Below, in pieces: positions 1 to 64,000 of a DNA stretch of 64,000 nucleotides. The stretch comes from Desulfosudaceae bacterium (GTDB taxonomy: Bacteria > Desulfobacterota > Desulfobacteria > Desulfobacterales > Desulfosudaceae), in assembly GCA_963674745.2 (NCBI GenBank), contig CAXXDV010000003.1, forward strand, positions 384,001 to 448,000, given 5' to 3'. How positions within the stretch are numbered: position 1 is the first letter of the stretch; every line of letters starts with the position of its first letter. The translations under genes and the position numbers were made by a program. Below the pieces are notes generated by a model that was given only the letters and a program-made list of their open reading frames with translations, searched no databases and was not told the origin of the DNA.

Positions 1-1
1 C

Positions 2-328
2 GGTCGGGCCGACGATATGCTGAAGGTCAAGGGCGTGCCGGTTTATCCCGCGGCCATCGAAGGCGTCATTCATTCCTTCCCGGATAAACTGACCGGTTCT
101 TTCCGGATCATTTTAGATGAGCCGCCTCCCAGAGTGGTCCCGCCGCTCAAGCTTAAAATCGAGCATGCGGATACTGTCAGAGAAGAAGATCTGCCGGCCA
201 TTGAAAAAGAAGTGTCCGACAAGATGCACTCCCTGCTCAAGATCCGACCGGCCATCACCTGGCTGGCGCCCGGAACCCTTGATCGGGCCACCAAGAAGAC
301 GCAGCTTCTGGAAAAAACATTCGAGTAA
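2..328 (+). CDS. Phenylacetate-CoA ligase family (AMP-forming acyl-CoA ligase), C-terminal part, truncated by window edge
   Basis: Frame reads GRADDMLKVKGV-VYP-AIE and ends PGTLDRATKKTQ, typical of the PaaK-family C-terminal domain. Confidence 0.8.
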   Translation, partial: GRADDMLKVKGVPVYPAAIEGVIHSFPDKLTGSFRIILDEPPPRVVPPLKLKIEHADTVREEDLPAIEKEVSDKMHSLLKIRPAITWLAPGTLDRATKKTQLLEKTFE

Positions 329-337
329 TTTCTTTAA

Positions 338-410
338 AGGGTTCGAGGATTCAAGGGCTCAAGGATTCAAGTGAAAGACGACTTGAACTCTTGAGCCCTT
401 TATCTTTTTT
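338..410 (+). terminator. Hairpin built from 8-nt-period repeats followed by a T-rich tail; probable terminator
   Basis: Units gggttcga/ggattcaa/gggctcaa/ggattcaa; aagggctcaag..caagt pairs with acttg..cttgagccctt, followed by tatctttttt. Confidence 0.5.
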
Positions 411-601
411 TGCCGTTGACCGGATCATCTTGAGCACACCTGTTGTTTTGCCGTGCCCCTACATAAATTCGCATCCCGCGAATTTATCCCTGCCCCCCTT
501 TGGGCTCTGCTTCACATCCGGTATGTTTGTTTTCAGGTCACATTCACAAAAAAAAGATCATCTCATGTATGCCTGAAGGTCATTATATGAATATGTAAAA
601 C

Positions 602-627
602 CTATTCTTCTATTCTTCTATTCTTCT
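602..627. repeat. Perfect 8-mer tandem repeat (ctattctt)x3
   Basis: Read directly from the sequence. Confidence 0.9.
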
Positions 628-677
628 GTAATTCTCGAATCTTTTTTAAAAACAAATAGTTGTTCTTTCCGGTCGGT

Positions 678-694
678 TCGGCACGCTTATTGAT
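678..694 (+). promoter_or_regulatory. Possible sigma-54 (-24/-12) promoter
   Basis: cGGCACG-ctta-TTGAt versus consensus TGGCACG-N4-TTGC; spacing correct, -12 C replaced by A. Confidence 0.35.
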
Positions 695-749
695 TTATGC
701 TTTGAACAGTATCGGTTTGACACCTAACAAATCATAAGGAGGCCGAACA

Positions 750-2858
750 ATGAAACTTTTCAAAATGATTCAAAAAGGCATGAAACGGGTGCCCAAGGTT
801 GCGGTGGCCGCGATTATGCTGGCGGCCATGATGGCGACGCTGCCAAAGGCGGAGGCTGCAGGACTTTTGATCGCCGACGGTGGATTTGGCGGTGTACTTG
901 AAATCAAAGAGCATGATGTTGATGTCACCATTAACAACGGCATCGCGGTGACGGATGTGACCCAGGTGTTTTTGAATACCGAGAACCGGCAGGTGGAAGC
1001 CCTCTATACGTTCCCGGTGCCCAAAGGCGCTTCGGTGGCGAATTTCAGCATGTGGATCAACGGCAAGGAGATGATCGGAGAAGTGGTCGAGAAGGAGCGA
1101 GCCCGCGAAATTTACAACAGTTATAAAAGAAAACGGCAGGACCCGGGACTCCTGGAGCAGGTGGATTACAAGACCTTTGAGATGCGGGTGTTTCCCATCA
1201 ACGCCAACGCGGAACAAAAGGTGCGCATCACTTATTACCAGGAACTGAACATCGATCATGACCGGGGCACTTATGTGTACCCCCTGGCGACCGTTACCCG
1301 GAAAGGAATTGATTCTAACACCACGGGTAAGTTCGCCATCAACGTGGAAGTAAAATCCGCCATACCGCTGGTAAGCGTAAACAGCCCCAGTCATGGGGAT
1401 GCTTTTGTGGTGGCCAATCATTCCGAAGAATATGCCGCGGCCAGTCTGGAGAGCAACGGCGGCAGCCTGGCATCGGACGTGGTCATCAATTATGATATTG
1501 CCCGGCCGAACAGCGGTATTGACATGATCGCTTCCAAAAAAATGGCCGAAGACGGTTATTTCTGTATGGCCATCACAGCCGGCAAAGAACTGGCACAAAA
1601 GGAAACCGGCATGGATTATATCTTCGTTCTTGATGTGTCAGGCAGTATGGCCAATGACGGCAAGCTCATTGTTTCCAAAAACGCGCTCGATGCCTTTTCC
1701 AACGAGATCAATGAAAACGACCGTTTTGAAGTCATGACCTTCAATGTCACGCCCCAGGTGTTGTTCGGTGAACTGAAACCCGGCATCGAAGCAGCCAAAG
1801 CCGAAGCGCGGGATTTTATGGCGACCCAGAAGGCCCGCGGCCGCACGGAACTGGTACCGGCCATGACGACCGCCTACAAATACGGTGATGCCGACCGCAC
1901 CCTGAACGTGGTGATTTTAAGTGATGGCATGACCGAACAGGGTGAAAGACAGACCCTGCTGCAGATGATCCAGTCACGTCCCCGAAACGCCCGGGTGTTT
2001 TGTGTCGGTATCGGAAATGAAGTCAACCGCCCGTTGCTGGAACAGATGGCTGAAGACTCAGGTGGTCTGGCGGCGTTTATTTCCCGGGGGGATGACTTCA
2101 AACAGGCGGCCAGGGGGTTTAAAAGAAAACTCATGCGGCCGGTGGCAACCGATCTTTCGATCGATTTCGGTGGTCTGAATGTATATGATGTTGAACCCCG
2201 GGTGCTGCCGAATCTTTTCCACGGGTCCCCGATTCGGATTTACGGCCGTTACAGCGGCGGCGGGGATGTTGATGTTACGCTGGCCGGCAATATCCAGGGG
2301 GTTGACATGAAACAGACGGCGATCATGTCTTTCCCTCAAAAGGATGACCGGAATCCCGAAATCGAACGCATGTGGGCCTGGAAACGCGTTGACCGACTGC
2401 TGAAAAACGCGGACCGGACCGGTGACCGGGGGCAGGTTCTGGATGAAATCATTGCCCTGGGTGAAGAATATTCCATTGTCACCGAATATACCTCGTTCCT
2501 GGTGCTGGAGAATGATGCCGAATACAAGCGGTGGAAAATCGAACGGCGTAATTCGGATCGTATTGCACGAGACCGTGACGCTCAAACCAAAAGAAAAGAG
2601 CAGATGGACATAATCCGGAAGAAAGCCATGGCCAATATCGGTCCGCAGGATATGGTCAAAACGGTTAAGACCGTTGAAAAACCGAACCGCCAGGCTCAAC
2701 CGGCAACCTCCGGACAGCAGCCGCAAACCCGGCCGACCTCCTCCTCCAGGAGAAGTCGGGGTGTGGATTTCAACTTCGGCGGCGGGCCGGTAGGGCCCCT
2801 GTCCGCAGGCCTGATTCTCTGGCTGAGACGACGTCAGATGAGAATCCGTAAAAAATAA
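750..2858 (+). CDS. Secreted VIT + vWA domain protein with GlyGly-CTERM-like C-terminal sorting signal
   Basis: Signal peptide (..AEA/A); VIT motifs (VTQVFLN, EALYTFPVP); MIDAS DVSGS..T..LSDG; low-complexity linker; tail GGGPVGPLSAGLILWLRRR; SD aaggagg. Confidence 0.85.
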   Translation: MKLFKMIQKGMKRVPKVAVAAIMLAAMMATLPKAEAAGLLIADGGFGGVLEIKEHDVDVTINNGIAVTDVTQVFLNTENRQVEALYTFPVPKGASVANFSMWINGKEMIGEVVEKERAREIYNSYKRKRQDPGLLEQVDYKTFEMRVFPINANAEQKVRITYYQELNIDHDRGTYVYPLATVTRKGIDSNTTGKFAINVEVKSAIPLVSVNSPSHGDAFVVANHSEEYAAASLESNGGSLASDVVINYDIARPNSGIDMIASKKMAEDGYFCMAITAGKELAQKETGMDYIFVLDVSGSMANDGKLIVSKNALDAFSNEINENDRFEVMTFNVTPQVLFGELKPGIEAAKAEARDFMATQKARGRTELVPAMTTAYKYGDADRTLNVVILSDGMTEQGERQTLLQMIQSRPRNARVFCVGIGNEVNRPLLEQMAEDSGGLAAFISRGDDFKQAARGFKRKLMRPVATDLSIDFGGLNVYDVEPRVLPNLFHGSPIRIYGRYSGGGDVDVTLAGNIQGVDMKQTAIMSFPQKDDRNPEIERMWAWKRVDRLLKNADRTGDRGQVLDEIIALGEEYSIVTEYTSFLVLENDAEYKRWKIERRNSDRIARDRDAQTKRKEQMDIIRKKAMANIGPQDMVKTVKTVEKPNRQAQPATSGQQPQTRPTSSSRRSRGVDFNFGGGPVGPLSAGLILWLRRRQMRIRKK

Positions 2859-2870
2859 CATTTAAACCCT

Positions 2871-2903
2871 GCCGGGGCATTTTAACAGAATGCCCCGGCT
2901 TTT
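2871..2903 (+). terminator. Intrinsic terminator-like hairpin between the vWA gene and the rhomboid gene
   Basis: gccggggcatt-7nt-aatgccccggc-tttt. Confidence 0.65.
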
Positions 2904-2921
2904 ATACACCGGGATAATCAA

Positions 2922-3614
2922 ATGAACGTCTTTTTTATTTACCAGAATTTTGAAAAAATGATCGAGCAATCCGGACGTCTTCTGGCGAAAACCAGATTTT
3001 CTGGCCTGTCCCTGGATATGGTTTTTCTGTTGATAATGATCGGATTCTGTAATTTTCATCTCCTTACCGGTGACTCCTGCCGGAATTTGATATTCAGGTT
3101 TGATGATGTGGTTGCCGGAGATGTTTATCGCCTGCTGACGCACCCTTTTGTGCATGTCTCCTGGTATCATTTTCTGCTCGATGCCGGGGCGTTTCTTCTT
3201 TTATACACGGGCCTTAATGAAAAGCGGGCATCGAAAAAACTGTTGACGGTGTGTATCTGCGGCGGCACCGGCCTGCTGGCGCCCCTGCTGTTTGCCCCTG
3301 ACATATACGCCCAGGGCCTGTGCGGCCTTTCCGGAATCGCCCATGGCCTGATGGCTTATTCCGGGCTGGAGATGATGAGGGAAAAAACCACCGAGAAGGC
3401 CGGCCTCGTCTGCCTGACGATGGTGGTGGCAAAATCAATATATGAGGGCGTGACGGGAACGGTGTTTTTCTCTTTTTTATTGTTTGGCCTGTGTGGTATC
3501 CCCATTGCCGTTTGTCACCTGGGTGGGGTGCTGGGCGGCATCATTTCGTTTCTGGTGTTTGGCATGAAAAAAAGCGATGTTCATGACAATAAATGGAATA
3601 TCGGTTTAGTTTGA
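2922..3614 (+). CDS. Rhomboid-family intramembrane protease, rhombosortase-like (start uncertain)
   Basis: YRLLTHPFVH..WYHFLLD, catalytic GLSGIAHG, HLGG in last TM; adjacent to a GlyGly-CTERM protein. Confidence 0.8.
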   Translation: MNVFFIYQNFEKMIEQSGRLLAKTRFSGLSLDMVFLLIMIGFCNFHLLTGDSCRNLIFRFDDVVAGDVYRLLTHPFVHVSWYHFLLDAGAFLLLYTGLNEKRASKKLLTVCICGGTGLLAPLLFAPDIYAQGLCGLSGIAHGLMAYSGLEMMREKTTEKAGLVCLTMVVAKSIYEGVTGTVFFSFLLFGLCGIPIAVCHLGGVLGGIISFLVFGMKKSDVHDNKWNIGLV

Positions 3615-3645
3615 CAAATATCCGCTCTGTTGTTAAAGAAAAATT

Positions 3646-3793
3646 TAAGGACACCTCGAAAAATTGTCTTTTGGCCCGATGTCGGCGTTGTGCTCGAATT
3701 TTAATCCTCGAAATACCGTTATGTATACCGCCGGTTAAAATTTTCACACGCCTTGACCTCAAACCAAACTTTTGATTTTTTGGGATACCCTTA
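3646..3793. repeat. Imperfect palindromic intergenic element (MITE-like), related to 33739-33867
   Basis: Terminal IR taaggacacctcgaaaaa / ttttttgggataccctta; internal gcgttg...tac-N6-gta...cgccttgacct. Confidence 0.5.
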
Positions 3794-3821
3794 TATATTT
3801 TTTTTAACAAGGAGGGGGGAT

Positions 3822-4301
3822 ATGGAAAGTCAAACTGCACTTAAACTGTTTGTCATCATTGGGGTTGCCGGCCTGTTGTTGCTGGGTAACGGCATTGTCT
3901 CCACCGACATCGGAAACCTTTTTTCCGGCGTTGCGTTTTGCCAGCCGGAGGAAGAGGAAGAACCCGTTCAAGCCCGCCCGCGGCCGGACGTCATGCCGTA
4001 TCAAGGTCAGCAGGGGCCTTTGGGTGCCCGAATCATCGGCGACTCGGGCAAGCCAAAGATGATTGGTGACACGGGTAAGCCGACCGCCGCGCCGGCCCCA
4101 ATCCCGATGCCGCCTCAACCGGATCCGGAGGACTCTCGTACCGGGATCATCGGTGACACGGGTAAGCCAAGTGCCAAGGATGATGGCAATCATGGTGATG
4201 GTATGACCACCATGCAACCTGCTCTGGGCACGCAAACCATGCAGCCTGCCACGCCTCAACACAATCCCAACTGGAAAGAGAATACATCGATTCCGCGCTG
4301 A
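3822..4301 (+). CDS. Hypothetical secreted low-complexity protein with three [IM]IGD[ST]GKP repeats
   Basis: SD aaggagg; ATG 3822; hydrophobic N-terminus; repeats at 4032-4055, 4059-4082 and 4146-4169. Confidence 0.7.
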   Translation: MESQTALKLFVIIGVAGLLLLGNGIVSTDIGNLFSGVAFCQPEEEEEPVQARPRPDVMPYQGQQGPLGARIIGDSGKPKMIGDTGKPTAAPAPIPMPPQPDPEDSRTGIIGDTGKPSAKDDGNHGDGMTTMQPALGTQTMQPATPQHNPNWKENTSIPR

Positions 4302-4657
4302 TGCATTCTTTCCGGTTGAGCATAGCGATCCTTGCCGGGTTGCTTGCCGTCTTTTTTCTGGCCGGCGGCACCTGTTGGGGCAATAGTGCGTTTAATGAGG
4401 GCCGGTTAAAGCCCCTGCTTTCAAAGAAGCCGGGGCAGACCGTGATCACCGCTGTCGGTGATCTGATTTTCAGGCGCAGAATTTCCCAATTGGATCAGCC
4501 GGACCGTGCGGGTCTTTACAGAATCCTGCAGGCGTCCGATATCACCTACGGCAACCTGGAAATGTCTTTGAATTCAAAGCCGGACACGGGTGTCTATACT
4601 TTAGTCACTGGCGCCGGACAGGCAACTGGTCGTTCCCGGAAAGGAAGGTTTTTTTGA
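4301..4657 (+). pseudogene. Truncated CapA-like (PGA_cap metallophosphoesterase family) N-terminal fragment
   Basis: ITAVGDLIF...DITYGNLEM motifs, then loss of family resemblance and a stop at 118 aa; full-length members are several times longer. Confidence 0.6.
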
Positions 4658-5077
4658 AGCCCTGGAAAAAGGCGATTTTTCTTTTACCAAAAAGACCGTC
4701 CAGGATACCGGCGCCCAGGCAGCCTATCACACCGATGTTTATTTAAGCCCCGGCCATGAGGAAGAAGGACAGCGGGCGCTGTTCGTTTATGAGGTCATAT
4801 ATATTCACGGGTTGCTGACCAATGCCTTAACATCACGTCAATATGGGAAGGGGCTGGATTGCCTGACCTCGGAAATCCGCCACCCGGCTCAATAAGCCGG
4901 TGAACCGCAGGTGTTTTCAAACAACATTACGGGGCGAGGACTGTTTAAAACAAAACAGTTTCATTTTATTGTTTTATGTGCATAAAAAAAGTGGGGGGAT
5001 GAAACGGGAAAGCATATTGCCAGGTGTTGCTTTTCTGAAAAAATGCCTTCACTGCAAACGCAACTTAAACGAGAGAT

Positions 5078-7069
5078 ATGAAAATGACCGTTTCCAGATC
5101 TGCTGTGACGATTAATGCCGTTGACAGGCAATGGAATCTGTGGCGGTATCCTTTTATTCTGTCAGCCGTTATCGCGCTTATGTTGGTTGTTCCAACGATG
5201 GTCGTGGCAACTGGCCAGGTGATGCCCGAAGTTGAATTGATCTCTCCGGAACCCGGAGCGGAGGTCGTTGCCAAACGACCGAAAATTGTCTTCCGGGCGG
5301 CGTCTCTGGCGGCGTTTCAAAACGTCCTGGTGCTTTTTGACGGGGCGGATGTCACCGGCATTATCAACACCACGCCGGAAGGTTTCTTTTTTATCCCGGT
5401 GGAAATCCTTCGTCCGGGTGTCCACACGCTGTCTGTTATGATGACAGGTCCCGACGGCGAACCCATACAGATGGATTTTACGTTTTCCACACGGCATTCA
5501 GGAATGTTTGAAGAAGCCGGTACCACCAATAACCTGAGTCTGGGCTGGGAGAAAACCGTCGATAAGACGGATGAGGCGACATTCCAAAACAGTTATAAGA
5601 TGGAGTCGAATCTGGGCCATGACAGCGTTATCCGGGAAAAGGCCTGGGAGATGCGTTTTACCACCAATCTGCGTCATTTGACGCAACACCTGACGGCCCA
5701 GCCGCCCCAGGAAGAAGGCATTAATCCGGCCAATTACCTTTTTACCGGGACCTATCAGGGGCAATCGTTTCAAGCCAGTACTCAGGTCGGTGATGTTACC
5801 GTGAGTGAAACCAGGAATACCGTTAATCTATCCCGTCGGGGCGGTACCTTCGCGGCTGATTACAAGAACATCAAGTTTAAAACCTTCATGGTCAACAGCG
5901 AAGAGGTTTTCGGGTTCAAAAAAGGCCTGGGTATCGGCGGCAGTTCCGATGACCATATCGTGGGGGCGTCGGGTGAAATCGGTCTGTTATCGGAGAAAGT
6001 CAAACTGAAAACCATTTATGCCTCCGGAGGTGAGGCAGGTGGCGGTTACAGCACCTACTGCGCCGGCGGCAATAAACGGGGGAATGTTCTGGGGCTTTTA
6101 CTGACGTCGGATTTTTTTAATAACAAATTGACTACCGAGGCCGAGCTTGACCTCTCTCATTATGATGCCGATACCACTGATGATTTTTCCCGGGAGAAAG
6201 ACAAAGCCTGGAAACTGGGTGCCGGCGGATCCTGGAATACCTATTCATACGGGATTTTTTATGAACATCTCGGAACGGATTATCAGGTGATCGGCAACCC
6301 CTATGTCCAGGCAAACATGGAGGGCGGGGGGGCGAATTTTTCGGCATCCTTTCCTGTTCAAAACGTCAGTGTGGCATTTACCCGATACCGCGACAACGTG
6401 GACGATGACGAACTCTATGCCAGGACGGTTGCCACCCAGGGACAGGCCCAGTATATGTTTACCAAATTTTCAAGCCTTCCGCTGGGATTGGCGTACCAGT
6501 TTTCAGAAGTCAAAAGCCAGGATGAGCCGGAATACGCCTACCCGGTGGACAATACGACCAATACGGTGTCGGCTACGGCTAATTATGTCCTGGGTGCATG
6601 GAATTTCGGCGCTCAGGCGGGCTTTTCCGATCAAAATGACGCCACCGCCTACAGTGCCGACACGGAGACGGTGAACTACATGCTGTCTTCCTTTTATGGC
6701 GGCAGAAATATCAGCTTTTCTCCCTCGGTTTCATTGAACCGAACCCGCAATAAACCCGCCCACGTGCGGATGGATACCTACACCACCACCCTGGACCTGA
6801 GGGGGAATTTATGGGACCAGCGTATTCACTATGAATCCGCGGGGACTTTCAGCCGGTCGGAATCAAGTGACGATGTCTCAAAACAGGACAGTTACAATAT
6901 AAATTTCCGCGTGACATACACGTTGCAGCGAAAAATATGGGGGATCAACAATCCTTCAATGGGCTTTGCCGGCTATTATACGGCCATGGAAGATTACGTT
7001 TATAACAACCGGAGCCACGAATTTACGCTTCTTTTTGTGTTCTCGGCCGGTATACCTTTTGCTTATTAA
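5078..7069 (+). CDS. Putative outer-membrane beta-barrel protein with N-terminal Ig-like domain
   Basis: Signal peptide; ELISPEPGA Ig-like start; ~500 aa of alternating amphipathic strands; aromatic C-terminus (FAY). Confidence 0.6.
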   Translation: MKMTVSRSAVTINAVDRQWNLWRYPFILSAVIALMLVVPTMVVATGQVMPEVELISPEPGAEVVAKRPKIVFRAASLAAFQNVLVLFDGADVTGIINTTPEGFFFIPVEILRPGVHTLSVMMTGPDGEPIQMDFTFSTRHSGMFEEAGTTNNLSLGWEKTVDKTDEATFQNSYKMESNLGHDSVIREKAWEMRFTTNLRHLTQHLTAQPPQEEGINPANYLFTGTYQGQSFQASTQVGDVTVSETRNTVNLSRRGGTFAADYKNIKFKTFMVNSEEVFGFKKGLGIGGSSDDHIVGASGEIGLLSEKVKLKTIYASGGEAGGGYSTYCAGGNKRGNVLGLLLTSDFFNNKLTTEAELDLSHYDADTTDDFSREKDKAWKLGAGGSWNTYSYGIFYEHLGTDYQVIGNPYVQANMEGGGANFSASFPVQNVSVAFTRYRDNVDDDELYARTVATQGQAQYMFTKFSSLPLGLAYQFSEVKSQDEPEYAYPVDNTTNTVSATANYVLGAWNFGAQAGFSDQNDATAYSADTETVNYMLSSFYGGRNISFSPSVSLNRTRNKPAHVRMDTYTTTLDLRGNLWDQRIHYESAGTFSRSESSDDVSKQDSYNINFRVTYTLQRKIWGINNPSMGFAGYYTAMEDYVYNNRSHEFTLLFVFSAGIPFAY

Positions 7070-7087
7070 ATAACAAGGAGTCCTGTC

Positions 7088-8998
7088 ATGAGAAAATATT
7101 TTTTTCTTTCAGCGCTTATCTTAGGTTTATTGTTTGTTTTTCAGGGCCTTTCCCGGGCGGTCATGATCACGGCCTCTCCCAGCCCGGCTGTTGTCGATCA
7201 GCCCGTGACGATCACGGTTAATTCTTCTTACAACACCGGGCCGACCGGTGCCAACCCCCAGTGCACGCTTGGTGTGGATTTCGGTGACGGCGCCGTGGAA
7301 CTGTTGCCAATCTGCCTGACGGATCCCTGTGTTCACACCGTCGTTCATACTTACACGACGCCGGGCCAATACACCATAACGGCCGGCAGCAAGATTGGCG
7401 GGACCTGTCAAATCTCACCCATAGTGCCGGACCCGGGCACAGTCAACCTGAAGGTCGGATGTACCGGTCTGGTGCTTTCTTCATCCGCCACGCTTTTACC
7501 GGGCGCGTCGGGTACAAGTTATTCCTATGTATTTCAGGCGACCGGTGGACAGGCGCCTTACACCTGGTCGGTGACGGGCGGTGCTCTGCCGCCGGGACTT
7601 ATCCTGTCTTCTGCCGGTCAGCTTACCGGAACACCAACAACGTCCGGTGCATATAATTTTACGGTCGGTGTCAGCGATTCCTGCCCGATCGGAACCCAGA
7701 TGGTGCAAAAACGGTTTGGCCTGTCTGTAGGATGCCCGTCTGTCAACATTACTTCTGCTGCCGTCTTACCGGCCGGAAAAGGGGGGCTGGCCTATTCACG
7801 GCAAATTCAATTTACCGGCGGGCAGCCGCCGGTTTCGTTCTCGGTCGTGGGAGGAGCGCTGCCACCGGGCCTTATATTGAGTACCTCGGGACTGCTCGCC
7901 GGCATCCCGACCATGGCCGGTACCTATAATTTTACCATTTCTCTTACGGATTCATGCGCCATTGGCGCGCAACAGGTGCAGCAGGCGTTTACGCTGGGGA
8001 TCAGCGGCGATCTTCAGGTGACTGTTTCTCCGGCCGTGCTGTATATACCCCGGAATATGGGCTCGACCCGGACGCTTGCCTATTCGTTTTCCGATAATGC
8101 GGCCGGTACCAATACCCTGATATCCCCCAGGGGGGTTTTTACAATCGGTGCTCAGGTGATCGGTGAAGCCTTGACGCCCCTGACCGTTTCGCTTGGCAAT
8201 GGCAGGGGCCTGCTCTCGGAGACCCTGGACATACCGGTTGCCGTTTCCCTGCGAGCGGAAGAGATCGGTACTTCCCGTATTTTTTACAGCAGGACATTTA
8301 CGGGTGGCGCTGTGCCTGTCACGGCTCAGGTGGAACTGATTGTCGGCACGGAAGCGACGGCCGGTTTTTCTATCAACAGGCTTCAATTGTATTTCGAGAA
8401 TCGGCGGGCTGAAATCACTGTTAAACGGAACCAGCCGGGTCTCAAAGCGTTTGCCGACATCCGTCTTGCGGGTAACGGCCTGCTGACCGGATACTGGGAG
8501 GTTGACGGACGTATTCTGGATTATGTGAACCGGCACCTGGTTTATGGCACGCCGGTCACCATTTCAACACCGGATGTCCCCCCTCTGCCGACGTTTTCGC
8601 CGGGTACGCATATTGTCCGGTTTGTTGTTACCAGCCCGTCTTCTGATATTCCCATTCCTCAGGCGCTTTACTTTGTGACTGCCGAGGCCTTTGGGGAAAT
8701 ACGTCCGATCGATCTGGACTTCCCGAAAGACCGGAGCCGGGTGCCTTATGAGTCAGTTGATTTCATCTGGCAACCAGTCAAATGGGCCCAGACTTATCTG
8801 ATTGTATTTTCCAGTAGCAACGACGAAAAGCCGGTCTTCTCCGCCTATACACGGGAGAACACGTACCGGTTGCCGGCCATGATCCTCATAAGCCTGTTCC
8901 AAAGGGATGAAAATTATCGCTGGCGCGTCAAGGGATACAACGCGGACGGCAATGTGCTGGGCGAAAGTGATATTTATCAGGTTGTATTCTCAGAATAG
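7088..8998 (+). CDS. Secreted surface protein: PKD domain, two putative-Ig (He_PIG-like) repeats, C-terminal FN3-like domain
   Basis: DFGDG..HTYTTPGQYTIT; two GG..PY/PV..GALPPGL.LS..G...GTYNFT repeats; YRWRVKGYN. Confidence 0.75.
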   Translation: MRKYFFLSALILGLLFVFQGLSRAVMITASPSPAVVDQPVTITVNSSYNTGPTGANPQCTLGVDFGDGAVELLPICLTDPCVHTVVHTYTTPGQYTITAGSKIGGTCQISPIVPDPGTVNLKVGCTGLVLSSSATLLPGASGTSYSYVFQATGGQAPYTWSVTGGALPPGLILSSAGQLTGTPTTSGAYNFTVGVSDSCPIGTQMVQKRFGLSVGCPSVNITSAAVLPAGKGGLAYSRQIQFTGGQPPVSFSVVGGALPPGLILSTSGLLAGIPTMAGTYNFTISLTDSCAIGAQQVQQAFTLGISGDLQVTVSPAVLYIPRNMGSTRTLAYSFSDNAAGTNTLISPRGVFTIGAQVIGEALTPLTVSLGNGRGLLSETLDIPVAVSLRAEEIGTSRIFYSRTFTGGAVPVTAQVELIVGTEATAGFSINRLQLYFENRRAEITVKRNQPGLKAFADIRLAGNGLLTGYWEVDGRILDYVNRHLVYGTPVTISTPDVPPLPTFSPGTHIVRFVVTSPSSDIPIPQALYFVTAEAFGEIRPIDLDFPKDRSRVPYESVDFIWQPVKWAQTYLIVFSSSNDEKPVFSAYTRENTYRLPAMILISLFQRDENYRWRVKGYNADGNVLGESDIYQVVFSE

Positions 8999-9088
8999 AA
9001 GGCGGCAATACGATGGCCCCGGCCAGGCAGCGTTTAACAGCAACGGTTTTTTAATATAATGCGATTTTATGTCTTGTCGGGCTGGTCA

Positions 9089-11371
9089 TTACTTTAAAGG
9101 CCTGTTTCCGGCTACCTGTCTCAATTTTGCGCTTAAGAGATCCTGATTGATAGGTTTTGAAATATAATCATCCATTCCGGCCGATAGAAAATGTTCCCGG
9201 TCACCTTTTATCGCATGGGCGGTCAGGGCGATGATGGGGATCCGTTCTTCAGAAGGTGACCGGGCTTCTATCTTTCGTATTTCCCGGGTTGCTGAAAAAC
9301 CATCCATGACCGGCATCTGTCCGTCCATCAGGATAAGATCAAAGCGGTTGCGCCGGTATCGGTCAACGGCCTCCCGGCCATTTCCCACCACCGTCACCAG
9401 GTGACCCATTTTCTCCAGTATTACCTGGATAACCCGTCGATTTAGGGCGTTGTCTTCGGCTACCAGGATTTGCATGAGGGACGAACCGGTATCGGTTTCC
9501 CTGACGGTTTCATGCGCCTGCCCGTTTCCGTCAAAAAGAGGTGTTTCTTGATCGGTCGGGGAAACATTCACGTCAACAGGATCGTCAGAAACGTCCTGGT
9601 TAAGCGCGCGGGACAAGACGTCTTTGAGCATTTTTTTCTTTATTGGTCGGGTTAGACAGTATGCACCCGGCATATTTTTTTTTATGGCTTCCAGAATGTC
9701 TGAAGAATCAGGAACCAGGACGATAGAGGGGGCGGAGGTGATGTCTTGCGAGATCAGTAGCGGCTCAACAGCCTGTATATCGTTAAGGCCCGATCTGATC
9801 AGGATGACGTCAAAAGTTGTTCTGTCCGGGGACTTGTCGTTCAGGCGTTTTTGAGCCGATGGTATATCGCGTGCAATTTCCAGCGAACACCCCCAGTCAC
9901 GTAAATACGTTTCCAGTATTTTCGTGGTAATGGTCTCTTCGCCAATCAGCAGCGTTGAAATACCGTTGAACAGGTTTTCATCTTCCGTATAACCGGTCGG
10001 CCGGTTTTCTGTCGTTGCCAGGTTATATGGCAAAGAAAAAGAGAAATCGGAACCTTTACCGGGTTGGCTGCTGACCAGGATGGTGTCGCCCCCCATTAAC
10101 AGAACCAGCTGGTTGGAAATGGCCAGACCCAGTCCGGTACCGCCATAAAGGCGCGTTGTGGAAGCATCGGCCTGGGTAAACGGTTCAAATAACAGTGGAA
10201 GCTGTTTTTTTTCAATACCGATACCGGTATCTGAAACAAGAAATTCAAGGCAGACGTCGTCATCTTTGCGGTATTTTACTTTGACGTAGACGGCCACCTC
10301 ACCGGTTTGGGTATATTTAATGGCGTTGTTGATCAGATTGGAAATCACCTGATGCAAACGCTCCGGGTCGCCGTTGAGATGGTCGGGCACCTCTTTGGGA
10401 ACCAGGCAACCAAAATCCAGCCCCTTCCGGTAAGCCGAAAAGGAAAACATATCCGAAAGTTTTTTCATGCGTTCCCGGAGGCTGAAGGGAATGTTTTCTA
10501 CATCATATTTTCCGGCCTCAATTTTTGAGAAATCAAGTATATCACCGATCAATGATCCCAGAACCGTCGCGCTCTGCTTGATACTGGCCGTATACTCCCG
10601 TTGTTCCTCTGTCTGCCCGGTCATTTCCAGGAGGTCTGCCAGTCCAATAATACCGCTTAACGGAGTTCGCAGTTCGTGGCTCATATTGGCCAGAAAGCTG
10701 CTTTTGGCTTTATTGGCGGCTTCGGCTTTTTCCTTTTCGATCTGTAAGGAAAACAGCAGATCATTGTTTTCAAAGGTCAGTTGAATAGTGGCGGCCAGGG
10801 TACGACTCATGCGGCGGGCGGTGAAGGTGATGACCAGGCCGAATAGTATGATCATCATGCCCATGGTGACGTGCATGGTGCCGCCGGTGACAAAAAACAT
10901 TGTTGTCAAAGGTACCAGTGCGGGAACCACAAAAAGATAATAGGTCTCCATTCGAATATAATAGGTGGTCATTCCCCCGGCTGCCATACCGGCGATAACA
11001 AAGGCCAGAAAAACCTGATACGTAATTGAGTCGGAAAAGAGGAGGACGCCGGCAGCCCCCCAGGCCACGCCGCCGGCAGAGACGCCGGCCATCATCAGGT
11101 GGAACCAGAATTTCGTATTCTCTATCTGCTGGGGAGCTCTGCGGTAGGTGAAACAGGCGGTATAACGCAGGGTGGTGACCAGTAGTATCATGGCATACCA
11201 GCCGAAAAGGACGGTATGGGATATGTTTTGCCAAAACAGGGCGACCAGAATAGTGCTATTGATGATCGTGCTGAGCATACTGAAAGGCAGGTGGCTGTAG
11301 AGCTGTTTTGTCTGTTCGCCAAGTGTGCGCCGGGCGGCCCTGCTGGGATTTTCTTTTGGGGAAGCAACCAT
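9089..11371 (-). CDS. Membrane hybrid sensor histidine kinase/response regulator
   Basis: Multiple TMs; [13 protein letters not shown]-box; GGTGLGL; C-terminal receiver ([13 protein letters not shown]); degenerate internal receiver. Confidence 0.92.
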
Positions 11372-11497
11372 GATTTTCCCGGAGTTAAGGGGATAAAAAC
11401 AGTAGATGAATAACTATTTGTTTTAATACATTATATATAAATAGTTATAATATAAAAATGTATATCGTGTCAATGTTTTTAAAAAGGCTGAAAATTA

Positions 11498-11527
11498 TTG
11501 ACATTTAATGCCTATTTTAATAATACT
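11498..11527 (+). promoter_or_regulatory. Probable sigma-70 promoter of the TonB operon
   Basis: Perfect TTGACA at 11498; AT-rich -10-like taatact about 17-18 nt downstream. Confidence 0.45.
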
Positions 11528-11540
11528 TAAATAATTTAAA

Positions 11541-11706
11541 GATCATCAAGAAGGTGATCGCGGTTAACAGATTATAACCAACTGAAAAGCAAACAAGTCC
11601 CGCCGGTATCGTCTTGAACCGGTGGGCGAAATATTAAATAGCACGAAAAAATAAAGCCATGAAGGTGATCAGGCTGAATGCCTGTTTTACTTTCGTGGCT
11701 TTTTTT
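11541..11706 (+). promoter_or_regulatory. Structured 5' leader ending in an intrinsic terminator (attenuator/riboswitch candidate)
   Basis: Hairpins gatcatc/ggtgatc, ggtta/taacc, cccgccggt/accggtggg; 16-bp stem 11653-68 with 11687-702 plus T7, just before the ATG at 11717. Confidence 0.6.
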
Positions 11707-11716
11707 ATTGGAAGAG

Positions 11717-13111
11717 ATGAAAAAATATTCAATCGCTATTTATGCTGTGATTCTTTTTTACTGCCTGTCTGCCTCAGCCGCCGATCGGCAAATAGCCGAA
11801 GACACCAACAACGATGGCCGGACAGACCGAATCATTTTTTATGACCGCGCCGGCAAAATCGAACACCTGGAGATGGATACCGATCATGACGGTGCCATGG
11901 ACCGCTTTCAATATTACGAAAAGGAAGCCCTTGTACGAATGGAAAGAGACACGGATGCCGACGGGCATTCCGACTGTCTGGATTATTTCAAAGACGGCAA
12001 AAGAGCCCGTCAGGAGCGTCTTGACAAGGAGAACCGGGTATACCAGGTGACGTTGTTTGATGAGAAGGAACAGCCCGCAGAAATTAGAAAAGACACAACC
12101 GGCAGCGGTGTTTTTGATGCGGTTTATTATTTTAACGACGGTGAAATCAACGCCGCAACACGTGACACGGACGAGAACAGTGTCGTTAATATTCATGAAA
12201 CATTTTCAGACAACCTGCCGGTAAAACGGACGGTAGATGATAACGAAGACGGCCGCCCGGAGCAGATTACGCTGTATGATGACCAGGGGCTGGTTCGGGA
12301 GAGCCGCCAGGACACTTCCCATTGCGGTTTTCTAGACAGGCGCACGGTTTTTAAAAAGGGCAAAATGCGTCTCCAGACAATGGACAACAACCAGGACGGT
12401 AAGGCCGACGACACGCTTTTGTTTAATGATCGGGAAGAACGCCTGCGGATGGAGAGCGACACCGACTTTGACGGAACCATCGATACCCGGCAGTTTTTTA
12501 AGGGCAATCGGATTGTCCGCATGGAAAAAGATGATAACCATGACGGCCGGGTGAACCTGAAGGTTTATTACAACAACCGGGAGGAGAAAGAAAAACTGAT
12601 CAAGGACGCCGATGGTGACGGCTTTTTTGAAATTACCCAGTGGTATGACATCCCGGAATGGCCCCTGGTGATCGAGGTCGACAAGGACCAGGATCAGAAG
12701 CCCGAGGCCCGTTTCTGCTATATCGACGGCGTGCTTCGGGAAAAATCCCTGGATGAGGACCATGACGGCACCATCGATCTGATGGAATTTTTCGATCGGG
12801 ACGGGCGGCTGATCAAAAGCCGGGAAGACGAAATGGGTACCGGTGTATTGACCCTGACCTGGTTTTATGACGATGCGGAACAGGCTGTTCGGGCGGAAAA
12901 AGACACCAATGCCGACGGTCTGCCTGATGTCCGGTTTTTTTATGAGGCAGGCCGGGTGACGTCTGTAGAGGAAGACAGCAACCATGACGGTAAGCCCGAC
13001 GTCTGGGAAACCTATGACAATGCCGAAGCCCTGATCAAACGGGAAAAAGACCTGGACTATGACGGTCAGCCCGATGTCACGGAGACGGCAAAAGAAGAAA
13101 AGAAAAATTAA
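11717..13111 (+). CDS. Exported acidic repeat protein with ~18 tandem Dx[DN]xDG-type units
   Basis: Signal peptide MKKY..ASA; ~24-aa period, e.g. DTNNDG, DTDHDG, DTDADG, DADGDG, DLDYDG. Confidence 0.8.
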   Translation: MKKYSIAIYAVILFYCLSASAADRQIAEDTNNDGRTDRIIFYDRAGKIEHLEMDTDHDGAMDRFQYYEKEALVRMERDTDADGHSDCLDYFKDGKRARQERLDKENRVYQVTLFDEKEQPAEIRKDTTGSGVFDAVYYFNDGEINAATRDTDENSVVNIHETFSDNLPVKRTVDDNEDGRPEQITLYDDQGLVRESRQDTSHCGFLDRRTVFKKGKMRLQTMDNNQDGKADDTLLFNDREERLRMESDTDFDGTIDTRQFFKGNRIVRMEKDDNHDGRVNLKVYYNNREEKEKLIKDADGDGFFEITQWYDIPEWPLVIEVDKDQDQKPEARFCYIDGVLREKSLDEDHDGTIDLMEFFDRDGRLIKSREDEMGTGVLTLTWFYDDAEQAVRAEKDTNADGLPDVRFFYEAGRVTSVEEDSNHDGKPDVWETYDNAEALIKREKDLDYDGQPDVTETAKEEKKN

Positions 13112-13126
13112 AAAGGGACAAGAACA

Positions 13127-13732
13127 ATGTTTGATTTTTTAGCCAAAGGTGGGGTGCTGGTCATCCCCATTCTGCTCTGCTCGGTATTTACCGTGGCGAT
13201 TTTTTTGGAACGCGTCATCACCTTCGCCCGTATGCGTACCCGGGGTGCGGGTCTGGCCGAAAAAATAGCCGGTCTTTTGCTCAAAGGCGAAAAAGAGGCG
13301 GCCCAGAAAACAGCCCGGGAAAGCGATTCCCCCATGGGCCGAATACTGGCCCAAGCCATTGAAGTCAAGGACAGTGACCGTGAATTGCTGGAAACCGTTA
13401 TGGTCAACGCCACGGACGAGGAAGTGAGAAACCTGTCCACCTACGTACAGACCCTGGCCACCATCGGCAACATTGCTCCTTTGCTGGGGCTGCTGGGTAC
13501 GGTCATCGGCATGATCAAGGCCTTTATGGTCATCCAGCAGATGGGCGGTAAGGTCAATGCGGCTGTGCTGGCCGGCGGTATCTGGGAGGCTATGCTGACC
13601 ACGGCCCTGGGCCTGGCCGTGGCCCTGCCCACCATGATCGCCCACAGCTATCTGGTAGCCCGCATCGACAGTTATGAAGCGCGACTGCAGAACGGGTCGG
13701 TCACTTTCATGAAAGCCATTACCCGGAAATAG
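13127..13732 (+). CDS. exbB: MotA/TolQ/ExbB proton channel
   Basis: APLLGLLGTVIGMI, GIWEAMLTTALGL. Confidence 0.9.
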   Translation: MFDFLAKGGVLVIPILLCSVFTVAIFLERVITFARMRTRGAGLAEKIAGLLLKGEKEAAQKTARESDSPMGRILAQAIEVKDSDRELLETVMVNATDEEVRNLSTYVQTLATIGNIAPLLGLLGTVIGMIKAFMVIQQMGGKVNAAVLAGGIWEAMLTTALGLAVALPTMIAHSYLVARIDSYEARLQNGSVTFMKAITRK

Positions 13733-13741
13733 GAGGCAGAT

Positions 13742-14149
13742 ATGCTGGTTCATCGGAAAAAAAGACCGCGTTATGCCATCCAGGCACCGCTGACCTCATT
13801 GATCGATATCGTTTTCATGCTGCTGATCTATTTTTTGCTGACCACCAACTTTATGGTGGACGAAGGCATCAAGATAAAATTGCCGCAGGCCCGGGCGTCG
13901 GCGCCGCAGACGCAACAGGAAATAACCGTCTATGTGGACAGGGAGGGGCGGGCTTATATTAACAACAAGCCGGTCCCGGAAGAGATCCTGTTTACCAGAA
14001 TCAAGGAAATGATCGGCGGCCAATCCGACCGGCTGGTGGTGGTCAAGGCCGACCGGGAAGTTGTGTTGAACAAAGCCGTCAAGGTCATGGACCTGGCCAA
14101 GGCCGCCGGCGCCGGCCGGCTCTGCCTGGCCACGGAGAAGGATTTGTAA
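13742..14149 (+). CDS. exbD: Biopolymer transport protein ExbD
   Basis: LTSLIDIVFMLLIYFLLT, VVVKAD. Confidence 0.9.
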   Translation: MLVHRKKRPRYAIQAPLTSLIDIVFMLLIYFLLTTNFMVDEGIKIKLPQARASAPQTQQEITVYVDREGRAYINNKPVPEEILFTRIKEMIGGQSDRLVVVKADREVVLNKAVKVMDLAKAAGAGRLCLATEKDL

Positions 14150-14152
14150 TCC

Positions 14153-14803
14153 GTGTCTGAATACAAGAAAAAGCCCAATCATCTGATGCGGGGCATGATT
14201 ACCGTGTCCCTGGCCCTGCATGTGTTGATATTCCTGCATATCGCCGGTATCTACCGGTCCAGTGCGCTGACCTATATCGAACTGACACTGAACGATATAT
14301 CCAAACCATCGGCACGCGCCATTCCCAGGCCACGGAAACGGCACCAGGCCCCCAAAGCGGAGACGGTCAGCCGGCCGGAAGTGTCTCGGGACCCCATACC
14401 CGTGTCGAACATGGCGCCCGCGAACCAACGATTTTCCAAGTCTCTTATGGCCGACATCAGCGCGCCGTCGGTACCTGTTAGCGGTTGGAACATGAACGGC
14501 GCGCCGGTGTTCGCCACCAGCGCCGATTATTTCGACATGGTACGCATGAAGATTGAAAGTCGCAAGCAATACCCGGAATCCGCCCGGGACAAACAGATCC
14601 AGGGCCGCGTCCGGGTCGGGTTTGTCATTACGCCCGACGGGCAGATATCCTCCCTTGAGATCGTTAAAAGTTCACGGCATGGCATCCTGGACCGGGCCGC
14701 TCTGGAAGCGGTCAGAAATGCCGCTCCTCTTCCCCGACCGCCGGCAAATCTGTTTAAGGAAAAACTGCTGGTGGAAATAACCATATTATTTGAACTGATG
14801 TGA
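14153..14803 (+). CDS. tonB: Energy transducer TonB
   Basis: SLALH TM motif; YPESAR..IQGRV; SSRHGILDRAAL. Confidence 0.88.
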   Translation: MSEYKKKPNHLMRGMITVSLALHVLIFLHIAGIYRSSALTYIELTLNDISKPSARAIPRPRKRHQAPKAETVSRPEVSRDPIPVSNMAPANQRFSKSLMADISAPSVPVSGWNMNGAPVFATSADYFDMVRMKIESRKQYPESARDKQIQGRVRVGFVITPDGQISSLEIVKSSRHGILDRAALEAVRNAAPLPRPPANLFKEKLLVEITILFELM

Positions 14804-14826
14804 CAACTAAACGGAAGGAGAAATAA

Positions 14827-16905
14827 ATGATAAAAAACGTATTCAAAAAACTGTACTGTTGTAAAAAAGCATGTCTGATGTTTTTATTCGTGCCGGCTCT
14901 TTTTTTGGGGATTTTACCCTCAGCCGGGGCCGCTGACGATACGTCCAGTCCCACGGTTTATAAACTGGATAATATCGTTGTATCCACCACCCGCAACGAA
15001 ATACCGGTCAGTGACGCGGCGCAGACTGTCACGGTTCTGTCTAAAGAAGATATCATGGCCTCACCGTTTGACCGGGTAGAAGACATTATCCGCAGCGTTC
15101 CCGGCGTTTACAATACCCGGCATTTCGGCACCCAGACCAGCGGTGTCTCCAATCCCATCACCGTCCGCGGCGTCGGCGGCAACCGGGTCCTGTTGCTGGT
15201 GGACGGTGTCCCCCAGAACGACAATTTTAACAACTCCATCGCCTGGGTGGCCTGGGGTCATATCCCCAAGGAGGCCATCGAACGGATTGAAATCGTCCGC
15301 GGTCCTTCTTCGGCCATGTACGGTTCGGAAGGCATCGGCGGTGTGGTCCATATCATTACCAAAACGCCGGACACGGTCCGCAATACTTCCGTCCGGGCCG
15401 AAGCCGGTACGTCCGACACGTATGCCGGATACGGTTTTCACAGCCAGACAATGGATAATCTCGGCCTGCTGATCGCCGGCGGATATGAAGAATCGGACGG
15501 TTTTTACATGACGGAAGACCCTGAAAGCTACGAGATCAAACGGCATCGGGAGGTCGGTAAAGTTTTCGGGAAAGTGCGCTATGAGCTGGATGATACCGCC
15601 AGTCTCGAAATTTCAACCTTGTATTATGACCATGAAACCGGTAAGGGGCGGAAATATTTTTATGATGAACTCCAGCTCAACCATTACACCGTGAATTATA
15701 CCCGGCAGGCCGACACCGGTCTGGGGATCAAGGGCCTGATGTATTACAACCGGGCGGATAAGTTCGCTTACCAGGACAGTTCCAAAGACAACTTCGCTTC
15801 TCTGCTTCGCAAGGAAGATTCGCCTTCTTCAACCTGGGGCGCGGACCTGCAGGGTATTGTGCCGATCAGCGATCGTGCGGATTTGACGCTGGGGGCGGCG
15901 TTTAAGAAAACCGCCTGGGATTATGACGACAAATTCGTCAACAACCCCCGTGATGAAGGGGCGGAAGGCACCCAGCAGTATCTGGCGCCTTTTGTCAACC
16001 TGAACATGAAATTTTTGGCCGATGACCGGCTGGTGGTCGACCTGGGTGCCCGGTATGACTGGATCAAAACCAGTGACGGGGCCAACTGGGATGATGATCC
16101 GGATGCAGGGGCACCCTACAGTAACGAATACGGATCCGAGAATGAGAGCAGTTTTTCACCAAAAATCGGCGTCGCCTTCCATCCGGACGCCAAAACCACT
16201 TTGCGGGCGTCAGTCGGCAAAGGCTTCCGGGCGCCCAGTCTGTTTGAACTTTACAAGGTCCATGTGCGCCAGGGCGGGCGGTCATACCGGCACGCCAACC
16301 CGAATCTGGAACCGGAAGAAATCTGGGCTTACGATATCGGTGTGGAACGGATGCTGTTGGACAGGCTGCGGGGCAGCCTGACATTTTATCAGTCTTTTGC
16401 GGATGATTATATCGGCACCCGGCTGATCAACAGCTATGAAAAAAACGGCAAAACGTTTAATGAGTATATCCTGGACAACATCAGCCAAGTGGAAATGCAT
16501 GGCGTCGAGGCGGAATTGAACTGGTATCCGCGAACCGACCTGGCATTTTTCGGCAATTACACCTGGAATGTGTCTGAAATCGAAAAAAACGAGGCGGATC
16601 CGTTTGAAGAGGGCAAATACCTGACCAATGACCCCAAACATAAAATCCATGTCGGCGCGACCTACAGCAATCCTGATCTTGTCAACGTCACGCTGCTTTG
16701 GAACCGTTATATCGACAAGTACTATGATATTGACGAACTGACCCAGGGAAAGGACAGTTTCTGGAGCGTTGACCTTCAACTTTCCCGCCGTTTTTTGGAT
16801 CGTCTGACCGCCTACGTGAGCGCGGAAAATATTTTTGACAGCGTGGACAATGAAGCTATCGCTCCCGGTGCCATTTATAAGGGCGGCGTGAAACTTGAAT
16901 TTTAA
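14827..16905 (+). CDS. TonB-dependent outer-membrane receptor
   Basis: TonB-box-like DNIVVS; plug VLLLVDG and IERIEIVRGPSSAMYG; terminal F. Confidence 0.92.
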   Translation: MIKNVFKKLYCCKKACLMFLFVPALFLGILPSAGAADDTSSPTVYKLDNIVVSTTRNEIPVSDAAQTVTVLSKEDIMASPFDRVEDIIRSVPGVYNTRHFGTQTSGVSNPITVRGVGGNRVLLLVDGVPQNDNFNNSIAWVAWGHIPKEAIERIEIVRGPSSAMYGSEGIGGVVHIITKTPDTVRNTSVRAEAGTSDTYAGYGFHSQTMDNLGLLIAGGYEESDGFYMTEDPESYEIKRHREVGKVFGKVRYELDDTASLEISTLYYDHETGKGRKYFYDELQLNHYTVNYTRQADTGLGIKGLMYYNRADKFAYQDSSKDNFASLLRKEDSPSSTWGADLQGIVPISDRADLTLGAAFKKTAWDYDDKFVNNPRDEGAEGTQQYLAPFVNLNMKFLADDRLVVDLGARYDWIKTSDGANWDDDPDAGAPYSNEYGSENESSFSPKIGVAFHPDAKTTLRASVGKGFRAPSLFELYKVHVRQGGRSYRHANPNLEPEEIWAYDIGVERMLLDRLRGSLTFYQSFADDYIGTRLINSYEKNGKTFNEYILDNISQVEMHGVEAELNWYPRTDLAFFGNYTWNVSEIEKNEADPFEEGKYLTNDPKHKIHVGATYSNPDLVNVTLLWNRYIDKYYDIDELTQGKDSFWSVDLQLSRRFLDRLTAYVSAENIFDSVDNEAIAPGAIYKGGVKLEF

Positions 16906-16930
16906 AAATATAAAAAAGGAATTTTTGATC

Positions 16931-17638
16931 ATGAAAAAAAGTGTGCTATGGATAATGACCATACTGTTGTTAACCACCCCGGCTTCCGCTCATTATCTGT
17001 GGGTTTCCGTTCAAGACGGTCACTATGCTGTCAATCGCGGTATACTCTCAAAGCCTCAGGAAGCCTATGATCCCTCTTGTGTCAAAACCATCAAAGCTTA
17101 TGGCCGGGATGGAATGACCATACCTGTTCAGGCCGTTGCCGAACCTGAACAAATGATTTTTAAAGCGGATCGGCCGGCAGCTATGGCGGTTGTCGTCAGT
17201 GACTGGGGATATCGTGTTAATACCACATCCGGAAAGAAATTTATGACCCGGCAACAGGCCGAGGAAAAAGGGTTGAATGTTATCAGCGCTTTTTTTTCAA
17301 GGCAGTTTTCAAAAACGATTTTTACTTTTTCAGCCGAGCAGCTTAATCCCGCAGGTCTGACGTTTGAAATTGTTCCCCTGGCTGATCCGACCGCTGCCAA
17401 GCCGGGTTCTTCGATTCCGTTCAAGCTGCTTTATCAGGGCCAGCCCCTGGAGAAGATTACCATTTATACCCATGACCGGCAAAAGATCGATACCAATGAA
17501 CAAGGCGAATTTCAGGTGCCCGTTCAACAGTCCGGATTCCACTCTTTTTATGCCAGATATAAAATCCCTGAAAAAAACAATCCTGAAATGGATTACCTGC
17601 AGTTAATGACATTCATGACCTTTACAACAAAGCAATAA
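16931..17638 (+). CDS. DUF4198-like periplasmic protein associated with Ni/Co uptake
   Basis: Signal peptide ASA/HYLW with N-terminal His; FEIVPLADP, LLYQGQPL, TNEQGEF. Confidence 0.75.
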   Translation: MKKSVLWIMTILLLTTPASAHYLWVSVQDGHYAVNRGILSKPQEAYDPSCVKTIKAYGRDGMTIPVQAVAEPEQMIFKADRPAAMAVVVSDWGYRVNTTSGKKFMTRQQAEEKGLNVISAFFSRQFSKTIFTFSAEQLNPAGLTFEIVPLADPTAAKPGSSIPFKLLYQGQPLEKITIYTHDRQKIDTNEQGEFQVPVQQSGFHSFYARYKIPEKNNPEMDYLQLMTFMTFTTKQ

Positions 17639-17760
17639 ACCTCATCCGCCTTATTCGTGTCAAAAAAATGACAGGACATGGACACGGATTAACACGGAGA
17701 ATATAAACAGCCTTCTTGAGAAAAAAATGATATTTTAAGGCTCAGCAGGGGAAGACACAT

Positions 17761-18216
17761 ATGATGCGATTGTTTTTATGGATAACGGTTATAATGCTGA
17801 CGGCGGTCTCGCCGGACCTTTCTTTTGCCCATGGTATGGTTCATCATTTTACGCAGGAAGAGGCCGTGGTTATTCGGGCGGCCTATGACGACGGCGAACC
17901 CATGAGTTATGCCGCGGTAAAAATTTATGCCCCGGACAACGCGAAGATCGAGCACCAGAACGGCCGCACCGATAAAAACGGCTGTTTCGCCTTTATCCCG
18001 GATGCCCCCGGCCAATGGCATCTGACGATTGACGGCGGCATGGGGCATATGATCACCACCGACGTGACGGTTGATGAAGACCTTGCCCTGCCAGCCGAGC
18101 CGTCCGAAGTGTCCCACCAACTGCCCCGATTTTATGGCATGGCCATGGGGTTGAGTATTATTTTCGGGCTGACCGGCTTTCTGGCCTGGTTCAAAAGCCT
18201 CAAGCAATCACCATAA
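17761..18216 (+). CDS. Ni/Co transport accessory protein (NikL/CbiL-like) with C-terminal membrane anchor
   Basis: SFA/HG; YDDGEPM..V.IYAP; GRTDKNG.FAF.PD..G.W; GMGH; C-terminal TM. Confidence 0.65.
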   Translation: MMRLFLWITVIMLTAVSPDLSFAHGMVHHFTQEEAVVIRAAYDDGEPMSYAAVKIYAPDNAKIEHQNGRTDKNGCFAFIPDAPGQWHLTIDGGMGHMITTDVTVDEDLALPAEPSEVSHQLPRFYGMAMGLSIIFGLTGFLAWFKSLKQSP

Positions 18217-18227
18217 CCGGTGTCCGG

Positions 18228-19055
18228 TTATTGAACGATATTGACCTTGAACTTAACGCGGTCGTTAAAACTCCGGGCATCGTTGACCGGGTTCCGGATG
18301 ATGATCTCACCCATCTTCACCCCGGGTGTCGTCCATGTCATATAGGTATAGTAAGGGAAGAATTTGCCGGGGGAAATTGGCGGTATCTGCACGGTCAGCG
18401 GCCATTGCTCCGGAAAGTTCAAGTCCATGGAGCAGGCGGGGCTGATGGCGCATCCATAATTATATACATCCAGGCCGATGAAAATTTTATCGTTGACGCC
18501 GCCATTGATAAATTTTTCCTGACAGATGCTGGGATTTTTGCAGAATCCCACATCCGGGCGGTTTTGGACGCCAATGCTGTAAGTGGCGGTATTATTGTTT
18601 TCATTGGACTCATCAACCTGGTGATGCGCGTCCAGGGTGACGGTATACGAGACCGCCAGACACCGATCAACCGACACGCCGAGTTCTCCTGAAAAGGTCA
18701 GGCTCTGGTTCGGACCGGGCACATCTAAATAATCACTTCTTCCGGTTTGGGGGGTTTCATTGAATCCGACCAGCATTTTACTCACTGTTGAAGGGCCACC
18801 GTTGTTTCTGATCACCAGTTGATAGGAACAGGTGGCACCGTTTTGAACTGTAGCCGGTTCCAGCTTGAATGTCTGGACCATAAGATCGGGTTTGGCGGGT
18901 GTGGCCGGCGTTACGGCGCCCGGAGGCCTGTTTTTGATTACAGAAGGTGTAACTTGTCTGGATGGCGCCGGCTTCAGTCTGACGTCCGCGCCATCGGCCT
19001 GGAATAAAAAAACCATTGATAAAATTAGGCTGAGAATAATCGGTCTCACGTTCAC
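18228..19055 (-). CDS. Secreted CARDB (Ig-like) domain protein
   Basis: Signal peptide; KPDLMV..IRNNG..LDAHHQVDESNENNN; second degenerate CARDB. Confidence 0.75.
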   Translation of the reverse strand: MNVRPIILSLILSMVFLFQADGADVRLKPAPSRQVTPSVIKNRPPGAVTPATPAKPDLMVQTFKLEPATVQNGATCSYQLVIRNNGGPSTVSKMLVGFNETPQTGRSDYLDVPGPNQSLTFSGELGVSVDRCLAVSYTVTLDAHHQVDESNENNNTATYSIGVQNRPDVGFCKNPSICQEKFINGGVNDKIFIGLDVYNYGCAISPACSMDLNFPEQWPLTVQIPPISPGKFFPYYTYMTWTTPGVKMGEIIIRNPVNDARSFNDRVKFKVNIVQ

Positions 19056-19147
19056 CCCCCTGAGATATACGGTTATTGTTTTCTCAACCTACCACCAAAT
19101 CTGAAAAAGGTGCAAACGCTTTTATTTGTCTGACTTCAGAGGCACTT

Positions 19148-20878
19148 TTATTTTTCGAACAGCGACAGGTAATTGTTGTAAAGCGCAGGATGTACACGGG
19201 AATAGGCGTCAAAGTCGCCGAGCAGTTCCATGCCGGGTATGATCGCCCGTACGACCGGCAGGCCGATATCTTTCCGGGTCAGGTCAACATAACAGGGCTG
19301 ATAGTGGTTTTTAATGAGCAGGGTTTCCAGCAGGACAAGGTCGGATGCATGATCATTGGTGGAATAGTCGGGCAGGTTTTCGTAACCCACCATGACCAGT
19401 TCCGTTGACGCCGGTCGAGTGGGCGGCGGGTTGGGAAAAGGGCAGGTCGTTTCGGTAATGGCTGAAATAATGGCACGCCGGGCATCCAGGTGAGCCGCAG
19501 TACCGGTGTGTATGATACCGGATTGTTCAACAACAAAACAGCGGCAGCAGGGAACGCCCATAGCCGGCGTAATATCCTGAAACCAGAGATCAATACCGGC
19601 CCGGCCGTAAGCCTCAAGAAGGGCTTCGATTCGGGCATCATGGGCCACCAGCCGGAAGCAGGTCGACAGGTCGTAGGGCACCGTGGCCGCCTGGTGCCGC
19701 TCAATAACTTCCAGCAGTGCGGCAACCCTGGCCTGGGCCGGGGTATTGCCTGATGCCAGGCCGGTAGATCCCAGTCCGGAAAACAGGGACGGTTCATCCA
19801 GGTTGCAGAACAGAAAGAGGCACTGGGCTGGAACCCATATCGGCCGGGTGTTTTCGTTCCGGTCGTGTGGATCGGGCGTTACACCCTCAACCCAGTGCAG
19901 GGTCTGATCACGGTAAGCAACTTCCAAAGACAGGCTGGAGGGATCGATGGCATTACCAACCCGTATTTCGTTGAACGTTGCCCGGCGCAACGGGTAGTCG
20001 TTCTGATAATCCGCCAGGCCGTCGTCCGATACCGCGGCAAAGGCCGAACAGCGCTCTACGATTTCCATCATCAATGAGGCCCGGGCCGCGTCCAGGGACA
20101 GCCCTCTGCCGTAACTGGTCTGTTCCCCTGAAAGGGAAAACCGGTTTCGCCGGTGATCAACCCGGCGGGCAAATTGCCATGATCGCAGAAGGCCGATGGG
20201 ACTTAAACTGGCTTCATGCCGCATGAGTTGCCCCAGTTCCACGCCGGCCTTTTCCAGCCGTTGGGCGGCGGTTGCTGCCGTCTGATCCGGGGATGGCGTC
20301 CTGGGTGGCGAGGTGCTGTTTTGACGGGTCGATACGGCCAGTTCGGATAAGGTCGCCGTCTGCCTGGTCGGTTGATTCTCAATAGTCAGTGGCGGCAGAC
20401 CCGTCTCTTCGGGGGGTATCAACGGCTTGTGTTCCTGCAGGTTGGTTCTGAAAAAAGTCGTCCATTGCCGATGAAGGGACTGATCCGGTTCCAGAAACGA
20501 ACGCAGATAAATCAACGGGGTGTGGCGGCTTATTTCGTCAATTGTTTCCGGCGAAAACTGTCCGGCCAGAGCGTCTCTTCCCTTTGTCAGCAGCAGGTGC
20601 TCGGCAACCAGGGCCCGGTAGACAGGGTTTTCTGCTTCACTGCTTTGGTTTAATAGCTGCTGCAGGGCATCGGTGGATAGTGAAGTAATACGCGTCAAAA
20701 CGTACTGGTGTAAGAAATCATCCATGGGCCGGGATTTTAACAGTGGCAACGCGTCTTCTGTGGACAACGCCTCATCCGGTGTCACGACGAAGAAGCCTGT
20801 TTGGTGGCGGGTTGTTTCCCGTGTTAATGTATAAGCCAGTTTTTTATTTTTCAAAAAGACCTCGTCTATTCGAATCAC
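19148..20878 (-). CDS. YcaO-like family protein with N-terminal extension
   Basis: SYGRG..AR.S.MMEIVER; STGLASGNT..ALLEVIERH; VVRAIIPGME. Confidence 0.85.
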   Translation of the reverse strand: MIRIDEVFLKNKKLAYTLTRETTRHQTGFFVVTPDEALSTEDALPLLKSRPMDDFLHQYVLTRITSLSTDALQQLLNQSSEAENPVYRALVAEHLLLTKGRDALAGQFSPETIDEISRHTPLIYLRSFLEPDQSLHRQWTTFFRTNLQEHKPLIPPEETGLPPLTIENQPTRQTATLSELAVSTRQNSTSPPRTPSPDQTAATAAQRLEKAGVELGQLMRHEASLSPIGLLRSWQFARRVDHRRNRFSLSGEQTSYGRGLSLDAARASLMMEIVERCSAFAAVSDDGLADYQNDYPLRRATFNEIRVGNAIDPSSLSLEVAYRDQTLHWVEGVTPDPHDRNENTRPIWVPAQCLFLFCNLDEPSLFSGLGSTGLASGNTPAQARVAALLEVIERHQAATVPYDLSTCFRLVAHDARIEALLEAYGRAGIDLWFQDITPAMGVPCCRCFVVEQSGIIHTGTAAHLDARRAIISAITETTCPFPNPPPTRPASTELVMVGYENLPDYSTNDHASDLVLLETLLIKNHYQPCYVDLTRKDIGLPVVRAIIPGMELLGDFDAYSRVHPALYNNYLSLFEK

Positions 20879-20907
20879 AATTCAGGATGACCGGCCCAAA
20901 GAGGTTC

Positions 20908-23214
20908 TTAATTCCGGTATATGTCCGGAGACGGCATTTTTTCTTTCAGAAAGGCCGCGATTTCATCCCCGGTTTCCATTTTCAGGCAGGCCCTCAAAGC
21001 GGTTTGAGCATCTGACTGCCTGACAGCACAGATAAATTGTTTGGCGGCCGGAATGGAAGAGGGAATCATGCTGAGCTGATTCGCTCCCATCCCGATGAAC
21101 AGAAAAATACTTTCCCTGACGGATGCGGCTTCACCGCAGATACAGACCTGTTTGTCGAGTTGCCGGCAGGTGGACATGACCTGTTCCACCGTCGCAATAA
21201 CGGCCGGGTGGAGGGAATTGAAGTGCCGGGCCACTTTTTTGTTGTTCCGGTCCACAGCAAGCAGATATTGCATCAGATCGTTGGTGCCGATATTGACAAA
21301 ATTTACGTAACGCAGCAGGCGGTCCAAAATAGGTACGGCCGCCGGCACTTCGACCATAATACCCAGTTCGATGTCCCGGTCAAACGGTATGCCGTTCCGG
21401 TCCAGATTCCGTTTTTCATCCGCTACCAGTGCCACGACCTGTCGGATCTCTTCAACCTGGGTGATCATGGGGAACAGTAACCGGGTCTTGCCGAGGGCTG
21501 AAGCCCGCAGGATGGCCCGGATCTGGATCCGGAAAATGTCTTCCAGGTCAAGACTTAATCGAATGGCCCGCCACCCCAGAAAAGGGTTGTTTTCTTTGGG
21601 GTAATCCAGGTAGGACAAAAATTTATCACCACCCACGTCAAAGGTCCGGATGGTCAGTTCTCGACCGTCCGCTTTTTCCAGAGCCCGGGTATAAAGGGCG
21701 ACCTGTTCTTCTTCCGAAGGAAAGGTTTTGCGCAGGAGAAACGGGAACTCCGTCCGGTACAGGCCGATATGATCCGCCCCGTATTTCCGGGCCAGGAGCA
21801 GATCTGACAGGAGCCCGATGTTGGCGCCGAGCCTGACCGCAAAACCGTCCTGTGTTTCCGCCGAACGGTCCCGAAGTCCTTCCAGTTGTTTCAGTACGCG
21901 CCTGTGTTCCTCCTGGCGGTGTTCATATTTTTCGCGGATATCCGGGTCAGGATTGACGTAGACGATTCCGGATACCCCATCAACGATCAGAAAATCATTG
22001 GCGCGGACATTGTCGAATACATCCTCCACACCGATAACAATCGGGACCTCCAGGGACTTTGCCATGATAACCGTGTGTGAGGTTCGTCCTCCCCGGGCCA
22101 GCACAACGCCTTTCAGGTGCGGTTGGCGGGTGGCCAGCAGGTCTACCGGAGAAATATCCGAAGCAATGATAATCGTGTCGCGGGTAAACGCCTGGTCCGA
22201 CACTTCGTTGATGCCGACCAGGTTGCCCAGCACCCGGCGGCCGATATCCAGGATATCGGCATAACGTTCGTTCAGATAAGGGTCGTTTATGGCTTTAAAC
22301 AGGGTTACATATTTTAAAACCACCTGCTTTAAAGAGTACTCGGCACTTTCGCCCTGATTGATGAGGGCCACAATTTTTTTGCGCAGGGATTTATCGGCCA
22401 GGAACATGAGGTGCGCGTCGATAATGGCTTTTTCCTGATCCGAGAGGCTCGGGACGTTTTCAACCACCTGTTTTATCTGTCTGGCAGCGGCATCAAAGGC
22501 CTCCTCCAGACGAAGGATTTCTGCGGCCGTGTCGGTAACGGCGGTTGAATGAATATGCTCGAATTCGATGGTTTCCAGCATTAAATGGGCAAATCCGGTA
22601 GCCACCCGGTCGGAAACCGCCTCTCCGCGCAGGTGTTTCTGGTTAAGGGTGGTTTCTTTGATGGCGTTTTTCTTCCCGGTCGGCTTCAGCTTTATTGATT
22701 TGCCGGTTTCCTGCCGCTCCTCCTGAAGCATGGTAAAGGCAATGGTCGCGGCAATCTGACCGGCAATGTTATTCAATAACTGAATGTCCTCATCGGCGAT
22801 ACCTTCCTCAGCCCGGGTCTGGACAACCAGTGCACCGAGAACCTTTTTATGGTAGATCAGCGGTATCCCCAGATAGGTGTTGTAAACCTCTTCACCACTG
22901 CCGCCGTAATACTTGTACCGGGGGTGAGCGGCGGGGTTTTTGATGAAAACCGGGGCCATGGTTTCAATCACCAGACCGGTCAGCCCTTCACTTACGTCCA
23001 TTTCGATGGCACCGACCGATTTCTGGCTTAACCCGATCGTGGCTTTTAACATCAACGTGTTGGTGTAAGGATTGTAGGCATATACCGAGCAGGCATCGGT
23101 TTTAAAACGGGCCGCAATCATTCTGACAATTCGGTCCAGGGACTGATCAGGGCTGTCCGAATCGGCGATGGTTTTCAGGATACTTTCCAGAATATGGTGT
23201 CGCGCTTCATTCAT
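20908..23214 (-). CDS. ptsP: GAF-containing PEP-protein phosphotransferase (enzyme I-Ntr type)
   Basis: N-terminal GAF; GGRTSHT phospho-His; GLYRTEF; ENNPFLGWRAIR; GTNDL.QY; ICGE. Confidence 0.92.
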   Translation of the reverse strand: MNEARHHILESILKTIADSDSPDQSLDRIVRMIAARFKTDACSVYAYNPYTNTLMLKATIGLSQKSVGAIEMDVSEGLTGLVIETMAPVFIKNPAAHPRYKYYGGSGEEVYNTYLGIPLIYHKKVLGALVVQTRAEEGIADEDIQLLNNIAGQIAATIAFTMLQEERQETGKSIKLKPTGKKNAIKETTLNQKHLRGEAVSDRVATGFAHLMLETIEFEHIHSTAVTDTAAEILRLEEAFDAAARQIKQVVENVPSLSDQEKAIIDAHLMFLADKSLRKKIVALINQGESAEYSLKQVVLKYVTLFKAINDPYLNERYADILDIGRRVLGNLVGINEVSDQAFTRDTIIIASDISPVDLLATRQPHLKGVVLARGGRTSHTVIMAKSLEVPIVIGVEDVFDNVRANDFLIVDGVSGIVYVNPDPDIREKYEHRQEEHRRVLKQLEGLRDRSAETQDGFAVRLGANIGLLSDLLLARKYGADHIGLYRTEFPFLLRKTFPSEEEQVALYTRALEKADGRELTIRTFDVGGDKFLSYLDYPKENNPFLGWRAIRLSLDLEDIFRIQIRAILRASALGKTRLLFPMITQVEEIRQVVALVADEKRNLDRNGIPFDRDIELGIMVEVPAAVPILDRLLRYVNFVNIGTNDLMQYLLAVDRNNKKVARHFNSLHPAVIATVEQVMSTCRQLDKQVCICGEAASVRESIFLFIGMGANQLSMIPSSIPAAKQFICAVRQSDAQTALRACLKMETGDEIAAFLKEKMPSPDIYRN

Positions 23215-23480
23215 AGCAATGCTTTTAAAGTTAATCCAGCCCCGATACCTTTCAGCACGGTTTTGAATGTCGGTGTTTTTTTCATCCTTTTATATCATAG
23301 GTCGGGTTTTATTTTAAGAGATACTCTTATGGGAAAGGCGATGTGATGAAAGCGTTTACCGCGAAAACATGCAAAGGAAAATTAAACGGGGGGAATTGAA
23401 ATGAAAATTTACGATTTGTATTACCGGTCTATTGTTGCAGCGCCTGTGGCAGGTATGCCGGCTGCATCCGGCAGGAGGGG

Positions 23481-24386
23481 TTAAGGCTGTGTAATGAGAA
23501 TCGAATTCGGGTCCTGTTTCTGAATGGTATCTATGACCATTTTAATTTTTCCCAGGATGTTGTCGACCGTAATCCCGTCGCCGGTGGCATCAACAATACC
23601 AAGGCTGATGGTGATGTTGATGGATTCATCATCATAAGAAAAACTGCTTTTCTTCACCAGTTCCTGAAGCTGTTCAGCAACGTTCAGTGCCGACTGGGGT
23701 GTTGTCTCCGGAAGGATAAGGCTGAATTCTTCACCGTTGTACCGGGCTACCGTGTCCACGATGCGCAGGCGGTTGATAAACAGGGAGGCCAGTTGGATTA
23801 AGACATTGTCTCCGGCCTGGGAGCCGCATTTTTCGTTAACCTGTTTGAAATTATCAATATCAATTGCAATCAGGGACAGGGGCCGTTTATAGCGTTTATG
23901 GCGTTCGATTTCATGTTTGAGTTTTGCTTCAAAATATCGCCGGTTATATATTTCCGTCAGGGTGTCCCGGGTGTTGATGTCCAGCAGTTTGGCCTCGTAG
24001 GCGGCCACTTCCGTCGCATCCTGGATGATCATATATATGTATTCGATCTCTTTGTCTTTATTATAAAGCGGTCCCAGGGTGCAATTCTGCTGCATATATT
24101 TGAATTCCGGGTCAAAATGGTGAACCGGTGATATGGGGATGATATAATTATGTAATTTTTGAGAAAAAAAGGAGAAGTTGCCGAAGCTGAAAACAGATTT
24201 GCAGTTTTTGATAAACCAGTTTTTATTGAGATTCGGAAAATAATCAAAAAGCGGTGCGCCTACAATTTCTTCAGCAGGGATCCTGGTATGCATCTCCAGC
24301 CATCTATTCCACTTTTGGACATTCAACTCACTGTCCAGAATAATAATGCCAAGATTCACCATATCAAACAGTTGTGAGAAGAACAT
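23481..24386 (-). CDS. PAS + degenerate GGDEF-domain protein
   Basis: DTLTEIYNRR, DIDNFKQVN; active-site motif reads RYNGEEF. Confidence 0.8.
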   Translation of the reverse strand: MFFSQLFDMVNLGIIILDSELNVQKWNRWLEMHTRIPAEEIVGAPLFDYFPNLNKNWFIKNCKSVFSFGNFSFFSQKLHNYIIPISPVHHFDPEFKYMQQNCTLGPLYNKDKEIEYIYMIIQDATEVAAYEAKLLDINTRDTLTEIYNRRYFEAKLKHEIERHKRYKRPLSLIAIDIDNFKQVNEKCGSQAGDNVLIQLASLFINRLRIVDTVARYNGEEFSLILPETTPQSALNVAEQLQELVKKSSFSYDDESINITISLGIVDATGDGITVDNILGKIKMVIDTIQKQDPNSILITQP

Positions 24387-24482
24387 GCGTTGCCCTCCAT
24401 GAAATTAATAGGCGATTTTAAGTATTTTTAATTATCATAAAAGGTATTAAACGTCAAACTGATAGATGGCTCAACGGAAAGT

Positions 24483-24524
24483 AAAAAAAAAACCGTAACC
24501 TTGAAAAAGGTTACGGTTTTGTTT
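24483..24524 (-). terminator. Intrinsic terminator downstream of tRNA-Leu
   Basis: aaaaccgtaacctt-gaaa-aaggttacggtttt with an A-run giving a U-tail on the minus strand. Confidence 0.85.
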
Positions 24525-24527
24525 GCG

Positions 24528-24614
24528 TGGTGCCGAAGGGGAGATTTGAACTCCCACGAGGGAACCCTCACTAGACCCTGAACCTAGCGCGTCTACCAAT
24601 TCCGCCACTTCGGC
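24528..24614 (-). tRNA. tRNA-Leu (CAG)
   Basis: Reverse complement GCCGAAGTGGCGGAATTGGTAGACGCGCTAGGTTCAGGGTCTAG...GTTCAAATC...TTCGGCACCA; long variable arm; encoded CCA. Confidence 0.96.
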
Positions 24615-24663
24615 TTCAGCCGGACTCGATCAATTAATGATTGCGTCTTTAACTGAATTTTTC

Positions 24664-24692
24664 TATATAAAAAGATTATAACATTCTGTCAA
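24664..24692 (-). promoter_or_regulatory. Sigma-70 promoter for tRNA-Leu
   Basis: TTGACA-17nt-TATATA on the minus strand. Confidence 0.65.
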
Positions 24693-24731
24693 GCAATAAT
24701 GTGACTTTGAAAGAGAGGTTTGCAAAAAAAA

Positions 24732-25661
24732 ATGCAACTGGTTGAAGGGCTGGATAAAATAAACGGGCCTTATACAAAAGCGGTTGTCACCATCGGCAAC
24801 TTTGACGGTGTCCATAAAGGGCACCAGGCGCTGTTTCGGATATTGTGCAATAAATCCGCACAATTAGGCGGCACGTCAGTGGTGATTACCTTTGAGCCGC
24901 ATCCGGCAAGGGTTGTGGGGGGAAAATCCAGTTTGCCGCTGATTACCATGTATGAACAGAAAATTGAACTGATTGCCGCTTTGGGTGTGGATGTCTGCCT
25001 CTGCATTCCTTTTACTGAAGAATTCGCCGTCATGTCCGCACATGATTTCGTCAGCCATATTCTTGTTGATCGTCTTGGTATGGCCGCCATTATTGTGGGA
25101 AAGGATTATGCCTTTGGTAAAAATCGTGAGGGTGATGTCGAGTTCCTACGTAAATATTCAGAAATTCAAGGTTTTGAGTTGATCTGCCTGGATGAGGTGC
25201 CGTCGGCCGACGGTCTGCCGCGTATCAGCAGTACCATTATCCGTGAAACTGTCGGGCGGGGTGATATGGGGACGGCATTTGAACTGCTGGGACGTTATTA
25301 TCAGATCAGGGGCAGGGTGGTTTCCGGCCGCGGGCGGGGCGGCCGCAGCCTGGGGTTTCCCACGGCCAACCTGGAGCTGGTTGATGAGTTGTGCCCCCCG
25401 TCGGGTGTTTATGCTGTTTATGTCGAATACCGGTCGGAGCGATTCAAGGGCGTCGCCAATATCGGTTACAGCCCTACCTTTGATGACCATTTGTTTACTG
25501 TTGAAGTTCATATAATGGATTTTGATGATCAGATAAGAGGTCAGAACATAAAGGTCGATTTTGTAAAACGGTTGCGCGCGGAAACGAAATTTCCGGGAAT
25601 CGAGGAGCTGAAAGCACAAATTTTTAAAGACATTGAACAGGCCAAAGCCCTGCTGCAATAA
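24732..25661 (+). CDS. ribF: Bifunctional riboflavin kinase/FAD synthetase
   Basis: IGNFDGVHKGH, ISST, LGFPTAN, VEVH. Confidence 0.95.
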   Translation: MQLVEGLDKINGPYTKAVVTIGNFDGVHKGHQALFRILCNKSAQLGGTSVVITFEPHPARVVGGKSSLPLITMYEQKIELIAALGVDVCLCIPFTEEFAVMSAHDFVSHILVDRLGMAAIIVGKDYAFGKNREGDVEFLRKYSEIQGFELICLDEVPSADGLPRISSTIIRETVGRGDMGTAFELLGRYYQIRGRVVSGRGRGGRSLGFPTANLELVDELCPPSGVYAVYVEYRSERFKGVANIGYSPTFDDHLFTVEVHIMDFDDQIRGQNIKVDFVKRLRAETKFPGIEELKAQIFKDIEQAKALLQ

Positions 25662-25676
25662 CGGAGGTTAAAAATC

Positions 25677-26186
25677 ATGTCAATTCTTGAAATCGTCACC
25701 TATCCGGCTGATATTCTGCGGGACGGTGCCAAACCGGTCGAGCAGATTGATGAGCGGCTGCAGCAATTGATAGATGCCATGGCTGAGACCATGTATGCCA
25801 ATGCCGGTGTCGGGCTGGCGGCTGTTCAGGTGGGCAGCGACCAACAGGTGATTATATATGATATATCGGAAGAGCGGGAGAAACGGTGTTATAAGGCTTT
25901 GATAAATCCACGGATTATTGCCTCCGAAGATGAGTTTTTATCCGAGCGGGAGGGCTGCCTGAGTGTTCCTGAATTGCGGGTTGACATTAAACGGTCTTTC
26001 TGCGTTGGTGTGGACGCAATGGACCGGGACGGAAACCCTGTCCGCATTGACGCCGAAGACCTGGAAGCCGTGGTCCTTCAGCATGAAATCGATCATTTAA
26101 ACGGGGTCCTGATCCTGGATAAGGCCAGTCGTTTGAAGCGGCAGTTGTACAAGAAAAAATGCGCAAAAAGGGCCGCACAGAAATGA
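25677..26186 (+). CDS. def: Peptide deformylase
   Basis: GVGLAAVQ, EGCLS, QHEIDHLNG. Confidence 0.96.
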   Translation: MSILEIVTYPADILRDGAKPVEQIDERLQQLIDAMAETMYANAGVGLAAVQVGSDQQVIIYDISEEREKRCYKALINPRIIASEDEFLSEREGCLSVPELRVDIKRSFCVGVDAMDRDGNPVRIDAEDLEAVVLQHEIDHLNGVLILDKASRLKRQLYKKKCAKRAAQK

Positions 26187-27130
26187 CCGGGAATTTGAAG
26201 ATTCTGTTTTTCGGGACTTCGGAATACGCGGTTCCCGGTATTAAGGCGCTGGTTGACGAAGGCTGTCATGTGCCACTGGTCATCACCCAACCGGACAGGC
26301 CCCGGGGACGCGGTCGGCGTCTGTCGCCGACACCGGTCAAAGTGGCCGCACAGGAGTTGAATATCGAGGTGGCACAGCCCGAATCGGTTCGTGGCCAGGA
26401 ATTTATCAATGATATTTCCGCCCTTTCCGCGGATCTGATGGTGGTCATTTCATATGGCAGGATTCTGCCCAGGGCTGTGCTTGACGTTCCCCGTCTGGGA
26501 GCTGTCAATATTCATCCTTCTCTTTTGCCGGCCTACCGCGGTCCGTCACCTATCCAGTGGGCTGTGGTCAACATGGAACCCGTCACCGGCGTGACGAGTA
26601 TTTTTATGGATGAGGGGATGGATTCGGGCGACATTATTCTGTCTGAGACCACCCCGGTTGACCCCGGTGAAACCGCCCAGGTGCTTCATGACCGTCTGGC
26701 TGTTGTAGGGGCAACGGTTTTGATAAAGACCGTCAAGTTGGTGGCGGAAGGTAAGGCCCGGCCGGTTCCCCAGGATCATTCCCGGGCGACCCTTGCGCCG
26801 CTGTTGACCAAGGCGCACGGCCGCATTGACTGGCAAAAATCAGCGCGGCAGCTGGTGGCCTTCATCAATGGTATGACACCCTGGCCCGGGGCATTTACCT
26901 GTTTGGACAACAAACGATACAAAATTTTAAAGGCAGAGCACATCCCTGCCAGCGAAACCAGTTCGCCCGGAACCGTGTTGAAGAGTTTTCCCGGTGAGCT
27001 CAGGGTCGCGACCGGTGAGGGGGTACTTTCTGTTCTGATGATCCAGGGCGCATCCGGAAAGGCGCTTTCAATCGCTGATTTCCTGCGGGGTTCGCCTATC
27101 CCGGAGGGTTCGGTTTTTTCAAATGGTTGA
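26183..27130 (+). CDS. fmt: Methionyl-tRNA formyltransferase
   Basis: TQPDRP, NIHPSLLPAYRG, MDSGDI; ATGA overlap with def. Confidence 0.95.
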   Translation: MTGNLKILFFGTSEYAVPGIKALVDEGCHVPLVITQPDRPRGRGRRLSPTPVKVAAQELNIEVAQPESVRGQEFINDISALSADLMVVISYGRILPRAVLDVPRLGAVNIHPSLLPAYRGPSPIQWAVVNMEPVTGVTSIFMDEGMDSGDIILSETTPVDPGETAQVLHDRLAVVGATVLIKTVKLVAEGKARPVPQDHSRATLAPLLTKAHGRIDWQKSARQLVAFINGMTPWPGAFTCLDNKRYKILKAEHIPASETSSPGTVLKSFPGELRVATGEGVLSVLMIQGASGKALSIADFLRGSPIPEGSVFSNG

Positions 27131-27144
27131 TGCCGGTCCGGTGA

Positions 27145-27280
27145 TTAAAGTTTTATGTGTTTAAGTGTTTACGTGATTAGCGCCCAAACCGGGCACAGTC
27201 TGCCTTCAAACCGGTAAGTAATAGTGTTGTTTAAAAGTTTATGTGCTTAAGTGGTTATGTGATTAGGTGATTAAGTGATC
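27145..27280 (+). repeat. Two arrays of degenerate 8-mers (consensus TTAnGTGn)
   Basis: ttatgtgt ttaagtgt ttacgtga; ttatgtgc ttaagtgg ttatgtga ttaggtga ttaagtga. Confidence 0.85.
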
Positions 27281-27399
27281 ATCGTCCCACCCGGCTGTTT
27301 TTCAAAACCAGATCTGCAAAAATAAATAGTGTTATAACTTGGGAAGTGGTTAAAGGTTTAATGTTATGTTTAAAAAAAACAACGCCTCTGGAAGAGTAT

Positions 27400-27609
27400 A
27401 TGAAAAATAATGATGATTCTAAGATAGTGTTTTCGGGGACGACAATTTCTAAGAAAAATGCAAATAAAGTCGGCCTTGGATTTATCTTTGGTCTAGCAGG
27501 AGTTGTCTTTTCCGTGGTTGTATTTGATAATAACAAACCCGCCGCATATGTGACATGCACAATTTGCATAGTGGCCGGGTTTGTTGTTGGGAATAAAATA
27601 TTTAAATAA
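27400..27609 (+). CDS. Small AT-rich hypothetical membrane protein (69 aa, 2 TM)
   Basis: SD-like ggaagag; ATG 27400; two hydrophobic segments; lower GC than the flanking genes. Confidence 0.6.
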   Translation: MKNNDDSKIVFSGTTISKKNANKVGLGFIFGLAGVVFSVVVFDNNKPAAYVTCTICIVAGFVVGNKIFK

Positions 27610-27772
27610 TTTAACATATCAACACCATGCATTTGATTCGCAGGGGCGGACTGTTTATAGTATCGTGGTTCGCTGTTAACGTGGCTTTGCAAAGGTCACT
27701 GTTCCCTGCGCCCAAGTGACGGTGGACGATAGTAGTAAGGTTGTATGGGTGGGCAAGAACTTTGGAAGGGAT

Positions 27773-27819
27773 AACCTAACCACTTAAACACCTAATCACT
27801 TAACCACATAACCACAAAA
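27773..27819 (-). repeat. Inverted array of the same 8-mer
   Basis: ccacttaa acacctaa tcacttaa ccacataa are reverse complements of TTAnGTGn. Confidence 0.85.
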
Positions 27820-27888
27820 TCATAATATGGCTTTTGATGAACGTCTTCCCACTTGTTTTCCGAATGCCTTTGAGAAAAGACTGATTCC

Positions 27889-29253
27889 ATGAAATCCGAT
27901 CCGCGCGTCACGGCAGTAAATATCCTCATTTCTCTTGAATCCGGGCGACGGACACTCGATGACCTTGTCGATACGCTTCTGACCCGACAGGCTATCCCGG
28001 AAAAACGGGACAGGGCACTGGCGACGACCCTGTTGTACGGTGTGTTACGACACCGGATGACACTGGACTGGGTGATCCGGCAACTTTCCAGCACCGCCTT
28101 TGAAAAAATAGATCCGGTTGTTCTGTCCATCCTCAGAACCGGTCTTTATCAGATCCTGTTTCTGGACAGAGTTCCGGATTACGCCGCAGTTGATTCGTCC
28201 GTCAGGATGGTCAAAAAAATGGCCGGTCCCCGTCTGGGTAATTATGTAAACGGCGTATTACGCGCTGCTACCAGGAAGCGCGATGCACTGGATTTCCCTG
28301 ACAGGTCAGCCGATCCGGTGAAATGGCTGTCGGTGACCCGGTCTTTTCCGGAATGGATGCTTCAACGCTGGATGAAACGGTATGGCCTGGCGGACACCAT
28401 CCGGTACTGTGAAATGACCAATCGTATCCCCGCCATAACCTTACGGGTGAACACGCTTAAAACGGTTTATGCCCGGGCCAGGGAAGCAATCGGCCGGGAG
28501 GCGGCACACGTTGAGGACGGGCGGTTTGCGCCCGACGCGATTTCGCTCTCCTCTCCGAAAGATTCAATAGACGTGCTGGAAAGTTTTGTGAGCGGCTGGT
28601 TTCAGGTCCAGGGTGAAGCAGCACAACTGGTCTGCCTGCTGCTGGATCCGCAACCGAAAGAGCGCGTGCTGGATGCCTGTGCCGGGTTGGGCGGTAAAAC
28701 GGGCTATATCGCGCAACTGATGGAGAACTGCGGAAAAGTTGTGGCGACTGATTCCGATAAGCGAAAATTGGGGCTGCTGGCCGGGGAAATGGACCGTCTC
28801 GGGGCATCAATCGTGGAAACCCGGCAGGTCGACTGGTTAAAAAAACCATCGACGATTCCGCTAACGGAAAAATTCGACCGCGTCTTGGCCGATTGCCCCT
28901 GTTCGGGCATGGGGGTGTTGCGCCGGAATCCGGATATCAAGTGGTCTGCCTCAGTAAAGGACTTTTCAAGGTATCAGAAAAATCAGGTCCGTTTTTTATC
29001 CGTTCTGGCTGATTATGTTCGAACCGACGGTTTTTTGATATATGTGGTTTGCAGCACGGAACCTGAAGAAAACGAAAGGGTGATTGAACGGTTTTTAGAT
29101 AATCGCCGGGATTTTTATGTGGACCGGAAGTTCGGTGGAAGGGAAGGCCGGTTGCGGCCGTTTATCAATGATACGGGTTATTTTAAGACATCGATTTATC
29201 CCCATGATCTGGATGGGTTTTTCGGTGTGCGGTTAAAGAAAAAACAATCATGA
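27889..29253 (+). CDS. rsmB: 16S rRNA m5C967 methyltransferase
   Basis: NusB-like N-terminus; DACAGLGGKT; DCPCSGMG.LRRNPD; VCS..PEEN. Confidence 0.93.
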   Translation: MKSDPRVTAVNILISLESGRRTLDDLVDTLLTRQAIPEKRDRALATTLLYGVLRHRMTLDWVIRQLSSTAFEKIDPVVLSILRTGLYQILFLDRVPDYAAVDSSVRMVKKMAGPRLGNYVNGVLRAATRKRDALDFPDRSADPVKWLSVTRSFPEWMLQRWMKRYGLADTIRYCEMTNRIPAITLRVNTLKTVYARAREAIGREAAHVEDGRFAPDAISLSSPKDSIDVLESFVSGWFQVQGEAAQLVCLLLDPQPKERVLDACAGLGGKTGYIAQLMENCGKVVATDSDKRKLGLLAGEMDRLGASIVETRQVDWLKKPSTIPLTEKFDRVLADCPCSGMGVLRRNPDIKWSASVKDFSRYQKNQVRFLSVLADYVRTDGFLIYVVCSTEPEENERVIERFLDNRRDFYVDRKFGGREGRLRPFINDTGYFKTSIYPHDLDGFFGVRLKKKQS

Positions 29254-30212
29254 TGCGTATCCTCAAGCTGGTCATACTGTTTTTCGGTTTTTCCTTTATT
29301 ATCGGTGTCGGCGCTTATATGGCGGTTGTCTTTCTGGTCGAAAGCGAGGAAACCGTAATCGTTCCCGACCTGATCGGCAAGGATGTGGTTTACTGCCTGG
29401 AACTGTTGACTGACCTGGGGCTGGACATCAAGGTAAAAGATTCGCAATACAGTGATTCGGTGGCCAATCATCATGTTATCAACCAGGACCCCGAGCCGGG
29501 TGCCGTCATCAAAAAAGGCCGGGACATTAATCTTTTCCTATCCAAGGGGAAAAAGTTTATTCAATTGCCGGATCTGCGAAAGGGATTGTTGAGCCAGGCA
29601 CGTCTGGTCCTCGAAGCCAATGGATTGCATACGGGCATTGTTTCCGAAACGTATCATGAACGGTACGCACAGCAAAAAGTGCTCGCCCAGGAACCCGTCC
29701 CGGGAACAATAGCGGCCAGGGGATCGGCTGTCAATCTGCTGATCAGCAAAGGGACCAGGCCGGTCGCGTACCTCATGCCGGATTTAACGGGTATGCCCTT
29801 TTCCTCGGCGGCGATTGTCCTGGAACAATGCGGCCTGTCGGCCGGTGACATTAGATCGGTTTCGGATGACAAGTATCCCCGGAACACGGTCATCAGCCAT
29901 GAGCCGGAAGCCGGGTACCGGGTTTTTGAAGGCAGTCATGTTAACCTGACCATCAATCGGGTTGAAGAACAGAGCCCTTATCGGTTTCTAACGGGAAACG
30001 GTGTGGCCCTTTTTCGCTATAGACTTGAAAAAGGCTTTTTGAACAGGCATATTAGAATACTGTTGAATTGCTACGGCTTATCAATGTCTGTCGTGGATGA
30101 TTTCAAAAAACCGGGTGACGAGGTGTGGGTATTGGTGCCGTCCCACAGGGACGCCACTATTTTTGTGTATGTGGATCATGAACTGGTTATGACTGAAGTT
30201 TTTGGTGGCTAA
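29250..30212 (+). CDS. PASTA domain-containing membrane protein (3 PASTA repeats)
   Basis: N-terminal TM; VPDLIG, LPDLRK and MPDLTG repeats with Q.P.PG. Confidence 0.88.
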
Positions 30213-30223
30213 GGAGAAAAAAT

Positions 30224-30877
30224 ATGAAACGAATCGCACCGTCGATCCTTTCTGCGGATTTTACAAAACTGGGTGAAGAGATTAAGGCAGTTGAACAGGC
30301 CGGTGCCGACTGGATCCACTTCGACGTTATGGACGGCCGTTTTGTACCCAATATTACGATCGGACCGATGATCGTCGACGCGGTCAAGCGGGTGACCGAT
30401 CTGCCCGTGGACGTGCATCTCATGATCGTGGAACCGGAAAAGTATGTTCAGGATTTCGCGGATGCGGGAGCGGACCTGATTGCCGTCCATGCTGAAACCG
30501 GAGGGCACTTGAACAGGACCATTCAGCAGATTAAAGAAGCCGGGGCGAAAGCCGGGGTGGCGCTGAATCCGTCTACGCCGGTTGAATCGCTTTCATGGGT
30601 TCTGGAATATCTTGATCTGGTCGTTATCATGAGTGTCAACCCGGGGTTCGGCGGGCAGAAATTTATCCCCAATTCACTGGAGCGCATCCGGTTGCTGAAA
30701 TCAATGATCACGGAAAGGAATCTGCCAACGCTGATCGAGGTGGATGGCGGGGTAAACGCAAAAACCGTGGCGGCTGTGGCCGAGGCCGGTGCGGACGTGC
30801 TGGTGGCGGGATCGGCGGTGTTTAACAGTGATGATTACAAGGCCACGATCGGGGAATTAAAAAAACTGGCGGGATAA
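30224..30877 (+). CDS. rpe: Ribulose-phosphate 3-epimerase
   Basis: [31 protein letters not shown]. Confidence 0.96.
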
Positions 30878-30899
30878 AACAGGGAGGGGGATTAACATC

Positions 30900-31346
30900 A
30901 TGGCGGACAGGAAACGCAGAGTGCTGGTCATTCATGGGCCGAATCTGAACATGCTGGGTAAGAGAGAACCCGAGCAATACGGCCGGGATACCCTGGCGGA
31001 TATTGACGCCGCCATCAAAGAGGCCGCTTCCGGTTACGGCCTGGATGTGGAATGCTTTCAATCCAACAGTGAATCGGTCCTGGTGGACAAGATCCAGTCC
31101 CTGGTCGGCAGTGACGTGGGCGGACTGATTATCAACCCCGCGGCATACACCCATACCAGTGTGGCGATTCGGGATGCGGTTCTGCTGCTGGATATGCCGG
31201 TGGTGGAAGTCCATCTGTCCAACATTTATGCCCGGGAGTCGTTCCGGCACAAGTCCATGATTTCCGGGGTGGCCACCGGCCAGGTGGCGGGGTTCGGCAA
31301 GACGGGTTACCTGATGGCCTTGATGGCCCTGGCGGAACGGATATAA
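30900..31346 (+). CDS. aroQ: Type II 3-dehydroquinate dehydratase
   Basis: [29 protein letters not shown]. Confidence 0.96.
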
Positions 31347-31352
31347 GACAGC

Positions 31353-31524
31353 GGGACGGGGGGATTTTTTTGCGACGGATCGTTTTTGGGATTCATCAAA
31401 TGCCTTCGCTGAAATTGCTCAAACTCGGGCTTCGCCCTCAGACAGTGAGCAATCTCAACGCTTCGGCATTGGATGAATTTATTCCCAAAAACAATCAACG
31501 CCGCTTCAAAAATACCCCCGTCCC
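31353..31524. repeat. ~170-bp long imperfect palindrome (MITE/REP-like element)
   Basis: gggacgggggg-atttt..aaaata-cccccgtccc ends; nested pairs tttttggga/tcccaaaaa, ttcatc/gatgaa, attgctca/tgagcaat. Confidence 0.75.
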
Positions 31525-31675
31525 TATACCAGGCATTACATTTTTAAGGACTTTTGATCAGTGTTATGAGCAATAATGTCATTGACAGGAATTATTAGTA
31601 AAATTTTTATAGTTAAGTTGTTGTTAGGCTTGTTCACGCAATGGTGATAAGTGATAAGCCAGATAAGGATTTTTT

Positions 31676-32119
31676 ATGAGAGCGGTGATTCAACGGGTTA
31701 AACAGAGTTCGGTGACGGTTGATGGAAAGGTGATCGGCGAAATCGAGGCCGGACTGATGGTGCTGCTGGGGGTAAGTGTCGATGACGGGGAAAAGGATGC
31801 CGATTTTCTGGCGTCCAAGATCGTTAACCTGAGAATTTTCGAGGATGAGGCCGGTAAAATGAATCGCTCGCTTCTGGACAGCGGCGGCGCCATGCTGGTG
31901 GTCTCCCAGTTTACCCTGATGGGTGACTGCCGCAAAGGCCGCAGGCCTTCTTTTATCAAGGCCGCTTTGCCTGACAAAGCCATCCCATTGTATGAATATT
32001 TCACCCGACAGGTGGAGGCGGCCGGCGTCACCACGGCAACCGGTCAATTCGGCGCCATGATGGACGTGGCCCTGATCAATGACGGGCCGGTGACCATTAT
32101 TCTTGACAGCCGGGATTGA
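31676..32119 (+). CDS. dtd: D-aminoacyl-tRNA deacylase
   Basis: [19 protein letters not shown]. Confidence 0.96.
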
Positions 32120-32181
32120 ATGAACTGGCGTCCCGAATAATTCGTCCCTCGGGCGAGTGCCCCGGATTGATGATGAATGCT

Positions 32182-32251
32182 GTAGGGGCACGGCGCGCCG
32201 TGCCCTGAATGGACGTGATTCAAAATCGGGCACGGCACGCCGTGCCCCTAC
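32182..32251. repeat. GTAG-type REP doublet (inverted pair)
   Basis: GTAGgggcacggcgcgccgtgccc ... gggcacggcacgccgtgcccCTAC. Confidence 0.8.
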
Positions 32252-32303
32252 TCGTGAAAAATTTGGGTTGACGGGGTGTATGAACAAATAATCTGGAGGA
32301 ACA

Positions 32304-33728
32304 ATGACATCAAAAATGACGGGCAAGTCTATCGACGCCTTACATAAAAAGGTCGTACGCAAGCCGGCCCTGGTCTGGGACCGTTTTACGGCCGCCGAAC
32401 AGAAACGGGCTTTTGATTTTGCCGAACAATACAAGCAGTTCCTGGACGCGGCCAAAACCGAACGCCTGGCCGTGGCCGCCATTGTCAGGGAACTGGATAC
32501 CGCCGGTTTTGTTGATATACAAAAGGCCGCCAGCAAAAACCGTAAAGTTTACGCTGTTTATCGCAATAAAGCGGTCGCCGCCGCTGTTATCGGTAAACAA
32601 CCGGTTAAAACCGGACTGAACCTGATCGGTGCGCATATTGATTCCCCCCGGCTGGACTTGAAACAGAATCCCCTCTATGAAGAAGTCGATCTGGCCATGT
32701 TAAAAGTCCACTATTACGGCGGTATCCGCAAATATCAATGGCTGGCACGGCCTTTAGCCCTTTATGGCAAGGTCGTCAGAAAAGACGGATCAGATATTGA
32801 TATCGCCATTGGTGATGACCTGGAAGATCCGGTGTTCACCATTGCCGATCTGCTGCCCCACCTGGCCAGAAAACTTCAGGCCGGAAAGAAGCTGGCCGAT
32901 GTCTTTGACGGTGAAAAGCTGAATCTGGTGGTCGGCAGTATGCCCATCGGAGAAACGAAAAAAAATGATCGTTTCAAGCTGACCGTGTTGAAGCACCTTT
33001 ACGACAAATACAAAATTATTGAAGAAGACCTGGTCAGTGCTGAAATAGAAGCCGTTCCAGCCGGGCAGGCCCGGGATATCGGATTTGACCGCAGTTTGAT
33101 CGGCGCTTATGGCCAGGATGACCGGGTCAGCGCCTATACCCTGCTGCAGGCATTAAAGGATTTGAAGAAACCGGAAAAATCCTGTGTGGCTTTATTTTTT
33201 GACAAGGAAGAGATCGGCAGTGACGGTAATTCCGGTGCCAAATCCATCATTATGGAGGACTTTGTTTCCGACCTGCTGAATCATGCCGGTGAGGCGACGG
33301 ACGGGCGCACCCTGCGCAAGGCACTGGTTCAGACATCGGCAATTTCGGCAGATGTCAACGGCGCCCTTGATCCCGATTATCAGGAAGTTCATGAAAAGCG
33401 CAATGCCGCCCGTCTGGGATACGGGGTCTGCGTCACCAAATTCACCGGTTCCGGCGGAAAATCCGGTTCCAGCGATGCCAGTGCCGAATATGTCGGTTAT
33501 GTCAGGCGGATTTTCAACCAGGCCGGCATTGTCTGGCAGACCGGTGAGCTGGGTCGGGTCGATCAGGGGGGCGGCGGTACAATCGCCAAGTTCCTGGCCG
33601 AATACGGCATGGACATCGTGGATTGCGGGCCGTCTCTGCTGGCCATGCATTCGCCTTTTGAGATTTCCAGCAAAGGGGATGTATACATGACGTATCAGGC
33701 CTACAAGGCGTTTTTTTCCGCGGAATAA
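32304..33728 (+). CDS. M18 family aminopeptidase (ApeA-like)
   Basis: AHIDSP, YYGGI..YQW, GQDD, EEIGS, MHSP. Confidence 0.9.
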   Translation: MTSKMTGKSIDALHKKVVRKPALVWDRFTAAEQKRAFDFAEQYKQFLDAAKTERLAVAAIVRELDTAGFVDIQKAASKNRKVYAVYRNKAVAAAVIGKQPVKTGLNLIGAHIDSPRLDLKQNPLYEEVDLAMLKVHYYGGIRKYQWLARPLALYGKVVRKDGSDIDIAIGDDLEDPVFTIADLLPHLARKLQAGKKLADVFDGEKLNLVVGSMPIGETKKNDRFKLTVLKHLYDKYKIIEEDLVSAEIEAVPAGQARDIGFDRSLIGAYGQDDRVSAYTLLQALKDLKKPEKSCVALFFDKEEIGSDGNSGAKSIIMEDFVSDLLNHAGEATDGRTLRKALVQTSAISADVNGALDPDYQEVHEKRNAARLGYGVCVTKFTGSGGKSGSSDASAEYVGYVRRIFNQAGIVWQTGELGRVDQGGGGTIAKFLAEYGMDIVDCGPSLLAMHSPFEISSKGDVYMTYQAYKAFFSAE

Positions 33729-33738
33729 CTGGTTAGGG

Positions 33739-33867
33739 GGGGGCGACTTCGTTAAAAGCCCAATCTCTGCGTTGCGCGGCAGCCCTCGGAATTTCACGTA
33801 CAGGAAGTACGCTGCATTCCTCGGGCTTTGCGCGCCTTGACCTTGAACTTTTAACAAAGCCGCCCCC
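33739..33867. repeat. Palindromic intergenic element (MITE-like)
   Basis: gggggcgacttcgttaaaag / cttttaacaaagccgccccc terminal IR; internal gcgttg..gtac-gtac..cgccttgacct. Confidence 0.7.
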
Positions 33868-34000
33868 AAAAAGACTTTTTTCGGTTTGCGATAATTATGA
33901 CTATCCAGATGAGTAAATTATTGTTTAATGCCAAATGTTTATTAATTGCCATTTGAATCAAGAATCAGAATAGTTACGAAATTTTATTACGGGAGAGAAA

Positions 34001-35227
34001 TTGATCAATAAAAAATATATATTCTTTTTTTCAACCCTGTTGGTCGCCTTAATCGTCACACTGGGCACGGCCGGAGAGGATCCGCGGGAGGTTCTGGCCA
34101 GAGCAATTGGTAGTAACGACAGCATTCTGGTCAAGGATGCCGATAGCGGTACCATCCTGTTTGAAAAAAACAGCAGTAAACCGCTGATCCCGGCATCGAC
34201 GCTGAAGGTCGTTACCAGTCTGGCCGCGCTTCATTACCTGGGTGAAGACTACCGTTTTGTGACCGAATGCTATCAGCGAAAAGACGGGGTGCTGATCCTC
34301 AAGGGATATGGCGACCCGGCTTTTGTTTCAGAAGAAATCGACCAGATGGCCCGGGCCGTCAGCCAAAGGGTAGCAGACGTATCAAAAATTGTTGTTGATG
34401 GATCGTATTTCACGACACCCCTTGTCATTCCCGGGCGGACCGGGCATTCTCTGGAGCCCTATGATGCCCCGAATGGTGCTTTGTGCGCCAACTATAATAC
34501 CGTTTCCTTCAGCCGAAAGCATGGCCGTTATGTCAGCGCTGAACCGCAGACCCCGCTGCTGCCGTTTGCTGCTGACCGTGTTAAATCCTCGGGGATTGCC
34601 CAGGGCCGGATTATGATCATCAACGACCCGCTTGAGGCGGCCGTTTACACCGGCCAACTGTTCGCCCATTTTCTGGGTGTCCACGGCTGTCGGGTCGGCG
34701 ATACGGTCGTTGACGAAGGCCGGGTAAGACCTGAAACCGATCAACTGGTTTACCGGTATGTTTCCGACAAGAAACTTCCCGAGGTTATTGTCCTGTTGTT
34801 GCAATATTCGAACAACTTCATGGCCAATCAATTGCTCCTTTGCTGCGGCGCCCGGCAATACGGCCCTCCGGCCACCCTTGCCAAGGGCCTGCAGGCCGTT
34901 CAGCAATTTTTAAGCCAACATCTTGATATCCATGACATAAAGATGGCTGAGGGATCCGGCCTGTCAAAAAGCAACCGCATTTCCGCGATCACCATGTGTC
35001 GGGTTCTGGCGGCATTTTACCCTAACCAGGGGCTCATGCGGCATGAGGATAACGAGTATTACAAAACCGGTAACCTGACCGATGTCAGTACACGGGTCGG
35101 ATATATGACTTCCGATTCGGATAGACGGTATCAATATGTCATTATGTTCAACGCTCCTGAGAAAGACGCCGGACAGTTGATTCCGGTGGTCAAGCGGCTG
35201 ATCCGGCAGTCTGAAAGGCACCTCTGA
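34001..35227 (+). CDS. dacB: D-Ala-D-Ala carboxypeptidase/endopeptidase (peptidase S13, PBP4-like)
   Basis: PASTLK (SxxK), YSNN (SxN), GSGLS, KTG. Confidence 0.85.
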   Translation: MINKKYIFFFSTLLVALIVTLGTAGEDPREVLARAIGSNDSILVKDADSGTILFEKNSSKPLIPASTLKVVTSLAALHYLGEDYRFVTECYQRKDGVLILKGYGDPAFVSEEIDQMARAVSQRVADVSKIVVDGSYFTTPLVIPGRTGHSLEPYDAPNGALCANYNTVSFSRKHGRYVSAEPQTPLLPFAADRVKSSGIAQGRIMIINDPLEAAVYTGQLFAHFLGVHGCRVGDTVVDEGRVRPETDQLVYRYVSDKKLPEVIVLLLQYSNNFMANQLLLCCGARQYGPPATLAKGLQAVQQFLSQHLDIHDIKMAEGSGLSKSNRISAITMCRVLAAFYPNQGLMRHEDNEYYKTGNLTDVSTRVGYMTSDSDRRYQYVIMFNAPEKDAGQLIPVVKRLIRQSERHL

Positions 35228-35424
35228 AAACGACCTTTTAAAGACACCTTTTAAAAATTGGGCAGCCCAAAGTATTCCGCGCACTTTTTTTTGAACGCTT
35301 GTTTTTTATTCTATAGTGAATCATAATTTGATATATTATTTTTTTTTGAAGTGCCTGATCGTTTTTTCGGGCAGGGGTAAAAGGGGAACAGCATAAACCA
35401 ACAGTCGGTAAAAGTTGAGATGCC

Positions 35425-37785
35425 ATGGTTGAAAGCAAAAATCTGCAGCAGAGCATACTTGAAAGCAGCCCCATCGCGACATTTGTGCTGGATAAAAAAC
35501 ATCGTATTACCCATTGGAACAAGAGCCTTCAAGAACTGACCGGTATCCCGGCTGAAGAAATCGTGGGCACCAATCAGCAGTGGCGGGCGTTTTATGAAGA
35601 GGAACGTCCAATCATGGCAGATCTCATTCTGGACGGCGCGGTTGGTAAGATTGAAACTTATTATGCCGGAAAGTTCAGGCCATCTGCGCTCGTGGGCGGC
35701 TATGAGGCTGTGGATTTTTTTCCCCGTTTCGGTAAAGAAGGCAAGTGGCTTTTCTTTACCGTTTCCCCGTTGTTTGATGACCAGGGAACAATGACCGGCG
35801 CGATGACGACCCTTCAGGATATTACAGCGCTCAAGCGGGTCGAAAATGAACTTAAGGAAAGAGAAATACGTTATCGTCTTCTGGCTGAAAACGCGATGGA
35901 TATTATCTGGACGTTTGATTTAAATATGCGGCTGACCTATGCCAGTCCTTCCTTAGAGCGCCTGATGGGATTTTCACCGGAAGAAGCTTTGGCCTTGAGG
36001 CTGGAAACTTTCCTGACCCCGGATGCTTATCAGCATGTATTAAATGTGTTTAATAAAGAGCTGGAAAAAGTTTCCTCCGCCGGTACCGGTCAACCTACCA
36101 TCCTGATCCTTGAATGCGTTCGTAAAGACGGCACAACCTTCTGGACCGAAACCAGTGCCACCTGGTTGCGTCATCAAGATGGAAAGGTCAGGGGGGTTCT
36201 GGGGGTTACCCGTGATGTCACCGAGCGCAAAAGTGCCGATGAGAAGTTGCGCGCCAGCGAAGAGCGGTTCCGCTTACTGGCGGAACAGGTCAGCGATACC
36301 ATCTGGATACGTGACATGGATTTGAATATGACTTATGTCAGCCCCTCGGTGATAAAGCTGACAGGCTATACCCCTGAGGAGGAAAAGGCCCGATCACTGG
36401 AAGAAGTTCTGACTCCGGAGTCCAGAGACAGGGCCTTGCAGATGTTTCAAGAAGCCCTGTCAAAGGAACAGGCCGGGGTGAAGGTTGATGAACCCTACGT
36501 ACTTGAACTTGAGCAGTATTTTAAGAATGGCTCTTTGAAATGGACAGAGATCAGCATGACCTGGTTGCGCGACGCATCAGGTCGGGCCGAGGGGGTTATC
36601 GGGGTCACCCGGGACATCTCGGAACGCAAGCAGGTGGAGTTCGAACTGCGTCGGGCTGAAGAGCTGGCCGAACAGGCCAATCAAGCCAAATCACAGTTTC
36701 TGGCCAATGTCTCACATGAAATCAGAACGCCCATGAATGGTGTTCTGGGCATGGTGGAATTGTTGAAATCCACTGAATTGAATGACGAGCAAATGGATTA
36801 TGCCAATACCATATACCATTCGGCCAGCAGCCTGCTGGATATTATTAACGATATTCTGGATGTTTCCAAAATTGAAGCCGGTCAGATGCAGCTCAAGGAA
36901 GAGGCTTTTGATCTGGAAAAATGTGTGGCCGGTGTAAAGGGCATACTTGAATATTCAGCCATTAACAAGGGCCTCGATTTGTCGGTGTATTATAACGGTC
37001 CCAGGTGGGTCGTGGGCGATAAAACCAGGCTCAGACAGATCATCATGAACCTGACCGGGAACGCCATTAAATTTACCGATAAGGGACAGGTGAGTATTCG
37101 CGTGAATTATCAGTCAAGTCACGGATTTTTTCGTATTGCCGTAAGTGATACCGGTATCGGTATTCCCAAGAACCTTCACCAGGCTGTTTTCGACTCGTTT
37201 CGGCAGGTGGATGGGGGTGTCGCCCGAAGATACGAAGGCACCGGACTGGGGTTGACGATTTCAAAACACATGGCCGAGCTCATGGGCGGCCACATTGAGC
37301 TGGAGAGCCTGGAGGGACAGGGATCGACCTTTACCCTTGTTTTGCCGCTTCGACTGAGTGAAGACGAATCGTTGTGTGAGCCGATTGATCAGGATGTCAG
37401 TTGCCAGGTGGATGGTGTTTATGTCCTGGTCGCCGAGGACAACCCGGCCAGTCTTAAGCTGATGGAAAGCATGCTCAAAAAAAGAGGATGCCATGTGGAT
37501 AGTGCCGGCAGCGGTAAGGAAGTCCTGGAAAAATTGAGACGTCGCAGATATAACGTGGTTTTCATGGATGTTTCCATGCCTGCCCCTGACGGGTTTGAAA
37601 CGACCCGAATTGTCCGGGACCCTTCATCCAGTGTACTTGAACATGATGTGCATATTGTGGCCTTGACCGCCCACGCCCTGGCCGGCGATCGCGAAAGGTG
37701 CCTGCAGGCCGGCATGAATGATTACCTGGCCAAACCGATCAAGGGGGACAGGCTGGATGAAATTCTTTGCACTATCCAAACTTGA
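35425..37785 (+). CDS. Cytoplasmic hybrid histidine kinase with three PAS domains
   Basis: Three PAS/PAC blocks ending DIT/DVT/DIS; FLANVSHEIRTP; GTGLGL; receiver FMDVSMP. Confidence 0.92.
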   Translation: MVESKNLQQSILESSPIATFVLDKKHRITHWNKSLQELTGIPAEEIVGTNQQWRAFYEEERPIMADLILDGAVGKIETYYAGKFRPSALVGGYEAVDFFPRFGKEGKWLFFTVSPLFDDQGTMTGAMTTLQDITALKRVENELKEREIRYRLLAENAMDIIWTFDLNMRLTYASPSLERLMGFSPEEALALRLETFLTPDAYQHVLNVFNKELEKVSSAGTGQPTILILECVRKDGTTFWTETSATWLRHQDGKVRGVLGVTRDVTERKSADEKLRASEERFRLLAEQVSDTIWIRDMDLNMTYVSPSVIKLTGYTPEEEKARSLEEVLTPESRDRALQMFQEALSKEQAGVKVDEPYVLELEQYFKNGSLKWTEISMTWLRDASGRAEGVIGVTRDISERKQVEFELRRAEELAEQANQAKSQFLANVSHEIRTPMNGVLGMVELLKSTELNDEQMDYANTIYHSASSLLDIINDILDVSKIEAGQMQLKEEAFDLEKCVAGVKGILEYSAINKGLDLSVYYNGPRWVVGDKTRLRQIIMNLTGNAIKFTDKGQVSIRVNYQSSHGFFRIAVSDTGIGIPKNLHQAVFDSFRQVDGGVARRYEGTGLGLTISKHMAELMGGHIELESLEGQGSTFTLVLPLRLSEDESLCEPIDQDVSCQVDGVYVLVAEDNPASLKLMESMLKKRGCHVDSAGSGKEVLEKLRRRRYNVVFMDVSMPAPDGFETTRIVRDPSSSVLEHDVHIVALTAHALAGDRERCLQAGMNDYLAKPIKGDRLDEILCTIQT

Positions 37786-37793
37786 CCACAAGC

Positions 37794-39476
37794 ATGTTTC
37801 TACCCACCACGCCAAATGAACTCGAACAACTAGGCTGGAAGTCCCTGGATATTATCCTGGTCAGCGGCGATGCCTATATTGATTCGCCACATGTCGGTGT
37901 AGCGGTTATCGGTAAGACCCTGGTGAACGCCGGTTACCGGGTGGGCATCATCGCTCAGCCGGACACCTCCGGGCAAACGGATATCACCCGGTTGGGAGAG
38001 CCTGCTTTGTTCTGGGGTGTCACCGCCGGGTGCGTTGACTCCATGATTTCCAATTACACAGCTTCCGGGAAGAAGCGGAACATGGACGATCTGACCGCCG
38101 GCGGTCGAAACACCCGGCGTCCGGACCGGGCCGTGATCGTATATACCAATCTCATCCGGCGCTGGTTTAAAAACACCCGGCCTGTTATTATCGGTGGTAT
38201 AGAAGCCAGTCTGCGTCGTATTTCCCATTATGATTACTGGTCAGACCGTGTCCGCCGATCCATATTGTTTGATGCCAAGGCGGATATCCTGGTGTATGGA
38301 ATGGGGGAGAAAACCGTTCTCGAGCTGGCCGATCGTATCCGGGACAACAGGCCGTTTACGGATGTGAGGGGCATCTGCTATGCATCCCGCCAACGGATAG
38401 ATGGTTTTCTGGAATTGCCCGCACATGACAGGGCCGTGAGAGATAAAGCGGCTTTCGCCGACATGTTCTCCATTTTTTATCAAAACAGTGACCCGGTTAC
38501 GGCCCAGGGGCTTTACCAGAAGCAGGATACCCGTTACCTGGTTCAGAATCCTCCGCAATGGCCGCTTTCCACTGCCGATCTGGACCGGATTTATGAGCTT
38601 GATTATGAGCGGCGTGTTCACCCCGGTCATCAGGCCGAAGGCCCGGTCCGGGCGCTTGACACCATCGGATTTTCCATCACATCTCACCGTGGTTGCTGCG
38701 GCGAATGCGGATTCTGCTCTATCGCAGTCCACCAGGGAAGGCAGGTGGTCTCCCGCAGCGAAGCTTCCATTCTAAAAGAAGCACGCCTTCTGACCCGGCA
38801 TCCCGACTTTAAAGGCATTGTTCAGGATGTCGGGGGCCCGACCGCCAATATGTACGGTATTGACTGCAATTTGTGGGGAAAACGCGGGGTCTGCCGGGAT
38901 AAAAATTGTCTGACACCATCTCCCTGCAAAGGGCTTTCTCCGGGGCATCTACATCAGATCCGTCTTTTGCGGAAAATCAGAGCGATTCCGGATATCAAAA
39001 AGGTATTCATCGGCTCCGGTATCCGTCATGATCTTGTGGTCGGAGACCGGAAACACGGGCCGGCCTATCTGGAAGAAATCGTCGCCCACCATATTTCCGG
39101 CCAGGTTAAAGTCGCCCCGGAACATTCTCAATCGCATGTCCTGAATCTGATGGGCAAACCCGAGGCGGTATTACTGCAACAATTCGCGGGCCATTTCAAA
39201 CGGCTGAACGATAAACTGAAGAAAAAACAATTTCTGACCTGTTATTTTATCGCTGCTTATCCTGGTTGTACCTATGATGACATGATGGCCCTTAAAAATT
39301 TTGTTCGAAACACTCTGGGGTTCAAGCCGCAACAGGTCCAGATATTCACGCCTTCACCATCCACTGTGGCCACCGTCATGTACTATACGGAAAAATCTTT
39401 TCCCGACGGCACCCCCCTGTTTGTTGAAAAGAACATCAGGAAAAAAGAACAGCAGAAAAAGGTGCTTCTGTCCTGA
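37794..39476 (+). CDS. YgiQ/UPF0313 family radical SAM protein
   Basis: FLPTT..E...LGW; GDAYIDSP; HRGCCGECGFC; DVGGPTANMY. Confidence 0.9.
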   Translation: MFLPTTPNELEQLGWKSLDIILVSGDAYIDSPHVGVAVIGKTLVNAGYRVGIIAQPDTSGQTDITRLGEPALFWGVTAGCVDSMISNYTASGKKRNMDDLTAGGRNTRRPDRAVIVYTNLIRRWFKNTRPVIIGGIEASLRRISHYDYWSDRVRRSILFDAKADILVYGMGEKTVLELADRIRDNRPFTDVRGICYASRQRIDGFLELPAHDRAVRDKAAFADMFSIFYQNSDPVTAQGLYQKQDTRYLVQNPPQWPLSTADLDRIYELDYERRVHPGHQAEGPVRALDTIGFSITSHRGCCGECGFCSIAVHQGRQVVSRSEASILKEARLLTRHPDFKGIVQDVGGPTANMYGIDCNLWGKRGVCRDKNCLTPSPCKGLSPGHLHQIRLLRKIRAIPDIKKVFIGSGIRHDLVVGDRKHGPAYLEEIVAHHISGQVKVAPEHSQSHVLNLMGKPEAVLLQQFAGHFKRLNDKLKKKQFLTCYFIAAYPGCTYDDMMALKNFVRNTLGFKPQQVQIFTPSPSTVATVMYYTEKSFPDGTPLFVEKNIRKKEQQKKVLLS

Positions 39477-39478
39477 GA

Positions 39479-40348
39479 TTAATCGGCCATGATGATGATG
39501 ACAGCGGCCCCGGCGAACATCAGGGCCGCACCTGCCAGGCGGTTTTTGATATTCTCTTCCCGGAAAACAAGCCCGCCGTAAATAACACCGAAAACAATGC
39601 TCAGCCGTTTAATGGACATCATGTAGGCGGCTTTGACCATGGAGATGGCAAAGCCGTGGCAGATGATGTGAATGGCTGCGAGTAAACCCAACAGTCCGCC
39701 TTTAAAAGGATGCTGAAGAAATGAGCGGAGGCGGATTTTTCGAAACAGCCCAAAGACAATGATCATCACCAGCGTCAAGACAATAAAGAATAATGTCTGG
39801 AAGTATAAGGGCGAAGAATGGAGGATGGCCTTTTTGCCGATGACCGACGAAAGGCTGAAAATAAATGAGACGATCAGCATCAGCCAGGAACCGGTTTCTC
39901 TGAAAACGGCCAGCAGCGGATCGACGAAATTTCTGTCTTTGGCGGTGATGTTCAGCACATAACCGCCGCCGCAGACCATGACGATTCCGAGCATTCCCCA
40001 TCGGTTAACCTGTTCACCTAAAAAAAGATATCCGGTGCCGATGATGAAAACCGGTGTAAAAGCTAGGTAGGGCACCGTCAGGGACATGGGTGAGATTTTA
40101 ATGGCTTGCATGTAAAACACCAGGGGCACCAGGGTCAGGGGCATGCTGACGGCAAATAGCAGATAAAATTCTTTGTCCAGCGGTGGCCGGTCGACCCACA
40201 GGAAGCAGGCGACCATTACCGGTGCGGCATACACCAGAGGCAGCAGCGTCATCTCAAAAGGCGTCAGATGAGAAAACCATTTTTTTACGCCTGTATCGCA
40301 CGAGGATACTGCCAGGGCGGTCGCCAGAGATAGGAAAAACCAGGTCAT
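39479..40348 (-). CDS. DMT/EamA family transporter
   Basis: About 10 TMs in two repeats; MSIKRLSIVF..FREE. Confidence 0.85.
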   Translation of the reverse strand: MTWFFLSLATALAVSSCDTGVKKWFSHLTPFEMTLLPLVYAAPVMVACFLWVDRPPLDKEFYLLFAVSMPLTLVPLVFYMQAIKISPMSLTVPYLAFTPVFIIGTGYLFLGEQVNRWGMLGIVMVCGGGYVLNITAKDRNFVDPLLAVFRETGSWLMLIVSFIFSLSSVIGKKAILHSSPLYFQTLFFIVLTLVMIIVFGLFRKIRLRSFLQHPFKGGLLGLLAAIHIICHGFAISMVKAAYMMSIKRLSIVFGVIYGGLVFREENIKNRLAGAALMFAGAAVIIIMAD

Positions 40349-40947
40349 GAAGCGGACGATTCCCTTTTGCCGTAAACAAAAAAACGCATGGCTTCACGCA
40401 GGGCAAAAGCACCGTGCATATATAAAGCCCCCAGCCAGAAGGGAACATTTACGATTTCCGGCCGGCGATAGTGCACCAGCTCGAATTCAGCCAGGGCGCC
40501 TTCGGCAAGCATTCCTGACACTGCCAGGACCAGGGCCAGCCCGAACAGAAACAGTTTTTCATAGGTGAAGGCCAGTCTCAGGAAAAAAGCCCCATAAAAG
40601 ATAAACGACAATAACATGGGCTCCCGGTTGCCGAATCCGCTCAGAAGATAGACCAGGCCGAAAGAGATCATGGCCTCGATGCAGGCGTCAAAAGTACCGG
40701 GTACGGTTGATCGTTCATGGGGGATGGTCCCAGGCAGTAATTTTGTTATCCAGAAATAACCGGCAGCCATGGTGATAAAGGTAAGAAAAAAAAGGGGAAA
40801 GACCCAGACCGCCTGTTTGAACAGCCAGGGGTCCGGATAAACCAGCGTACCCGTATGCGCGTGAATGGCGTCACAGAAGGTGGCCAGCGCGGCAGCCATC
40901 AGGGCCAGCGGCAACATGGCAATGTAAGAATTCGCAGGTTTAGGCAT
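40345..40947 (-). CDS. Hypothetical polytopic membrane protein with internal duplication
   Basis: Two similar halves (..YPDPWL..VWVFPLF / ..YRRPEI..VPFWL..LY); overlaps the start of the EamA gene; SD ggagga. Confidence 0.7.
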   Translation of the reverse strand: MPKPANSYIAMLPLALMAAALATFCDAIHAHTGTLVYPDPWLFKQAVWVFPLFFLTFITMAAGYFWITKLLPGTIPHERSTVPGTFDACIEAMISFGLVYLLSGFGNREPMLLSFIFYGAFFLRLAFTYEKLFLFGLALVLAVSGMLAEGALAEFELVHYRRPEIVNVPFWLGALYMHGAFALREAMRFFVYGKRESSAS

Positions 40948-41305
40948 TAACAGTTCCTCCTAAAAATCTTGTGGTCAGGTTGGGTTATGTGTTTGAGCTT
41001 ATCCTGTTTCATACCATATCGTATTGTTCCCTAAAACAGATATTTAAGTGCCGCGGAAAGTGATTATCTAAAAAGGATTTGGATGACGACTGGAAAATTC
41101 GTTTATATTAAATATCTTTTGCCGCTGACAGCCCCTGTTTTTGATTTAATGAAACCATTTATATATATAGAGAAAAAATGTTTCCAGATTATTTTTGACA
41201 ATAGTGGTTTAAACATGATTACCATAATAAAACAGATTGTTTGTTTTAAATAATACCGATACGGCTTTTTAGCTTTCAGGGAGGGTGCCTTTTTAAGGCA
41301 GAAAA

Positions 41306-41833
41306 ATGATATCTGACGGATATGTTCATCTATATACCGGAAACGGCAAGGGGAAAACAACGGCCGCCCTCGGTCTGGCCTTGCGCATGGCCGGCAGTGG
41401 CGGCAGTACACGGATTGTTCAGTTTATGAAAGGACAGCACTACAGCGAGCTTGAGGCCGTCAAAAAACTGGGCGGTCTAATTGAAATCGAACAGTACGGC
41501 AGTCCGGATTTCTGTGTTCCCGAAGCAAACGATCTGCCGATTCATCGCGAATTCGCACAACGCGGACTGGCCCGGGCCAGGGAAACGGTGGCTGACACGT
41601 CCCTGTCCCTGGTTGTACTGGATGAAATCGTAACAGCTGTTTATTTTACGTTGGTTACACTTGATGACGTAATGGATCTGATGGCGGCCAGACACCCGGG
41701 TCTGGAGCTGGTTCTGACCGGTCGTTACGCGCCGTCGTTGTTGATCGAAAAATGTGACCTGGTCACGGAAATGAAGGAACTCCGTCATTATTACAAGGCC
41801 GGGGTTGAGGCTCGAAAAGGAATAGAATGTTAA
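41306..41833 (+). CDS. btuR: Cob(I)yrinic acid a,c-diamide adenosyltransferase (CobO/BtuR)
   Basis: YTGNGKGKTTAA, QFMKG, LDEI, LTGR, ARKGIE. Confidence 0.9.
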   Translation: MISDGYVHLYTGNGKGKTTAALGLALRMAGSGGSTRIVQFMKGQHYSELEAVKKLGGLIEIEQYGSPDFCVPEANDLPIHREFAQRGLARARETVADTSLSLVVLDEIVTAVYFTLVTLDDVMDLMAARHPGLELVLTGRYAPSLLIEKCDLVTEMKELRHYYKAGVEARKGIEC

Positions 41834-41843
41834 AGGGGATGAA

Positions 41844-42632
41844 ATGATGACAACCATGACGCAAAACGGTATCAGTTTTATGGCCAAACCCTGGCCGCTT
41901 GATTCAAATCGGCCGACCCTGGTGTTCATTCACGGTTCGGCCATGTCCGGTGCCTCCTGGCAGGCCCAGGTGGATGGCCTCTCGAAAGAATTCAATACGA
42001 TTGCTTTAGACCTGCCGGGGCACGGGCAAAGCCCTGGAGACGGGCATGACAACATTCCGGCTTACGCAGAAGCCGCTATGGCTTTTATCGAGGCTGTTGA
42101 ACCGCCGCGTCCCGTGCCCTGCGGCCTCAGTCTGGGCGGTGCGGTAGTCCAGCAGCTGCTGATCAATTACCCTGACCGGTTTGCCGCCGGAATATTAATT
42201 AATACCGGTGCCCGGCTGCGGGTATTGCCCCTGATTTTCGAGGCAATTCGCGACAATTATGATGGCTTTGTGCAAATGACGCATCTCGGCGGAGTGGCGG
42301 CCGGTAATCAGTCGCCGGCCATGGCGGAGACGATCCGTGATTTGATGAAATGCTCGCCTGAAGTGGCTGAAAAGGATTTTACGGCCTGCGATTCGTTTGA
42401 TGCCATGGCCCGCCTTTCTGAAATCAACCTGCCGGTCCTGGTCATCAGCGGCAATGATGATACCACCACACCTCCCAAGTATGCCGCCTACCTGGCCGAA
42501 CATATTCCCCGGGCAGAACTGGTGACTGTCCCTGATGCCGCTCACCTGGCGCCGCTTGAACAGCCACAGGCGGTCAACCGGGCCATCGCTGATTTTTTGA
42601 ATCACAAGGGATTTTCATCCGGAAACGGATGA
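41844..42632 (+). CDS. Alpha/beta hydrolase
   Basis: FIHGS, DLPGHG, GLSLGG nucleophile elbow, D..., AAH. Confidence 0.88.
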   Translation: MMTTMTQNGISFMAKPWPLDSNRPTLVFIHGSAMSGASWQAQVDGLSKEFNTIALDLPGHGQSPGDGHDNIPAYAEAAMAFIEAVEPPRPVPCGLSLGGAVVQQLLINYPDRFAAGILINTGARLRVLPLIFEAIRDNYDGFVQMTHLGGVAAGNQSPAMAETIRDLMKCSPEVAEKDFTACDSFDAMARLSEINLPVLVISGNDDTTTPPKYAAYLAEHIPRAELVTVPDAAHLAPLEQPQAVNRAIADFLNHKGFSSGNG

Positions 42633-42652
42633 GGTCGTTTTACGGTTTGCGG

Positions 42653-43900
42653 TTACAGATTTTCGGCGTGGACCAGGATGTTTTTGTTGATGCTGATATT
42701 GATGTCCGGTGAAAAGAGATCGTGGGGACGTTCAGCAAAGGGCAGAAAAACCAGGGTGACACGTCGGGGAGAGATCCCGATTTCCGAAAACCGGGGCAGC
42801 CAGGTGTGGGCCGGTCGCATAATGGCTGCCAGCGTGATTTTAATGCTTTCCAATCCTTCGGAAGCCGGCAGGGTTATGGGATGAATAGGGTGCTTGTCGA
42901 TGGTTTCGACCAGGTCGGCCTGAGGCTGGGCAAAAGCCAGTTGCAGGTTGAGGCGATGGAAGATATCCCCCCGGATTTTAAAGGCCGGTGACCAGAAGAA
43001 AAAAGGCCTTTCTTTCCATTCCGGCTGAATGACCCGGGGCAGGTTGGCCAGTTCAACCAGGTCGGCATAAGAAGCCAGCGGCGCGCCGCTGATGGCCGCT
43101 TCCATACGCCAGAATGGCAGGTAGATCGCATTCGGATTGTCCGATTCCACACGCCCGAAGCGTACCCTGACCAGTTGCCGGCGACGTGGTCGCCACAGGC
43201 TCTGACAGTTACGACAGACCAGCGTCAGCGACTGACTGGCGCCGTCCAGATCCCATCCACAGGAAGGACACAAACCGGGTATGAAAACGGTTTCTTGTTC
43301 CGGACGGCAGGATGCCATTTCACCAAATTCAAGATTTTCGGCCGGGCCGGAGGCCCGGACAGGCTCGTTGAGTATCCCGTCATACAACCGGTTGCTTTTG
43401 ATATAGACAGGTGAATAAATCAAGCTGGCGGTTTCACCGATGTATTCCCTGAAAACCGTATCGAAATCAAACTGTATTATCCGGCTGAGGTATTCGAGTT
43501 CATCCATGGCCGCTTTTAACCGGCAGGGCTTTAGAAAACGGCCCTGGTTCTCGGCGGAAACCAGTTTAAGCGGTAAGGCCTGGGCACGGACCCCCAGCGA
43601 TGTGGGAAGCGAACCGGGAAAAGGGGATAACGCGACACGGCTGATGTCCAGGTATTTGTTGGTTATCCCGTTTTCAATCGAGCTTGAGAAAAGTGTGCCT
43701 TTAAACCGCCAGTAAGGAACATAGATGACTTCCACGTTTTCGGGCATGCTTTTCGATGGTGAAAACAGAAATCGGAAATAACCTTTCTGATCAATACAGG
43801 AACGGACCCGGCAGTAAGGACAGGCAAAAAACCGGTCCGCTTCGTTTAAAGTGATCGGCGCGCCACACTGAGGGCATTGATGCGTGACCTGAAACTGGAT
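42653..43900 (-). CDS. Zinc-ribbon-containing hypothetical protein, probably starting at ATC 43900 (ORF track starts at 43747)
   Basis: Frame is open upstream of 43747 and encodes CPQCG..CPYC; GGAGG lies 5 nt before the ATC; internal CPSCG..CRNC. Confidence 0.7.
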   Translation of the reverse strand: MQFQVTHQCPQCGAPITLNEADRFFACPYCRVRSCIDQKGYFRFLFSPSKSMPENVEVIYVPYWRFKGTLFSSSIENGITNKYLDISRVALSPFPGSLPTSLGVRAQALPLKLVSAENQGRFLKPCRLKAAMDELEYLSRIIQFDFDTVFREYIGETASLIYSPVYIKSNRLYDGILNEPVRASGPAENLEFGEMASCRPEQETVFIPGLCPSCGWDLDGASQSLTLVCRNCQSLWRPRRRQLVRVRFGRVESDNPNAIYLPFWRMEAAISGAPLASYADLVELANLPRVIQPEWKERPFFFWSPAFKIRGDIFHRLNLQLAFAQPQADLVETIDKHPIHPITLPASEGLESIKITLAAIMRPAHTWLPRFSEIGISPRRVTLVFLPFAERPHDLFSPDINISINKNILVHAENL

Positions 43901-43913
43901 GGCGGCCTCCGAT

Positions 43914-45068
43914 TTAATCCGATGTCAGTTTTTCACCGCAGTTGTCGCAGAAAAGCGCTTCGGGCAGATTTTCGTTGCCGCACTTGGCGCATGTCAACGG
44001 TGCCTTTTTCTCGGCGGTTGCATGTCCGCAGCGGGGGCAGAAGTTGGCGCCGGGCGTGATGTTTTTGCCGCAGTTTTCACATTTTTTGAAAATAACCTGC
44101 TGATGTCCGCATTGTGGACAGAACCTGGCATCTGCGGGAATGACATTTTGGCATTCCGGGCAGGCGACTGTCGGGGGCGCGGTGCTGCCGCCTGATGCAG
44201 CCTGGTTCTGTTGCCCTGAAAAATATTGGGAGAACAGGCCGGGCAGCATGACGCCCAGCCCCATGCCCATGCCGGCGCCCGCACCGGTACCGTCTTCGGA
44301 CCCCTGGGCCGCTTTTTCCATGGCCATTGCGGCCTTCATCTGCAGCAGCTTGTTCATGTCGTCAAAGACGCCCATGCGGCTGCGGTCGTCTATGGCGGCC
44401 TGCACTTCAGGCGGAGGGGTTATGGCGTTGATATAGAGCTCCGAAAGGGCAAGGCCGAATTTGCTGAAGTCTTCTTTTAATTTCAGGGCCAGGCCGTCGG
44501 CCAGTTCGTTATAGCTGGACGGCAGATCCAGGATGGTCTTGATGTGATCGCCGATGTAATCGTTGAAGCGGGAGACGATGACCCGATTCAGATAATCTTC
44601 AATGGCGTCGGTGGTATACTTTCCCTGCGTACCCACCAGGCTGTTGATAAACAGTGCCGGTTGAACAATACGGATGTTAAAGATACCAAAAGCCCTGAGA
44701 CGGACCAGGCCCAGTTCGGCATCCTTGAAGGCCACTGGATCCCGGGTGCCCCATTTCAGGTTGGTAAAGGTCTTCAGGTTGGTGAAATAAACTTCAGCCC
44801 TCAAGGGGCTGGACATACCCCAGGGCAGGCTGATGATTTTCGTCAGCAGGGGGATGTTGGCGGTTTTAAGCGTATGACGGCCCGGTCCAAAGGCCCCCAC
44901 AGCCCGCCCCTGATAGAAAAATACGGCTGCCTGGCTTTCCCTGACCGTTAATTGGGCGCCGTACTTGATTTCTCCGGAGCCTGTTTCGGGCAGGCGCTGA
45001 ACCAGTTCTTTGCCGGTATCATCGAACCATTCCAGATTTTCCAGAAAGATGAGGTTGTTGCTTCCCAT
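43914..45068 (-). CDS. SPFH/band-7 domain protein with C-terminal double zinc ribbons (YdjI-like)
   Basis: LTVRESQAAVF, KWGT..P, GMGMG, repeated CxxC..FCxxCG. Confidence 0.88.
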   Translation of the reverse strand: MGSNNLIFLENLEWFDDTGKELVQRLPETGSGEIKYGAQLTVRESQAAVFFYQGRAVGAFGPGRHTLKTANIPLLTKIISLPWGMSSPLRAEVYFTNLKTFTNLKWGTRDPVAFKDAELGLVRLRAFGIFNIRIVQPALFINSLVGTQGKYTTDAIEDYLNRVIVSRFNDYIGDHIKTILDLPSSYNELADGLALKLKEDFSKFGLALSELYINAITPPPEVQAAIDDRSRMGVFDDMNKLLQMKAAMAMEKAAQGSEDGTGAGAGMGMGLGVMLPGLFSQYFSGQQNQAASGGSTAPPTVACPECQNVIPADARFCPQCGHQQVIFKKCENCGKNITPGANFCPRCGHATAEKKAPLTCAKCGNENLPEALFCDNCGEKLTSD

Positions 45069-45278
45069 GGGTATCGTCTCCTTGAATTGCTATCGGTTGT
45101 GTGATGCGATACAGTCCCCGTAATATGGAGGGCTTGATCCGGGTTATCATTATTGCCATTCCGGATTTAAAGTGTTTCGAAATTAATATTCCGCAGCCCC
45201 CATAATGTAATACTCTTTATAATGTTACCCTATTTTATAAGATGTGTCCAGATCCGGACAGAATGACAAATATTCGGG

Positions 45279-46721
45279 CTATAGAACCGGAGAGAACAGG
45301 CTGGCCAGCCGGACCAGGAGCCTGAACAGTAAGGTGGTTTTGTCGTCCGGGTAGAGGACCTGCCGGCTTTGATCCATATCGTTTTTCAGAATGTTTTCCA
45401 CCCGTGCGGTAAAATTCCGGTTTTTGATCACCATGTTCATTTCGAAGTTCAGATAAAAAGACCGGTTATCGAAATTGGCACTGCCGATAACCGAGGTGTG
45501 ATTATCGATAATCATCACTTTCTGATGCATGAAACCGGGCAGATATCGGTATATGGTGATGCCCGGGACGGACAGAAGCCGGGAAAAGTAAGCAAAAGAG
45601 GCCAGATAGACAATTATTTTATCCGGTCGGCCGGGTAGGATGATTCTGACGTCAACCCCCTTTAAAGCCGCTACCTGAAGGGCGTTGACGATACCTTCGT
45701 CAGGGACGAAATAAGGACTGGCGATCCAGATGCGTTTTTTGGCCGAAAGAATGGCATGTAAAAAAAAGAGAAGACAGGTATCCAGGTATTGACTGGGGTC
45801 GGTGGCCAGCGGCAGAATGTTCATATCACCTGCCGGGGCCGGGTGAACGTTCCAGGCAATATCCAGCTTTTTACGGACCGCCCAGAACCAGTCGGCGTTG
45901 AATGCAAGTTGCAGCCCGAGCACAGAGGGGCCTTCGACCATGACATGGGTATCCCGCCAGGCGCCGTATCTTCTTTTTCTGCCCAGGTATTCATCACCGA
46001 CGTTGTGGCCGCCCACGAAACCGATTTTTCCGTCAACCACGACAATTTTACGATGATTGCGGAAATTGATCTGAAACCGGTTGCGTAATCCCCGGGTTGT
46101 GGAAAAAGGGTGAATCTCCACACCGGCCTGGCGCAGACGATTAACATAATTGCCGGAAAGCTTTCGCGATCCGATTTCGTCATAAAGAAAGTATATCTTT
46201 ACACCTTCTCCCGCTTTCTTGATCAGCAGTTGCTGCAGTTGCTGACCAATACGATCATGCCGGATAATAAAAAATTCAATGAGCAGGTAGTGTTTTGCGG
46301 AATCAATGCTATTGAACAGGGCGTCAAAAGTTTCCGGGCCGTTTACGAGTAGGTCGGCCTTGTTTTTTCCGGTAAACGGTATGCCGGCCAGATGGACGTA
46401 AACCTCATCGCCGGCCTCAATACCGACTTGATGGTAATCGGCAGGCGGTGCATACCGTTCCATTTTTTTTAAGGCACGCTCCACCTGGTGATGCGACTGG
46501 ATGTTGCCGGCACGTAATATCTCAACATAACCGTAGAATTTGTTGCGCCCAAAGACCCAGTACAGGGGCAGGGCGACCCAGGGCATGACGATGAGGGTGA
46601 TGGCCCAGGCGATGGCACCGCGGGCTGAACGGGTGAGCAGAATGGCGTGCATGGCAGTGATAATGCCAAGAATTTCAACGATCAGTATAATAATGGTAAG
46701 TGCCGGCTTAATTAATTCCAT
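45279..46721 (-). CDS. cls: Cardiolipin synthase
   Basis: Two N-terminal TMs; two HKD motifs (NHRKIVVVDG, HQKVMIID); SPYFVP. Confidence 0.92.
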   Translation of the reverse strand: MELIKPALTIIILIVEILGIITAMHAILLTRSARGAIAWAITLIVMPWVALPLYWVFGRNKFYGYVEILRAGNIQSHHQVERALKKMERYAPPADYHQVGIEAGDEVYVHLAGIPFTGKNKADLLVNGPETFDALFNSIDSAKHYLLIEFFIIRHDRIGQQLQQLLIKKAGEGVKIYFLYDEIGSRKLSGNYVNRLRQAGVEIHPFSTTRGLRNRFQINFRNHRKIVVVDGKIGFVGGHNVGDEYLGRKRRYGAWRDTHVMVEGPSVLGLQLAFNADWFWAVRKKLDIAWNVHPAPAGDMNILPLATDPSQYLDTCLLFFLHAILSAKKRIWIASPYFVPDEGIVNALQVAALKGVDVRIILPGRPDKIIVYLASFAYFSRLLSVPGITIYRYLPGFMHQKVMIIDNHTSVIGSANFDNRSFYLNFEMNMVIKNRNFTARVENILKNDMDQSRQVLYPDDKTTLLFRLLVRLASLFSPVL

Positions 46722-46809
46722 AATTATAAGGTTGCCTGCAACGATAAGATTTTTATAAATATATGTATGCTATAAACTGATTTTGGTAAATTTGTCCAGA
46801 GATAAAGCA

Positions 46810-46875
46810 TAAAGGTTTTAAAGTGTTAGGGTTTTATGGTGTTAATGTGGTTAAGTGTTTATGTGGTTAGGTGAT
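46810..46875 (+). repeat. Array of degenerate 8-mers (TTAnGTGn family)
   Basis: ttaaagtg ttagggtt ttatggtg ... ttaagtgt ttatgtgg ttaggtga. Confidence 0.8.
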
Positions 46876-47035
46876 CGTGAGGGCGTTTCTAATGGGTGTC
46901 AGGGGCGTAGGGCCGACCCGCCGGCTGCCCTTACAGATGGGTGACACGGGCGGGGCATCAACCGGGACCGGTCCGGAATCAAATTTTAAAAAAACAGGGC
47001 TTGTAAAGTGTTGTTGCCTAAAAGGGGATAGATAA

Positions 47036-48643
47036 ATGAATAAAATTTTTGGCGGTGTGGCGCCTGAGGGACGATTTGTCGTGGGACTTCACAAGCCCGC
47101 TTACCGGGTGGCCAATCTGCGGGAAAACGATTATTTAAGCACATTGGGAATAGACGAAGAAGGCCGGGTGTACGACAACCGGATTAATTTCCCGGAGAAC
47201 GATGTGGTCGAGGAGCAGGCTGACCGGGTTTATGAAATTCCCAACCCTTTTCCCTTCAGGGGTGTGACCTATATCGCCGGTCGTTGGGCGGACAGGACCG
47301 CCAACCGGCCGGAGAAGATTTTTTTACCGCCGGCGCCGTGGGTTTCGTTCCGGGAATCCCTCAGTCAATGGCCCGGTGGGGATTTTTCGGATGAGCTGAT
47401 GGCGTTGCTGCCGGAACCATTGCAGCTGGCCCTGGCAGTGTCTTCAACCGATCCCGATGATTTGGTCCGGCTGGCGGCAATCAGTTGCGATATCTGGTTT
47501 GATGATACTTCCGGGCGTCCCAGAGGGCTTTTTTACGAAAAAGATGATGCGGGGCGGGCACGTCCGAAGATAAAAAATCACCGGCTGTTCGAAGCTGTGG
47601 CCAATAACCACTGGCTCCCGGATGATTACAAGCGGATCATGGTGTTGCGTCCGGGAGCTCAGGGCGGTAGTGAGATCACCGCTGAATGGCGTGGTGCAGA
47701 GCCGACGGGCCATGTCTTTGAGTACCTGAGACGGAACAGCTATATCCCCTGGGGCCATTATGCGGCCAACATGGCCGATGACGTCGTCCGGTATCGGATA
47801 AATGATCTGAGACCTGAAGATGTTAGGGGGATGCGGCATTTATACTATCAAAGAACCTATGCCCGACTGGCGCACATGCTGGGCCTGGATTTCCGGCACA
47901 GGCGTCGGACCCTTTCGGAGGATGAGGTGGAACAGTTGAGGGCCCGGATTCTCGCTGCCGTCAATAGCGGGGGGCAGAAGTCCGTCCTTGGTTTGAATGC
48001 CACGGTCTGGGGGTGGAACTTCGGGTTTGATTATGCCCCCAGCCATTATCGGCTTCATGCCTCACATCAGCAGGTCCATCAGCAGTATGCCCTGTCGCCG
48101 GCAACGGTGGAAACACTGGACAAAAAACAAATCCCCTCCTACTGCAGCGGTGACCTGGTCGCGGCTTTTATCAGTGACTACTTTCAGAAGACCGGCCGTC
48201 CTTTTTTTGAGGCTTATCTTCAGGCCATAGAAACCAATATCCGCACCGATGGCCGGTCAGGTGAGCGCAGCCTGGTGGTCCACCGGGATGATCATGTCAT
48301 GCTGTTTGTCCCCAAGGCCCAGACATCTCAGTGGGAACTACAACTGATGACGCTAAAACCGGTCGCCAATATTCTGGAGGCCGATGCCGGGGTGCGGCAG
48401 TCGCTTGATAGGGCCATCCATTTGGCCGTGACCGTTCTGGCGGGACTGGGGGCCCGGATGATCACCACCATTGAATACAGCGGACGGATATCACCGGTTA
48501 AAACAGACCAGCGGCTGGTCTACAGTTTTCTGCCCCGGCTGCCGGAATCACCCGGCGCTTTCAGTGAATTCCAACTGCGATGGATAAACGGTCATTTTCC
48601 CGAAGACTTCGCTGCCGCCTGTCGGATGAAATCGGGGCTATAA
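47036..48643 (+). CDS. Hypothetical protein with GalT/HIT-like nucleotidyltransferase motif
   Basis: GWNFG...HASHQQVHQQ resembles GalT N.G..GAS..HPHxQ; FVPKAQ..WEL resembles the GalT second half. Confidence 0.6.
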   Translation: MNKIFGGVAPEGRFVVGLHKPAYRVANLRENDYLSTLGIDEEGRVYDNRINFPENDVVEEQADRVYEIPNPFPFRGVTYIAGRWADRTANRPEKIFLPPAPWVSFRESLSQWPGGDFSDELMALLPEPLQLALAVSSTDPDDLVRLAAISCDIWFDDTSGRPRGLFYEKDDAGRARPKIKNHRLFEAVANNHWLPDDYKRIMVLRPGAQGGSEITAEWRGAEPTGHVFEYLRRNSYIPWGHYAANMADDVVRYRINDLRPEDVRGMRHLYYQRTYARLAHMLGLDFRHRRRTLSEDEVEQLRARILAAVNSGGQKSVLGLNATVWGWNFGFDYAPSHYRLHASHQQVHQQYALSPATVETLDKKQIPSYCSGDLVAAFISDYFQKTGRPFFEAYLQAIETNIRTDGRSGERSLVVHRDDHVMLFVPKAQTSQWELQLMTLKPVANILEADAGVRQSLDRAIHLAVTVLAGLGARMITTIEYSGRISPVKTDQRLVYSFLPRLPESPGAFSEFQLRWINGHFPEDFAAACRMKSGL

Positions 48644-48670
48644 TCGGTTCAAGGTTTGTGGGCCAGGGCA

Positions 48671-48820
48671 TCAGGGCGAGGCGCTGTTCCCGTATGACGG
48701 CCACCACAGGTAGAAAAATCCCGTTAAACCTGTAGGCAAAAGATTATACAGGATAAAGACGAGCAAAGCGGTCCGGCAGTGTCGACCCCGACCCGACGAT
48801 TGTTTGTAAATAAAATCCAT
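48671..48820 (-). CDS. Possible 49-aa small membrane peptide
   Basis: SD aagggg then ATG; MDFIYK..ALLVFILYNLLPTGLTGFFYLWW. Confidence 0.3.
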   Translation of the reverse strand: MDFIYKQSSGRGRHCRTALLVFILYNLLPTGLTGFFYLWWPSYGNSASP

Positions 48821-48968
48821 GTTGCCCCTTGATAATTCGGATTGATTAAAAAAATATTTATATTGCAACACATATTCATGAAAAGAGAACTGTTTTGTCA
48901 GGTCCGCCAGGGTTTTTTAACCCCGTAAAAATCCTGCTTTAAATACATATTTAAAGGGAGGTTTGGAA

Positions 48969-48997
48969 TTGACAGACCCCGGTCGATTGCATATACT
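48969..48997 (+). promoter_or_regulatory. Sigma-70 promoter of the activase operon
   Basis: TTGACA-17nt-TATACT. Confidence 0.7.
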
Positions 48998-49031
48998 CTT
49001 TCATTCCATCAACATCTTTGAGGCATGATCC

Positions 49032-52000
49032 ATGTCTGATGCTTATTATGTCGGGTTTGATGTCGGCAGCAGCGCCATCCATTATGCCATTATTGATAAT
49101 ACCGGAGCTGTTGTGTATTCGGCAAGTCCGGTCATGCATTTTGCCGATCCCATCGGCACCATCCGCCGGGCGTGGGCGGATATCACCAGTCGCTTTTCTG
49201 AATCATCCATACAGGCTACTGCTTTTACCGGCAGCGGGGCGGAGAATTTTCCGGATGTGATGCCGGGGGTTATATATCTTTATGACAGCGTCAGTATCCC
49301 TGCCGGTGCTGCCGCGCTGGACCCCGAAGCGGAGTGTGTCGTTCATATCGGCGCCAAGGATGCTTATTTCTTCCGGTTGCGTAAAGTGGGTGAGCGGACA
49401 ATTCTCCAGGAATGGAAGGCCGGGTCGAAATGCGGCGGCGGAACCGGCACGCTGCTGCAGAAACAGTGCCGCCGTCTTTTTCAAAGCGAAATGGCGTTTC
49501 CTGTGCTGGAAAACATCGATGCCCTTTCCGAAAATAAAAGATCAGCGGCACGGGATCGAAACGCCTCGAATCTACAGCAGTTTGAAGACGCCATCATGGC
49601 CGCTGCCGAGAGGGAGGCGGAAAAATCCCTGGTGCCCAGTGAGTTTCTGGCCCGTTGTGGTGTGGTGATTCAGTCGGATCTCATTCACAAACAGAACGAA
49701 GGCGTCAATCGGGCGGATAATCTGGCCGGTCTGTTCCGGACCGTGGCCCGCAATTACAAAATTGACGTGCTGGGCAATTCATCCCTGGACAATCGGCGCG
49801 TCATTTCTACCGGCGGCGTGGTCGCCAATAAACTGATTTTGCAGGCATTGGCGGATTCTCTGAAAGTCCCGCTTGTCCGGCCGGATGATTTTTATAATGT
49901 GGGGGCCGTTGGCGCGGCTACCATGGCCGCACAGCAGAAAAGCACGTTTATCTTTACGCCGGAACAGCTGGCAACGATTCAAGAATACTGTCAACAGCAG
50001 CGCAAGTTCGCGCCGCCGCTGTATTCCTCGTTACAGCAGGTGAACAAAATCGTTGCCGAACGGCATCAGGAAAAGATTGACAGCCGTGAGGTCGTTTTGG
50101 GTATTGATGGCGGTAGCACGACCACCAAGGGCGCCCTGGTCGATCTGGCCACGGGCCGGCTGCTGGATAAGCTTTATATCAAAACCCACGGTGATCCTGA
50201 AGGCAGCCTGAAAAAGGTGCTCAAGTATCTGAGCCGCCACCAGGCGGATGTGGTTGTCCGGGGGGTCGGAACCACCGGCTCGGCGCGCAAGCTTTATGAA
50301 AAAATCCTGCTCAGTCGGAAACAGGTGGAGACATTTAACGATAAGGGCATTACGCCTGTCGACCGGGTGACGGATGAGATTACCTGTCATGCTCTGGGGG
50401 TCCAATATTACAACCCTGATATCGATACCATATTTGAAATCGGCGGGCAGGACATGAAGTTTACCACCTTTAACACGGAAACCGGCGCTGTGCGGAACGC
50501 CAAAATGAACTACAGCTGCCAGGCCGGTTCCGGGCAGACCATGGAAAACATGGCCGGCCTGATCGGTCTTGACGTGACCACCACCTTGCAGGAATATGCT
50601 TTGCGGGCCCAAAGAGTACCTGTCATCGACGCCACCTGCGGTGTTTTCATGGAAATGGATGAAAACCGGCTCATTGCCGAAGGGTTTACCAGAGAAGAAA
50701 TCGCGGCAGCCATCGTACGCGCAACAGCGGCCAGTTATTTTTATAAATTTGTCGGCGGTGCCCAGAAGGTCGGTTTATCCTGTTCGGCTCAGGGCGGGCC
50801 CTGTCTGGGAGATGCTTTTCTGGCCGCCCTGAGTCAGGTGACCGGGCTGACGCTTAATGCATATCCTGACCGTGAAATGTTCGGGGCCTGGGGTGCTGCC
50901 CTGGATGTCATCCGGCAGATTAATGATTATGAGCAGGAGGGTGTCGCATGGGATACCGCTTTTCGGGGGTGGGCGGTGATGGACACCTCTTTTATGAAGG
51001 AGGAGAAAAACTGCAGTGACGTCTTCGGTAGCCGGTCCTGTGGCGTGAGAGACTGCAAACTCCACCTGTTTCATATCGGCCAGGAGACAATCGTCAGCAA
51101 CGGTTACTGCCCTCGTGGAAATTCAGAGGCTACCGGCAGATCCCGCCCTGATTATGTGGATATTTATCATACGATTTACGAAAAGCATTTTAAACAATAC
51201 GGATCGCTTTTACATGAAGCACCGGCCGATGGACATACCATCGGTATTCGCCGCAGCACATCCACCCTTGGCCCCAAAGGCATCTGGAGTGCCGCCCTGC
51301 TGGATCATCTGGGATTGCATCCGGTTGTGTCACCAAGAAGTAATCATGAGATCGCCCGGCTGGGTGTTGATCATTCCCAGACAAGCTTCTGCATTGCCCG
51401 AAAATTGGCCACCGGGCATGCCAAAGTTCTGGCCGACCATCCTGAAGTTGCGTTTCTTTATAATCCCGCCTTCATAGAAGTGGCGGGAAAGCCGGGTTTG
51501 AAATATTGCGTTTACACGGAGTCGGAGCCGTATCTTTTAAACGGTGAATTGTCGCTCGATAAAAACAGGCAGATCATACCGGTCCTGGAGTTCGGCGAGC
51601 CCGAGGCGTTAATTGAAAGCTTCAGGAAAGAATTGCATCGTATCGGTTTTCGTGTTAATCGCCGACGGTTGAAGCAGGCGTTAGCCAAAGCAGACGCCGC
51701 AGAAGCGGCTTTCCTTGACGTACTGTATAAGCTGGGTGATAAGTTCCTTGAAAAAACAACCGGCCAGATCGCCTTTGTGGGTGTGGGCAGGGACTACGTG
51801 GTGCTTGATCCTGAAGCCAGTTCCTATTCAGGGGCCATGTTTTCCGGGGTGAGGGGTTTGCACTATATCCCTCAGATTTTTCTTCAGCACCATTACCGGC
51901 ACCTGTCTATTGATGATATGGCTGCCAATGAATACTGGGTGGAAAGTGTTGATATTTTAAAAGCCCACCGGTTTGTCGCTGCCAGGGAAAACCTGTTTCC

Positions 52001-52184
52001 GGTACGCATGATGAATTTCGGTTGCGGGCCGGACAGCATGAAACTGTTTCAGGAAGAACATTACCAGGAACAGGCCGGCAAGCCCATGCTGACGTTACTT
52101 ACGGATGCGCAGACCAACAACGCACCGTTTTTGACCCGCACGGAGGCGTTTGAAAGGGTGGTTCAGGGAGAATATTATGGTTGA
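49032..52184 (+). CDS. CoA-substrate-specific enzyme activase (two BadF/BcrAD-type ASKHA domains plus C-terminal domain)
   Basis: GFDVGSS and GIDGGSTTTK; IGAKD and IGGQDMK; KCGGGTG, SCQAGSG, CGVF; FGCGPD. Confidence 0.88.
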   Translation: MSDAYYVGFDVGSSAIHYAIIDNTGAVVYSASPVMHFADPIGTIRRAWADITSRFSESSIQATAFTGSGAENFPDVMPGVIYLYDSVSIPAGAAALDPEAECVVHIGAKDAYFFRLRKVGERTILQEWKAGSKCGGGTGTLLQKQCRRLFQSEMAFPVLENIDALSENKRSAARDRNASNLQQFEDAIMAAAEREAEKSLVPSEFLARCGVVIQSDLIHKQNEGVNRADNLAGLFRTVARNYKIDVLGNSSLDNRRVISTGGVVANKLILQALADSLKVPLVRPDDFYNVGAVGAATMAAQQKSTFIFTPEQLATIQEYCQQQRKFAPPLYSSLQQVNKIVAERHQEKIDSREVVLGIDGGSTTTKGALVDLATGRLLDKLYIKTHGDPEGSLKKVLKYLSRHQADVVVRGVGTTGSARKLYEKILLSRKQVETFNDKGITPVDRVTDEITCHALGVQYYNPDIDTIFEIGGQDMKFTTFNTETGAVRNAKMNYSCQAGSGQTMENMAGLIGLDVTTTLQEYALRAQRVPVIDATCGVFMEMDENRLIAEGFTREEIAAAIVRATAASYFYKFVGGAQKVGLSCSAQGGPCLGDAFLAALSQVTGLTLNAYPDREMFGAWGAALDVIRQINDYEQEGVAWDTAFRGWAVMDTSFMKEEKNCSDVFGSRSCGVRDCKLHLFHIGQETIVSNGYCPRGNSEATGRSRPDYVDIYHTIYEKHFKQYGSLLHEAPADGHTIGIRRSTSTLGPKGIWSAALLDHLGLHPVVSPRSNHEIARLGVDHSQTSFCIARKLATGHAKVLADHPEVAFLYNPAFIEVAGKPGLKYCVYTESEPYLLNGELSLDKNRQIIPVLEFGEPEALIESFRKELHRIGFRVNRRRLKQALAKADAAEAAFLDVLYKLGDKFLEKTTGQIAFVGVGRDYVVLDPEASSYSGAMFSGVRGLHYIPQIFLQHHYRHLSIDDMAANEYWVESVDILKAHRFVAARENLFPVRMMNFGCGPDSMKLFQEEHYQEQAGKPMLTLLTDAQTNNAPFLTRTEAFERVVQGEYYG

Positions 52185-53547
52185 AGACGGTGTGTATGGT
52201 AAATCAATGCGGCATCGCACCTTCCTGGTGCCCTATATGGGTGATATCAGTCATGTTCTGGCTGCGTCCCTGCGTCATTTCGGCATCAACAGCCGGGCCT
52301 TGCCGACGAATACCGAAGAAGCCTATAAAATGGCCGATAAGCACGTCTATACCGAGACCTGTTTTCCGTTAAAAGGGGTTGTCGGTGATACGTTGAGCTT
52401 TCTGGAAGCGGAGAGCCGGCGGCATGGGAAAGAGAATGTGGAAAACCAGTATCTGGTGGCCCTGCCGACCACTTCCGGACCCTGCCGTTTCGGCAAGTAC
52501 GGCGAGGTGTTGCGTCAGTTCATGGACAAGGAGGGCTTCGAAAAGGTGCCGGTGGCCGGCCCCACCACGGAAACCAATTATTCCGATCTGCTGGGGGCAG
52601 GATATTCCTTGCGGGAAAAAATGCGGTTTTACCGGTTGGTCATGAAGGCCGTCATTGCCAGTGATCTGCTGGATGATATTCTGTTGCGTTATCGGCCTTA
52701 TGCTCCGGACCGGCAGGACGTAAACCGTCTCAAGGAGCAGTGCCTGACCGGACTGGTCGAAATCCTGGAAGCCGGCGGTGATATGGCGCGCCTGCGCCAG
52801 TGGGCGTCCTCAACCCTGGCGGACTTCAGGCAATATGATAGTGGGCAACGTTTTCCACTGGTTTTGTATGCCGGGGAAATTTACATGCGCAAGCATGATC
52901 CTTACACCGCCGGTGTCGTGGAGCGCCTGGAGGCAAAAGGGCTGGAAGTGGTTCGGCCGCCGGTTCTGGAGTGGCTTGAGTATATCGTTAAAACCAATAT
53001 CGATGCCATGCAGCGCACCTGGAAATGGGCGATTCGGGGGATGGAACCTAAAAGGGCGGTTGTATCGTTGCTGCGATTGATGCTTTACCGGTCTAATTAT
53101 CGGAAACTGAAAAACACCAAGAATGATATCACCTCACCCGTCAAGGCACATTTGGCCGATCGCCATATTTTGCCTGAAGCCGATGAACTGATCCGTAAAC
53201 TGGAGCAGGCCGGCGAATTCCATGGCCAGATAACGGGCGAGGCGGCCCTGAGCATCGGGTTGGGCTATTTTCTGATGAACGACCTGGTCCCTTCCAGAAA
53301 CGGTGCGCATATGTCCGGGATGTTTCATGTCGGCCCCTTTACCTGCATGCAGGAGGGGGTGGCTGCGGCCAAGATCGACTCTCTGGCCGATGAACTGCGT
53401 CGAAAAAATCCCGAGGCCATGTTCCCGGTGCTGCACGGCTTTTTCGGTGATTCCCCCAACCCGAACCTGGATGCTGAGATAGCGGTTTTTACCGAGCAGT
53501 GTTATCAGAAGCGAAATCTTCTTAAGCAGGGGATTTCGTCTTCGTAA
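52177..53547 (+). CDS. Activase partner (2-hydroxyacyl-CoA dehydratase-related Fe-S protein)
   Basis: ETCFP, GPCRFGKY, GEIYMR, GPFTCM; overlaps the upstream stop. Confidence 0.8.
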   Translation: MVEDGVYGKSMRHRTFLVPYMGDISHVLAASLRHFGINSRALPTNTEEAYKMADKHVYTETCFPLKGVVGDTLSFLEAESRRHGKENVENQYLVALPTTSGPCRFGKYGEVLRQFMDKEGFEKVPVAGPTTETNYSDLLGAGYSLREKMRFYRLVMKAVIASDLLDDILLRYRPYAPDRQDVNRLKEQCLTGLVEILEAGGDMARLRQWASSTLADFRQYDSGQRFPLVLYAGEIYMRKHDPYTAGVVERLEAKGLEVVRPPVLEWLEYIVKTNIDAMQRTWKWAIRGMEPKRAVVSLLRLMLYRSNYRKLKNTKNDITSPVKAHLADRHILPEADELIRKLEQAGEFHGQITGEAALSIGLGYFLMNDLVPSRNGAHMSGMFHVGPFTCMQEGVAAAKIDSLADELRRKNPEAMFPVLHGFFGDSPNPNLDAEIAVFTEQCYQKRNLLKQGISSS

Positions 53548-54131
53548 AAATATTTCTGATATAGCCTTTTCTTTGACGCACAGACAGGTATACAAAAACA
53601 CATTGATCGGCCGCCTGGTCTTAGCTTTTCCCGGCATGAACGTTCTTCCCGGCTGTGGAAAGTCCCCCTCCTCAATAAAGTTTCTCGCACTAATTTAAGT
53701 TGATAATTTTTCTCATTATGCTATAATCAAAAATCAAACTCTCAAAGAATGATGACGCTTTTAATCCTGTTCGGGTGCCGATGATGCGCGATTTAAGCCT
53801 CAGCGCCGTTGATGGTAACTGCGATTAAAATAGTGCTCTGGCTCGGGCAACAACAAGTTGTCGGTTACAATTTGCAATCCAGACTAAAAAGCATGCTGCA
53901 GGGACGGCCTTGATCCCGATCCCTTCTTAAGATTGCTAACGCAGGGGGGCGATTTTAGCGGTCCGTCATTTTTATACTTTACTGATGCCATCAACAAGTT
54001 CATTACTGTTTTTGACGTTTTTCGCTGAGATTAATGCTTATACGGAGAATCGGTTCACGATCAAAATAGAACACACAGAACAGTTTTGCAGATTATTGTG
54101 CTCGGCAAACCATTCAACCAAAGGAGAAAAA

Positions 54132-55061
54132 ATGAAACGGACAATGATAGTCGCCGGCGTCTTTTTGTTGATGTTTGTTTTTACCGGTTTTTCGGCGTTT
54201 GCTGATGGAGAGAATGGGAATGCTTATCCCAACGGGATTGAGGGGCTCAAATGTGGAGAAGTCCCGCCGCCGGGGGTTTACTGGCGAATGTACAACTATT
54301 TTTACAAGGCTGATGATTTGCGGGACGACAGCGGTGACAGTTCGCCCGTGGACCTTGATCTGTCCGTTTATGCTAATGCCAACCGGGTGATCTGGGTAAC
54401 GAACTATAAAATACTGGGGGGGGATTTTTTTGTTTCAGCCATGCTTCCCGTGGTGGATACGGATATTGAAATCACGCCTCCGGGTGCCCCCTGGCCGATA
54501 GTCGATGATGACCATGGTGGTATCGGTGACCTGTATATTGATGTTGCTGATGTGATCTGGCGCTATGATCAGGGGCAGGCGGGTGTCGGTCTCGGCCTTT
54601 TCGCTCCCATCGGAGATTTCGATCTGGACAGGCCCGCATCGCCGGGGAAAGGGATGTGGACGGGTATGGCAACATTCGCCGGTACGTACTGGTTTGACGT
54701 TGAACGTACCTGGACGGCATCCGTTCTTGCCCGTTACGAAAAACACAGCAACCAGAGCGAGCGAGACGTCAGATACGGTGATGATTTTCATTTTGAGTGG
54801 GGACTGAGCAAGACCGTCAGCCGGGGAATTGATGTCGGTCTGGCAGGCTACTGCCAGTGGCAGGTGACTGATGACTCGGGCGATGACGTGACCTGGGATA
54901 AAAGCGACAACGACCGTGTGTTTGCAGCCGGTCCCGAGGTCGCTGTGATGATCCCTCCGCCGGTTCTGCTTTTAGTGTCTTTGAGAACAATTTGGGAATT
55001 CGAGGCAAAAGACCGGACAGAAGGGAACGTGACGGTATTGACGTTGACCAAGATATTTTAA
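54132..55061 (+). CDS. SphA / phenol MetA-pathway-type outer-membrane transporter
   Basis: SD aaggag; signal peptide; YPNG.EG...PPPG.Y; GIGD; AP.G.FD; GYCQWQVTDD; terminal F. Confidence 0.82.
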   Translation: MKRTMIVAGVFLLMFVFTGFSAFADGENGNAYPNGIEGLKCGEVPPPGVYWRMYNYFYKADDLRDDSGDSSPVDLDLSVYANANRVIWVTNYKILGGDFFVSAMLPVVDTDIEITPPGAPWPIVDDDHGGIGDLYIDVADVIWRYDQGQAGVGLGLFAPIGDFDLDRPASPGKGMWTGMATFAGTYWFDVERTWTASVLARYEKHSNQSERDVRYGDDFHFEWGLSKTVSRGIDVGLAGYCQWQVTDDSGDDVTWDKSDNDRVFAAGPEVAVMIPPPVLLLVSLRTIWEFEAKDRTEGNVTVLTLTKIF

Positions 55062-55151
55062 AGGCACCTTTGTTAGCCTTATCAACCATGTCCTTATGGC
55101 GGTCAATGCAGCTGAACCGCCGGGGATGGATTGGAGAAAAGGGAGAGTCTC

Positions 55152-56390
55152 ATGAACAGTATTCTGATTTTCGGGATAATTCTGTTGTGCATGGTTTCAG
55201 GCATCATATTGCTCCTTAAACTGATCTATAAAAACTCGGTCGTCTTTTTGATTATGGCATCAACCAGTTTGTTGGCCGGCATAACCGGGTTTTTTGGATA
55301 CACCAATGCCTTAGGAGACCTGTCATATTTTTTCTGGCAGGCGCCGATCGTGTTTGTTGTCATTTTTGCCTATGTCGTCATTATATCCAGGCAGATTACA
55401 CGTCCTTTAAAAGCCGTAGTCGAAACGCTTAATAACATTACCGAGGGGGACCTGACGTCAATTCCCGAGGTGCGTCTGACGAATGAAATCGGTCAGCTGG
55501 CAGGGGCCCAAAGAAAGATGATCGGCCAGCTGAAAAACATGGTGCGCCAGATCCAGGCGGCTTCGGATAACCTGTCTTCCGGAAGTGAAGAGATGAGTTC
55601 ATCTTCCGAAGAGCTTTCCCAGGGGGCTACGGAACAGGCTTCTCACCTGGAAGAGGTAACCTCCAGCATGGAGGAAATGAGTTCCAATATCAATCAGAAC
55701 GCGGACAATGCCATGGAGACGGAAAAGATCGCCCAACAGGCGGCTCAGGACGCTGAGGAAGGCGGGCAGCAGGTGCAGGATACGGTTCGCGCCATGAAAG
55801 ACATTGCCGATCGAATATCCATAATTGAAGAAATCGCCCGCCAGACCAACCTTCTGGCATTAAACGCCGCCATCGAGGCAGCCCGGGCCGGAGAAGCCGG
55901 CAAGGGGTTCGCGGTGGTGGCGGCTGAAGTGCGTAAACTGGCGGAACGCAGTGGTGAGGCGGCCAAGGAGATCGCTGAACGGTCGGTCAACAGTATGGAT
56001 GTGGCCGAAAAGGCCGGCCGGATGCTGGAAAAAATGGTCCCCGATATCCGCAAGACCGCTGAGCTGGTTCAGGAAATAAGCGCCGCTTCCAGGGAGCAGA
56101 CAGCTGGAACCAGCCAGATCAATCAGGCCATCAGCCAACTTGACATAGTCGTACAACAGAACGCGTCATCTGCTGAAGAAGTGTCTTCAACCGCTCAGGA
56201 ACTATCCAACCAGGCCCAGCAGTTGCAGGGTATCATGGGCTTTTTCCGGGTGGGCGAGGATGCCTCCGGAACATCCCGGTCGTCAAGAATCTTTTATGGT
56301 CAGCAAAATAGTAAAAGGGCCCCAACCTCCCGTCGGCTGTACTTAGAAGATCGGTCAGGGACAAATGAAAAAACCGTTAATTCATCCTGA
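55152..56390 (+). CDS. Methyl-accepting chemotaxis protein without periplasmic domain
   Basis: Three N-terminal TMs; HAMP (NEIGQL); [30 protein letters not shown]. Confidence 0.93.
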
Positions 56391-56474
56391 AGCAATTACC
56401 GGTAACAATAAAATAAACCCTGAAACGTCCGCGGAAACCCGCGTTTTGCAGGCTTTTTTTGCCGGGGTGTATAT

Positions 56475-57098
56475 TTATTGACCGGCAGCTTCCGTGCGGG
56501 GCGAGAGCGCGTCATAAAGGATGTCGGTCAGGGCTTCTATCAGCCGGGCTTCTTCGATTTCAGGGCCGATGAATTTGGCGGTATGGGCCACATGTTCGAC
56601 GGTATTGTGCACGATAATGGCAGTAGCGTAAGGATCACGTATATTAAGCCGCTCCTGATTGCTGTTCAACAGCTTTAATATCTGTTCTACTTCCCGATGA
56701 CGTTCTCTTTCATAGATTCGATTGATTTCCGGATCGGAGTATCGCAAGGCATGGGTCTGGCTGAGAAAGAGGGGGGCAATGTCATAGGCCTTAAACACAT
56801 TGGAGATGATGGACTTCACATTATCACGGGTCAGGGCATCGACTTTATAGCCGCCCAGGTCCTGCCAGATGACCGAATATCCCCGGTTAAGAAAATCTTC
56901 CAGAATTTCCAGCAATAGCTGTTTTTTGTTCTTAAAATAGGCGTAAAAGCTGCCGGTGGCCACTCCGGCTTTTTCGGTGATTTCTTTGGTGTTGGTGCCA
57001 TGGATGCCTTTTTTCGAAAAAAGCTGAAAGGCCGCCTGTTCAATTTTTTTTTTGGTTTCCTGGCTTCTCTGCTGTTTGGGGATTCTGGTTTTGTCCAT
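56475..57098 (-). CDS. TetR/AcrR family regulator
   Basis: AAFQLFSKKG...ITEKAGVATGSFYAYFKNK. Confidence 0.93.
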   Translation of the reverse strand: MDKTRIPKQQRSQETKKKIEQAAFQLFSKKGIHGTNTKEITEKAGVATGSFYAYFKNKKQLLLEILEDFLNRGYSVIWQDLGGYKVDALTRDNVKSIISNVFKAYDIAPLFLSQTHALRYSDPEINRIYERERHREVEQILKLLNSNQERLNIRDPYATAIIVHNTVEHVAHTAKFIGPEIEEARLIEALTDILYDALSPRTEAAGQ

Positions 57099-57124
57099 GC
57101 CGCACCTTTCTGTTGACGACTTTA

Positions 57125-57214
57125 AAGTGAATTCTTATTCATATTATTATAATTGTATTATTTACTTTTATCATTCATTTTTTTATTGACAATGTGAACT
57201 TTATTTCATATTTT
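57125..57214. promoter_or_regulatory. Two palindromic TetR-type operators overlapping a sigma-70 promoter
   Basis: AAGTGAA-N6-TTCATAT (57125-44) and ATGTGAA-N6-TTCATAT (57192-211); TTGACA at 57186, 17 nt, TATTTT. Confidence 0.7.
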
Positions 57215-57256
57215 TTATTTTAACATTCACCGTCGGTTTTGTCAAACGGAGGTCAC

Positions 57257-58489
57257 ATGCAGGCACTGCAATTAAACATTACGCCGTTAACCTTTGTTGC
57301 CGGAAAGATTTGCGCCGCAATGTTGGGTAAATCCGCTTATTATCGGGGTCCCGGCAGAACCATAAAACTGGTTGATATTCCCGAGCCGTCACTGCCGTCG
57401 CCGGACTGGGTTAAAATCCGGACGATTGCCTGCGGGTTCTGCGGCAGTGATTTGAACCTGATCATGTTGCATGACTCACCCAGCGCCCAGCCCTTTACCT
57501 CGTTCCCCTGTGTCATCGGCCATGAATTCGTAGGGGAGGTTGTAGAAACCGGTTCGCAGGTCAACGGTTTTTCCGTCGGGGACCGGGTGGTCGTCAATCC
57601 CGCTCTGAGCTGCCGTGCCCGGGGCGTTGAACCTTTGTGCCCCAGTTGTCGGGTTGGTCGCGAAGGAAACTGTGAGCAAACGGCGGAAGGCGCCTTTGCG
57701 CCCGGAATGTTTCTGGGTATCTGTAAAGATCTTAACGGCGGATTCGCCCCTTATGTGGCGGCCCATCAAAGCCAGCTTTTTCATGTGCCGGCGCCGTTAA
57801 CGACCGATATGGCGGTAATGACCGAACCGGTTTCAGTTGCCCTGCAGACCGTGTTTGACAACCGGCCGGTGGGAAAGGAAAAGATTCTGGTCATCGGCGG
57901 CGGGGTTATCGGCAACCTGGTGATCCAGTCTGTAAGGGCGCTTGCTCCGGACTGCCGGATTTCCGTGATAGAGCCTTCGCCATTTGCCGCCGAACTGGCC
58001 CTTGCCTGCGGCGCCGAGAACATTATCCCCCCGGCTGAAATTTTTTCTAAAACAACCGAAATTACCGGTGCCAGGCTATATAAACCCATGATCGGCCAAC
58101 CGGTTCCCATGGGCGGTTTTGACCGGGTTTATGACACCGTCGGTGCGGCCGCCACCCTTAACCTGAGCATGCGGGTTTTAAAAGCCATGGGGACGTTAAG
58201 CGTGGTGGGCATCGGCGGTGATGTCAAGCTGGATCTGACCCCGTTGTGGCTGAAGCTTCAGACAATCAAGGGGGTTTTTGCCTACGGCACGGTGAATGAT
58301 AACGGAAGGCAGCGTCATGTGTTTGAAGTGGCCATGGACATGATGGCGCAGAATAAGATCGAAGCGGAAAAACTGGTTACCCACCGTTTTCGGCTGGAAG
58401 ATTATCGCCGTATGATCGAGGTCAACATGAGCAAGGGCAAGCGCAGGGCCATGAAAACCGTTGTGACCTTCGATTCAACAAAACCCTAG
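57257..58489 (+). CDS. Zinc-dependent medium-chain dehydrogenase
   Basis: CGSD, GHE; structural Zn C..CPSC..C; TEP; GGGVIG. Confidence 0.9.
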   Translation: MQALQLNITPLTFVAGKICAAMLGKSAYYRGPGRTIKLVDIPEPSLPSPDWVKIRTIACGFCGSDLNLIMLHDSPSAQPFTSFPCVIGHEFVGEVVETGSQVNGFSVGDRVVVNPALSCRARGVEPLCPSCRVGREGNCEQTAEGAFAPGMFLGICKDLNGGFAPYVAAHQSQLFHVPAPLTTDMAVMTEPVSVALQTVFDNRPVGKEKILVIGGGVIGNLVIQSVRALAPDCRISVIEPSPFAAELALACGAENIIPPAEIFSKTTEITGARLYKPMIGQPVPMGGFDRVYDTVGAAATLNLSMRVLKAMGTLSVVGIGGDVKLDLTPLWLKLQTIKGVFAYGTVNDNGRQRHVFEVAMDMMAQNKIEAEKLVTHRFRLEDYRRMIEVNMSKGKRRAMKTVVTFDSTKP

Positions 58490-58526
58490 AAATGTTTCTA
58501 TAAAACAATGAACGAGGATACTTGTT

Positions 58527-58883
58527 ATGAGATTGAAAATTTTATTGTTCGGACTGTACGGGCTGTTGTGGTTTTCATCCAAAACCAACACCTCATTTAA
58601 AAAGTTTATCCGCAAAGCCAGGGTCAGGATGATGATCAGGACCGAAGACGGTCGATATGCCAGGTTGTTCATATTTGATATGGGAAAAATCACCACCGTC
58701 ACCGATCCCGATCAACCCTTTGACGCGGCCCTGACCTGGAAGGATCCGAAAACGGCTTTTTCCGTCCTGCTCAAGCAGAACATGGAGGCCATTTTTTATG
58801 CCGCCGCGGACGGAAATCTGAAGATTGAAGGGATGCCGGTGTATGCCCAGTGGTTTGACGCGGCAATGGGCCATATCATGTAG
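58527..58883 (+). CDS. Small SCP2 (sterol carrier)-like protein
   Basis: D..LTWKD...AF.VL.....AAADGNLKIEG, resembling the SCP2 C-terminal G.LKIEG. Confidence 0.55.
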   Translation: MRLKILLFGLYGLLWFSSKTNTSFKKFIRKARVRMMIRTEDGRYARLFIFDMGKITTVTDPDQPFDAALTWKDPKTAFSVLLKQNMEAIFYAAADGNLKIEGMPVYAQWFDAAMGHIM

Positions 58884-58950
58884 TTAAGACAAACATTAAC
58901 TTCGGAAAATAACAAAAAAATAATCATCGCCAGCAAGAAAGGGAATCCCA

Positions 58951-60624
58951 ATGTCAAAGTCAACCATCTCAGGCGGTCATCTTGTGGCCAGGTATTTGAA
59001 AGAAAATGAGAACATAACCCACGTATTCACGCTTTCCGGCGGCCATATCGAAGCCATTCTGGACGGTATGACCGAATACAACATCACCGCCATTGACGTC
59101 CGCCATGAACAGGTGGCGGCCATGATGGCCCATGCCTGGTCCGTTTACAACAATACGCCCGGTGTCTGTCTGGTGACGGCCGGTCCGGGATTTACCAACG
59201 CCCTGACCGGTATTGTAAATGCCCATCTGGAAAACGTTCCCCTGGTCGTGCTTTGCGGCCGTCATCCTGTCCGGGACGACCTTAAAGGGGCGCTCCAGGA
59301 AATGAACCAGATTGATATGGTCAAGCCGGTGACCAAATGGGCTGCCACCTGTTATGACCCCCGGCGCATCCCCGAATACCTGTCCATTGCCTTCCGTCAG
59401 GCCACCATGGGGCGGCCCGGGCCGGTATTTCTGGAACTGCCGCCGGATATCCTGTTTGCTGAAATCGACAGCAGCAGTGCCCCGGTCCCGTCTCGCAGGC
59501 GTCATAAAACCGCGGTCCGGCCGGAAACATCCGATCTGGAAGCAGCCGCACGTATTATTAACAGTGCCCAAAAGCCGGTTTTGATCGGCGGCAGCGGTAT
59601 CGGTATGAGCGATTGCGGCGCCAGTCTCAAGTCATTTGTAGACAAGACCGGTATTCCGTTCGCACTGGTCAACTACGGCCGGGGCGTGTTACCGGATGAT
59701 CATCCGCTTTCGTTGAGTGAAGGCGGTTTTACAGGTATTGCTTCGGGCCTGCCGGTGGCAGACGTGGTCGTTGCGGTGGGGCTGAGATTCAACTGGGTCC
59801 TGCAGTCCGGTCAGCTTTTTCCCGATGCCAAGGTCATCCGCATTGACATCGATCCCAGCGAGCTTGACCGTAACATGACCGCCACGGTGGGACTGGAAGG
59901 AGATGCCGGCATGGTGCTGGATCAACTCCTGCCGCTGGTGGAAAAGCGGGATCATACCGAATGGGTGGACACGTTCAAGCGGGCCTGCACCGCGTTTATG
60001 ACAACCGAACTCGAAAAACGGCAGCAGCCGTCCGATCCCATTCACCCGGCCCGGCTGGTGGAGCAGGTGATGAGTGTTTTCGGCAATGATGCCTACTATG
60101 TGGCCGACGGCGGAGACACCACCTATTACGGCCTGTCCGGTTTTTCCTCGGTTCACCGGGCCGGTGTCCTGATTCCGGCCGGCGGTTTGCTGGGCTGCCT
60201 GGGCACCGGTATCCCTTTTGCCCTGGCCGCCAAACTGGCCCATCCGGACAAGCCGGTCATTGTTTTAAACGGTGACGGTTCCTTCGGTTTTAACAGCATG
60301 GAGTTCGACACGGCCGTGCGTCACAATATCCCCATTATCTGCGTGGTCAACAATGACTGTGCCTGGGGCATGATCAAGCATTCCCAGGAAATCAGCCTCG
60401 GGCATGACCGCTGCACCTGCAGCGAACTGGGCATGCGTCACTACGAAAAGATGGTGGAAGGATTAGGCGGTTACGGTGAGCTGGTCACCAAAGACGAGGA
60501 GATCGTACCTGCCTTAAAACGGGCCGTGGCATCCGGGAAACCGGCCTGCATCAACGTGGTTACCGATCCGACTGTGACCAGCCAGGCCACGATTCTGTTT
60601 TATCAGAGCTTTGGTGAGTTGTAA
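58951..60624 (+). CDS. Thiamine diphosphate-dependent enzyme (2-hydroxyacyl-CoA lyase / IlvB-like family)
   Basis: FTLSGGHI, VRHEQ, TAGPG.TN, GALQE, GDGS..NN ThDP motif. Confidence 0.88.
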   Translation: MSKSTISGGHLVARYLKENENITHVFTLSGGHIEAILDGMTEYNITAIDVRHEQVAAMMAHAWSVYNNTPGVCLVTAGPGFTNALTGIVNAHLENVPLVVLCGRHPVRDDLKGALQEMNQIDMVKPVTKWAATCYDPRRIPEYLSIAFRQATMGRPGPVFLELPPDILFAEIDSSSAPVPSRRRHKTAVRPETSDLEAAARIINSAQKPVLIGGSGIGMSDCGASLKSFVDKTGIPFALVNYGRGVLPDDHPLSLSEGGFTGIASGLPVADVVVAVGLRFNWVLQSGQLFPDAKVIRIDIDPSELDRNMTATVGLEGDAGMVLDQLLPLVEKRDHTEWVDTFKRACTAFMTTELEKRQQPSDPIHPARLVEQVMSVFGNDAYYVADGGDTTYYGLSGFSSVHRAGVLIPAGGLLGCLGTGIPFALAAKLAHPDKPVIVLNGDGSFGFNSMEFDTAVRHNIPIICVVNNDCAWGMIKHSQEISLGHDRCTCSELGMRHYEKMVEGLGGYGELVTKDEEIVPALKRAVASGKPACINVVTDPTVTSQATILFYQSFGEL

Positions 60625-60634
60625 ATTTTCGGTT

Positions 60635-61696
60635 TTATTTAAAAAAATCGTTCTGGGCCAGAAAGCGGTACCATTCACGGCCTTTTTTATGATCGTTGAA
60701 GATGAGCCAGTGGCCGCCGGTAAGGAAGTGATAGTGGGTCAGATCCCAGGCCTCGCAAAGACCCCGGGTATGTTCAACAGGACACAGTTTGTCTCCCCGG
60801 GAGGCAATAACCAGGATCCTGTCTGCCGTCAGGCGGGGGCGCATGTTGGCCGGAGAATGAAACGTCCAGACCTGCCTGATTTTTCCTGCCAACTCAGATG
60901 AAACAGGGAAGGGTAACCTGGCTGAATCCGGTCCGAACGGCGCCGAGAAGTTTACGGCCGGCACCATCATGGCCGTAAAGGCCGGGCGGTCAGAAAGACA
61001 GGTGAACAGGGCGGCATTGTATCCGCCCAGGCTGGCGCCGATCAGGCCGATTTTTTTCATTCCCAGTTCGTCTAAAATCAGAATTGTACTTTGCAGATCG
61101 TGCATGGTCTGCCCGAAACATTCACATGTCATGGGCACATTGTCCGGCTGCAGGAATATCCCCCGTCGCATTCTGTTGCCCGGCGCTCTTCTCCAGTGAA
61201 AGGGGGTGATGAACAGGGCCACGTCAAGCCCCTGTTCAAATAATTTTCTGACTTTAAACATCCGTGCCGCCTGCCGGGGGTCACCCAGCATGAAGCCATG
61301 CAGGCAGAGTACGGTGTCCCGGGGCCTGTCACCATGGGTCCAGCGAATGAGATAACCGGAGCGGTTGTTCTCAAAGTCATTATAGCTGTCAGCCAGCATC
61401 GGATTTCTGGTTTCATATCCGCTGGGAAACGACCAGACCTGTATTTTTCCTTCATGATATGGCTTTGTTTCAACCAGACGATAGGTCGGTGCCAGTCCAG
61501 GCAGACGGAAAAATGACGCCGGTGACTGGATGAATCCATTATCAATGTAATAGTCGAGCTGCTGTTCGTAGGTGGCAAGGTCAATATGGCGTTTGGGCTT
61601 GAACGGCAGCAACAGTTTGGGCGGGGCCAGAAACAAGCTGTCAACCACGCCGCCTGCAGCATCTAAAAACGGATGTCTAGAGGGGGACATGACCAT
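60635..61696 (-). CDS. Alpha/beta hydrolase family protein
   Basis: CLHGF, PFH.RR, GASLGG, GDK, GGH. Confidence 0.8.
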   Translation of the reverse strand: MVMSPSRHPFLDAAGGVVDSLFLAPPKLLLPFKPKRHIDLATYEQQLDYYIDNGFIQSPASFFRLPGLAPTYRLVETKPYHEGKIQVWSFPSGYETRNPMLADSYNDFENNRSGYLIRWTHGDRPRDTVLCLHGFMLGDPRQAARMFKVRKLFEQGLDVALFITPFHWRRAPGNRMRRGIFLQPDNVPMTCECFGQTMHDLQSTILILDELGMKKIGLIGASLGGYNAALFTCLSDRPAFTAMMVPAVNFSAPFGPDSARLPFPVSSELAGKIRQVWTFHSPANMRPRLTADRILVIASRGDKLCPVEHTRGLCEAWDLTHYHFLTGGHWLIFNDHKKGREWYRFLAQNDFFK

Positions 61697-61875
61697 TTCT
61701 CCCTTATTTATGGGTGCCTTTGAGCCAATCGTATTTTAATCGTTTTGTACCATGATATTTTCCATCCGGCAACCGTACCCGGCGTTATTTTTTAGGACAG
61801 GGATTTCACGGATTACACGGGATAAAGGCGACCGGCGGGGCGCCCCAGGGACCGTGGGGAACGTCCATGAACAAT

Positions 61876-61972
61876 GTAGGGGCAGGCCCCCGTGCCTGCC
61901 CGGTGAAGGGCAACCACAGGGGGTTGCCCCTACAGGCCTTGGGTATTAAGAACAACCGCGGGTTGCCCCTAC
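61876..61972. repeat. GTAG-type REP cluster
   Basis: GTAGgggcaggcccccgtgcctgccc..gggcaacc..ggttgcccCTAC, plus a second ggttgcccCTAC. Confidence 0.75.
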
Positions 61973-62142
61973 GAGGCCAGACATTACCAAGGTCTACTTA
62001 AAAAACTTTAAAACCTAAAACTTTTTAAACAATTGTGAAATAAGCCAAAAAAGGATTGCCATAAAGCCATAATAGTGCCATTATTCGAAAAATATGGGGA
62101 CAGGTCATCAAGTTTAAAATTATTTAATAAAATAGGGTTGTT

Positions 62143-63180
62143 ATGATTCGAGCGGTTGTCGTTGGCGCTACCGGATATGCCGGCGCCGAACTGGTCCGGC
62201 TGTTGGCCGGGCATGTGGACGTGACGGTCACCATGGTTACATCCCGTCAGTATGCCGGGCAGTCAATGTCAGATATCTATCCGGCCTTTGGTGGTACTGT
62301 GGATATAACCATCAGTGAATTCTCCGCTGATGCAGTAGCAGATAACGCGGATGTGGTATTTACGGCGCTGCCCCACGAGTTACCCATGACCATTGTTCCA
62401 GGTCTGGTGGATCGCGGATGCCGTGTCATCGATTTATCGGCTGATTTCCGGTTTTCCGATCCGCTGGTCTATGAAACCGCCTACCAGAAACATACCGCCC
62501 CGGATTATTGCGCCCAAAGCGTGTATGGCCTGTGTGAGATATATCCGGATCAAATTAAAACGGCCCGCCTGATAGGCAATCCCGGATGTTATCCCACCAG
62601 TGTCCTGCTTCCGCTTATTCCGTTGGTAAGAGAAAAAATCATCAAGATTGAAACCATTATTGCGGATGCCAAATCGGGTGTCAGCGGTGCCGGCCGGTCG
62701 CTGTCTTTAGGGACGCATATCTGTGAGGTCAGTGAATCCTTCAAGGCCTATAAAGTCAACAGCCATCGCCATGCCCCGGAAATGGAGAGTGTGTTAAGTG
62801 CCGAGGCGGGCGCTGCCGCCCGGCTGGTGTTCGTACCCCATCTGGTGCCCATGATTCGGGGGATGCTGACCACGATTTATGCCGATCTGCAAAAAGATGT
62901 GTCCGTTGGACATGTCCTGGATATACTGGGTGAAACTTACAACAACAAAAAGTTTGTTCGCCTTTGTCCGGAAGGGCGTTTCCCTGAGACAAGATTCGTA
63001 CGCGGCAGCAATTATTGCGATATCGGCGTGGCCGTGGACACCCGGAGCCGGCGGTTGATACTGGTGTCGGCAATTGATAACCTTGTCAAAGGCGCATCCG
63101 GACAGGCGGTTCAGAATATGAACCTGATGTTTAATATTGACGAGAGCCGGGGACTTGATATGATGCCCTTTCCAGTTTAA
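62143..63180 (+). CDS. argC: N-acetyl-gamma-glutamyl-phosphate reductase
   Basis: GATGYAG, DLSADFR, NPGCYPT, SGVSGAGR, IDNLVKGASGQAVQNMN. Confidence 0.96.
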   Translation: MIRAVVVGATGYAGAELVRLLAGHVDVTVTMVTSRQYAGQSMSDIYPAFGGTVDITISEFSADAVADNADVVFTALPHELPMTIVPGLVDRGCRVIDLSADFRFSDPLVYETAYQKHTAPDYCAQSVYGLCEIYPDQIKTARLIGNPGCYPTSVLLPLIPLVREKIIKIETIIADAKSGVSGAGRSLSLGTHICEVSESFKAYKVNSHRHAPEMESVLSAEAGAAARLVFVPHLVPMIRGMLTTIYADLQKDVSVGHVLDILGETYNNKKFVRLCPEGRFPETRFVRGSNYCDIGVAVDTRSRRLILVSAIDNLVKGASGQAVQNMNLMFNIDESRGLDMMPFPV

Positions 63181-63274
63181 CGACAGGTAAAGGGGTGCCG
63201 TCCCATTGGAACGGTTTGGGGGTGCCCGTGGCCGTGTGCTTCACCGGGCAAAATAACGATGATATAGGGAGGTT

Positions 63275-64000
63275 ATGATGGGTATGCAAAAAGAAAGAAT
63301 TGTCTTGCTGGTTTGCTGTGTGATGATCATGGCACTGGCTGGCCTGGGGGTCAGCGGCTGCTCTTCCGACAAGAGCACCGAAACACCCAAGGCTGAAAAA
63401 GCCGTGGAACAGCCTGCGGCCGAAAAGGCTGCTGAAAAACCGGCAGTTGAAAAGGAAACAGCCAAGGCAGAAGAAGGTTGCGGCAAAGAAGAACCCGCCA
63501 AAGAAGAACCTGCACCCAAAAAGAAAGGCCCTTCTCTGGATCAGTGGAAACCGGCCTTTGACCCTTCAGGTGCTGAATACAAATGTATTGTATCTAATGT
63601 GTCCCATCCGGTTATCAAGGGGGTTTACGCCGGATTTGCCATTCGTGACGCGCTGTGGGAGGCGACCAACGGGCGGATTTACCTTGATTATAAACCGTTT
63701 TCCATGCTCGGTGGAGAAGTCGAAGTGCTGAACCAGCTTCAGATGGGTGCCATTCAGGGTATGGCCGTGAGCTCAGTGGCCGCCACCAACCTCGGTCCCC
63801 GGTTCGGATTGATCAACCTGCCGTTTCTGATCAATTCCTTTGACAAACTGGACAAATTTATTGCCAGCGGTGACCTGTTTGAACATTTTATGATGGCCAT
63901 GGATCACCAGGGCATCATCGGCCTTGATATCACCGGTTATGGAAATTACGGCTGGGCAACCACCACCCCGGTCAGAAAAATCGAAGACGCCAAAAAGGTC
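63275..64000 (+). CDS. TRAP transporter substrate-binding protein (DctP family), lipoprotein; truncated by window end and absent from the ORF track
   Basis: SD ggagg; ATG 63275; lipobox VSG-C; E/K/A/P linker; TNGRI...LGGEVEVLNQLQMGAI..LPFL; frame open to the end. Confidence 0.85.
   Translation, partial: MMGMQKERIVLLVCCVMIMALAGLGVSGCSSDKSTETPKAEKAVEQPAAEKAAEKPAVEKETAKAEEGCGKEEPAKEEPAPKKKGPSLDQWKPAFDPSGAEYKCIVSNVSHPVIKGVYAGFAIRDALWEATNGRIYLDYKPFSMLGGEVEVLNQLQMGAIQGMAVSSVAATNLGPRFGLINLPFLINSFDKLDKFIASGDLFEHFMMAMDHQGIIGLDITGYGNYGWATTTPVRKIEDAKKV

Follow-up and report, generated by a model that had tools for sequence, protein, structure and literature searches.

How nickel import is regulated in anaerobes without NikR is an open question. 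NikR is the usual nickel-responsive DNA-binding repressor of nik and cbi uptake genes and acts at promoters. Among the anaerobes without it are numerous sulfate reducers, syntrophs, Nitrospirota, and clostridia that rely on nickel enzymes, for example hydrogenases, CODH/ACS, and lactate racemase. The window, the 64-kb stretch of DNA analyzed here, comes from a genome with no NikR (NikR_C profile not found), and its TonB/ExbBD/TBDR/DUF4198 operon has a structured leader directly 5′ of the first gene. An earlier note on this DNA had read the leader as a possibly undescribed metal- or cofactor-responsive attenuator. We asked what the leader is and what may control it.

Architecture of the leader

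By direct reading of the sequence, 11498–11706 contains a promoter, a hairpin at the 5′ end (HP1), two hairpins in the middle, and a terminator with a 16-bp stem followed by U7 (Table 1). The MFE fold of 11530–11716 contained exactly these hairpins, with −63.6 kcal/mol. The fold energy of 200 dinucleotide shuffles was −37.1 ± 3.9 kcal/mol, and none was as good (z = −6.75 for the leader), indicating that the leader structure exceeds chance. The anatomy described in the earlier note was confirmed in this way, as was its view that the RNA upstream of the TonB metal-uptake operon is a structured leader ending in an intrinsic terminator.

Table 1. Features of the leader and the operon behind it (positions in the window)
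Feature	Position	Strand	Details
Sigma-70-type promoter	11498..11527	+	TTGACA 11498–11503, 18-nt spacer, AATACT 11522–11527; 10/12 matches (promoter scan)
HP1	11541..11559	+	7-bp stem GAUCAUC/GGUGAUC, pentaloop AAGAA, C-G closing pair (fold)
Second hairpin	11562..11579	+	GGUUA/UAACC (DNA GGTTA/TAACC) (MFE fold)
Third hairpin	11599..11626	+	CCCGCCGG/CCGGUGGG (DNA CCCGCCGGT/ACCGGTGGG) (six-leader consensus)
HP2 mini-hairpin	11656..11666	+	GCC-AUGAA-GGU, within terminator 5′ arm (fold without 3′ arm)
Intrinsic terminator	11656..11706	+	16-bp outer stem, conserved 5′ arm GCCAUGAAGG; stem 11656–11699, T7/U7 11700–11706
Apical hairpin of terminator	11670–11684	+	CAGGC-UGAAU-GCCUG (fold)
First operon gene	11717..13111	+	Secreted protein, repeated DxDxDG-type motifs (ORF and Pfam scan)
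ExbB	13127–13732	+	Pfam scan
ExbD	13742–14149	+	Pfam scan
TonB	14153–14803	+	Pfam scan
TonB-dependent receptor	14827–16905	+	Pfam scan
DUF4198	16895–17638	+	Pfam scan
Small DUF4198-like protein	17761–18216	+	Pfam scan

The transcript was predicted to start a few bases 5′ of HP1 (DNA GATCATC-AAGAA-GGTGATC), which carries the first copy of a conserved ANGAA loop motif. TTGACA lies 43 nt upstream of HP1 in the window. In 18 of 29 related leaders, TTGAC was found 33–47 nt 5′ of HP1, versus 2 of 29 for a control interval. The second hairpin is clade-specific and outside the general motif: a consensus structure derived from six related leaders did not contain it, nor did the compact leaders elsewhere. 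The third hairpin had 7 pairs in the six-leader consensus, with one position changed from C-G to G-C in three of the six. It was kept within the window's family only, and compact leaders did not have it.

The last structure has the features of an intrinsic (Rho-independent) terminator, namely a 16-bp stem with an inner hairpin, then U7. GGAAGAG and the ATG at 11717 come after T7, and the rest of the operon after the first gene spans 13127..18216. When the terminator 3′ arm was removed, HP2 appeared in the MFE fold of the window and of 17 of the 29 other folded leaders. Its stem has only 3 bp in the window. In the family, stem extension past 3 bp was in weak excess (mean 3.88 versus 3.67 ± 0.07 for permuted flanks). 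The 10-mer GAAGGTGATC, noticed earlier at 11550–11559 and 11661–11670, is indeed duplicated.

Conservation and spread of the leader class

The class signature is a terminator 5′ arm GCC-AYGAA-GG together with an HP1 that has the same ANGAA pentaloop. This pair recurred in more than 100 loci of Desulfobacterota, Nitrospirota, Clostridia, and others. The pattern scan gave at least 114 loci; L025–L028, L039, L041, L059, L070, L094, L111, L121, and L122 were left out before counting as chance or coding matches. The terminators of relatives were 75–91% identical, and some genomes had several copies. Both HP1 pairs and terminator pairs covaried, and the N:N′ position of the terminator was U-A, C-G, G-C, or U-G across relatives. 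The HP1 stems of relatives were unrelated in sequence, and the loop was the same.

Among the ANGAA pentamers 20–110 nt 5′ of the terminators, 31 of 106 were enclosed by stems of at least 5 bp; in the remaining parts of these loci, the count was 52 of 2981. Apical loops contained GAA in 63 of 137 related terminators (33 expected). The window and 29 compact leaders had in common a sigma-70 promoter with an ANGAA HP1 a few bases downstream. A strict NNGAA hairpin was found upstream in only 49 of 119 pattern loci; the others may be variants, generic terminators, or chance matches.

A covariance model (R1) was built from 105 related terminators. The window site scored 55.6 bits (E = 4.6 × 10⁻¹¹), a score inflated by the presence of the window sequence in the seed, and was the only strong match in the 64 kb. 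The window's genome had exactly three R1 matches, located before the window operon, a TBDR gene, and DUF4198-CbiM-CbiQ. Among the other two copies, the one on C1 was in the seed, and the one at C3:1238315 was outside it and scored 34.7 bits.

The window has an ANGAA HP1, a GCC-AYGAA-GG terminator, same-strand nickel-type uptake genes, and DUF3842 in its genome. Its leader is almost certainly a member of this conserved class, which is widespread and apparently undescribed. The homologous leaders that the earlier note had proposed to collect proved to be conserved, to covary, and to be tied to metal (nickel-type) uptake genes.

Genes behind the motif

The genes behind the motif encode CbiM/NikM, NikA/B-like, TBDR/ExbB/TonB, DUF4198, ECF S-component, LarB/LarE-like, and related proteins. 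Among the matches listed, 66 of 107 first downstream ORFs had a Pfam match, and 49 of these 66 were uptake parts: CbiM (8), TBDR Plug (6), ECF S-component (5), ExbB (4), NikB-like permease (4), NikA-like SBP (3), DUF4198 (3), TonB (2), outer-membrane porin types (8), and others (6). LarB/LarE-like proteins, CobN, FmdE, or SAM methyltransferases accounted for 11 more of the 66. Judged by its gene content, the motif marks a nickel (or Ni/Co) uptake regulon.

CbiK, CobN, CbiZ, and tetrapyrrole methylase genes were observed near some loci, so that the metal may be nickel or cobalt.

Comparison with known RNA families

The earlier note had proposed an Rfam covariance search. At the gathering score, no match was found in the 64-kb window or in 20 + 15 related loci; at relaxed cut-offs, none was found in the leader (E ≤ 10, 11380–11800) or in 20 short loci (E ≤ 10/5). 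No Rfam model matched these 35 loci or the window itself. The cobalamin riboswitch (RF00174) was ruled out, having no gathering-score match in the 64 kb and none at E ≤ 10 in 11380–11800. The NiCo (czcD) riboswitch is a four-way junction that switches efflux genes on. As an RNA element tied to Ni/Co homeostasis it (RF02683) resembles the window leader, but it controls efflux genes, whereas the window leader precedes uptake genes; with no Rfam match either, it was also ruled out. Both results agree with the doubts expressed in the note about these two families.

Hexaloops of ANTAR target RNAs have conserved positions A1 and G4. ANTAR targets (those of EutV, NasR, and AmiR) are described as two hexaloop hairpins. 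The likeness is that two hairpins have a common loop motif, that the weak second one overlaps the terminator 5′ arm, and that a protein holding both loops would block termination. The ANGAA leader class has the terminator overlap, but its loops are ANGAA pentaloops closed by C-G, its regulon is nickel uptake, its candidate protein is DUF3842/CooT rather than an ANTAR domain, and there was no Rfam match. It was not assigned to ANTAR targets.

PyrR, TRAP, and HutP are also similar, as small ligand-sensing proteins that bind to short motifs repeated in a leader RNA and so determine whether the terminator forms. The PyrR fold is that of a nucleotide-binding enzyme and resembles the model fold of DUF3842. 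However, the three proteins have no sequence or clear fold relation to DUF3842, their motifs differ, and their signals are UMP, tryptophan, and histidine. The guanidine-II (mini-ykkC) riboswitch and the HMP-PP (thiS) terminator-embedded aptamer show very small conserved-loop hairpins and conserved nucleotides inside the terminator stem. The ANGAA leader class shares both traits but differs from them in sequences and regulons, and its presence depends on a protein gene. NikR controls the regulon of the leader class and presumably answers to the same signal, but acts on DNA at promoters.

The NiCo-AnGGAG motif reportedly consists of tandem hairpins with a purine-rich loop upstream of nickel/cobalt genes of Clostridia and presumably binds a protein. 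ANGAAG is one position away from AnGGAG, and the two motifs may or may not be variants of one system. In the ANGAA leader class, the loops are ANGAA(G) rather than AnGGAG, a sequence-conserved terminator is included, and the motif is commonest in Desulfobacterota. The name NiCo-AnGGAG was not found in the main text of Weinberg et al. 2017, the presumed source of the motif.

A literature search found no description of the ANGAA leader motif or of a nickel-uptake riboswitch or attenuator. The word nickel was absent from a 2025 review of RNA-binding antiterminators. The same search found no function of DUF3842; among the papers listed, the name occurred only in an unrelated one.

Association with DUF3842 and CooT

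We examined 301 genomes of the phylum. DUF3842 was found in 51 of 55 motif-rich genomes (at least two pattern matches), these genomes being related and not independent. At least one motif was found in 83 of 116 genomes with DUF3842 versus 27 of 185 genomes without it, a difference whose significance by Fisher's test is inflated by kinship; the other 33 of the 116 had no pattern match. The pattern was noisy, with control matches estimated by eye at about one-eighth of the real ones. Of the four motif-rich exceptions without DUF3842, three had no covariance-model match and one was marginal. DUF3842 rarely co-occurred with NikR: 13 genomes had both, 103 had DUF3842 only, 129 had NikR only, and 56 had neither. 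The motif co-occurred with DUF3842 in genomes without NikR. Clostridia gave a replicate, with the motif in 22 of 68 genomes with DUF3842 versus 9 of 132 without it. All 12 Clostridia genomes with terminator-like matches had DUF3842, and NikR_C gave only 15 weak matches among the 200 genomes.

The DUF3842 gene usually adjoins the CooT gene. CooT, for which an early annotation was presumably that of a predicted RNA-binding, Sm-like protein, has to our knowledge been seen only as a CO-dehydrogenase maturation factor. The window's genome has one DUF3842–CooT pair, with DUF3842 at G000:C1:1261161–1261544. The 65-aa ORF beside it matched the CooT model (PF10133) with 80 bits (cut-off 27) and PDB 6FAN with E = 2 × 10⁻⁹ (model TM 0.88); it has Cys2 and a small β-barrel like PDB 6FAN/5N76. 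C2 and H57 were invariant in 25 CooT sequences. The CooT dimer binds one Ni(II) via Cys2 with a Kd of 9 nM (PMC6006190). The leader is located directly downstream of DUF3842–CooT in L085 and L087 and of DUF3842 in L104. Of the 30 best CooT loci, 5 had the terminator on the same strand and no more than 1.5 kb away, and in L185 the motif precedes DUF3842–CooT itself.

The 3D model of DUF3842 suggested a Rossmann-like, nucleotide-binding-type fold, with generic matches to UbiX/CoaC, USP, FtsZ, and dehydrogenases (TM about 0.5). The fold search gave no RNA-binding relative and no functional lead. DUF3842 sequences had no invariant Cys or His, and an Atlas search with DUF3842 returned DUF3842 clusters only. 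On balance, the co-occurrence slightly favors DUF3842, with or without CooT, as the trans-acting factor. Alternatively, DUF3842 could serve the nickel regulon as an enzyme or chaperone rather than regulate it.

Proposed mechanism and alternatives

The leader likely works by regulated termination, and it probably belongs to a new class of nickel-responsive, protein-dependent attenuators that act on the transcription of Ni/Co uptake genes. We infer a regulated read-through as follows. Transcription would begin just 5′ of HP1. The nascent RNA could form up to three hairpins with (A)NGAA loops closed by C-G, namely HP1, the weak HP2, and often the apical hairpin. Once the 3′ arm is synthesized, HP2 (GCC-AYGAA-GG) would be absorbed into the long terminator stem with U7, and transcription would stop before the first gene. 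A trans-acting factor recognizing the ANGAA loops would pick the outcome by nickel supply. The best candidate for this factor is the Rossmann-like DUF3842, usually encoded beside the nickel-binding CooT. In the simplest version, under nickel scarcity the factor would hold both HP1 and HP2, and the resulting antitermination would turn uptake on; the factor would release the two hairpins when nickel is bound. That DUF3842 and CooT form a new nickel-sensing RNA-binding attenuation system, which reads ANGAA loops and replaces NikR across much of Desulfobacterota, Nitrospirota, and Clostridia, is a tentative proposal with a little less than an even chance.

The RNA itself might sense Ni2+/Co2+ or a nickel-related small molecule, with the ANGAA loops docking around the ligand like the two ACGR loops of guanidine-II to set terminator formation. 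A riboswitch of this kind would fit the two or three small hairpins, which share a loop motif and of which one overlaps the expression platform. It would also fit purine-rich loops that could give N7 ligands to Ni2+, the occurrence of the motif in several phyla, and the genomes in which motif and DUF3842 do not coincide (33 of 116 and 27 of 185, as above). However, very little conserved unpaired sequence is left for a selective metal site, the pattern matches in genomes without DUF3842 seem to be due to chance, most of them not passing the covariance model, and a ligand-stabilized HP2 would let nickel turn uptake on, which is the wrong sign. A self-sufficient RNA would also have no need for the particular protein gene on which the motif's presence depends. 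We consider a riboswitch unlikely. Because the motif follows the DUF3842 gene, a protein-dependent attenuator is likelier than a ligand-sensing RNA; of the metal- or cofactor-responsive attenuator in the earlier note, the link to metal uptake was supported, and the ligand-sensing RNA became less likely. CooT could instead be the RNA-binding nickel sensor by itself, with DUF3842 as a bystander. Its nickel affinity, invariant Cys2 and His, small β-barrel, and old annotation agree with this, and CooT was found in 51 of the 55 motif-rich genomes. Yet at least two motif matches were found in only 2 of 64 genomes with CooT and without DUF3842, and CooT as the sole factor was rejected on these 64. 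Moreover, two genomes with DUF3842 and without CooT (G067 and G307) had 3 pattern matches each, including a 44-bit model match in G067; a third without CooT (G340) had the motif beside DUF3842; and the nearest non-CooT fold match of CooT was a weak one to a RimM-type barrel (E = 0.069). CooT acting alone is very improbable.

A self-contained switch was suggested by the earlier note. In it, the HP1 5′ arm GAUCAUC would pair with GGUGAUC of the terminator arm, or GCACGAAA (11641–11648) with the 3′ arm, to form an antiterminator, and HP1 would be the anti-antiterminator. The duplication of GAAGGTGATC is real and recurs in L010, the closest relative, and approximately in L011/L013, but the duplicated stem is peculiar to the close relatives of the window. 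In other relatives and the 29 compact leaders, HP1 stems were unrelated to the terminator sequence after GAAGG, and only the ANGAA loop closed by C-G was common to HP1 and the terminator 5′ arm, which argues against a strand swap. The fold without the 3′ arm kept HP1 and yielded HP2 with no long-range helix. The pairing of GCACGAAA is possible on paper, but it was not conserved in relatives. There is thus very little chance that the leader switches in this way. It is also improbable that there is no switch at all. In that case the locus would be a gene for a small RNA, or else a terminator or insulator that acts constitutively; its conserved stem would stabilize the RNA or bind a general factor, and the operon would be expressed via read-through or another promoter. 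An sRNA gene would likewise consist of a promoter, a 5′ hairpin, and a strong terminator, no stable antiterminator was predicted, and some pattern matches were bidirectional terminators between convergent genes (L038, L079, L109, and L133). However, in the window and most relatives the first gene has the same strand as the U-tract and starts 10–60 nt past it, the downstream genes are of one functional class, and 11707–11716 leaves no room for a further promoter in the window.

Implications for nickel uptake genes

The leader is a concrete, widespread cis-element for the nickel-uptake regulon, and DUF3842 and CooT are singled out as a candidate sensor/regulator pair. If confirmed, the protein-dependent attenuator would be the first metal-responsive protein–RNA attenuation system for nickel uptake, CooT would gain a main role in gene regulation, and the large DUF3842 family would be annotated (at least 7995 candidates at E ≤ 10⁻¹⁰ among the best 8000 scored). 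The leader also allows nickel-uptake genes to be predicted from sequence, including new ones, among them FmdE, methyltransferases, porins, and the first gene with DxDxDG repeats. The Pfam scan gave no family for this first gene at E ≤ 0.001. Its homologues were the first ORF behind the same leader in L010, L015, L017–L019, L021, and L024, and weak DUF6802 matches were observed in L049 and L053.

Structure and conservation of the leader

A promoter, three hairpins, a terminator and a duplicated 10-mer had been read from this leader in the earlier note. All of them were present in the sequence, and the hairpins were reproduced in the minimum free energy (MFE) fold. The 10-mer GAAGGTGATC occurs twice in the leader, and the first ATG, at 11717, follows the terminal U7 by ten bases. 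The MFE of the leader was −63.6 kcal/mol with all four hairpins recovered; shuffled sequences gave −37.1 ± 3.9 kcal/mol (z = −6.75, 0/200 as low).

Features of the leader and its adjacent genes
Feature	Position	Strand	Basis or remark
Hybrid histidine kinase with receiver domain	9089–11371	−	divergent, upstream of leader
Promoter TTGACA/AATACT	11498–11527	+	promoter scan
5' hairpin (HP1), GATCATC-AAGAA-GGTGATC	11541–11559	+	sequence and MFE fold
Hairpin GGTTA/TAACC	11562–11579	+	sequence and MFE fold
Hairpin CCCGCCGGT/ACCGGTGGG	11599–11626	+	sequence and MFE fold
Terminator stem, then U7	11656–11699, 11700–11706	+	sequence and MFE fold
Mini-hairpin inside terminator 5' arm (HP2)	11656–11666	+	
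Secreted protein, 464 aa, without Pfam family	11717–13111	+	first gene behind leader
ExbB, ExbD, TonB, TonB-dependent receptor (TBDR), DUF4198, small DUF4198-like protein		+	later operon genes

When 40 related genomes were searched at the DNA level, the terminator (window 11646–11711) was recovered at 75–91% identity, both within the same family and from further families of the order. Some genomes carried two or three copies, and HP1 was matched separately. The relatives shared one plan of promoter, 5' hairpin, variable middle and terminator. The stem of the 5' hairpin varied by locus, and its NNGAA loop was constant. The terminator read AAAGCCA-N-GAAGG ... C(U)UUC-N'-UGGCUUUUUUU, and the N:N' pair appeared as U-A, C-G, G-C or U-G. 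The consensus of six leaders from the window's family kept HP1, with 7 pairs and a single compensatory change, the CCGCCGG hairpin, in which one position was C-G in three leaders and G-C in three, and the terminator; the GGTTA/TAACC hairpin was not kept in it. Homologous leaders and covariation, which the earlier note had called for, were found, the covarying elements being N:N', HP1 and the CCGCCGG hairpin. Since pattern selection of the loci fixed most terminator positions, evidence of covariation there comes from N:N', from the inner hairpin and from relatives found with blast.

Anatomy of the class

The pattern GCCANGAAGG-N18-40-TTCNTGGCTTTTT was scanned with one genome per species. At least 114 loci were found, against about 7 expected by chance in our own estimate. 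The taxa among the matches listed were Desulfobacterales, Desulfobacca, Syntrophobacteraceae, Nitrospirota, Thermodesulfovibrio, NC10, Acidobacteriota and many Clostridia/Bacillota. The distance from the start of HP1 to the terminator was 50–65 nt (up to 110) in a set of 29 compact leaders. For 18 of these, TTGAC was found 33–47 nt 5' of HP1, compared with 2 of 29 for a control window; by this spacing, transcripts would carry HP1 at their extreme 5' end.

At least five contiguous pairs flanked ANGAA pentamers in 31/106 cases 20–110 nt upstream of terminators, and in 52/2981 cases elsewhere in the same loci. A looser definition gave 58 hairpins within 300 nt, spread over 49/119 loci, compared with 9 on the opposite strand; the other 70 loci had none that fitted it. 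These 70 include bidirectional terminators, chance matches and loci with variant hairpins, of the kind seen in the third copy in the window's genome with its C-UGAA-G tetraloop.

The terminator repeats the motif. Its 5' arm reads GCC-AYGAA-GG(C/U) and is able to fold on itself. GAA was in the apical loop in 63/137 cases, with 33 expected from shuffled loops; C-AGAA-G was the commonest loop, and that of the window is C-UGAAU-G. A covariance model built from 105 terminators scored the window terminator at 55.6 bits, a value inflated by its presence in the seed. The model had exactly three sites in the 5.5-Mb window genome: the window, a second before another TBDR and a third before a DUF4198-CbiM-...-CbiQ operon.

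Comparison with known RNA families

At the gathering score, Rfam 15 matched only one tRNA in the whole window. At E ≤ 10, positions 11380–11800 gave nothing relevant; the top matches, at about 20 bits, were unrelated sRNAs. Nothing relevant was found in 20 related loci (gathering score), 20 short loci (E ≤ 5) or 15 DUF3842/CooT loci. These results indicated that the element is neither a cobalamin nor a NiCo riboswitch nor a member of another filed family, in agreement with the first reading, which saw no cobalamin and no convincing NiCo match. A full-text literature search of incomplete coverage turned up neither an account of the motif nor any nickel-uptake riboswitch or attenuator, and no function for DUF3842. 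The supplement of Weinberg et al. 2017 reportedly holds 224 motifs and may include a related one, NiCo-AnGGAG.

Several clostridial terminators (genomes G451, G477, G528, G380) had the apical loop AAGGAA or AAGAAA (...GCUGU-AAGGAA-CAGC...). These loops are close to the AnGGAG loop of NiCo-AnGGAG, and such terminators are a possible bridge between that motif and the ANGAA leader.

Association with DUF3842 and CooT

In three unrelated loci, the leader followed directly on a same-strand DUF3842 gene. At two of the three, a 62-aa ORF (MCEANAYL start) sat between this gene and the leader; it is CooT, a nickel-binding protein (PF10133, 77–89 bits; PDB 6FAN, E = 2e-9). Among 80 loci with full flanks, CooT-like ORFs lay ≤1.5 kb from the motif in L048, L065, L084, L085, L087 and L093 (truncated). 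Conversely, a same-strand terminator lay within 1.5 kb in 5 of the phylum sample's 30 best CooT loci, and at locus L185 DUF3842-CooT itself was preceded by a complete motif. A single DUF3842-CooT pair (G000:C1:1261161-1261768; L143 1495-2117), with a 7-nt gap, is present in the window's genome, where NikR_C was not found. A tRNA-like 3' end with a terminator lies upstream of the pair and an IspH-like gene downstream.

The phylum sample comprised the same 301 genomes for every family count: CooT 178, NikR_C 142, DUF3842 116 and the motif pattern 110. DUF3842 and CooT were adjacent by coordinates in nearly all genomes with both. The pattern occurred in 83/116 genomes with DUF3842 and in 27/185 without it. 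At least two matches were found in 55/301 genomes, of which 51 had DUF3842, 51 CooT and 8 NikR. In the four such genomes lacking DUF3842, the covariance model found no site in three and a marginal one (29.6 bits) in the other. DUF3842 and NikR occurred together in 13 genomes, DUF3842 only in 103, NikR only in 129 and neither in 56.

The second sample was 200 genomes from the class of a Terrisporobacter (Clostridia), where NikR was practically not found. Of these genomes, 68 had DUF3842 and 31 the pattern (22 with DUF3842, 9 without); all 12 genomes whose pattern matches had complementary arms carried DUF3842. In clostridial genome G340, the motif adjoins DUF3842 and CooT was not found. A TM1506/DUF1893 gene precedes DUF3842 there (L104 625-1438), and TM1506 may replace CooT in some clostridia.

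DUF3842 has 140 aa. Its best 120 of thousands of relatives were 68–88% identical, and no informative name was found among them. D8, G9, G11–G13, G15, T37, N38, E57, D68, E85 and K101 were invariant; the alignment had no invariant Cys or His. The model (pLDDT 89) was a Rossmann-like α/β fold with generic structural matches (TM about 0.5). CooT has reportedly carried an annotation as a putative RNA-binding protein of Sm-like type. It retains Cys2 and His57, and its model fits 6FAN (TM 0.88). A review describes a CooT dimer with one Ni(II) bound via Cys2 (Kd 9 nM) and calls its role unclear (PMC6006190). A genomic survey places CooT in just 16% of clade E and 6% of clade F CODH operons (PMC13056359), a low share that fits a main role elsewhere.

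Downstream genes

A Pfam match was found in 66 of the 107 first downstream ORFs among the loci listed: 49 uptake parts, 11 enzymes and 6 unrelated. The uptake parts were CbiM (8), TBDR Plug (6), ECF S-component (5), ExbB (4), NikB-like permease (4), NikA-like SBP_bac_5 (3), DUF4198 (3), TonB (2), outer-membrane porin types (8), DUF6802 (2), DUF3450 (2), FecCD (1) and ABC ATPase (1). The enzymes were SAM methyltransferases (6), FmdE (2), CobN (1), LarB-like AIRC (1) and LarE-like PP-loop (1). Upstream neighbours included CbiK (3), CbiQ with CbiO (2), tetrapyrrole methylase (2), DUF4198 (2), ExbD with TonB (2) and DUF3842 (3). From its gene content, the set reads as a nickel (or Ni/Co) acquisition regulon. 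LarB/LarE, the NikA/B types and the complementarity with NikR favour nickel; cobalt could be the metal in part of the regulon.

The motif also preceded genes for FmdE-like proteins (L032, L086, L131), class I SAM methyltransferases (L046, L047, L083, L088, L090, L098), a CobN-type chelatase (L078), and LarB-like (L042) and LarE-like PP-loop (L057, L076, L116) proteins. Lar genes are nickel-pincer cofactor genes. With such non-transporter genes, the same control may extend to other nickel-dependent pathways.

The window's first gene had a homologue in 8 of 15 relatives; first genes of the others encoded TBDRs, a periplasmic binding protein with permease, a tetrapyrrole-methylase-like protein and others. 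The window's first gene and the first ORFs of L010, L015, L017–L019, L021, L024, L049 and L053 encode secreted proteins of about 460–590 aa. Their repeats, for example KDTDGDGxxD...FD..GKI.R.E.D.N.DG.MDRFQYY, have DxDxDG loops of the calcium-binding type, and Pfam matches were at most weak ones to DUF6802. This gene repeatedly leads TonB/ExbBD/TBDR operons and may have a so far unrecognised role in nickel acquisition at the outer membrane.

Proposed mechanism and alternatives

The leader is a structured element, and folding predicts a conflict between HP2 and the terminator. We propose that a factor recognising ANGAA loops would pick HP2 (read-through) or the terminator according to nickel. 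DUF3842 would be the RNA-facing part and CooT, where present, the nickel-binding part. For uptake genes, scarce nickel would be expected to give read-through. The opposite wiring could also apply: a nickel-loaded factor would clamp HP1 and the apical loop and so promote termination, in the manner of PyrR and TRAP.

With the 3' arm omitted, HP1, HP2 and the apical hairpin coexisted in the MFE fold of 18/30 leaders, including the window. A strand swap between HP1 and the terminator arm, the switch first proposed for this leader, now appears very improbable. The mean HP2 stem was 3.88 bp (permuted flanks, 3.67 ± 0.07), an excess that is marginal when taken alone. That the element is a constitutive terminator or an sRNA is improbable. 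Co-occurrence of motif and DUF3842 is a strong association, not proof, as genomes were counted as independent and the pattern is noisy; we regard a self-sufficient metal riboswitch, needing no such factor, as unlikely. Just 2/64 CooT genomes without DUF3842 had at least two pattern matches, and the two genomes with DUF3842 and without CooT had 3 each. CooT alone as the factor has very little chance of being right.

Other observations

In L030 and L059 the motif is preceded by a hybrid kinase similar to the divergent one of the window, which may be coincidence. In Nitrospirota loci L044 (1567-1791) and L115 (82-279), the first gene encodes a His-rich protein of 66–75 aa (..HW.EHN.EH..YR.WA..) without Pfam family, possibly a small metal-binding protein. 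In L094, from a Thermoplasmata archaeon MAG, several tandem CACGAAGG copies flank the pattern match (~1497-1547) and the ORF behind it encodes a membrane protein of YdjM type; this match is either related or chance. Immediately past the uptake operon of the window, on the − strand (18228–20878), a CARDB-domain protein (18228–19055) adjoins a YcaO cyclodehydratase-domain protein (19148–20878).

Follow-up and report, generated by a model that had tools for sequence, protein, structure and literature searches.

A beta-hairpin repeat protein linked to ExbB-ExbD-TonB motor genes and headed by a conserved leader RNA in a Desulfosudaceae bacterium

Ton energy-transducing systems combine a MotA/ExbB-type channel, ExbD, a TonB protein with its C-terminal domain, and a receptor with a Plug domain and a 22-strand barrel. 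Some of these motors have extra parts: according to the available text of PMC6957404, the TonB2 clusters of Vibrio also encode TtpB (a DUF3450 protein, specified by the first gene), TtpC and the TPR protein TtpD, and iron uptake that depends on TonB2 requires ttpB2, the gene at the head of the tonB2 operon. Periplasmic metal-binding proteins of the DUF4198 family have been described next to TonB receptors. In the text available for PMC12537917, 79% of DUF4198 members have an N-terminal His, a Kd of 18 nM is reported for Ni, and the neighbours include a TonB receptor and NikR; in that for PMC12663993, the DUF4198 protein Zcp, encoded next to a TonB receptor gene, is proposed to be a periplasmic Zn buffer.

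A Ton operon led by a repeat protein

Within the window (the whole 64,000-nucleotide stretch analysed), a tightly spaced run of genes encodes a repeat protein (REP), ExbB, ExbD, TonB, a TBDR, a DUF4198 protein and a NikL-like protein, in that order (Table 1), with gaps of 15, 9, 3, 23, 25 and 122 nt between successive genes. All terminator-like sites listed at 11717-18216 lie within coding sequence, and none is listed in the intergenic gaps. The same-strand run and the family assignments made in the first-pass annotation are borne out, and the predicted products correspond to an ExbB-ExbD-TonB transducer with its TBDR. TonB is of a short form that pairs a conserved IPRPRxR motif with the TonB_C domain, and the NCBIfam model nearest to the TBDR is TonB-hemin, with a score under the cut-off. 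The genome holds about five motor systems, and REP is single-copy.

Table 1. Features of the repeat-protein operon and its leader (positions in the window).
Feature	Position	Strand	Details
Sigma-70-like promoter	11498..11527	+	TTGACA, 18 nt, AATACT; A/T-rich stretch upstream
Leader hairpin P1	11541..11559	+	7-bp stem, AAGAA loop closed by C-G
Leader 3' element	11652..11712	+	model R1, E 2.9e-12; terminator hairpin + U-run
Repeat protein REP	11717..13111	+	464 aa; signal peptide + 18 hairpin units
ExbB, MotA/TolQ/ExbB proton channel	13127..13732	+	201 aa; PF01618, 113 bits
ExbD	13742..14149	+	135 aa; PF02472, 101 bits
TonB	14153..14803	+	216 aa; TonB_C PF03544, 69 bits
TBDR	14827..16905	+	692 aa; Plug PF07715 94 bits + barrel PF00593 164 bits
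DUF4198 periplasmic metal-binding protein (by family)	16931..17638	+	PF10670, 71.4 bits, cut-off 34
NikL-like small protein	17761..18216	+	NF058648, 57.5 bits vs cut-off 100; C-terminal membrane helix

The two distal genes had been read as DUF4198-like and NikL/CbiL-like. The first assignment holds, with a predicted DUF4198 product scoring above the family cut-off; identification of the second as the NikL subunit of a Ni/Co ECF transporter does not, the score being below the cut-off and nikMNQO not adjacent. No ECF genes lie 3' of the NikL-like gene, which is followed by a convergent gene for a CARDB protein and then by YcaO. The predicted cleavage sites, read by eye as ASA/HYLW in the DUF4198 protein and SFA/HGMV in the NikL-like protein, make the N-terminal His earlier attributed to both plausible. 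With a His after cleavage and a TBDR neighbour, the DUF4198 protein resembles Zcp and IsDUF4198 as described in the available text of PMC12663993 and PMC12537917, respectively. This part of the operon is thus already known from work published in 2025, which, in the text available, accounts only for the distal part; that text mentions neither the repeat protein nor the leader RNA, which supplementary neighbourhood figures or datasets could show.

Hairpin units and acidic loops of the repeat protein

A script count yielded exactly 18 units in REP, spaced 24 to 25 aa apart, of which 12 match Dx[DN]xDG and six (units 4, 5, 6, 8, 13 and 15) are degenerate, in agreement with the approximate figures given earlier. 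The description of the protein as exported and very acidic also stands: by eye, the N terminus is a Sec-type signal (MKKYSIAIYAVILFYCLSASA, cleaved before AD), and the mature protein of 442 aa contains 114 D+E versus 66 K+R. Inspection by eye revealed no good lipobox and no other anchoring signal (barrel or sorting tag), and the relatives likewise have Sec-type signals lacking a good lipobox.

In a consensus built from 525 units in 47 proteins, D1, D/N3, D/N5 and G6 each reach 100%, D/E9 96% and Y/F14 92%, although units were picked by their loop motif, such that only positions 10 to 24 are free. The loop consists of nine residues (D1, D/N3, D/N5, G6 and D/E9) and offers only oxygen ligands. 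We take it to be of the integrin/FG-GAP Ca2+ type, with acidic or amide residues at 1, 3, 5 and 9 and Gly at 6, a pattern recognizable in the sequence of 12 of the 18 units. The degenerate positions are partly conserved across the family.

The AlphaFold model (pLDDT 90.6, pTM 0.69) contains 36 strands, each unit being modelled as a beta-hairpin with an acidic loop, and REP is predicted to be a single-layer beta-ribbon, with its shape and length read from the strand list and the aligned folds. The nearest solved folds are all single-layer sheets (OspA, Z 10.6; CPAP G-box, Z 10.4; MORN1, Z 10.0, with rmsd 5.3 over 199 residues). As in integrin/FG-GAP proteins, a nine-residue acidic loop sits between two strands, but REP does not form a seven-bladed propeller. 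It shares with YD repeats the [YF]-D-x-x-G hairpin after the loop. Rhs/YD shells are closed spiral beta-shells of many YD repeats, usually around a C-terminal toxin, whereas REP is not such a closed shell, has only 18 hairpins, and carries no toxin, VgrG-linked or other extra domain; Foldseek matches to Rhs/teneurin YD sheets are local only (E ~1e-11, TM ~0.15 [TMq 0.12-0.20], rmsd ~39 A), and REP was not assigned to this group.

Apart from DUF6802, several named families were likewise set aside. Pfam MORN_2, FG-GAP and RHS models gave no match to the window REP at E<=0.01, and the missing MORN_2 (PF07661) match counts against the YwqK/MORN-variant name that many relatives carry at JGI; one relative (L165) has a sub-threshold MORN_2 match (27.2 bits versus a cut-off of 29.6). 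A Myxococcota homologue (L022) passes FG-GAP_3 (38 bits) and RHS_repeat (32.8 bits). For DUF6802 (PF20615), a model that spans just a few repeats, REP scores 19 bits, under the cut-off of 27, which is passed by L022 (42.5 bits), L078 (37.3 bits) and many precomputed matches. The NCBIfam Lsa25.6 adhesin model (NF050087) matches four repeat stretches at 53.9 bits (E 1.7e-14), compared with an equivalog cut-off of 150. Lanmodulin was the only PDB entry matched by sequence (E 0.055-0.072); EF-hand and lanmodulin loops comprise 12 residues between two helices, whereas those of REP are flanked by strands in the model.

Linkage to the motor and candidate roles

Homologues of REP remain beside exbB-exbD(-tonB) rather than lying mostly away from TonB genes. 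Among 42 related loci, exbB neighbours REP in 34 (within 1.5 kb in 33), and the other eight comprise three contig ends, four of the weakest matches and one locus without a repeat ORF. In a second sample of 30 loci, chosen without a peptide-pattern pre-filter, 26 have exbB in the 1.5-kb flank; three of the remaining four end within 387 nt, and in the fourth the junction is masked, although ExbB can be read beyond it. Counting only contigs long enough to show the neighbour, the tally in this sample is 27 of 27. Little of this would be expected by chance, given 8 MotA/ExbB matches in 5.5 Mb. The linkage that the first-pass annotation put up for testing extends to exbBD and tonB but not to the receptor: a TBDR occurs near REP homologues in just 9 of the 42 loci, DUF4198 in 3 and the NikL-like gene in none. 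REP thus goes with the motor rather than with Ni/Co cargo genes.

This linkage spans Desulfobacterales, Myxococcota and Binatia-like genomes and varied gene orders, including tonB-REP divergent from exbBD (L022), REP-REP-tonB-exbB-exbD (L032), REP-REP convergent with exbBD (L039) and tonB-REP-exbB-exbD (L012), none with a TBDR in the 4 to 6 kb scanned on each side. ExbD is strongly conserved across REP-linked loci, with a mean column identity of 79%. In an ExbB tree (145 columns, quick search), REP-linked rows fall into clades of 16 (SH-aLRT 100), 14 (97) and 3, plus one lone row, and the REP label requires 3 changes compared with 22.1 when labels are shuffled (none of 500 shuffles needed so few). 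The REP-linked ExbBs form at least three lineages, not one clade; the pairing may be old and since lost in places, or it may have been gained more than once. Four weak relatives (L037, L038, L041 and L043) have ample flanking DNA and no exbB nearby, indicating that the repeat fold is not confined to Ton loci.

Physical contact is only weakly predicted by gene neighbourhood on its own, and no natural fusion of REP with ExbB, ExbD or TonB was found. In most Desulfobacterales loci only 4 to 130 nt separate REP from exbB, a spacing that points to a common transcript and to use of REP and the motor in stoichiometric amounts. In the explanation that best covers the whole locus, to which we give about even credence, REP is a periplasmic motor accessory rather than a Ni/Co sponge, in a leader-controlled metal uptake operon. 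REP would then be an accessory component of a specialized ExbB-ExbD-TonB transducer, here transcribed with one TBDR, a Ni/Zn-type DUF4198 binder and the NikL-like protein. Its hairpins would join in one long ribbon, one edge of which has an acidic loop closing every second turn; Ca2+ is the most likely occupant of these loops and would stiffen the ribbon into a rigid periplasmic strut or a docking surface for periplasmic parts of TonB, ExbD or both. Such a role would resemble that of ttpB and ttpD in serving the Vibrio TonB2 motor. Judging from the available text of PMC6957404, REP is like TtpB in being exported or periplasm-facing, belonging to no enzymatic family, standing first in an exbB-exbD-tonB operon, and going with the motor rather than with a particular receptor; it differs in having no sequence or fold relation to DUF3450, which has a leucine zipper where REP has an all-beta ribbon with acidic loops, and in that the operon lacks a TtpC-type long ExbB.

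The first-pass annotation had put forward a multi-site metal sponge. In this reading the loops could bind the metal being transported, or some other cation, within the periplasm and pass it along, a role compatible with the acidity and 12 canonical loops of REP, the shared leader that would co-regulate it with Ni/Co-type uptake genes, the metal-buffering precedent of the neighbouring DUF4198 family (PMC12663993, available text) and a weak resemblance of the loops to lanmodulin in a profile comparison (E 0.055). We consider this unlikely: the donors are exclusively oxygen, and the 442 residues include just 8 His and 3 Cys; strands, not EF-hand/lanmodulin helices, flank the modelled loops; and REP accompanies exbBD-tonB also at loci that have no TBDR, DUF4198 or NikL gene close by. 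The 99.96%-complete genome contains no XoxF/MxaF-type PQQ alcohol dehydrogenase and thus presents no obvious lanthanide demand. Integrin-type acidic loops combined with few His and Cys make structural Ca2+ likelier than Ni/Co capture, and the claim of a Ni/Co sponge is not sustained; the scaffold for the TonB motor, offered earlier as an alternative, agrees with the evidence.

It is also improbable that REP is a Ca2+-dependent envelope adhesin or ligand-capture protein, binding peptidoglycan, polysaccharide or an outer-membrane partner and merely co-expressed with the motor, since nearly all clear members of the family, in different phyla and gene arrangements, have exbB adjacent, the REP-exbB gap is short here and in most Desulfobacterales loci, and no anchoring signal was seen. 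This idea likens REP to beta-hairpin repeat proteins such as MORN, YD and the Leptospira adhesin Lsa25.6; it is favoured by the weak relatives away from exbB, by the single-layer sheets of the CPAP G-box and MORN, which are protein- or lipid-binding surfaces, and by the sub-threshold match to Lsa25.6, a protein listed as a fibrinogen binder in the available text of PMC8657130. Highly unlikely, finally, is a Ca2+-sensing regulator in which loop occupancy sets ribbon stiffness and gates TonB/ExbD by the periplasmic cation level. The degenerate third of the loops, at partly conserved positions, could mean graded occupancy, and REP is linked to the motor, but nothing specific favours sensing, a sensory output domain is lacking, and the same data fit the passive structural role of the motor accessory.

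A conserved leader RNA and the genes behind it

The operon is preceded by a leader in which hairpin P1 begins some 5 nt past the predicted start of transcription and the 3' element ends 10 nt upstream of the REP start codon. In 20 other copies of the leader, a TTGACW -35 box precedes P1 by a median of 40.5 nt. P1-type hairpins occur in 28 of 40 copies versus 2.1 +/- 1.4 in shuffles, and their loops (AAGAA in 10, AGAA in 7, ATGAA in 5, and others) share the general form (N)NGAA, 4 to 5 nt long. After a variable, unstructured spacer of 29 to 68 nt (median 38.5), an invariant arm, AAGCC-AsGAA-GG, sits inside the long terminator hairpin and can form a mini-hairpin, P2 (GCC-AsGAA-GGC). The 5' arm is invariant and its partner variable, with compensatory changes at one stem pair (CG 23, GC 11, UG 2). 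Of the order's 301 genomes, 126 carry the pattern, compared with 3 matches in all for a reversed-pattern control. No Rfam 15 family, RF00174 included, matched at the leader in window positions 9000-21000 at E<=1, and none matched in 20 leader loci at E<=0.1; the leader is a previously undescribed conserved RNA matching no Rfam family.

The leader would control the whole operon after initiation, with P1 and P2 carrying the same kind of loop. P2 would compete with the intrinsic terminator, and a factor or ligand stabilizing P2 may bring about read-through. A similar arrangement is described for ANTAR targets in the available text of PMC8934654, where two hexaloops (A1 and G4) are separated by a short constrained linker and the second lies within the 5' arm of the terminator, such that its folding excludes the terminator. 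The leader likewise has two like-looped hairpins, the second in that position, but its loops are of 4 to 5 nt and its spacer is long; since it has only the terminator overlap of the ANTAR definition, it was not classed as an ANTAR target. A single ANTAR gene is present in the genome, an orphan GAF-ANTAR beside unrelated genes.

A ligand-sensing riboswitch for a metal ion or metal chelate, with the hairpins docking around the ligand, is a possible though doubtful substitute for a protein-dependent attenuator. The pair of similarly looped hairpins and the variable spacer recall two-hairpin riboswitches, the regulon forms a coherent set for a single class of nutrient, and no RNA-binding regulator was found nearby, the single ANTAR gene being an orphan; yet the conserved part is tiny, the varying P1 loops are looser than known ligand pockets, and the spacer is unstructured and variable. 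The downstream genes resemble cobalamin riboswitch regulons (btuB/btuFCD/cbiM) in including TBDR, BtuF-like Peripla_BP_2, FecCD and CbiM genes, but neither the window leader nor the 20 loci match RF00174, six canonical cobalamin riboswitches being located elsewhere in the genome.

In the second sample, 17 of the 30 loci carry the leader ahead of REP. The first ORFs of at least 90-100 aa starting within 400-450 nt of the leader, which are crude calls (n = 81), encode TBDR (21), Peripla_BP_2 (10), REP (9), DUF4198 (7), DUF3842 (5), ExbB (3), DUF3450, the TtpB family (3), and FecCD, CbiM, SBP_bac_5 and FmdE (2 each), so that BtuF-like (Peripla_BP_2) and NikA-like (SBP) genes are also headed by this leader. 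Six have no family, and unrelated genes comprise three methyltransferases and one each of an amino-acid permease, a flavin reductase, an MFS/spermine synthase, a corrin methylase (TP_methylase), a Gate-domain protein and an AAA_lid_2 protein. The presence of CbiM, NikA-type SBP and DUF4198 genes in this regulon supports the Ni/Co character earlier proposed for the system. Because its leader is common to other envelope uptake operons, the whole unit would be a regulated system for acquiring a metal or metal chelate, and the metal is probably Ni/Co.

Gene order and partners of the repeat protein

Seven genes on one strand, headed by that of the 464-aa repeat protein (REP), follow one another at intervals of 15, 9, 3, 23, 25, and 122 nt. 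Searches of Pfam and NCBIfam bear out all of the family assignments bar two: the NikL-like protein and REP, which has no family above threshold (19 bits versus 27 for DUF6802 and 53.9 versus 150 for an Lsa25.6 adhesin model). The first-pass annotation described REP accurately, with a script recovering 12 Dx[DN]xDG loops in 18 units of period 24 to 25 aa, and the protein is indeed very acidic (its mature chain has 114 acidic versus 66 basic residues).

Coordinates of the operon, its leader, and other features (window positions unless a locus or contig is named)
Feature	Location	Strand	Remark
VIT-VWA protein, then rhomboid-domain protein	750-3614	+	
Hybrid histidine kinase	9089-11371	-	divergent from operon
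Inverted repeat, 10 nt, perfect	11410-11419 / 11439-11448		
Second promoter-like site	11423-11451		overlapped by inverted repeat
Leader	~11534 to 11712	+	stops 10 nt short of REP start codon
REP gene	11717-13111	+	ORF, first of the seven-gene same-strand run
exbB	13127-13732	+	Pfam/NCBIfam assignment confirmed
exbD	13742-14149	+	Pfam/NCBIfam assignment confirmed
tonB	14153-14803	+	Pfam/NCBIfam assignment confirmed
TonB-dependent receptor (TBDR) gene	14827-16905	+	Pfam/NCBIfam assignment confirmed
DUF4198 gene	16931-17638	+	Pfam/NCBIfam assignment confirmed
NikL-like gene	17761-18216	+	score under curated cutoff
CARDB-domain protein	18228-19055	-	exported
YcaO-domain protein	19148-20878	-	
Second leader copy	G000:C1:102881-102929 (= L074 ~6382-6430)	-	only other strong copy in this genome
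TonB2-like long/short ExbB pair	G000:C1:873371-876704		
Canonical cobalamin riboswitch	C1:876519-876704	-	
HEAT-repeat protein of Desulfatiglans	L012:10879-14325	+	3' of tonB-REP-exbB-exbD

The distal part of the operon is already known biology. DUF4198 proteins are periplasmic metal binders, of which Zcp holds Zn via three histidines (excerpts of PMC12663993); extracts of PMC12537917 give a Kd for Ni of 18 nM for IsDUF4198 via an N-terminal histidine kept in 79% of the family, and name TonB receptors and NikR among the family's neighbors. No ECF (NikMNQO) or ABC importer lies 3' of the NikL-like gene, so the inner-membrane uptake step is not encoded at this site.

Two genes converge on the end of the operon, one for the exported CARDB-domain protein and the other for a YcaO-domain protein of 576 aa. 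The divergent histidine kinase has HisKA, HATPase_c, and C-terminal receiver domains and a multi-pass membrane N terminus, and its neighborhood showed no cognate response regulator. The inverted repeat, which lies in an AT-rich region, may serve as the operator of a metal regulator, for which Zur, Fur, and NikR were considered. The window also encodes a 702-aa VIT-VWA protein, and VWA proteins border the REP-exbBD modules of loci L032 and L039 as well.

Among 42 REP loci found by a peptide pattern in species-representative genomes (sample 1), exbB is present in 34, in 33 of them within 1.5 kb. The eight without it comprise three contig ends (L008, L029, and L036), four loci with ample flanks that are among the weakest matches (L037, L038, L041, and L043), and one from which no repeat ORF could be recovered (L042). 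When a profile search replaced the peptide pattern (sample 2, whose genomes may overlap those of sample 1), exbB occurred within the 1.5-kb flank in 26 of 30 loci; in three of the exceptions the contig stops within 387 nt of REP, and in the fourth the junction is masked, with ExbB, ExbD, and TonB readable beyond it. Where the contig leaves room, exbB therefore stands by REP in 27 of 27 cases; of all 30 loci, 19 show a recognizable TonB. Adjacency to exbB by chance is expected at about 1 to 2% (8 MotA/ExbB matches in this 5.5-Mb genome), and REP homologues are thus not found mostly away from TonB genes. The proposed tie of REP to Ni/Co uptake cargo fared differently: when sample 1 was queried with the window's own proteins, TonB was matched in 14 of the 42 loci, the TBDR in 9, DUF4198 in 3, and the NikL-like protein in none, so that the partner of REP is the motor.

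The association of REP with the motor survives gene rearrangement. A TonB_2-domain gene is followed by a 1,094-aa REP divergent from exbB-exbD in a myxococcote (L022), the order is REP-REP-tonB-exbB-exbD in a Binatia-like genome (L032), two REP genes converge on exbD-exbB in L039, and in Desulfatiglans (L012) tonB-REP-exbB-exbD precedes the gene of a HEAT-repeat protein; a Pfam scan of 4 to 6 kb on either side revealed no TBDR at these four loci. The Desulfatiglans HEAT-repeat protein has 1,148 aa and consists of such repeats almost throughout, and an 802-aa database relative (P0048) combines HEAT/Arm and DUF6802 repeats on a single chain.

The ExbB tree (66 rows) contains every located paralogue of this and five other REP-bearing genomes plus REP-linked copies from elsewhere; one match in genome G002 that had no locus was excluded, five duplicates were removed, and L055 and L056 were labeled REP-linked by hand from their coordinates. 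Sixteen of the REP-linked ExbBs group in a Desulfobacterales clade (SH-aLRT, 100), 14 in a clade of Myxococcota/Binatia type (97), and 3 in another, with a single row standing alone; TolQ-like paralogues and those of long/short ExbB pairs are interspersed among them. Only 3 label changes are needed, versus 22.1 for shuffled labels (0 of 500 shuffles as low). A single dedicated motor lineage was dropped because the REP-linked ExbBs are not monophyletic; the pairing is therefore not one inherited block but recurs across differing motor lineages, which is a classic comparative signature of a probable functional coupling. In the partners, an IPRPRxR segment is invariant in 14 REP-linked TonBs, and the ExbDs of REP-linked loci have a mean column identity of 79%.

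Predicted fold and family of the repeat protein

An AlphaFold2 model of REP, built from an alignment of 21 family members (mean pLDDT, 90.6; pTM, 0.69), has 36 beta-strands and no helices beyond the signal peptide; in each unit, a hairpin leads into a 9-residue loop. Among 525 units from 47 proteins, picked by their loop motif, position 14 is tyrosine or phenylalanine in 92% and is followed by D-x-x-G, a combination that resembles YD repeats. Foldseek gave local matches to the YD-shells of Rhs, teneurin, and Tc proteins (E of about 1e-11, TM of about 0.15, rmsd of about 39 A), and the top matches of an independent aligner were single-layer beta-sheets (OspA variants, Z of 10.6 and 10.4; CPAP G-box, 10.4; MORN1, 10.0; junctophilin, 9.2), each of which spans only about 170 to 270 of the 442 residues. 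We read the model as probably a single long single-layer ribbon with the acidic loops on one edge, and 36 strands at textbook spacing would make its length of the order of 15 nm.

The loop pattern (acidic residues at 1, 3, 5, and 9; glycine at 6; strands on either side) we take to be the integrin/FG-GAP type of Ca2+ site, and a myxococcote homologue passes both Pfam FG-GAP_3 and RHS_repeat. The ligands in the loops are all oxygen, and the 442-residue mature chain holds just 8 histidines and 3 cysteines; Ca2+ would therefore fit these sites much more naturally than Ni or Co. An EF-hand or lanmodulin identity of the loops was ruled out by their flanks, which are not helical in the model; a PDB sequence search returned lanmodulin-type loop matches alone, at E values of 0.055 or weaker. 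A lanthanide role was dropped, as this genome has no XoxF/MxaF-type enzyme.

REP belongs to a modest-sized, uncharacterized family of 79 clusters at 90% identity, with 2,373 representatives at an E value of 1e-3 or below and 81 at 1e-30 or below. Of 201 genomes sampled from the class, 66 carry it, representing 41 of 102 genera, and this genome has one copy. The ESM Atlas contains look-alikes, every one of them a hypothetical protein, in Thermodesulfobacteriota, Binatota, Myxococcota, and Nitrospinota. Many clusters bear the automatic JGI name "YwqK antitoxin," for which Pfam gives no support in the window's REP. A search for longer relatives, as a sign of natural fusion, found none at an E value of 1e-10 or below, which is weak evidence, and an apparent REP-ExbB fusion (an 859-aa open frame at L191:751-3327, minus strand) proved to be an artifact whose junction is a run of X from masked or unknown bases.

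The leader RNA and the genes behind it

When upstream regions were compared, 8 of 15 Desulfobacterales loci, that of the window included, proved to share a conserved element. It consists of a strong TTGACA -35 box; a 5' hairpin (P1) that starts a median of 40.5 nt past this box, or about 5 nt past the predicted transcription start; a spacer rich in A, 29 to 68 nt long with a median of 38.5 nt; and AAGCC-AsGAA-GG within a long hairpin ending in GGC and a U-run. Folding of the window's 179-nt leader (z score, -7.1) yields P1, a pair of lineage-specific hairpins, and a terminator hairpin of 16 bp.

An alignment of 36 copies shows the 5' arm of the terminator to be invariant at G5 C6 C7 and G10 A11 A12 G13 G14, whereas the partner arm is variable, with frequent imperfections, and the 5' arm is therefore constrained in sequence beyond pairing. 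One stem pair shows compensatory change (CG in 23 copies, GC in 11, and UG in 2). The same arm can self-fold into a mini-hairpin (P2; GCC / AsGAA / GGC) with a loop similar to the one in P1. The P1 stem differs in almost every copy around an (N)NGAA loop, and it reaches at least 5 bp in 28 of 40 copies, compared with 2.1 ± 1.4 (maximum, 7) in 200 dinucleotide shuffles.

The exact pattern of the 3' element, which skips this genome's two copies because of a T at a variable position, occurs in 126 of 301 sampled genomes of the order, with about 150 matches listed and 78 more besides; the reversed pattern has 3. A covariance model recovers exactly this genome's two copies (E values of 2.9e-12 and 9.2e-9; next best, 0.02). 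No Rfam 15 family matches the leader in the window or in 20 leader loci, and the six ordinary cobalamin riboswitches of this genome lie elsewhere. One of these canonical riboswitches stands just before the TonB2-like ExbB pair, so the Ton motors of this organism appear to be split among regulons.

A crude rule, which took the first ORF of 90 to 100 aa or longer that starts within 400 to 450 nt, made 81 first downstream ORFs callable from 90 leader matches: TBDR (21), Peripla_BP_2 of the BtuF/FhuD type (10), REP (9), DUF4198 (7), DUF3842 (5), ExbB, DUF3450, and SAM methyltransferases (3 each), FecCD, CbiM, SBP_bac_5 of the NikA/Opp type, and FmdE (2 each), six other families (1 each), and no family (6). 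Thus, 59 of the 81 are genes for TonB machinery or for binding and transport of metals or chelates, and the CbiM, NikA-type, and DUF4198 genes point to Ni/Co as the probable theme. DUF3842 proteins of about 140 to 160 aa recur as the first gene (L144, L146, L148, L150, and L156), as do FmdE-domain proteins in the regulon (L089, L103, and L074).

In sample 2, the leader lies 5' of REP in 17 of 30 loci, and the REP clusters L002 and L005 carry a second copy ahead of a TBDR or DUF4198 gene. Among the matches listed, inspection by eye placed a leader in 28 of 39 REP-positive genomes common to the leader-pattern survey and the REP profile search versus 8 of 20 REP-negative genomes listed by name, a co-occurrence that is only indicative because related genomes are not independent. 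This genome's second copy heads the genes of a 650-aa TBDR and a 498-aa exported IU_nuc_hydro/FmdE (nucleoside-hydrolase-like) protein; a SAM methyltransferase gene stops just 5' of it.

Possible roles of the repeat protein and the leader

A protein or small ligand that stabilizes P2, perhaps together with P1, would keep the terminator from forming. The leader shares the logic of ANTAR antitermination, with two like-looped hairpins, the second inside the terminator arm. ANTAR targets, as portrayed in extracts of PMC8934654, carry A1 and G4 in hexaloops joined by a linker that is short and constrained, unlike the loops of 4 to 5 nt and the spacer of 29 to 68 nt in the leader. Since these defining loop and linker features differ, identity with an ANTAR target was rejected, and only the antitermination logic is proposed. 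The sole ANTAR gene of the genome, an orphan GAF-ANTAR, was likewise set aside as regulator: its neighbors are unrelated (glutamate-synthase-like, HTH/cupin, LD-carboxypeptidase, and beta-lactamase-fold proteins), and it has no link to either leader copy. Literature searches found no DUF4198 riboswitch and no antitermination leader for TonB-dependent genes, and an attenuator-type leader that would define an envelope metal-uptake regulon in the Desulfobacterales appears new as far as literature and Rfam searches reach.

Neither the way in which the ExbB-ExbD-TonB motor spans the periplasm nor its full set of components is settled. To our knowledge, extra Ton motor components are known for the Vibrio TonB2 type only. 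Of the two roles first suggested for REP, that of a scaffold or partner of the motor has strong comparative support, and that of a multisite metal sponge is unsupported. Because REP partners the motor rather than the Ni/Co cargo genes, we favor its being an accessory of the ExbB-ExbD-TonB complex. It may act as a rigid strut stiffened by Ca2+ or, alternatively, as a docking sheet for the TonB linker at its IPRPRxR segment or for ExbD. The closest precedent for such an accessory is the Vibrio TonB2 cluster, in which neither the first gene, ttpB2 (DUF3450), nor the last, ttpD2 (TPR), is dispensable for TonB2-dependent iron transport, according to extracts of PMC6957404. Among the papers listed on ExbB/ExbD/TonB with MORN, titles and abstract openings describe no REP-like component, and searches returned nothing on DUF6802 and nothing joining ExbB with FG-GAP. 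A motor-linked beta-ribbon family therefore seems new as far as these searches reach; the neighborhood figures and data sets of PMC12663993 and PMC12537917 could bear on REP-like genes.

Taken as one joint claim, it is conceivable, if rather unlikely by our own reckoning, that REP is a genuine fourth subunit in a widely distributed class of Ton motor, a Ca2+-stiffened beta-ribbon of roughly periplasmic scale that docks TonB and/or ExbD, and that its operon belongs to the regulon of a new dual-hairpin class of attenuator RNA sensing Ni/Co or a metal chelate, directly or via an RNA-binding protein. Conserved, exported, confidently modeled, and tracking the motor over several phyla and gene orders, REP is a concrete candidate for copurification and cryo-EM. 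Sulfate reducers of the Desulfobacterales are environmentally important and rely heavily on Ni and Co enzymes. Because it has no Rfam family, the leader is a new regulatory RNA open to testing and a means of finding the nutrient that orphan TBDRs import. If the joint claim is true, TonB-dependent transport would gain a new structural component as well as a new riboregulator.
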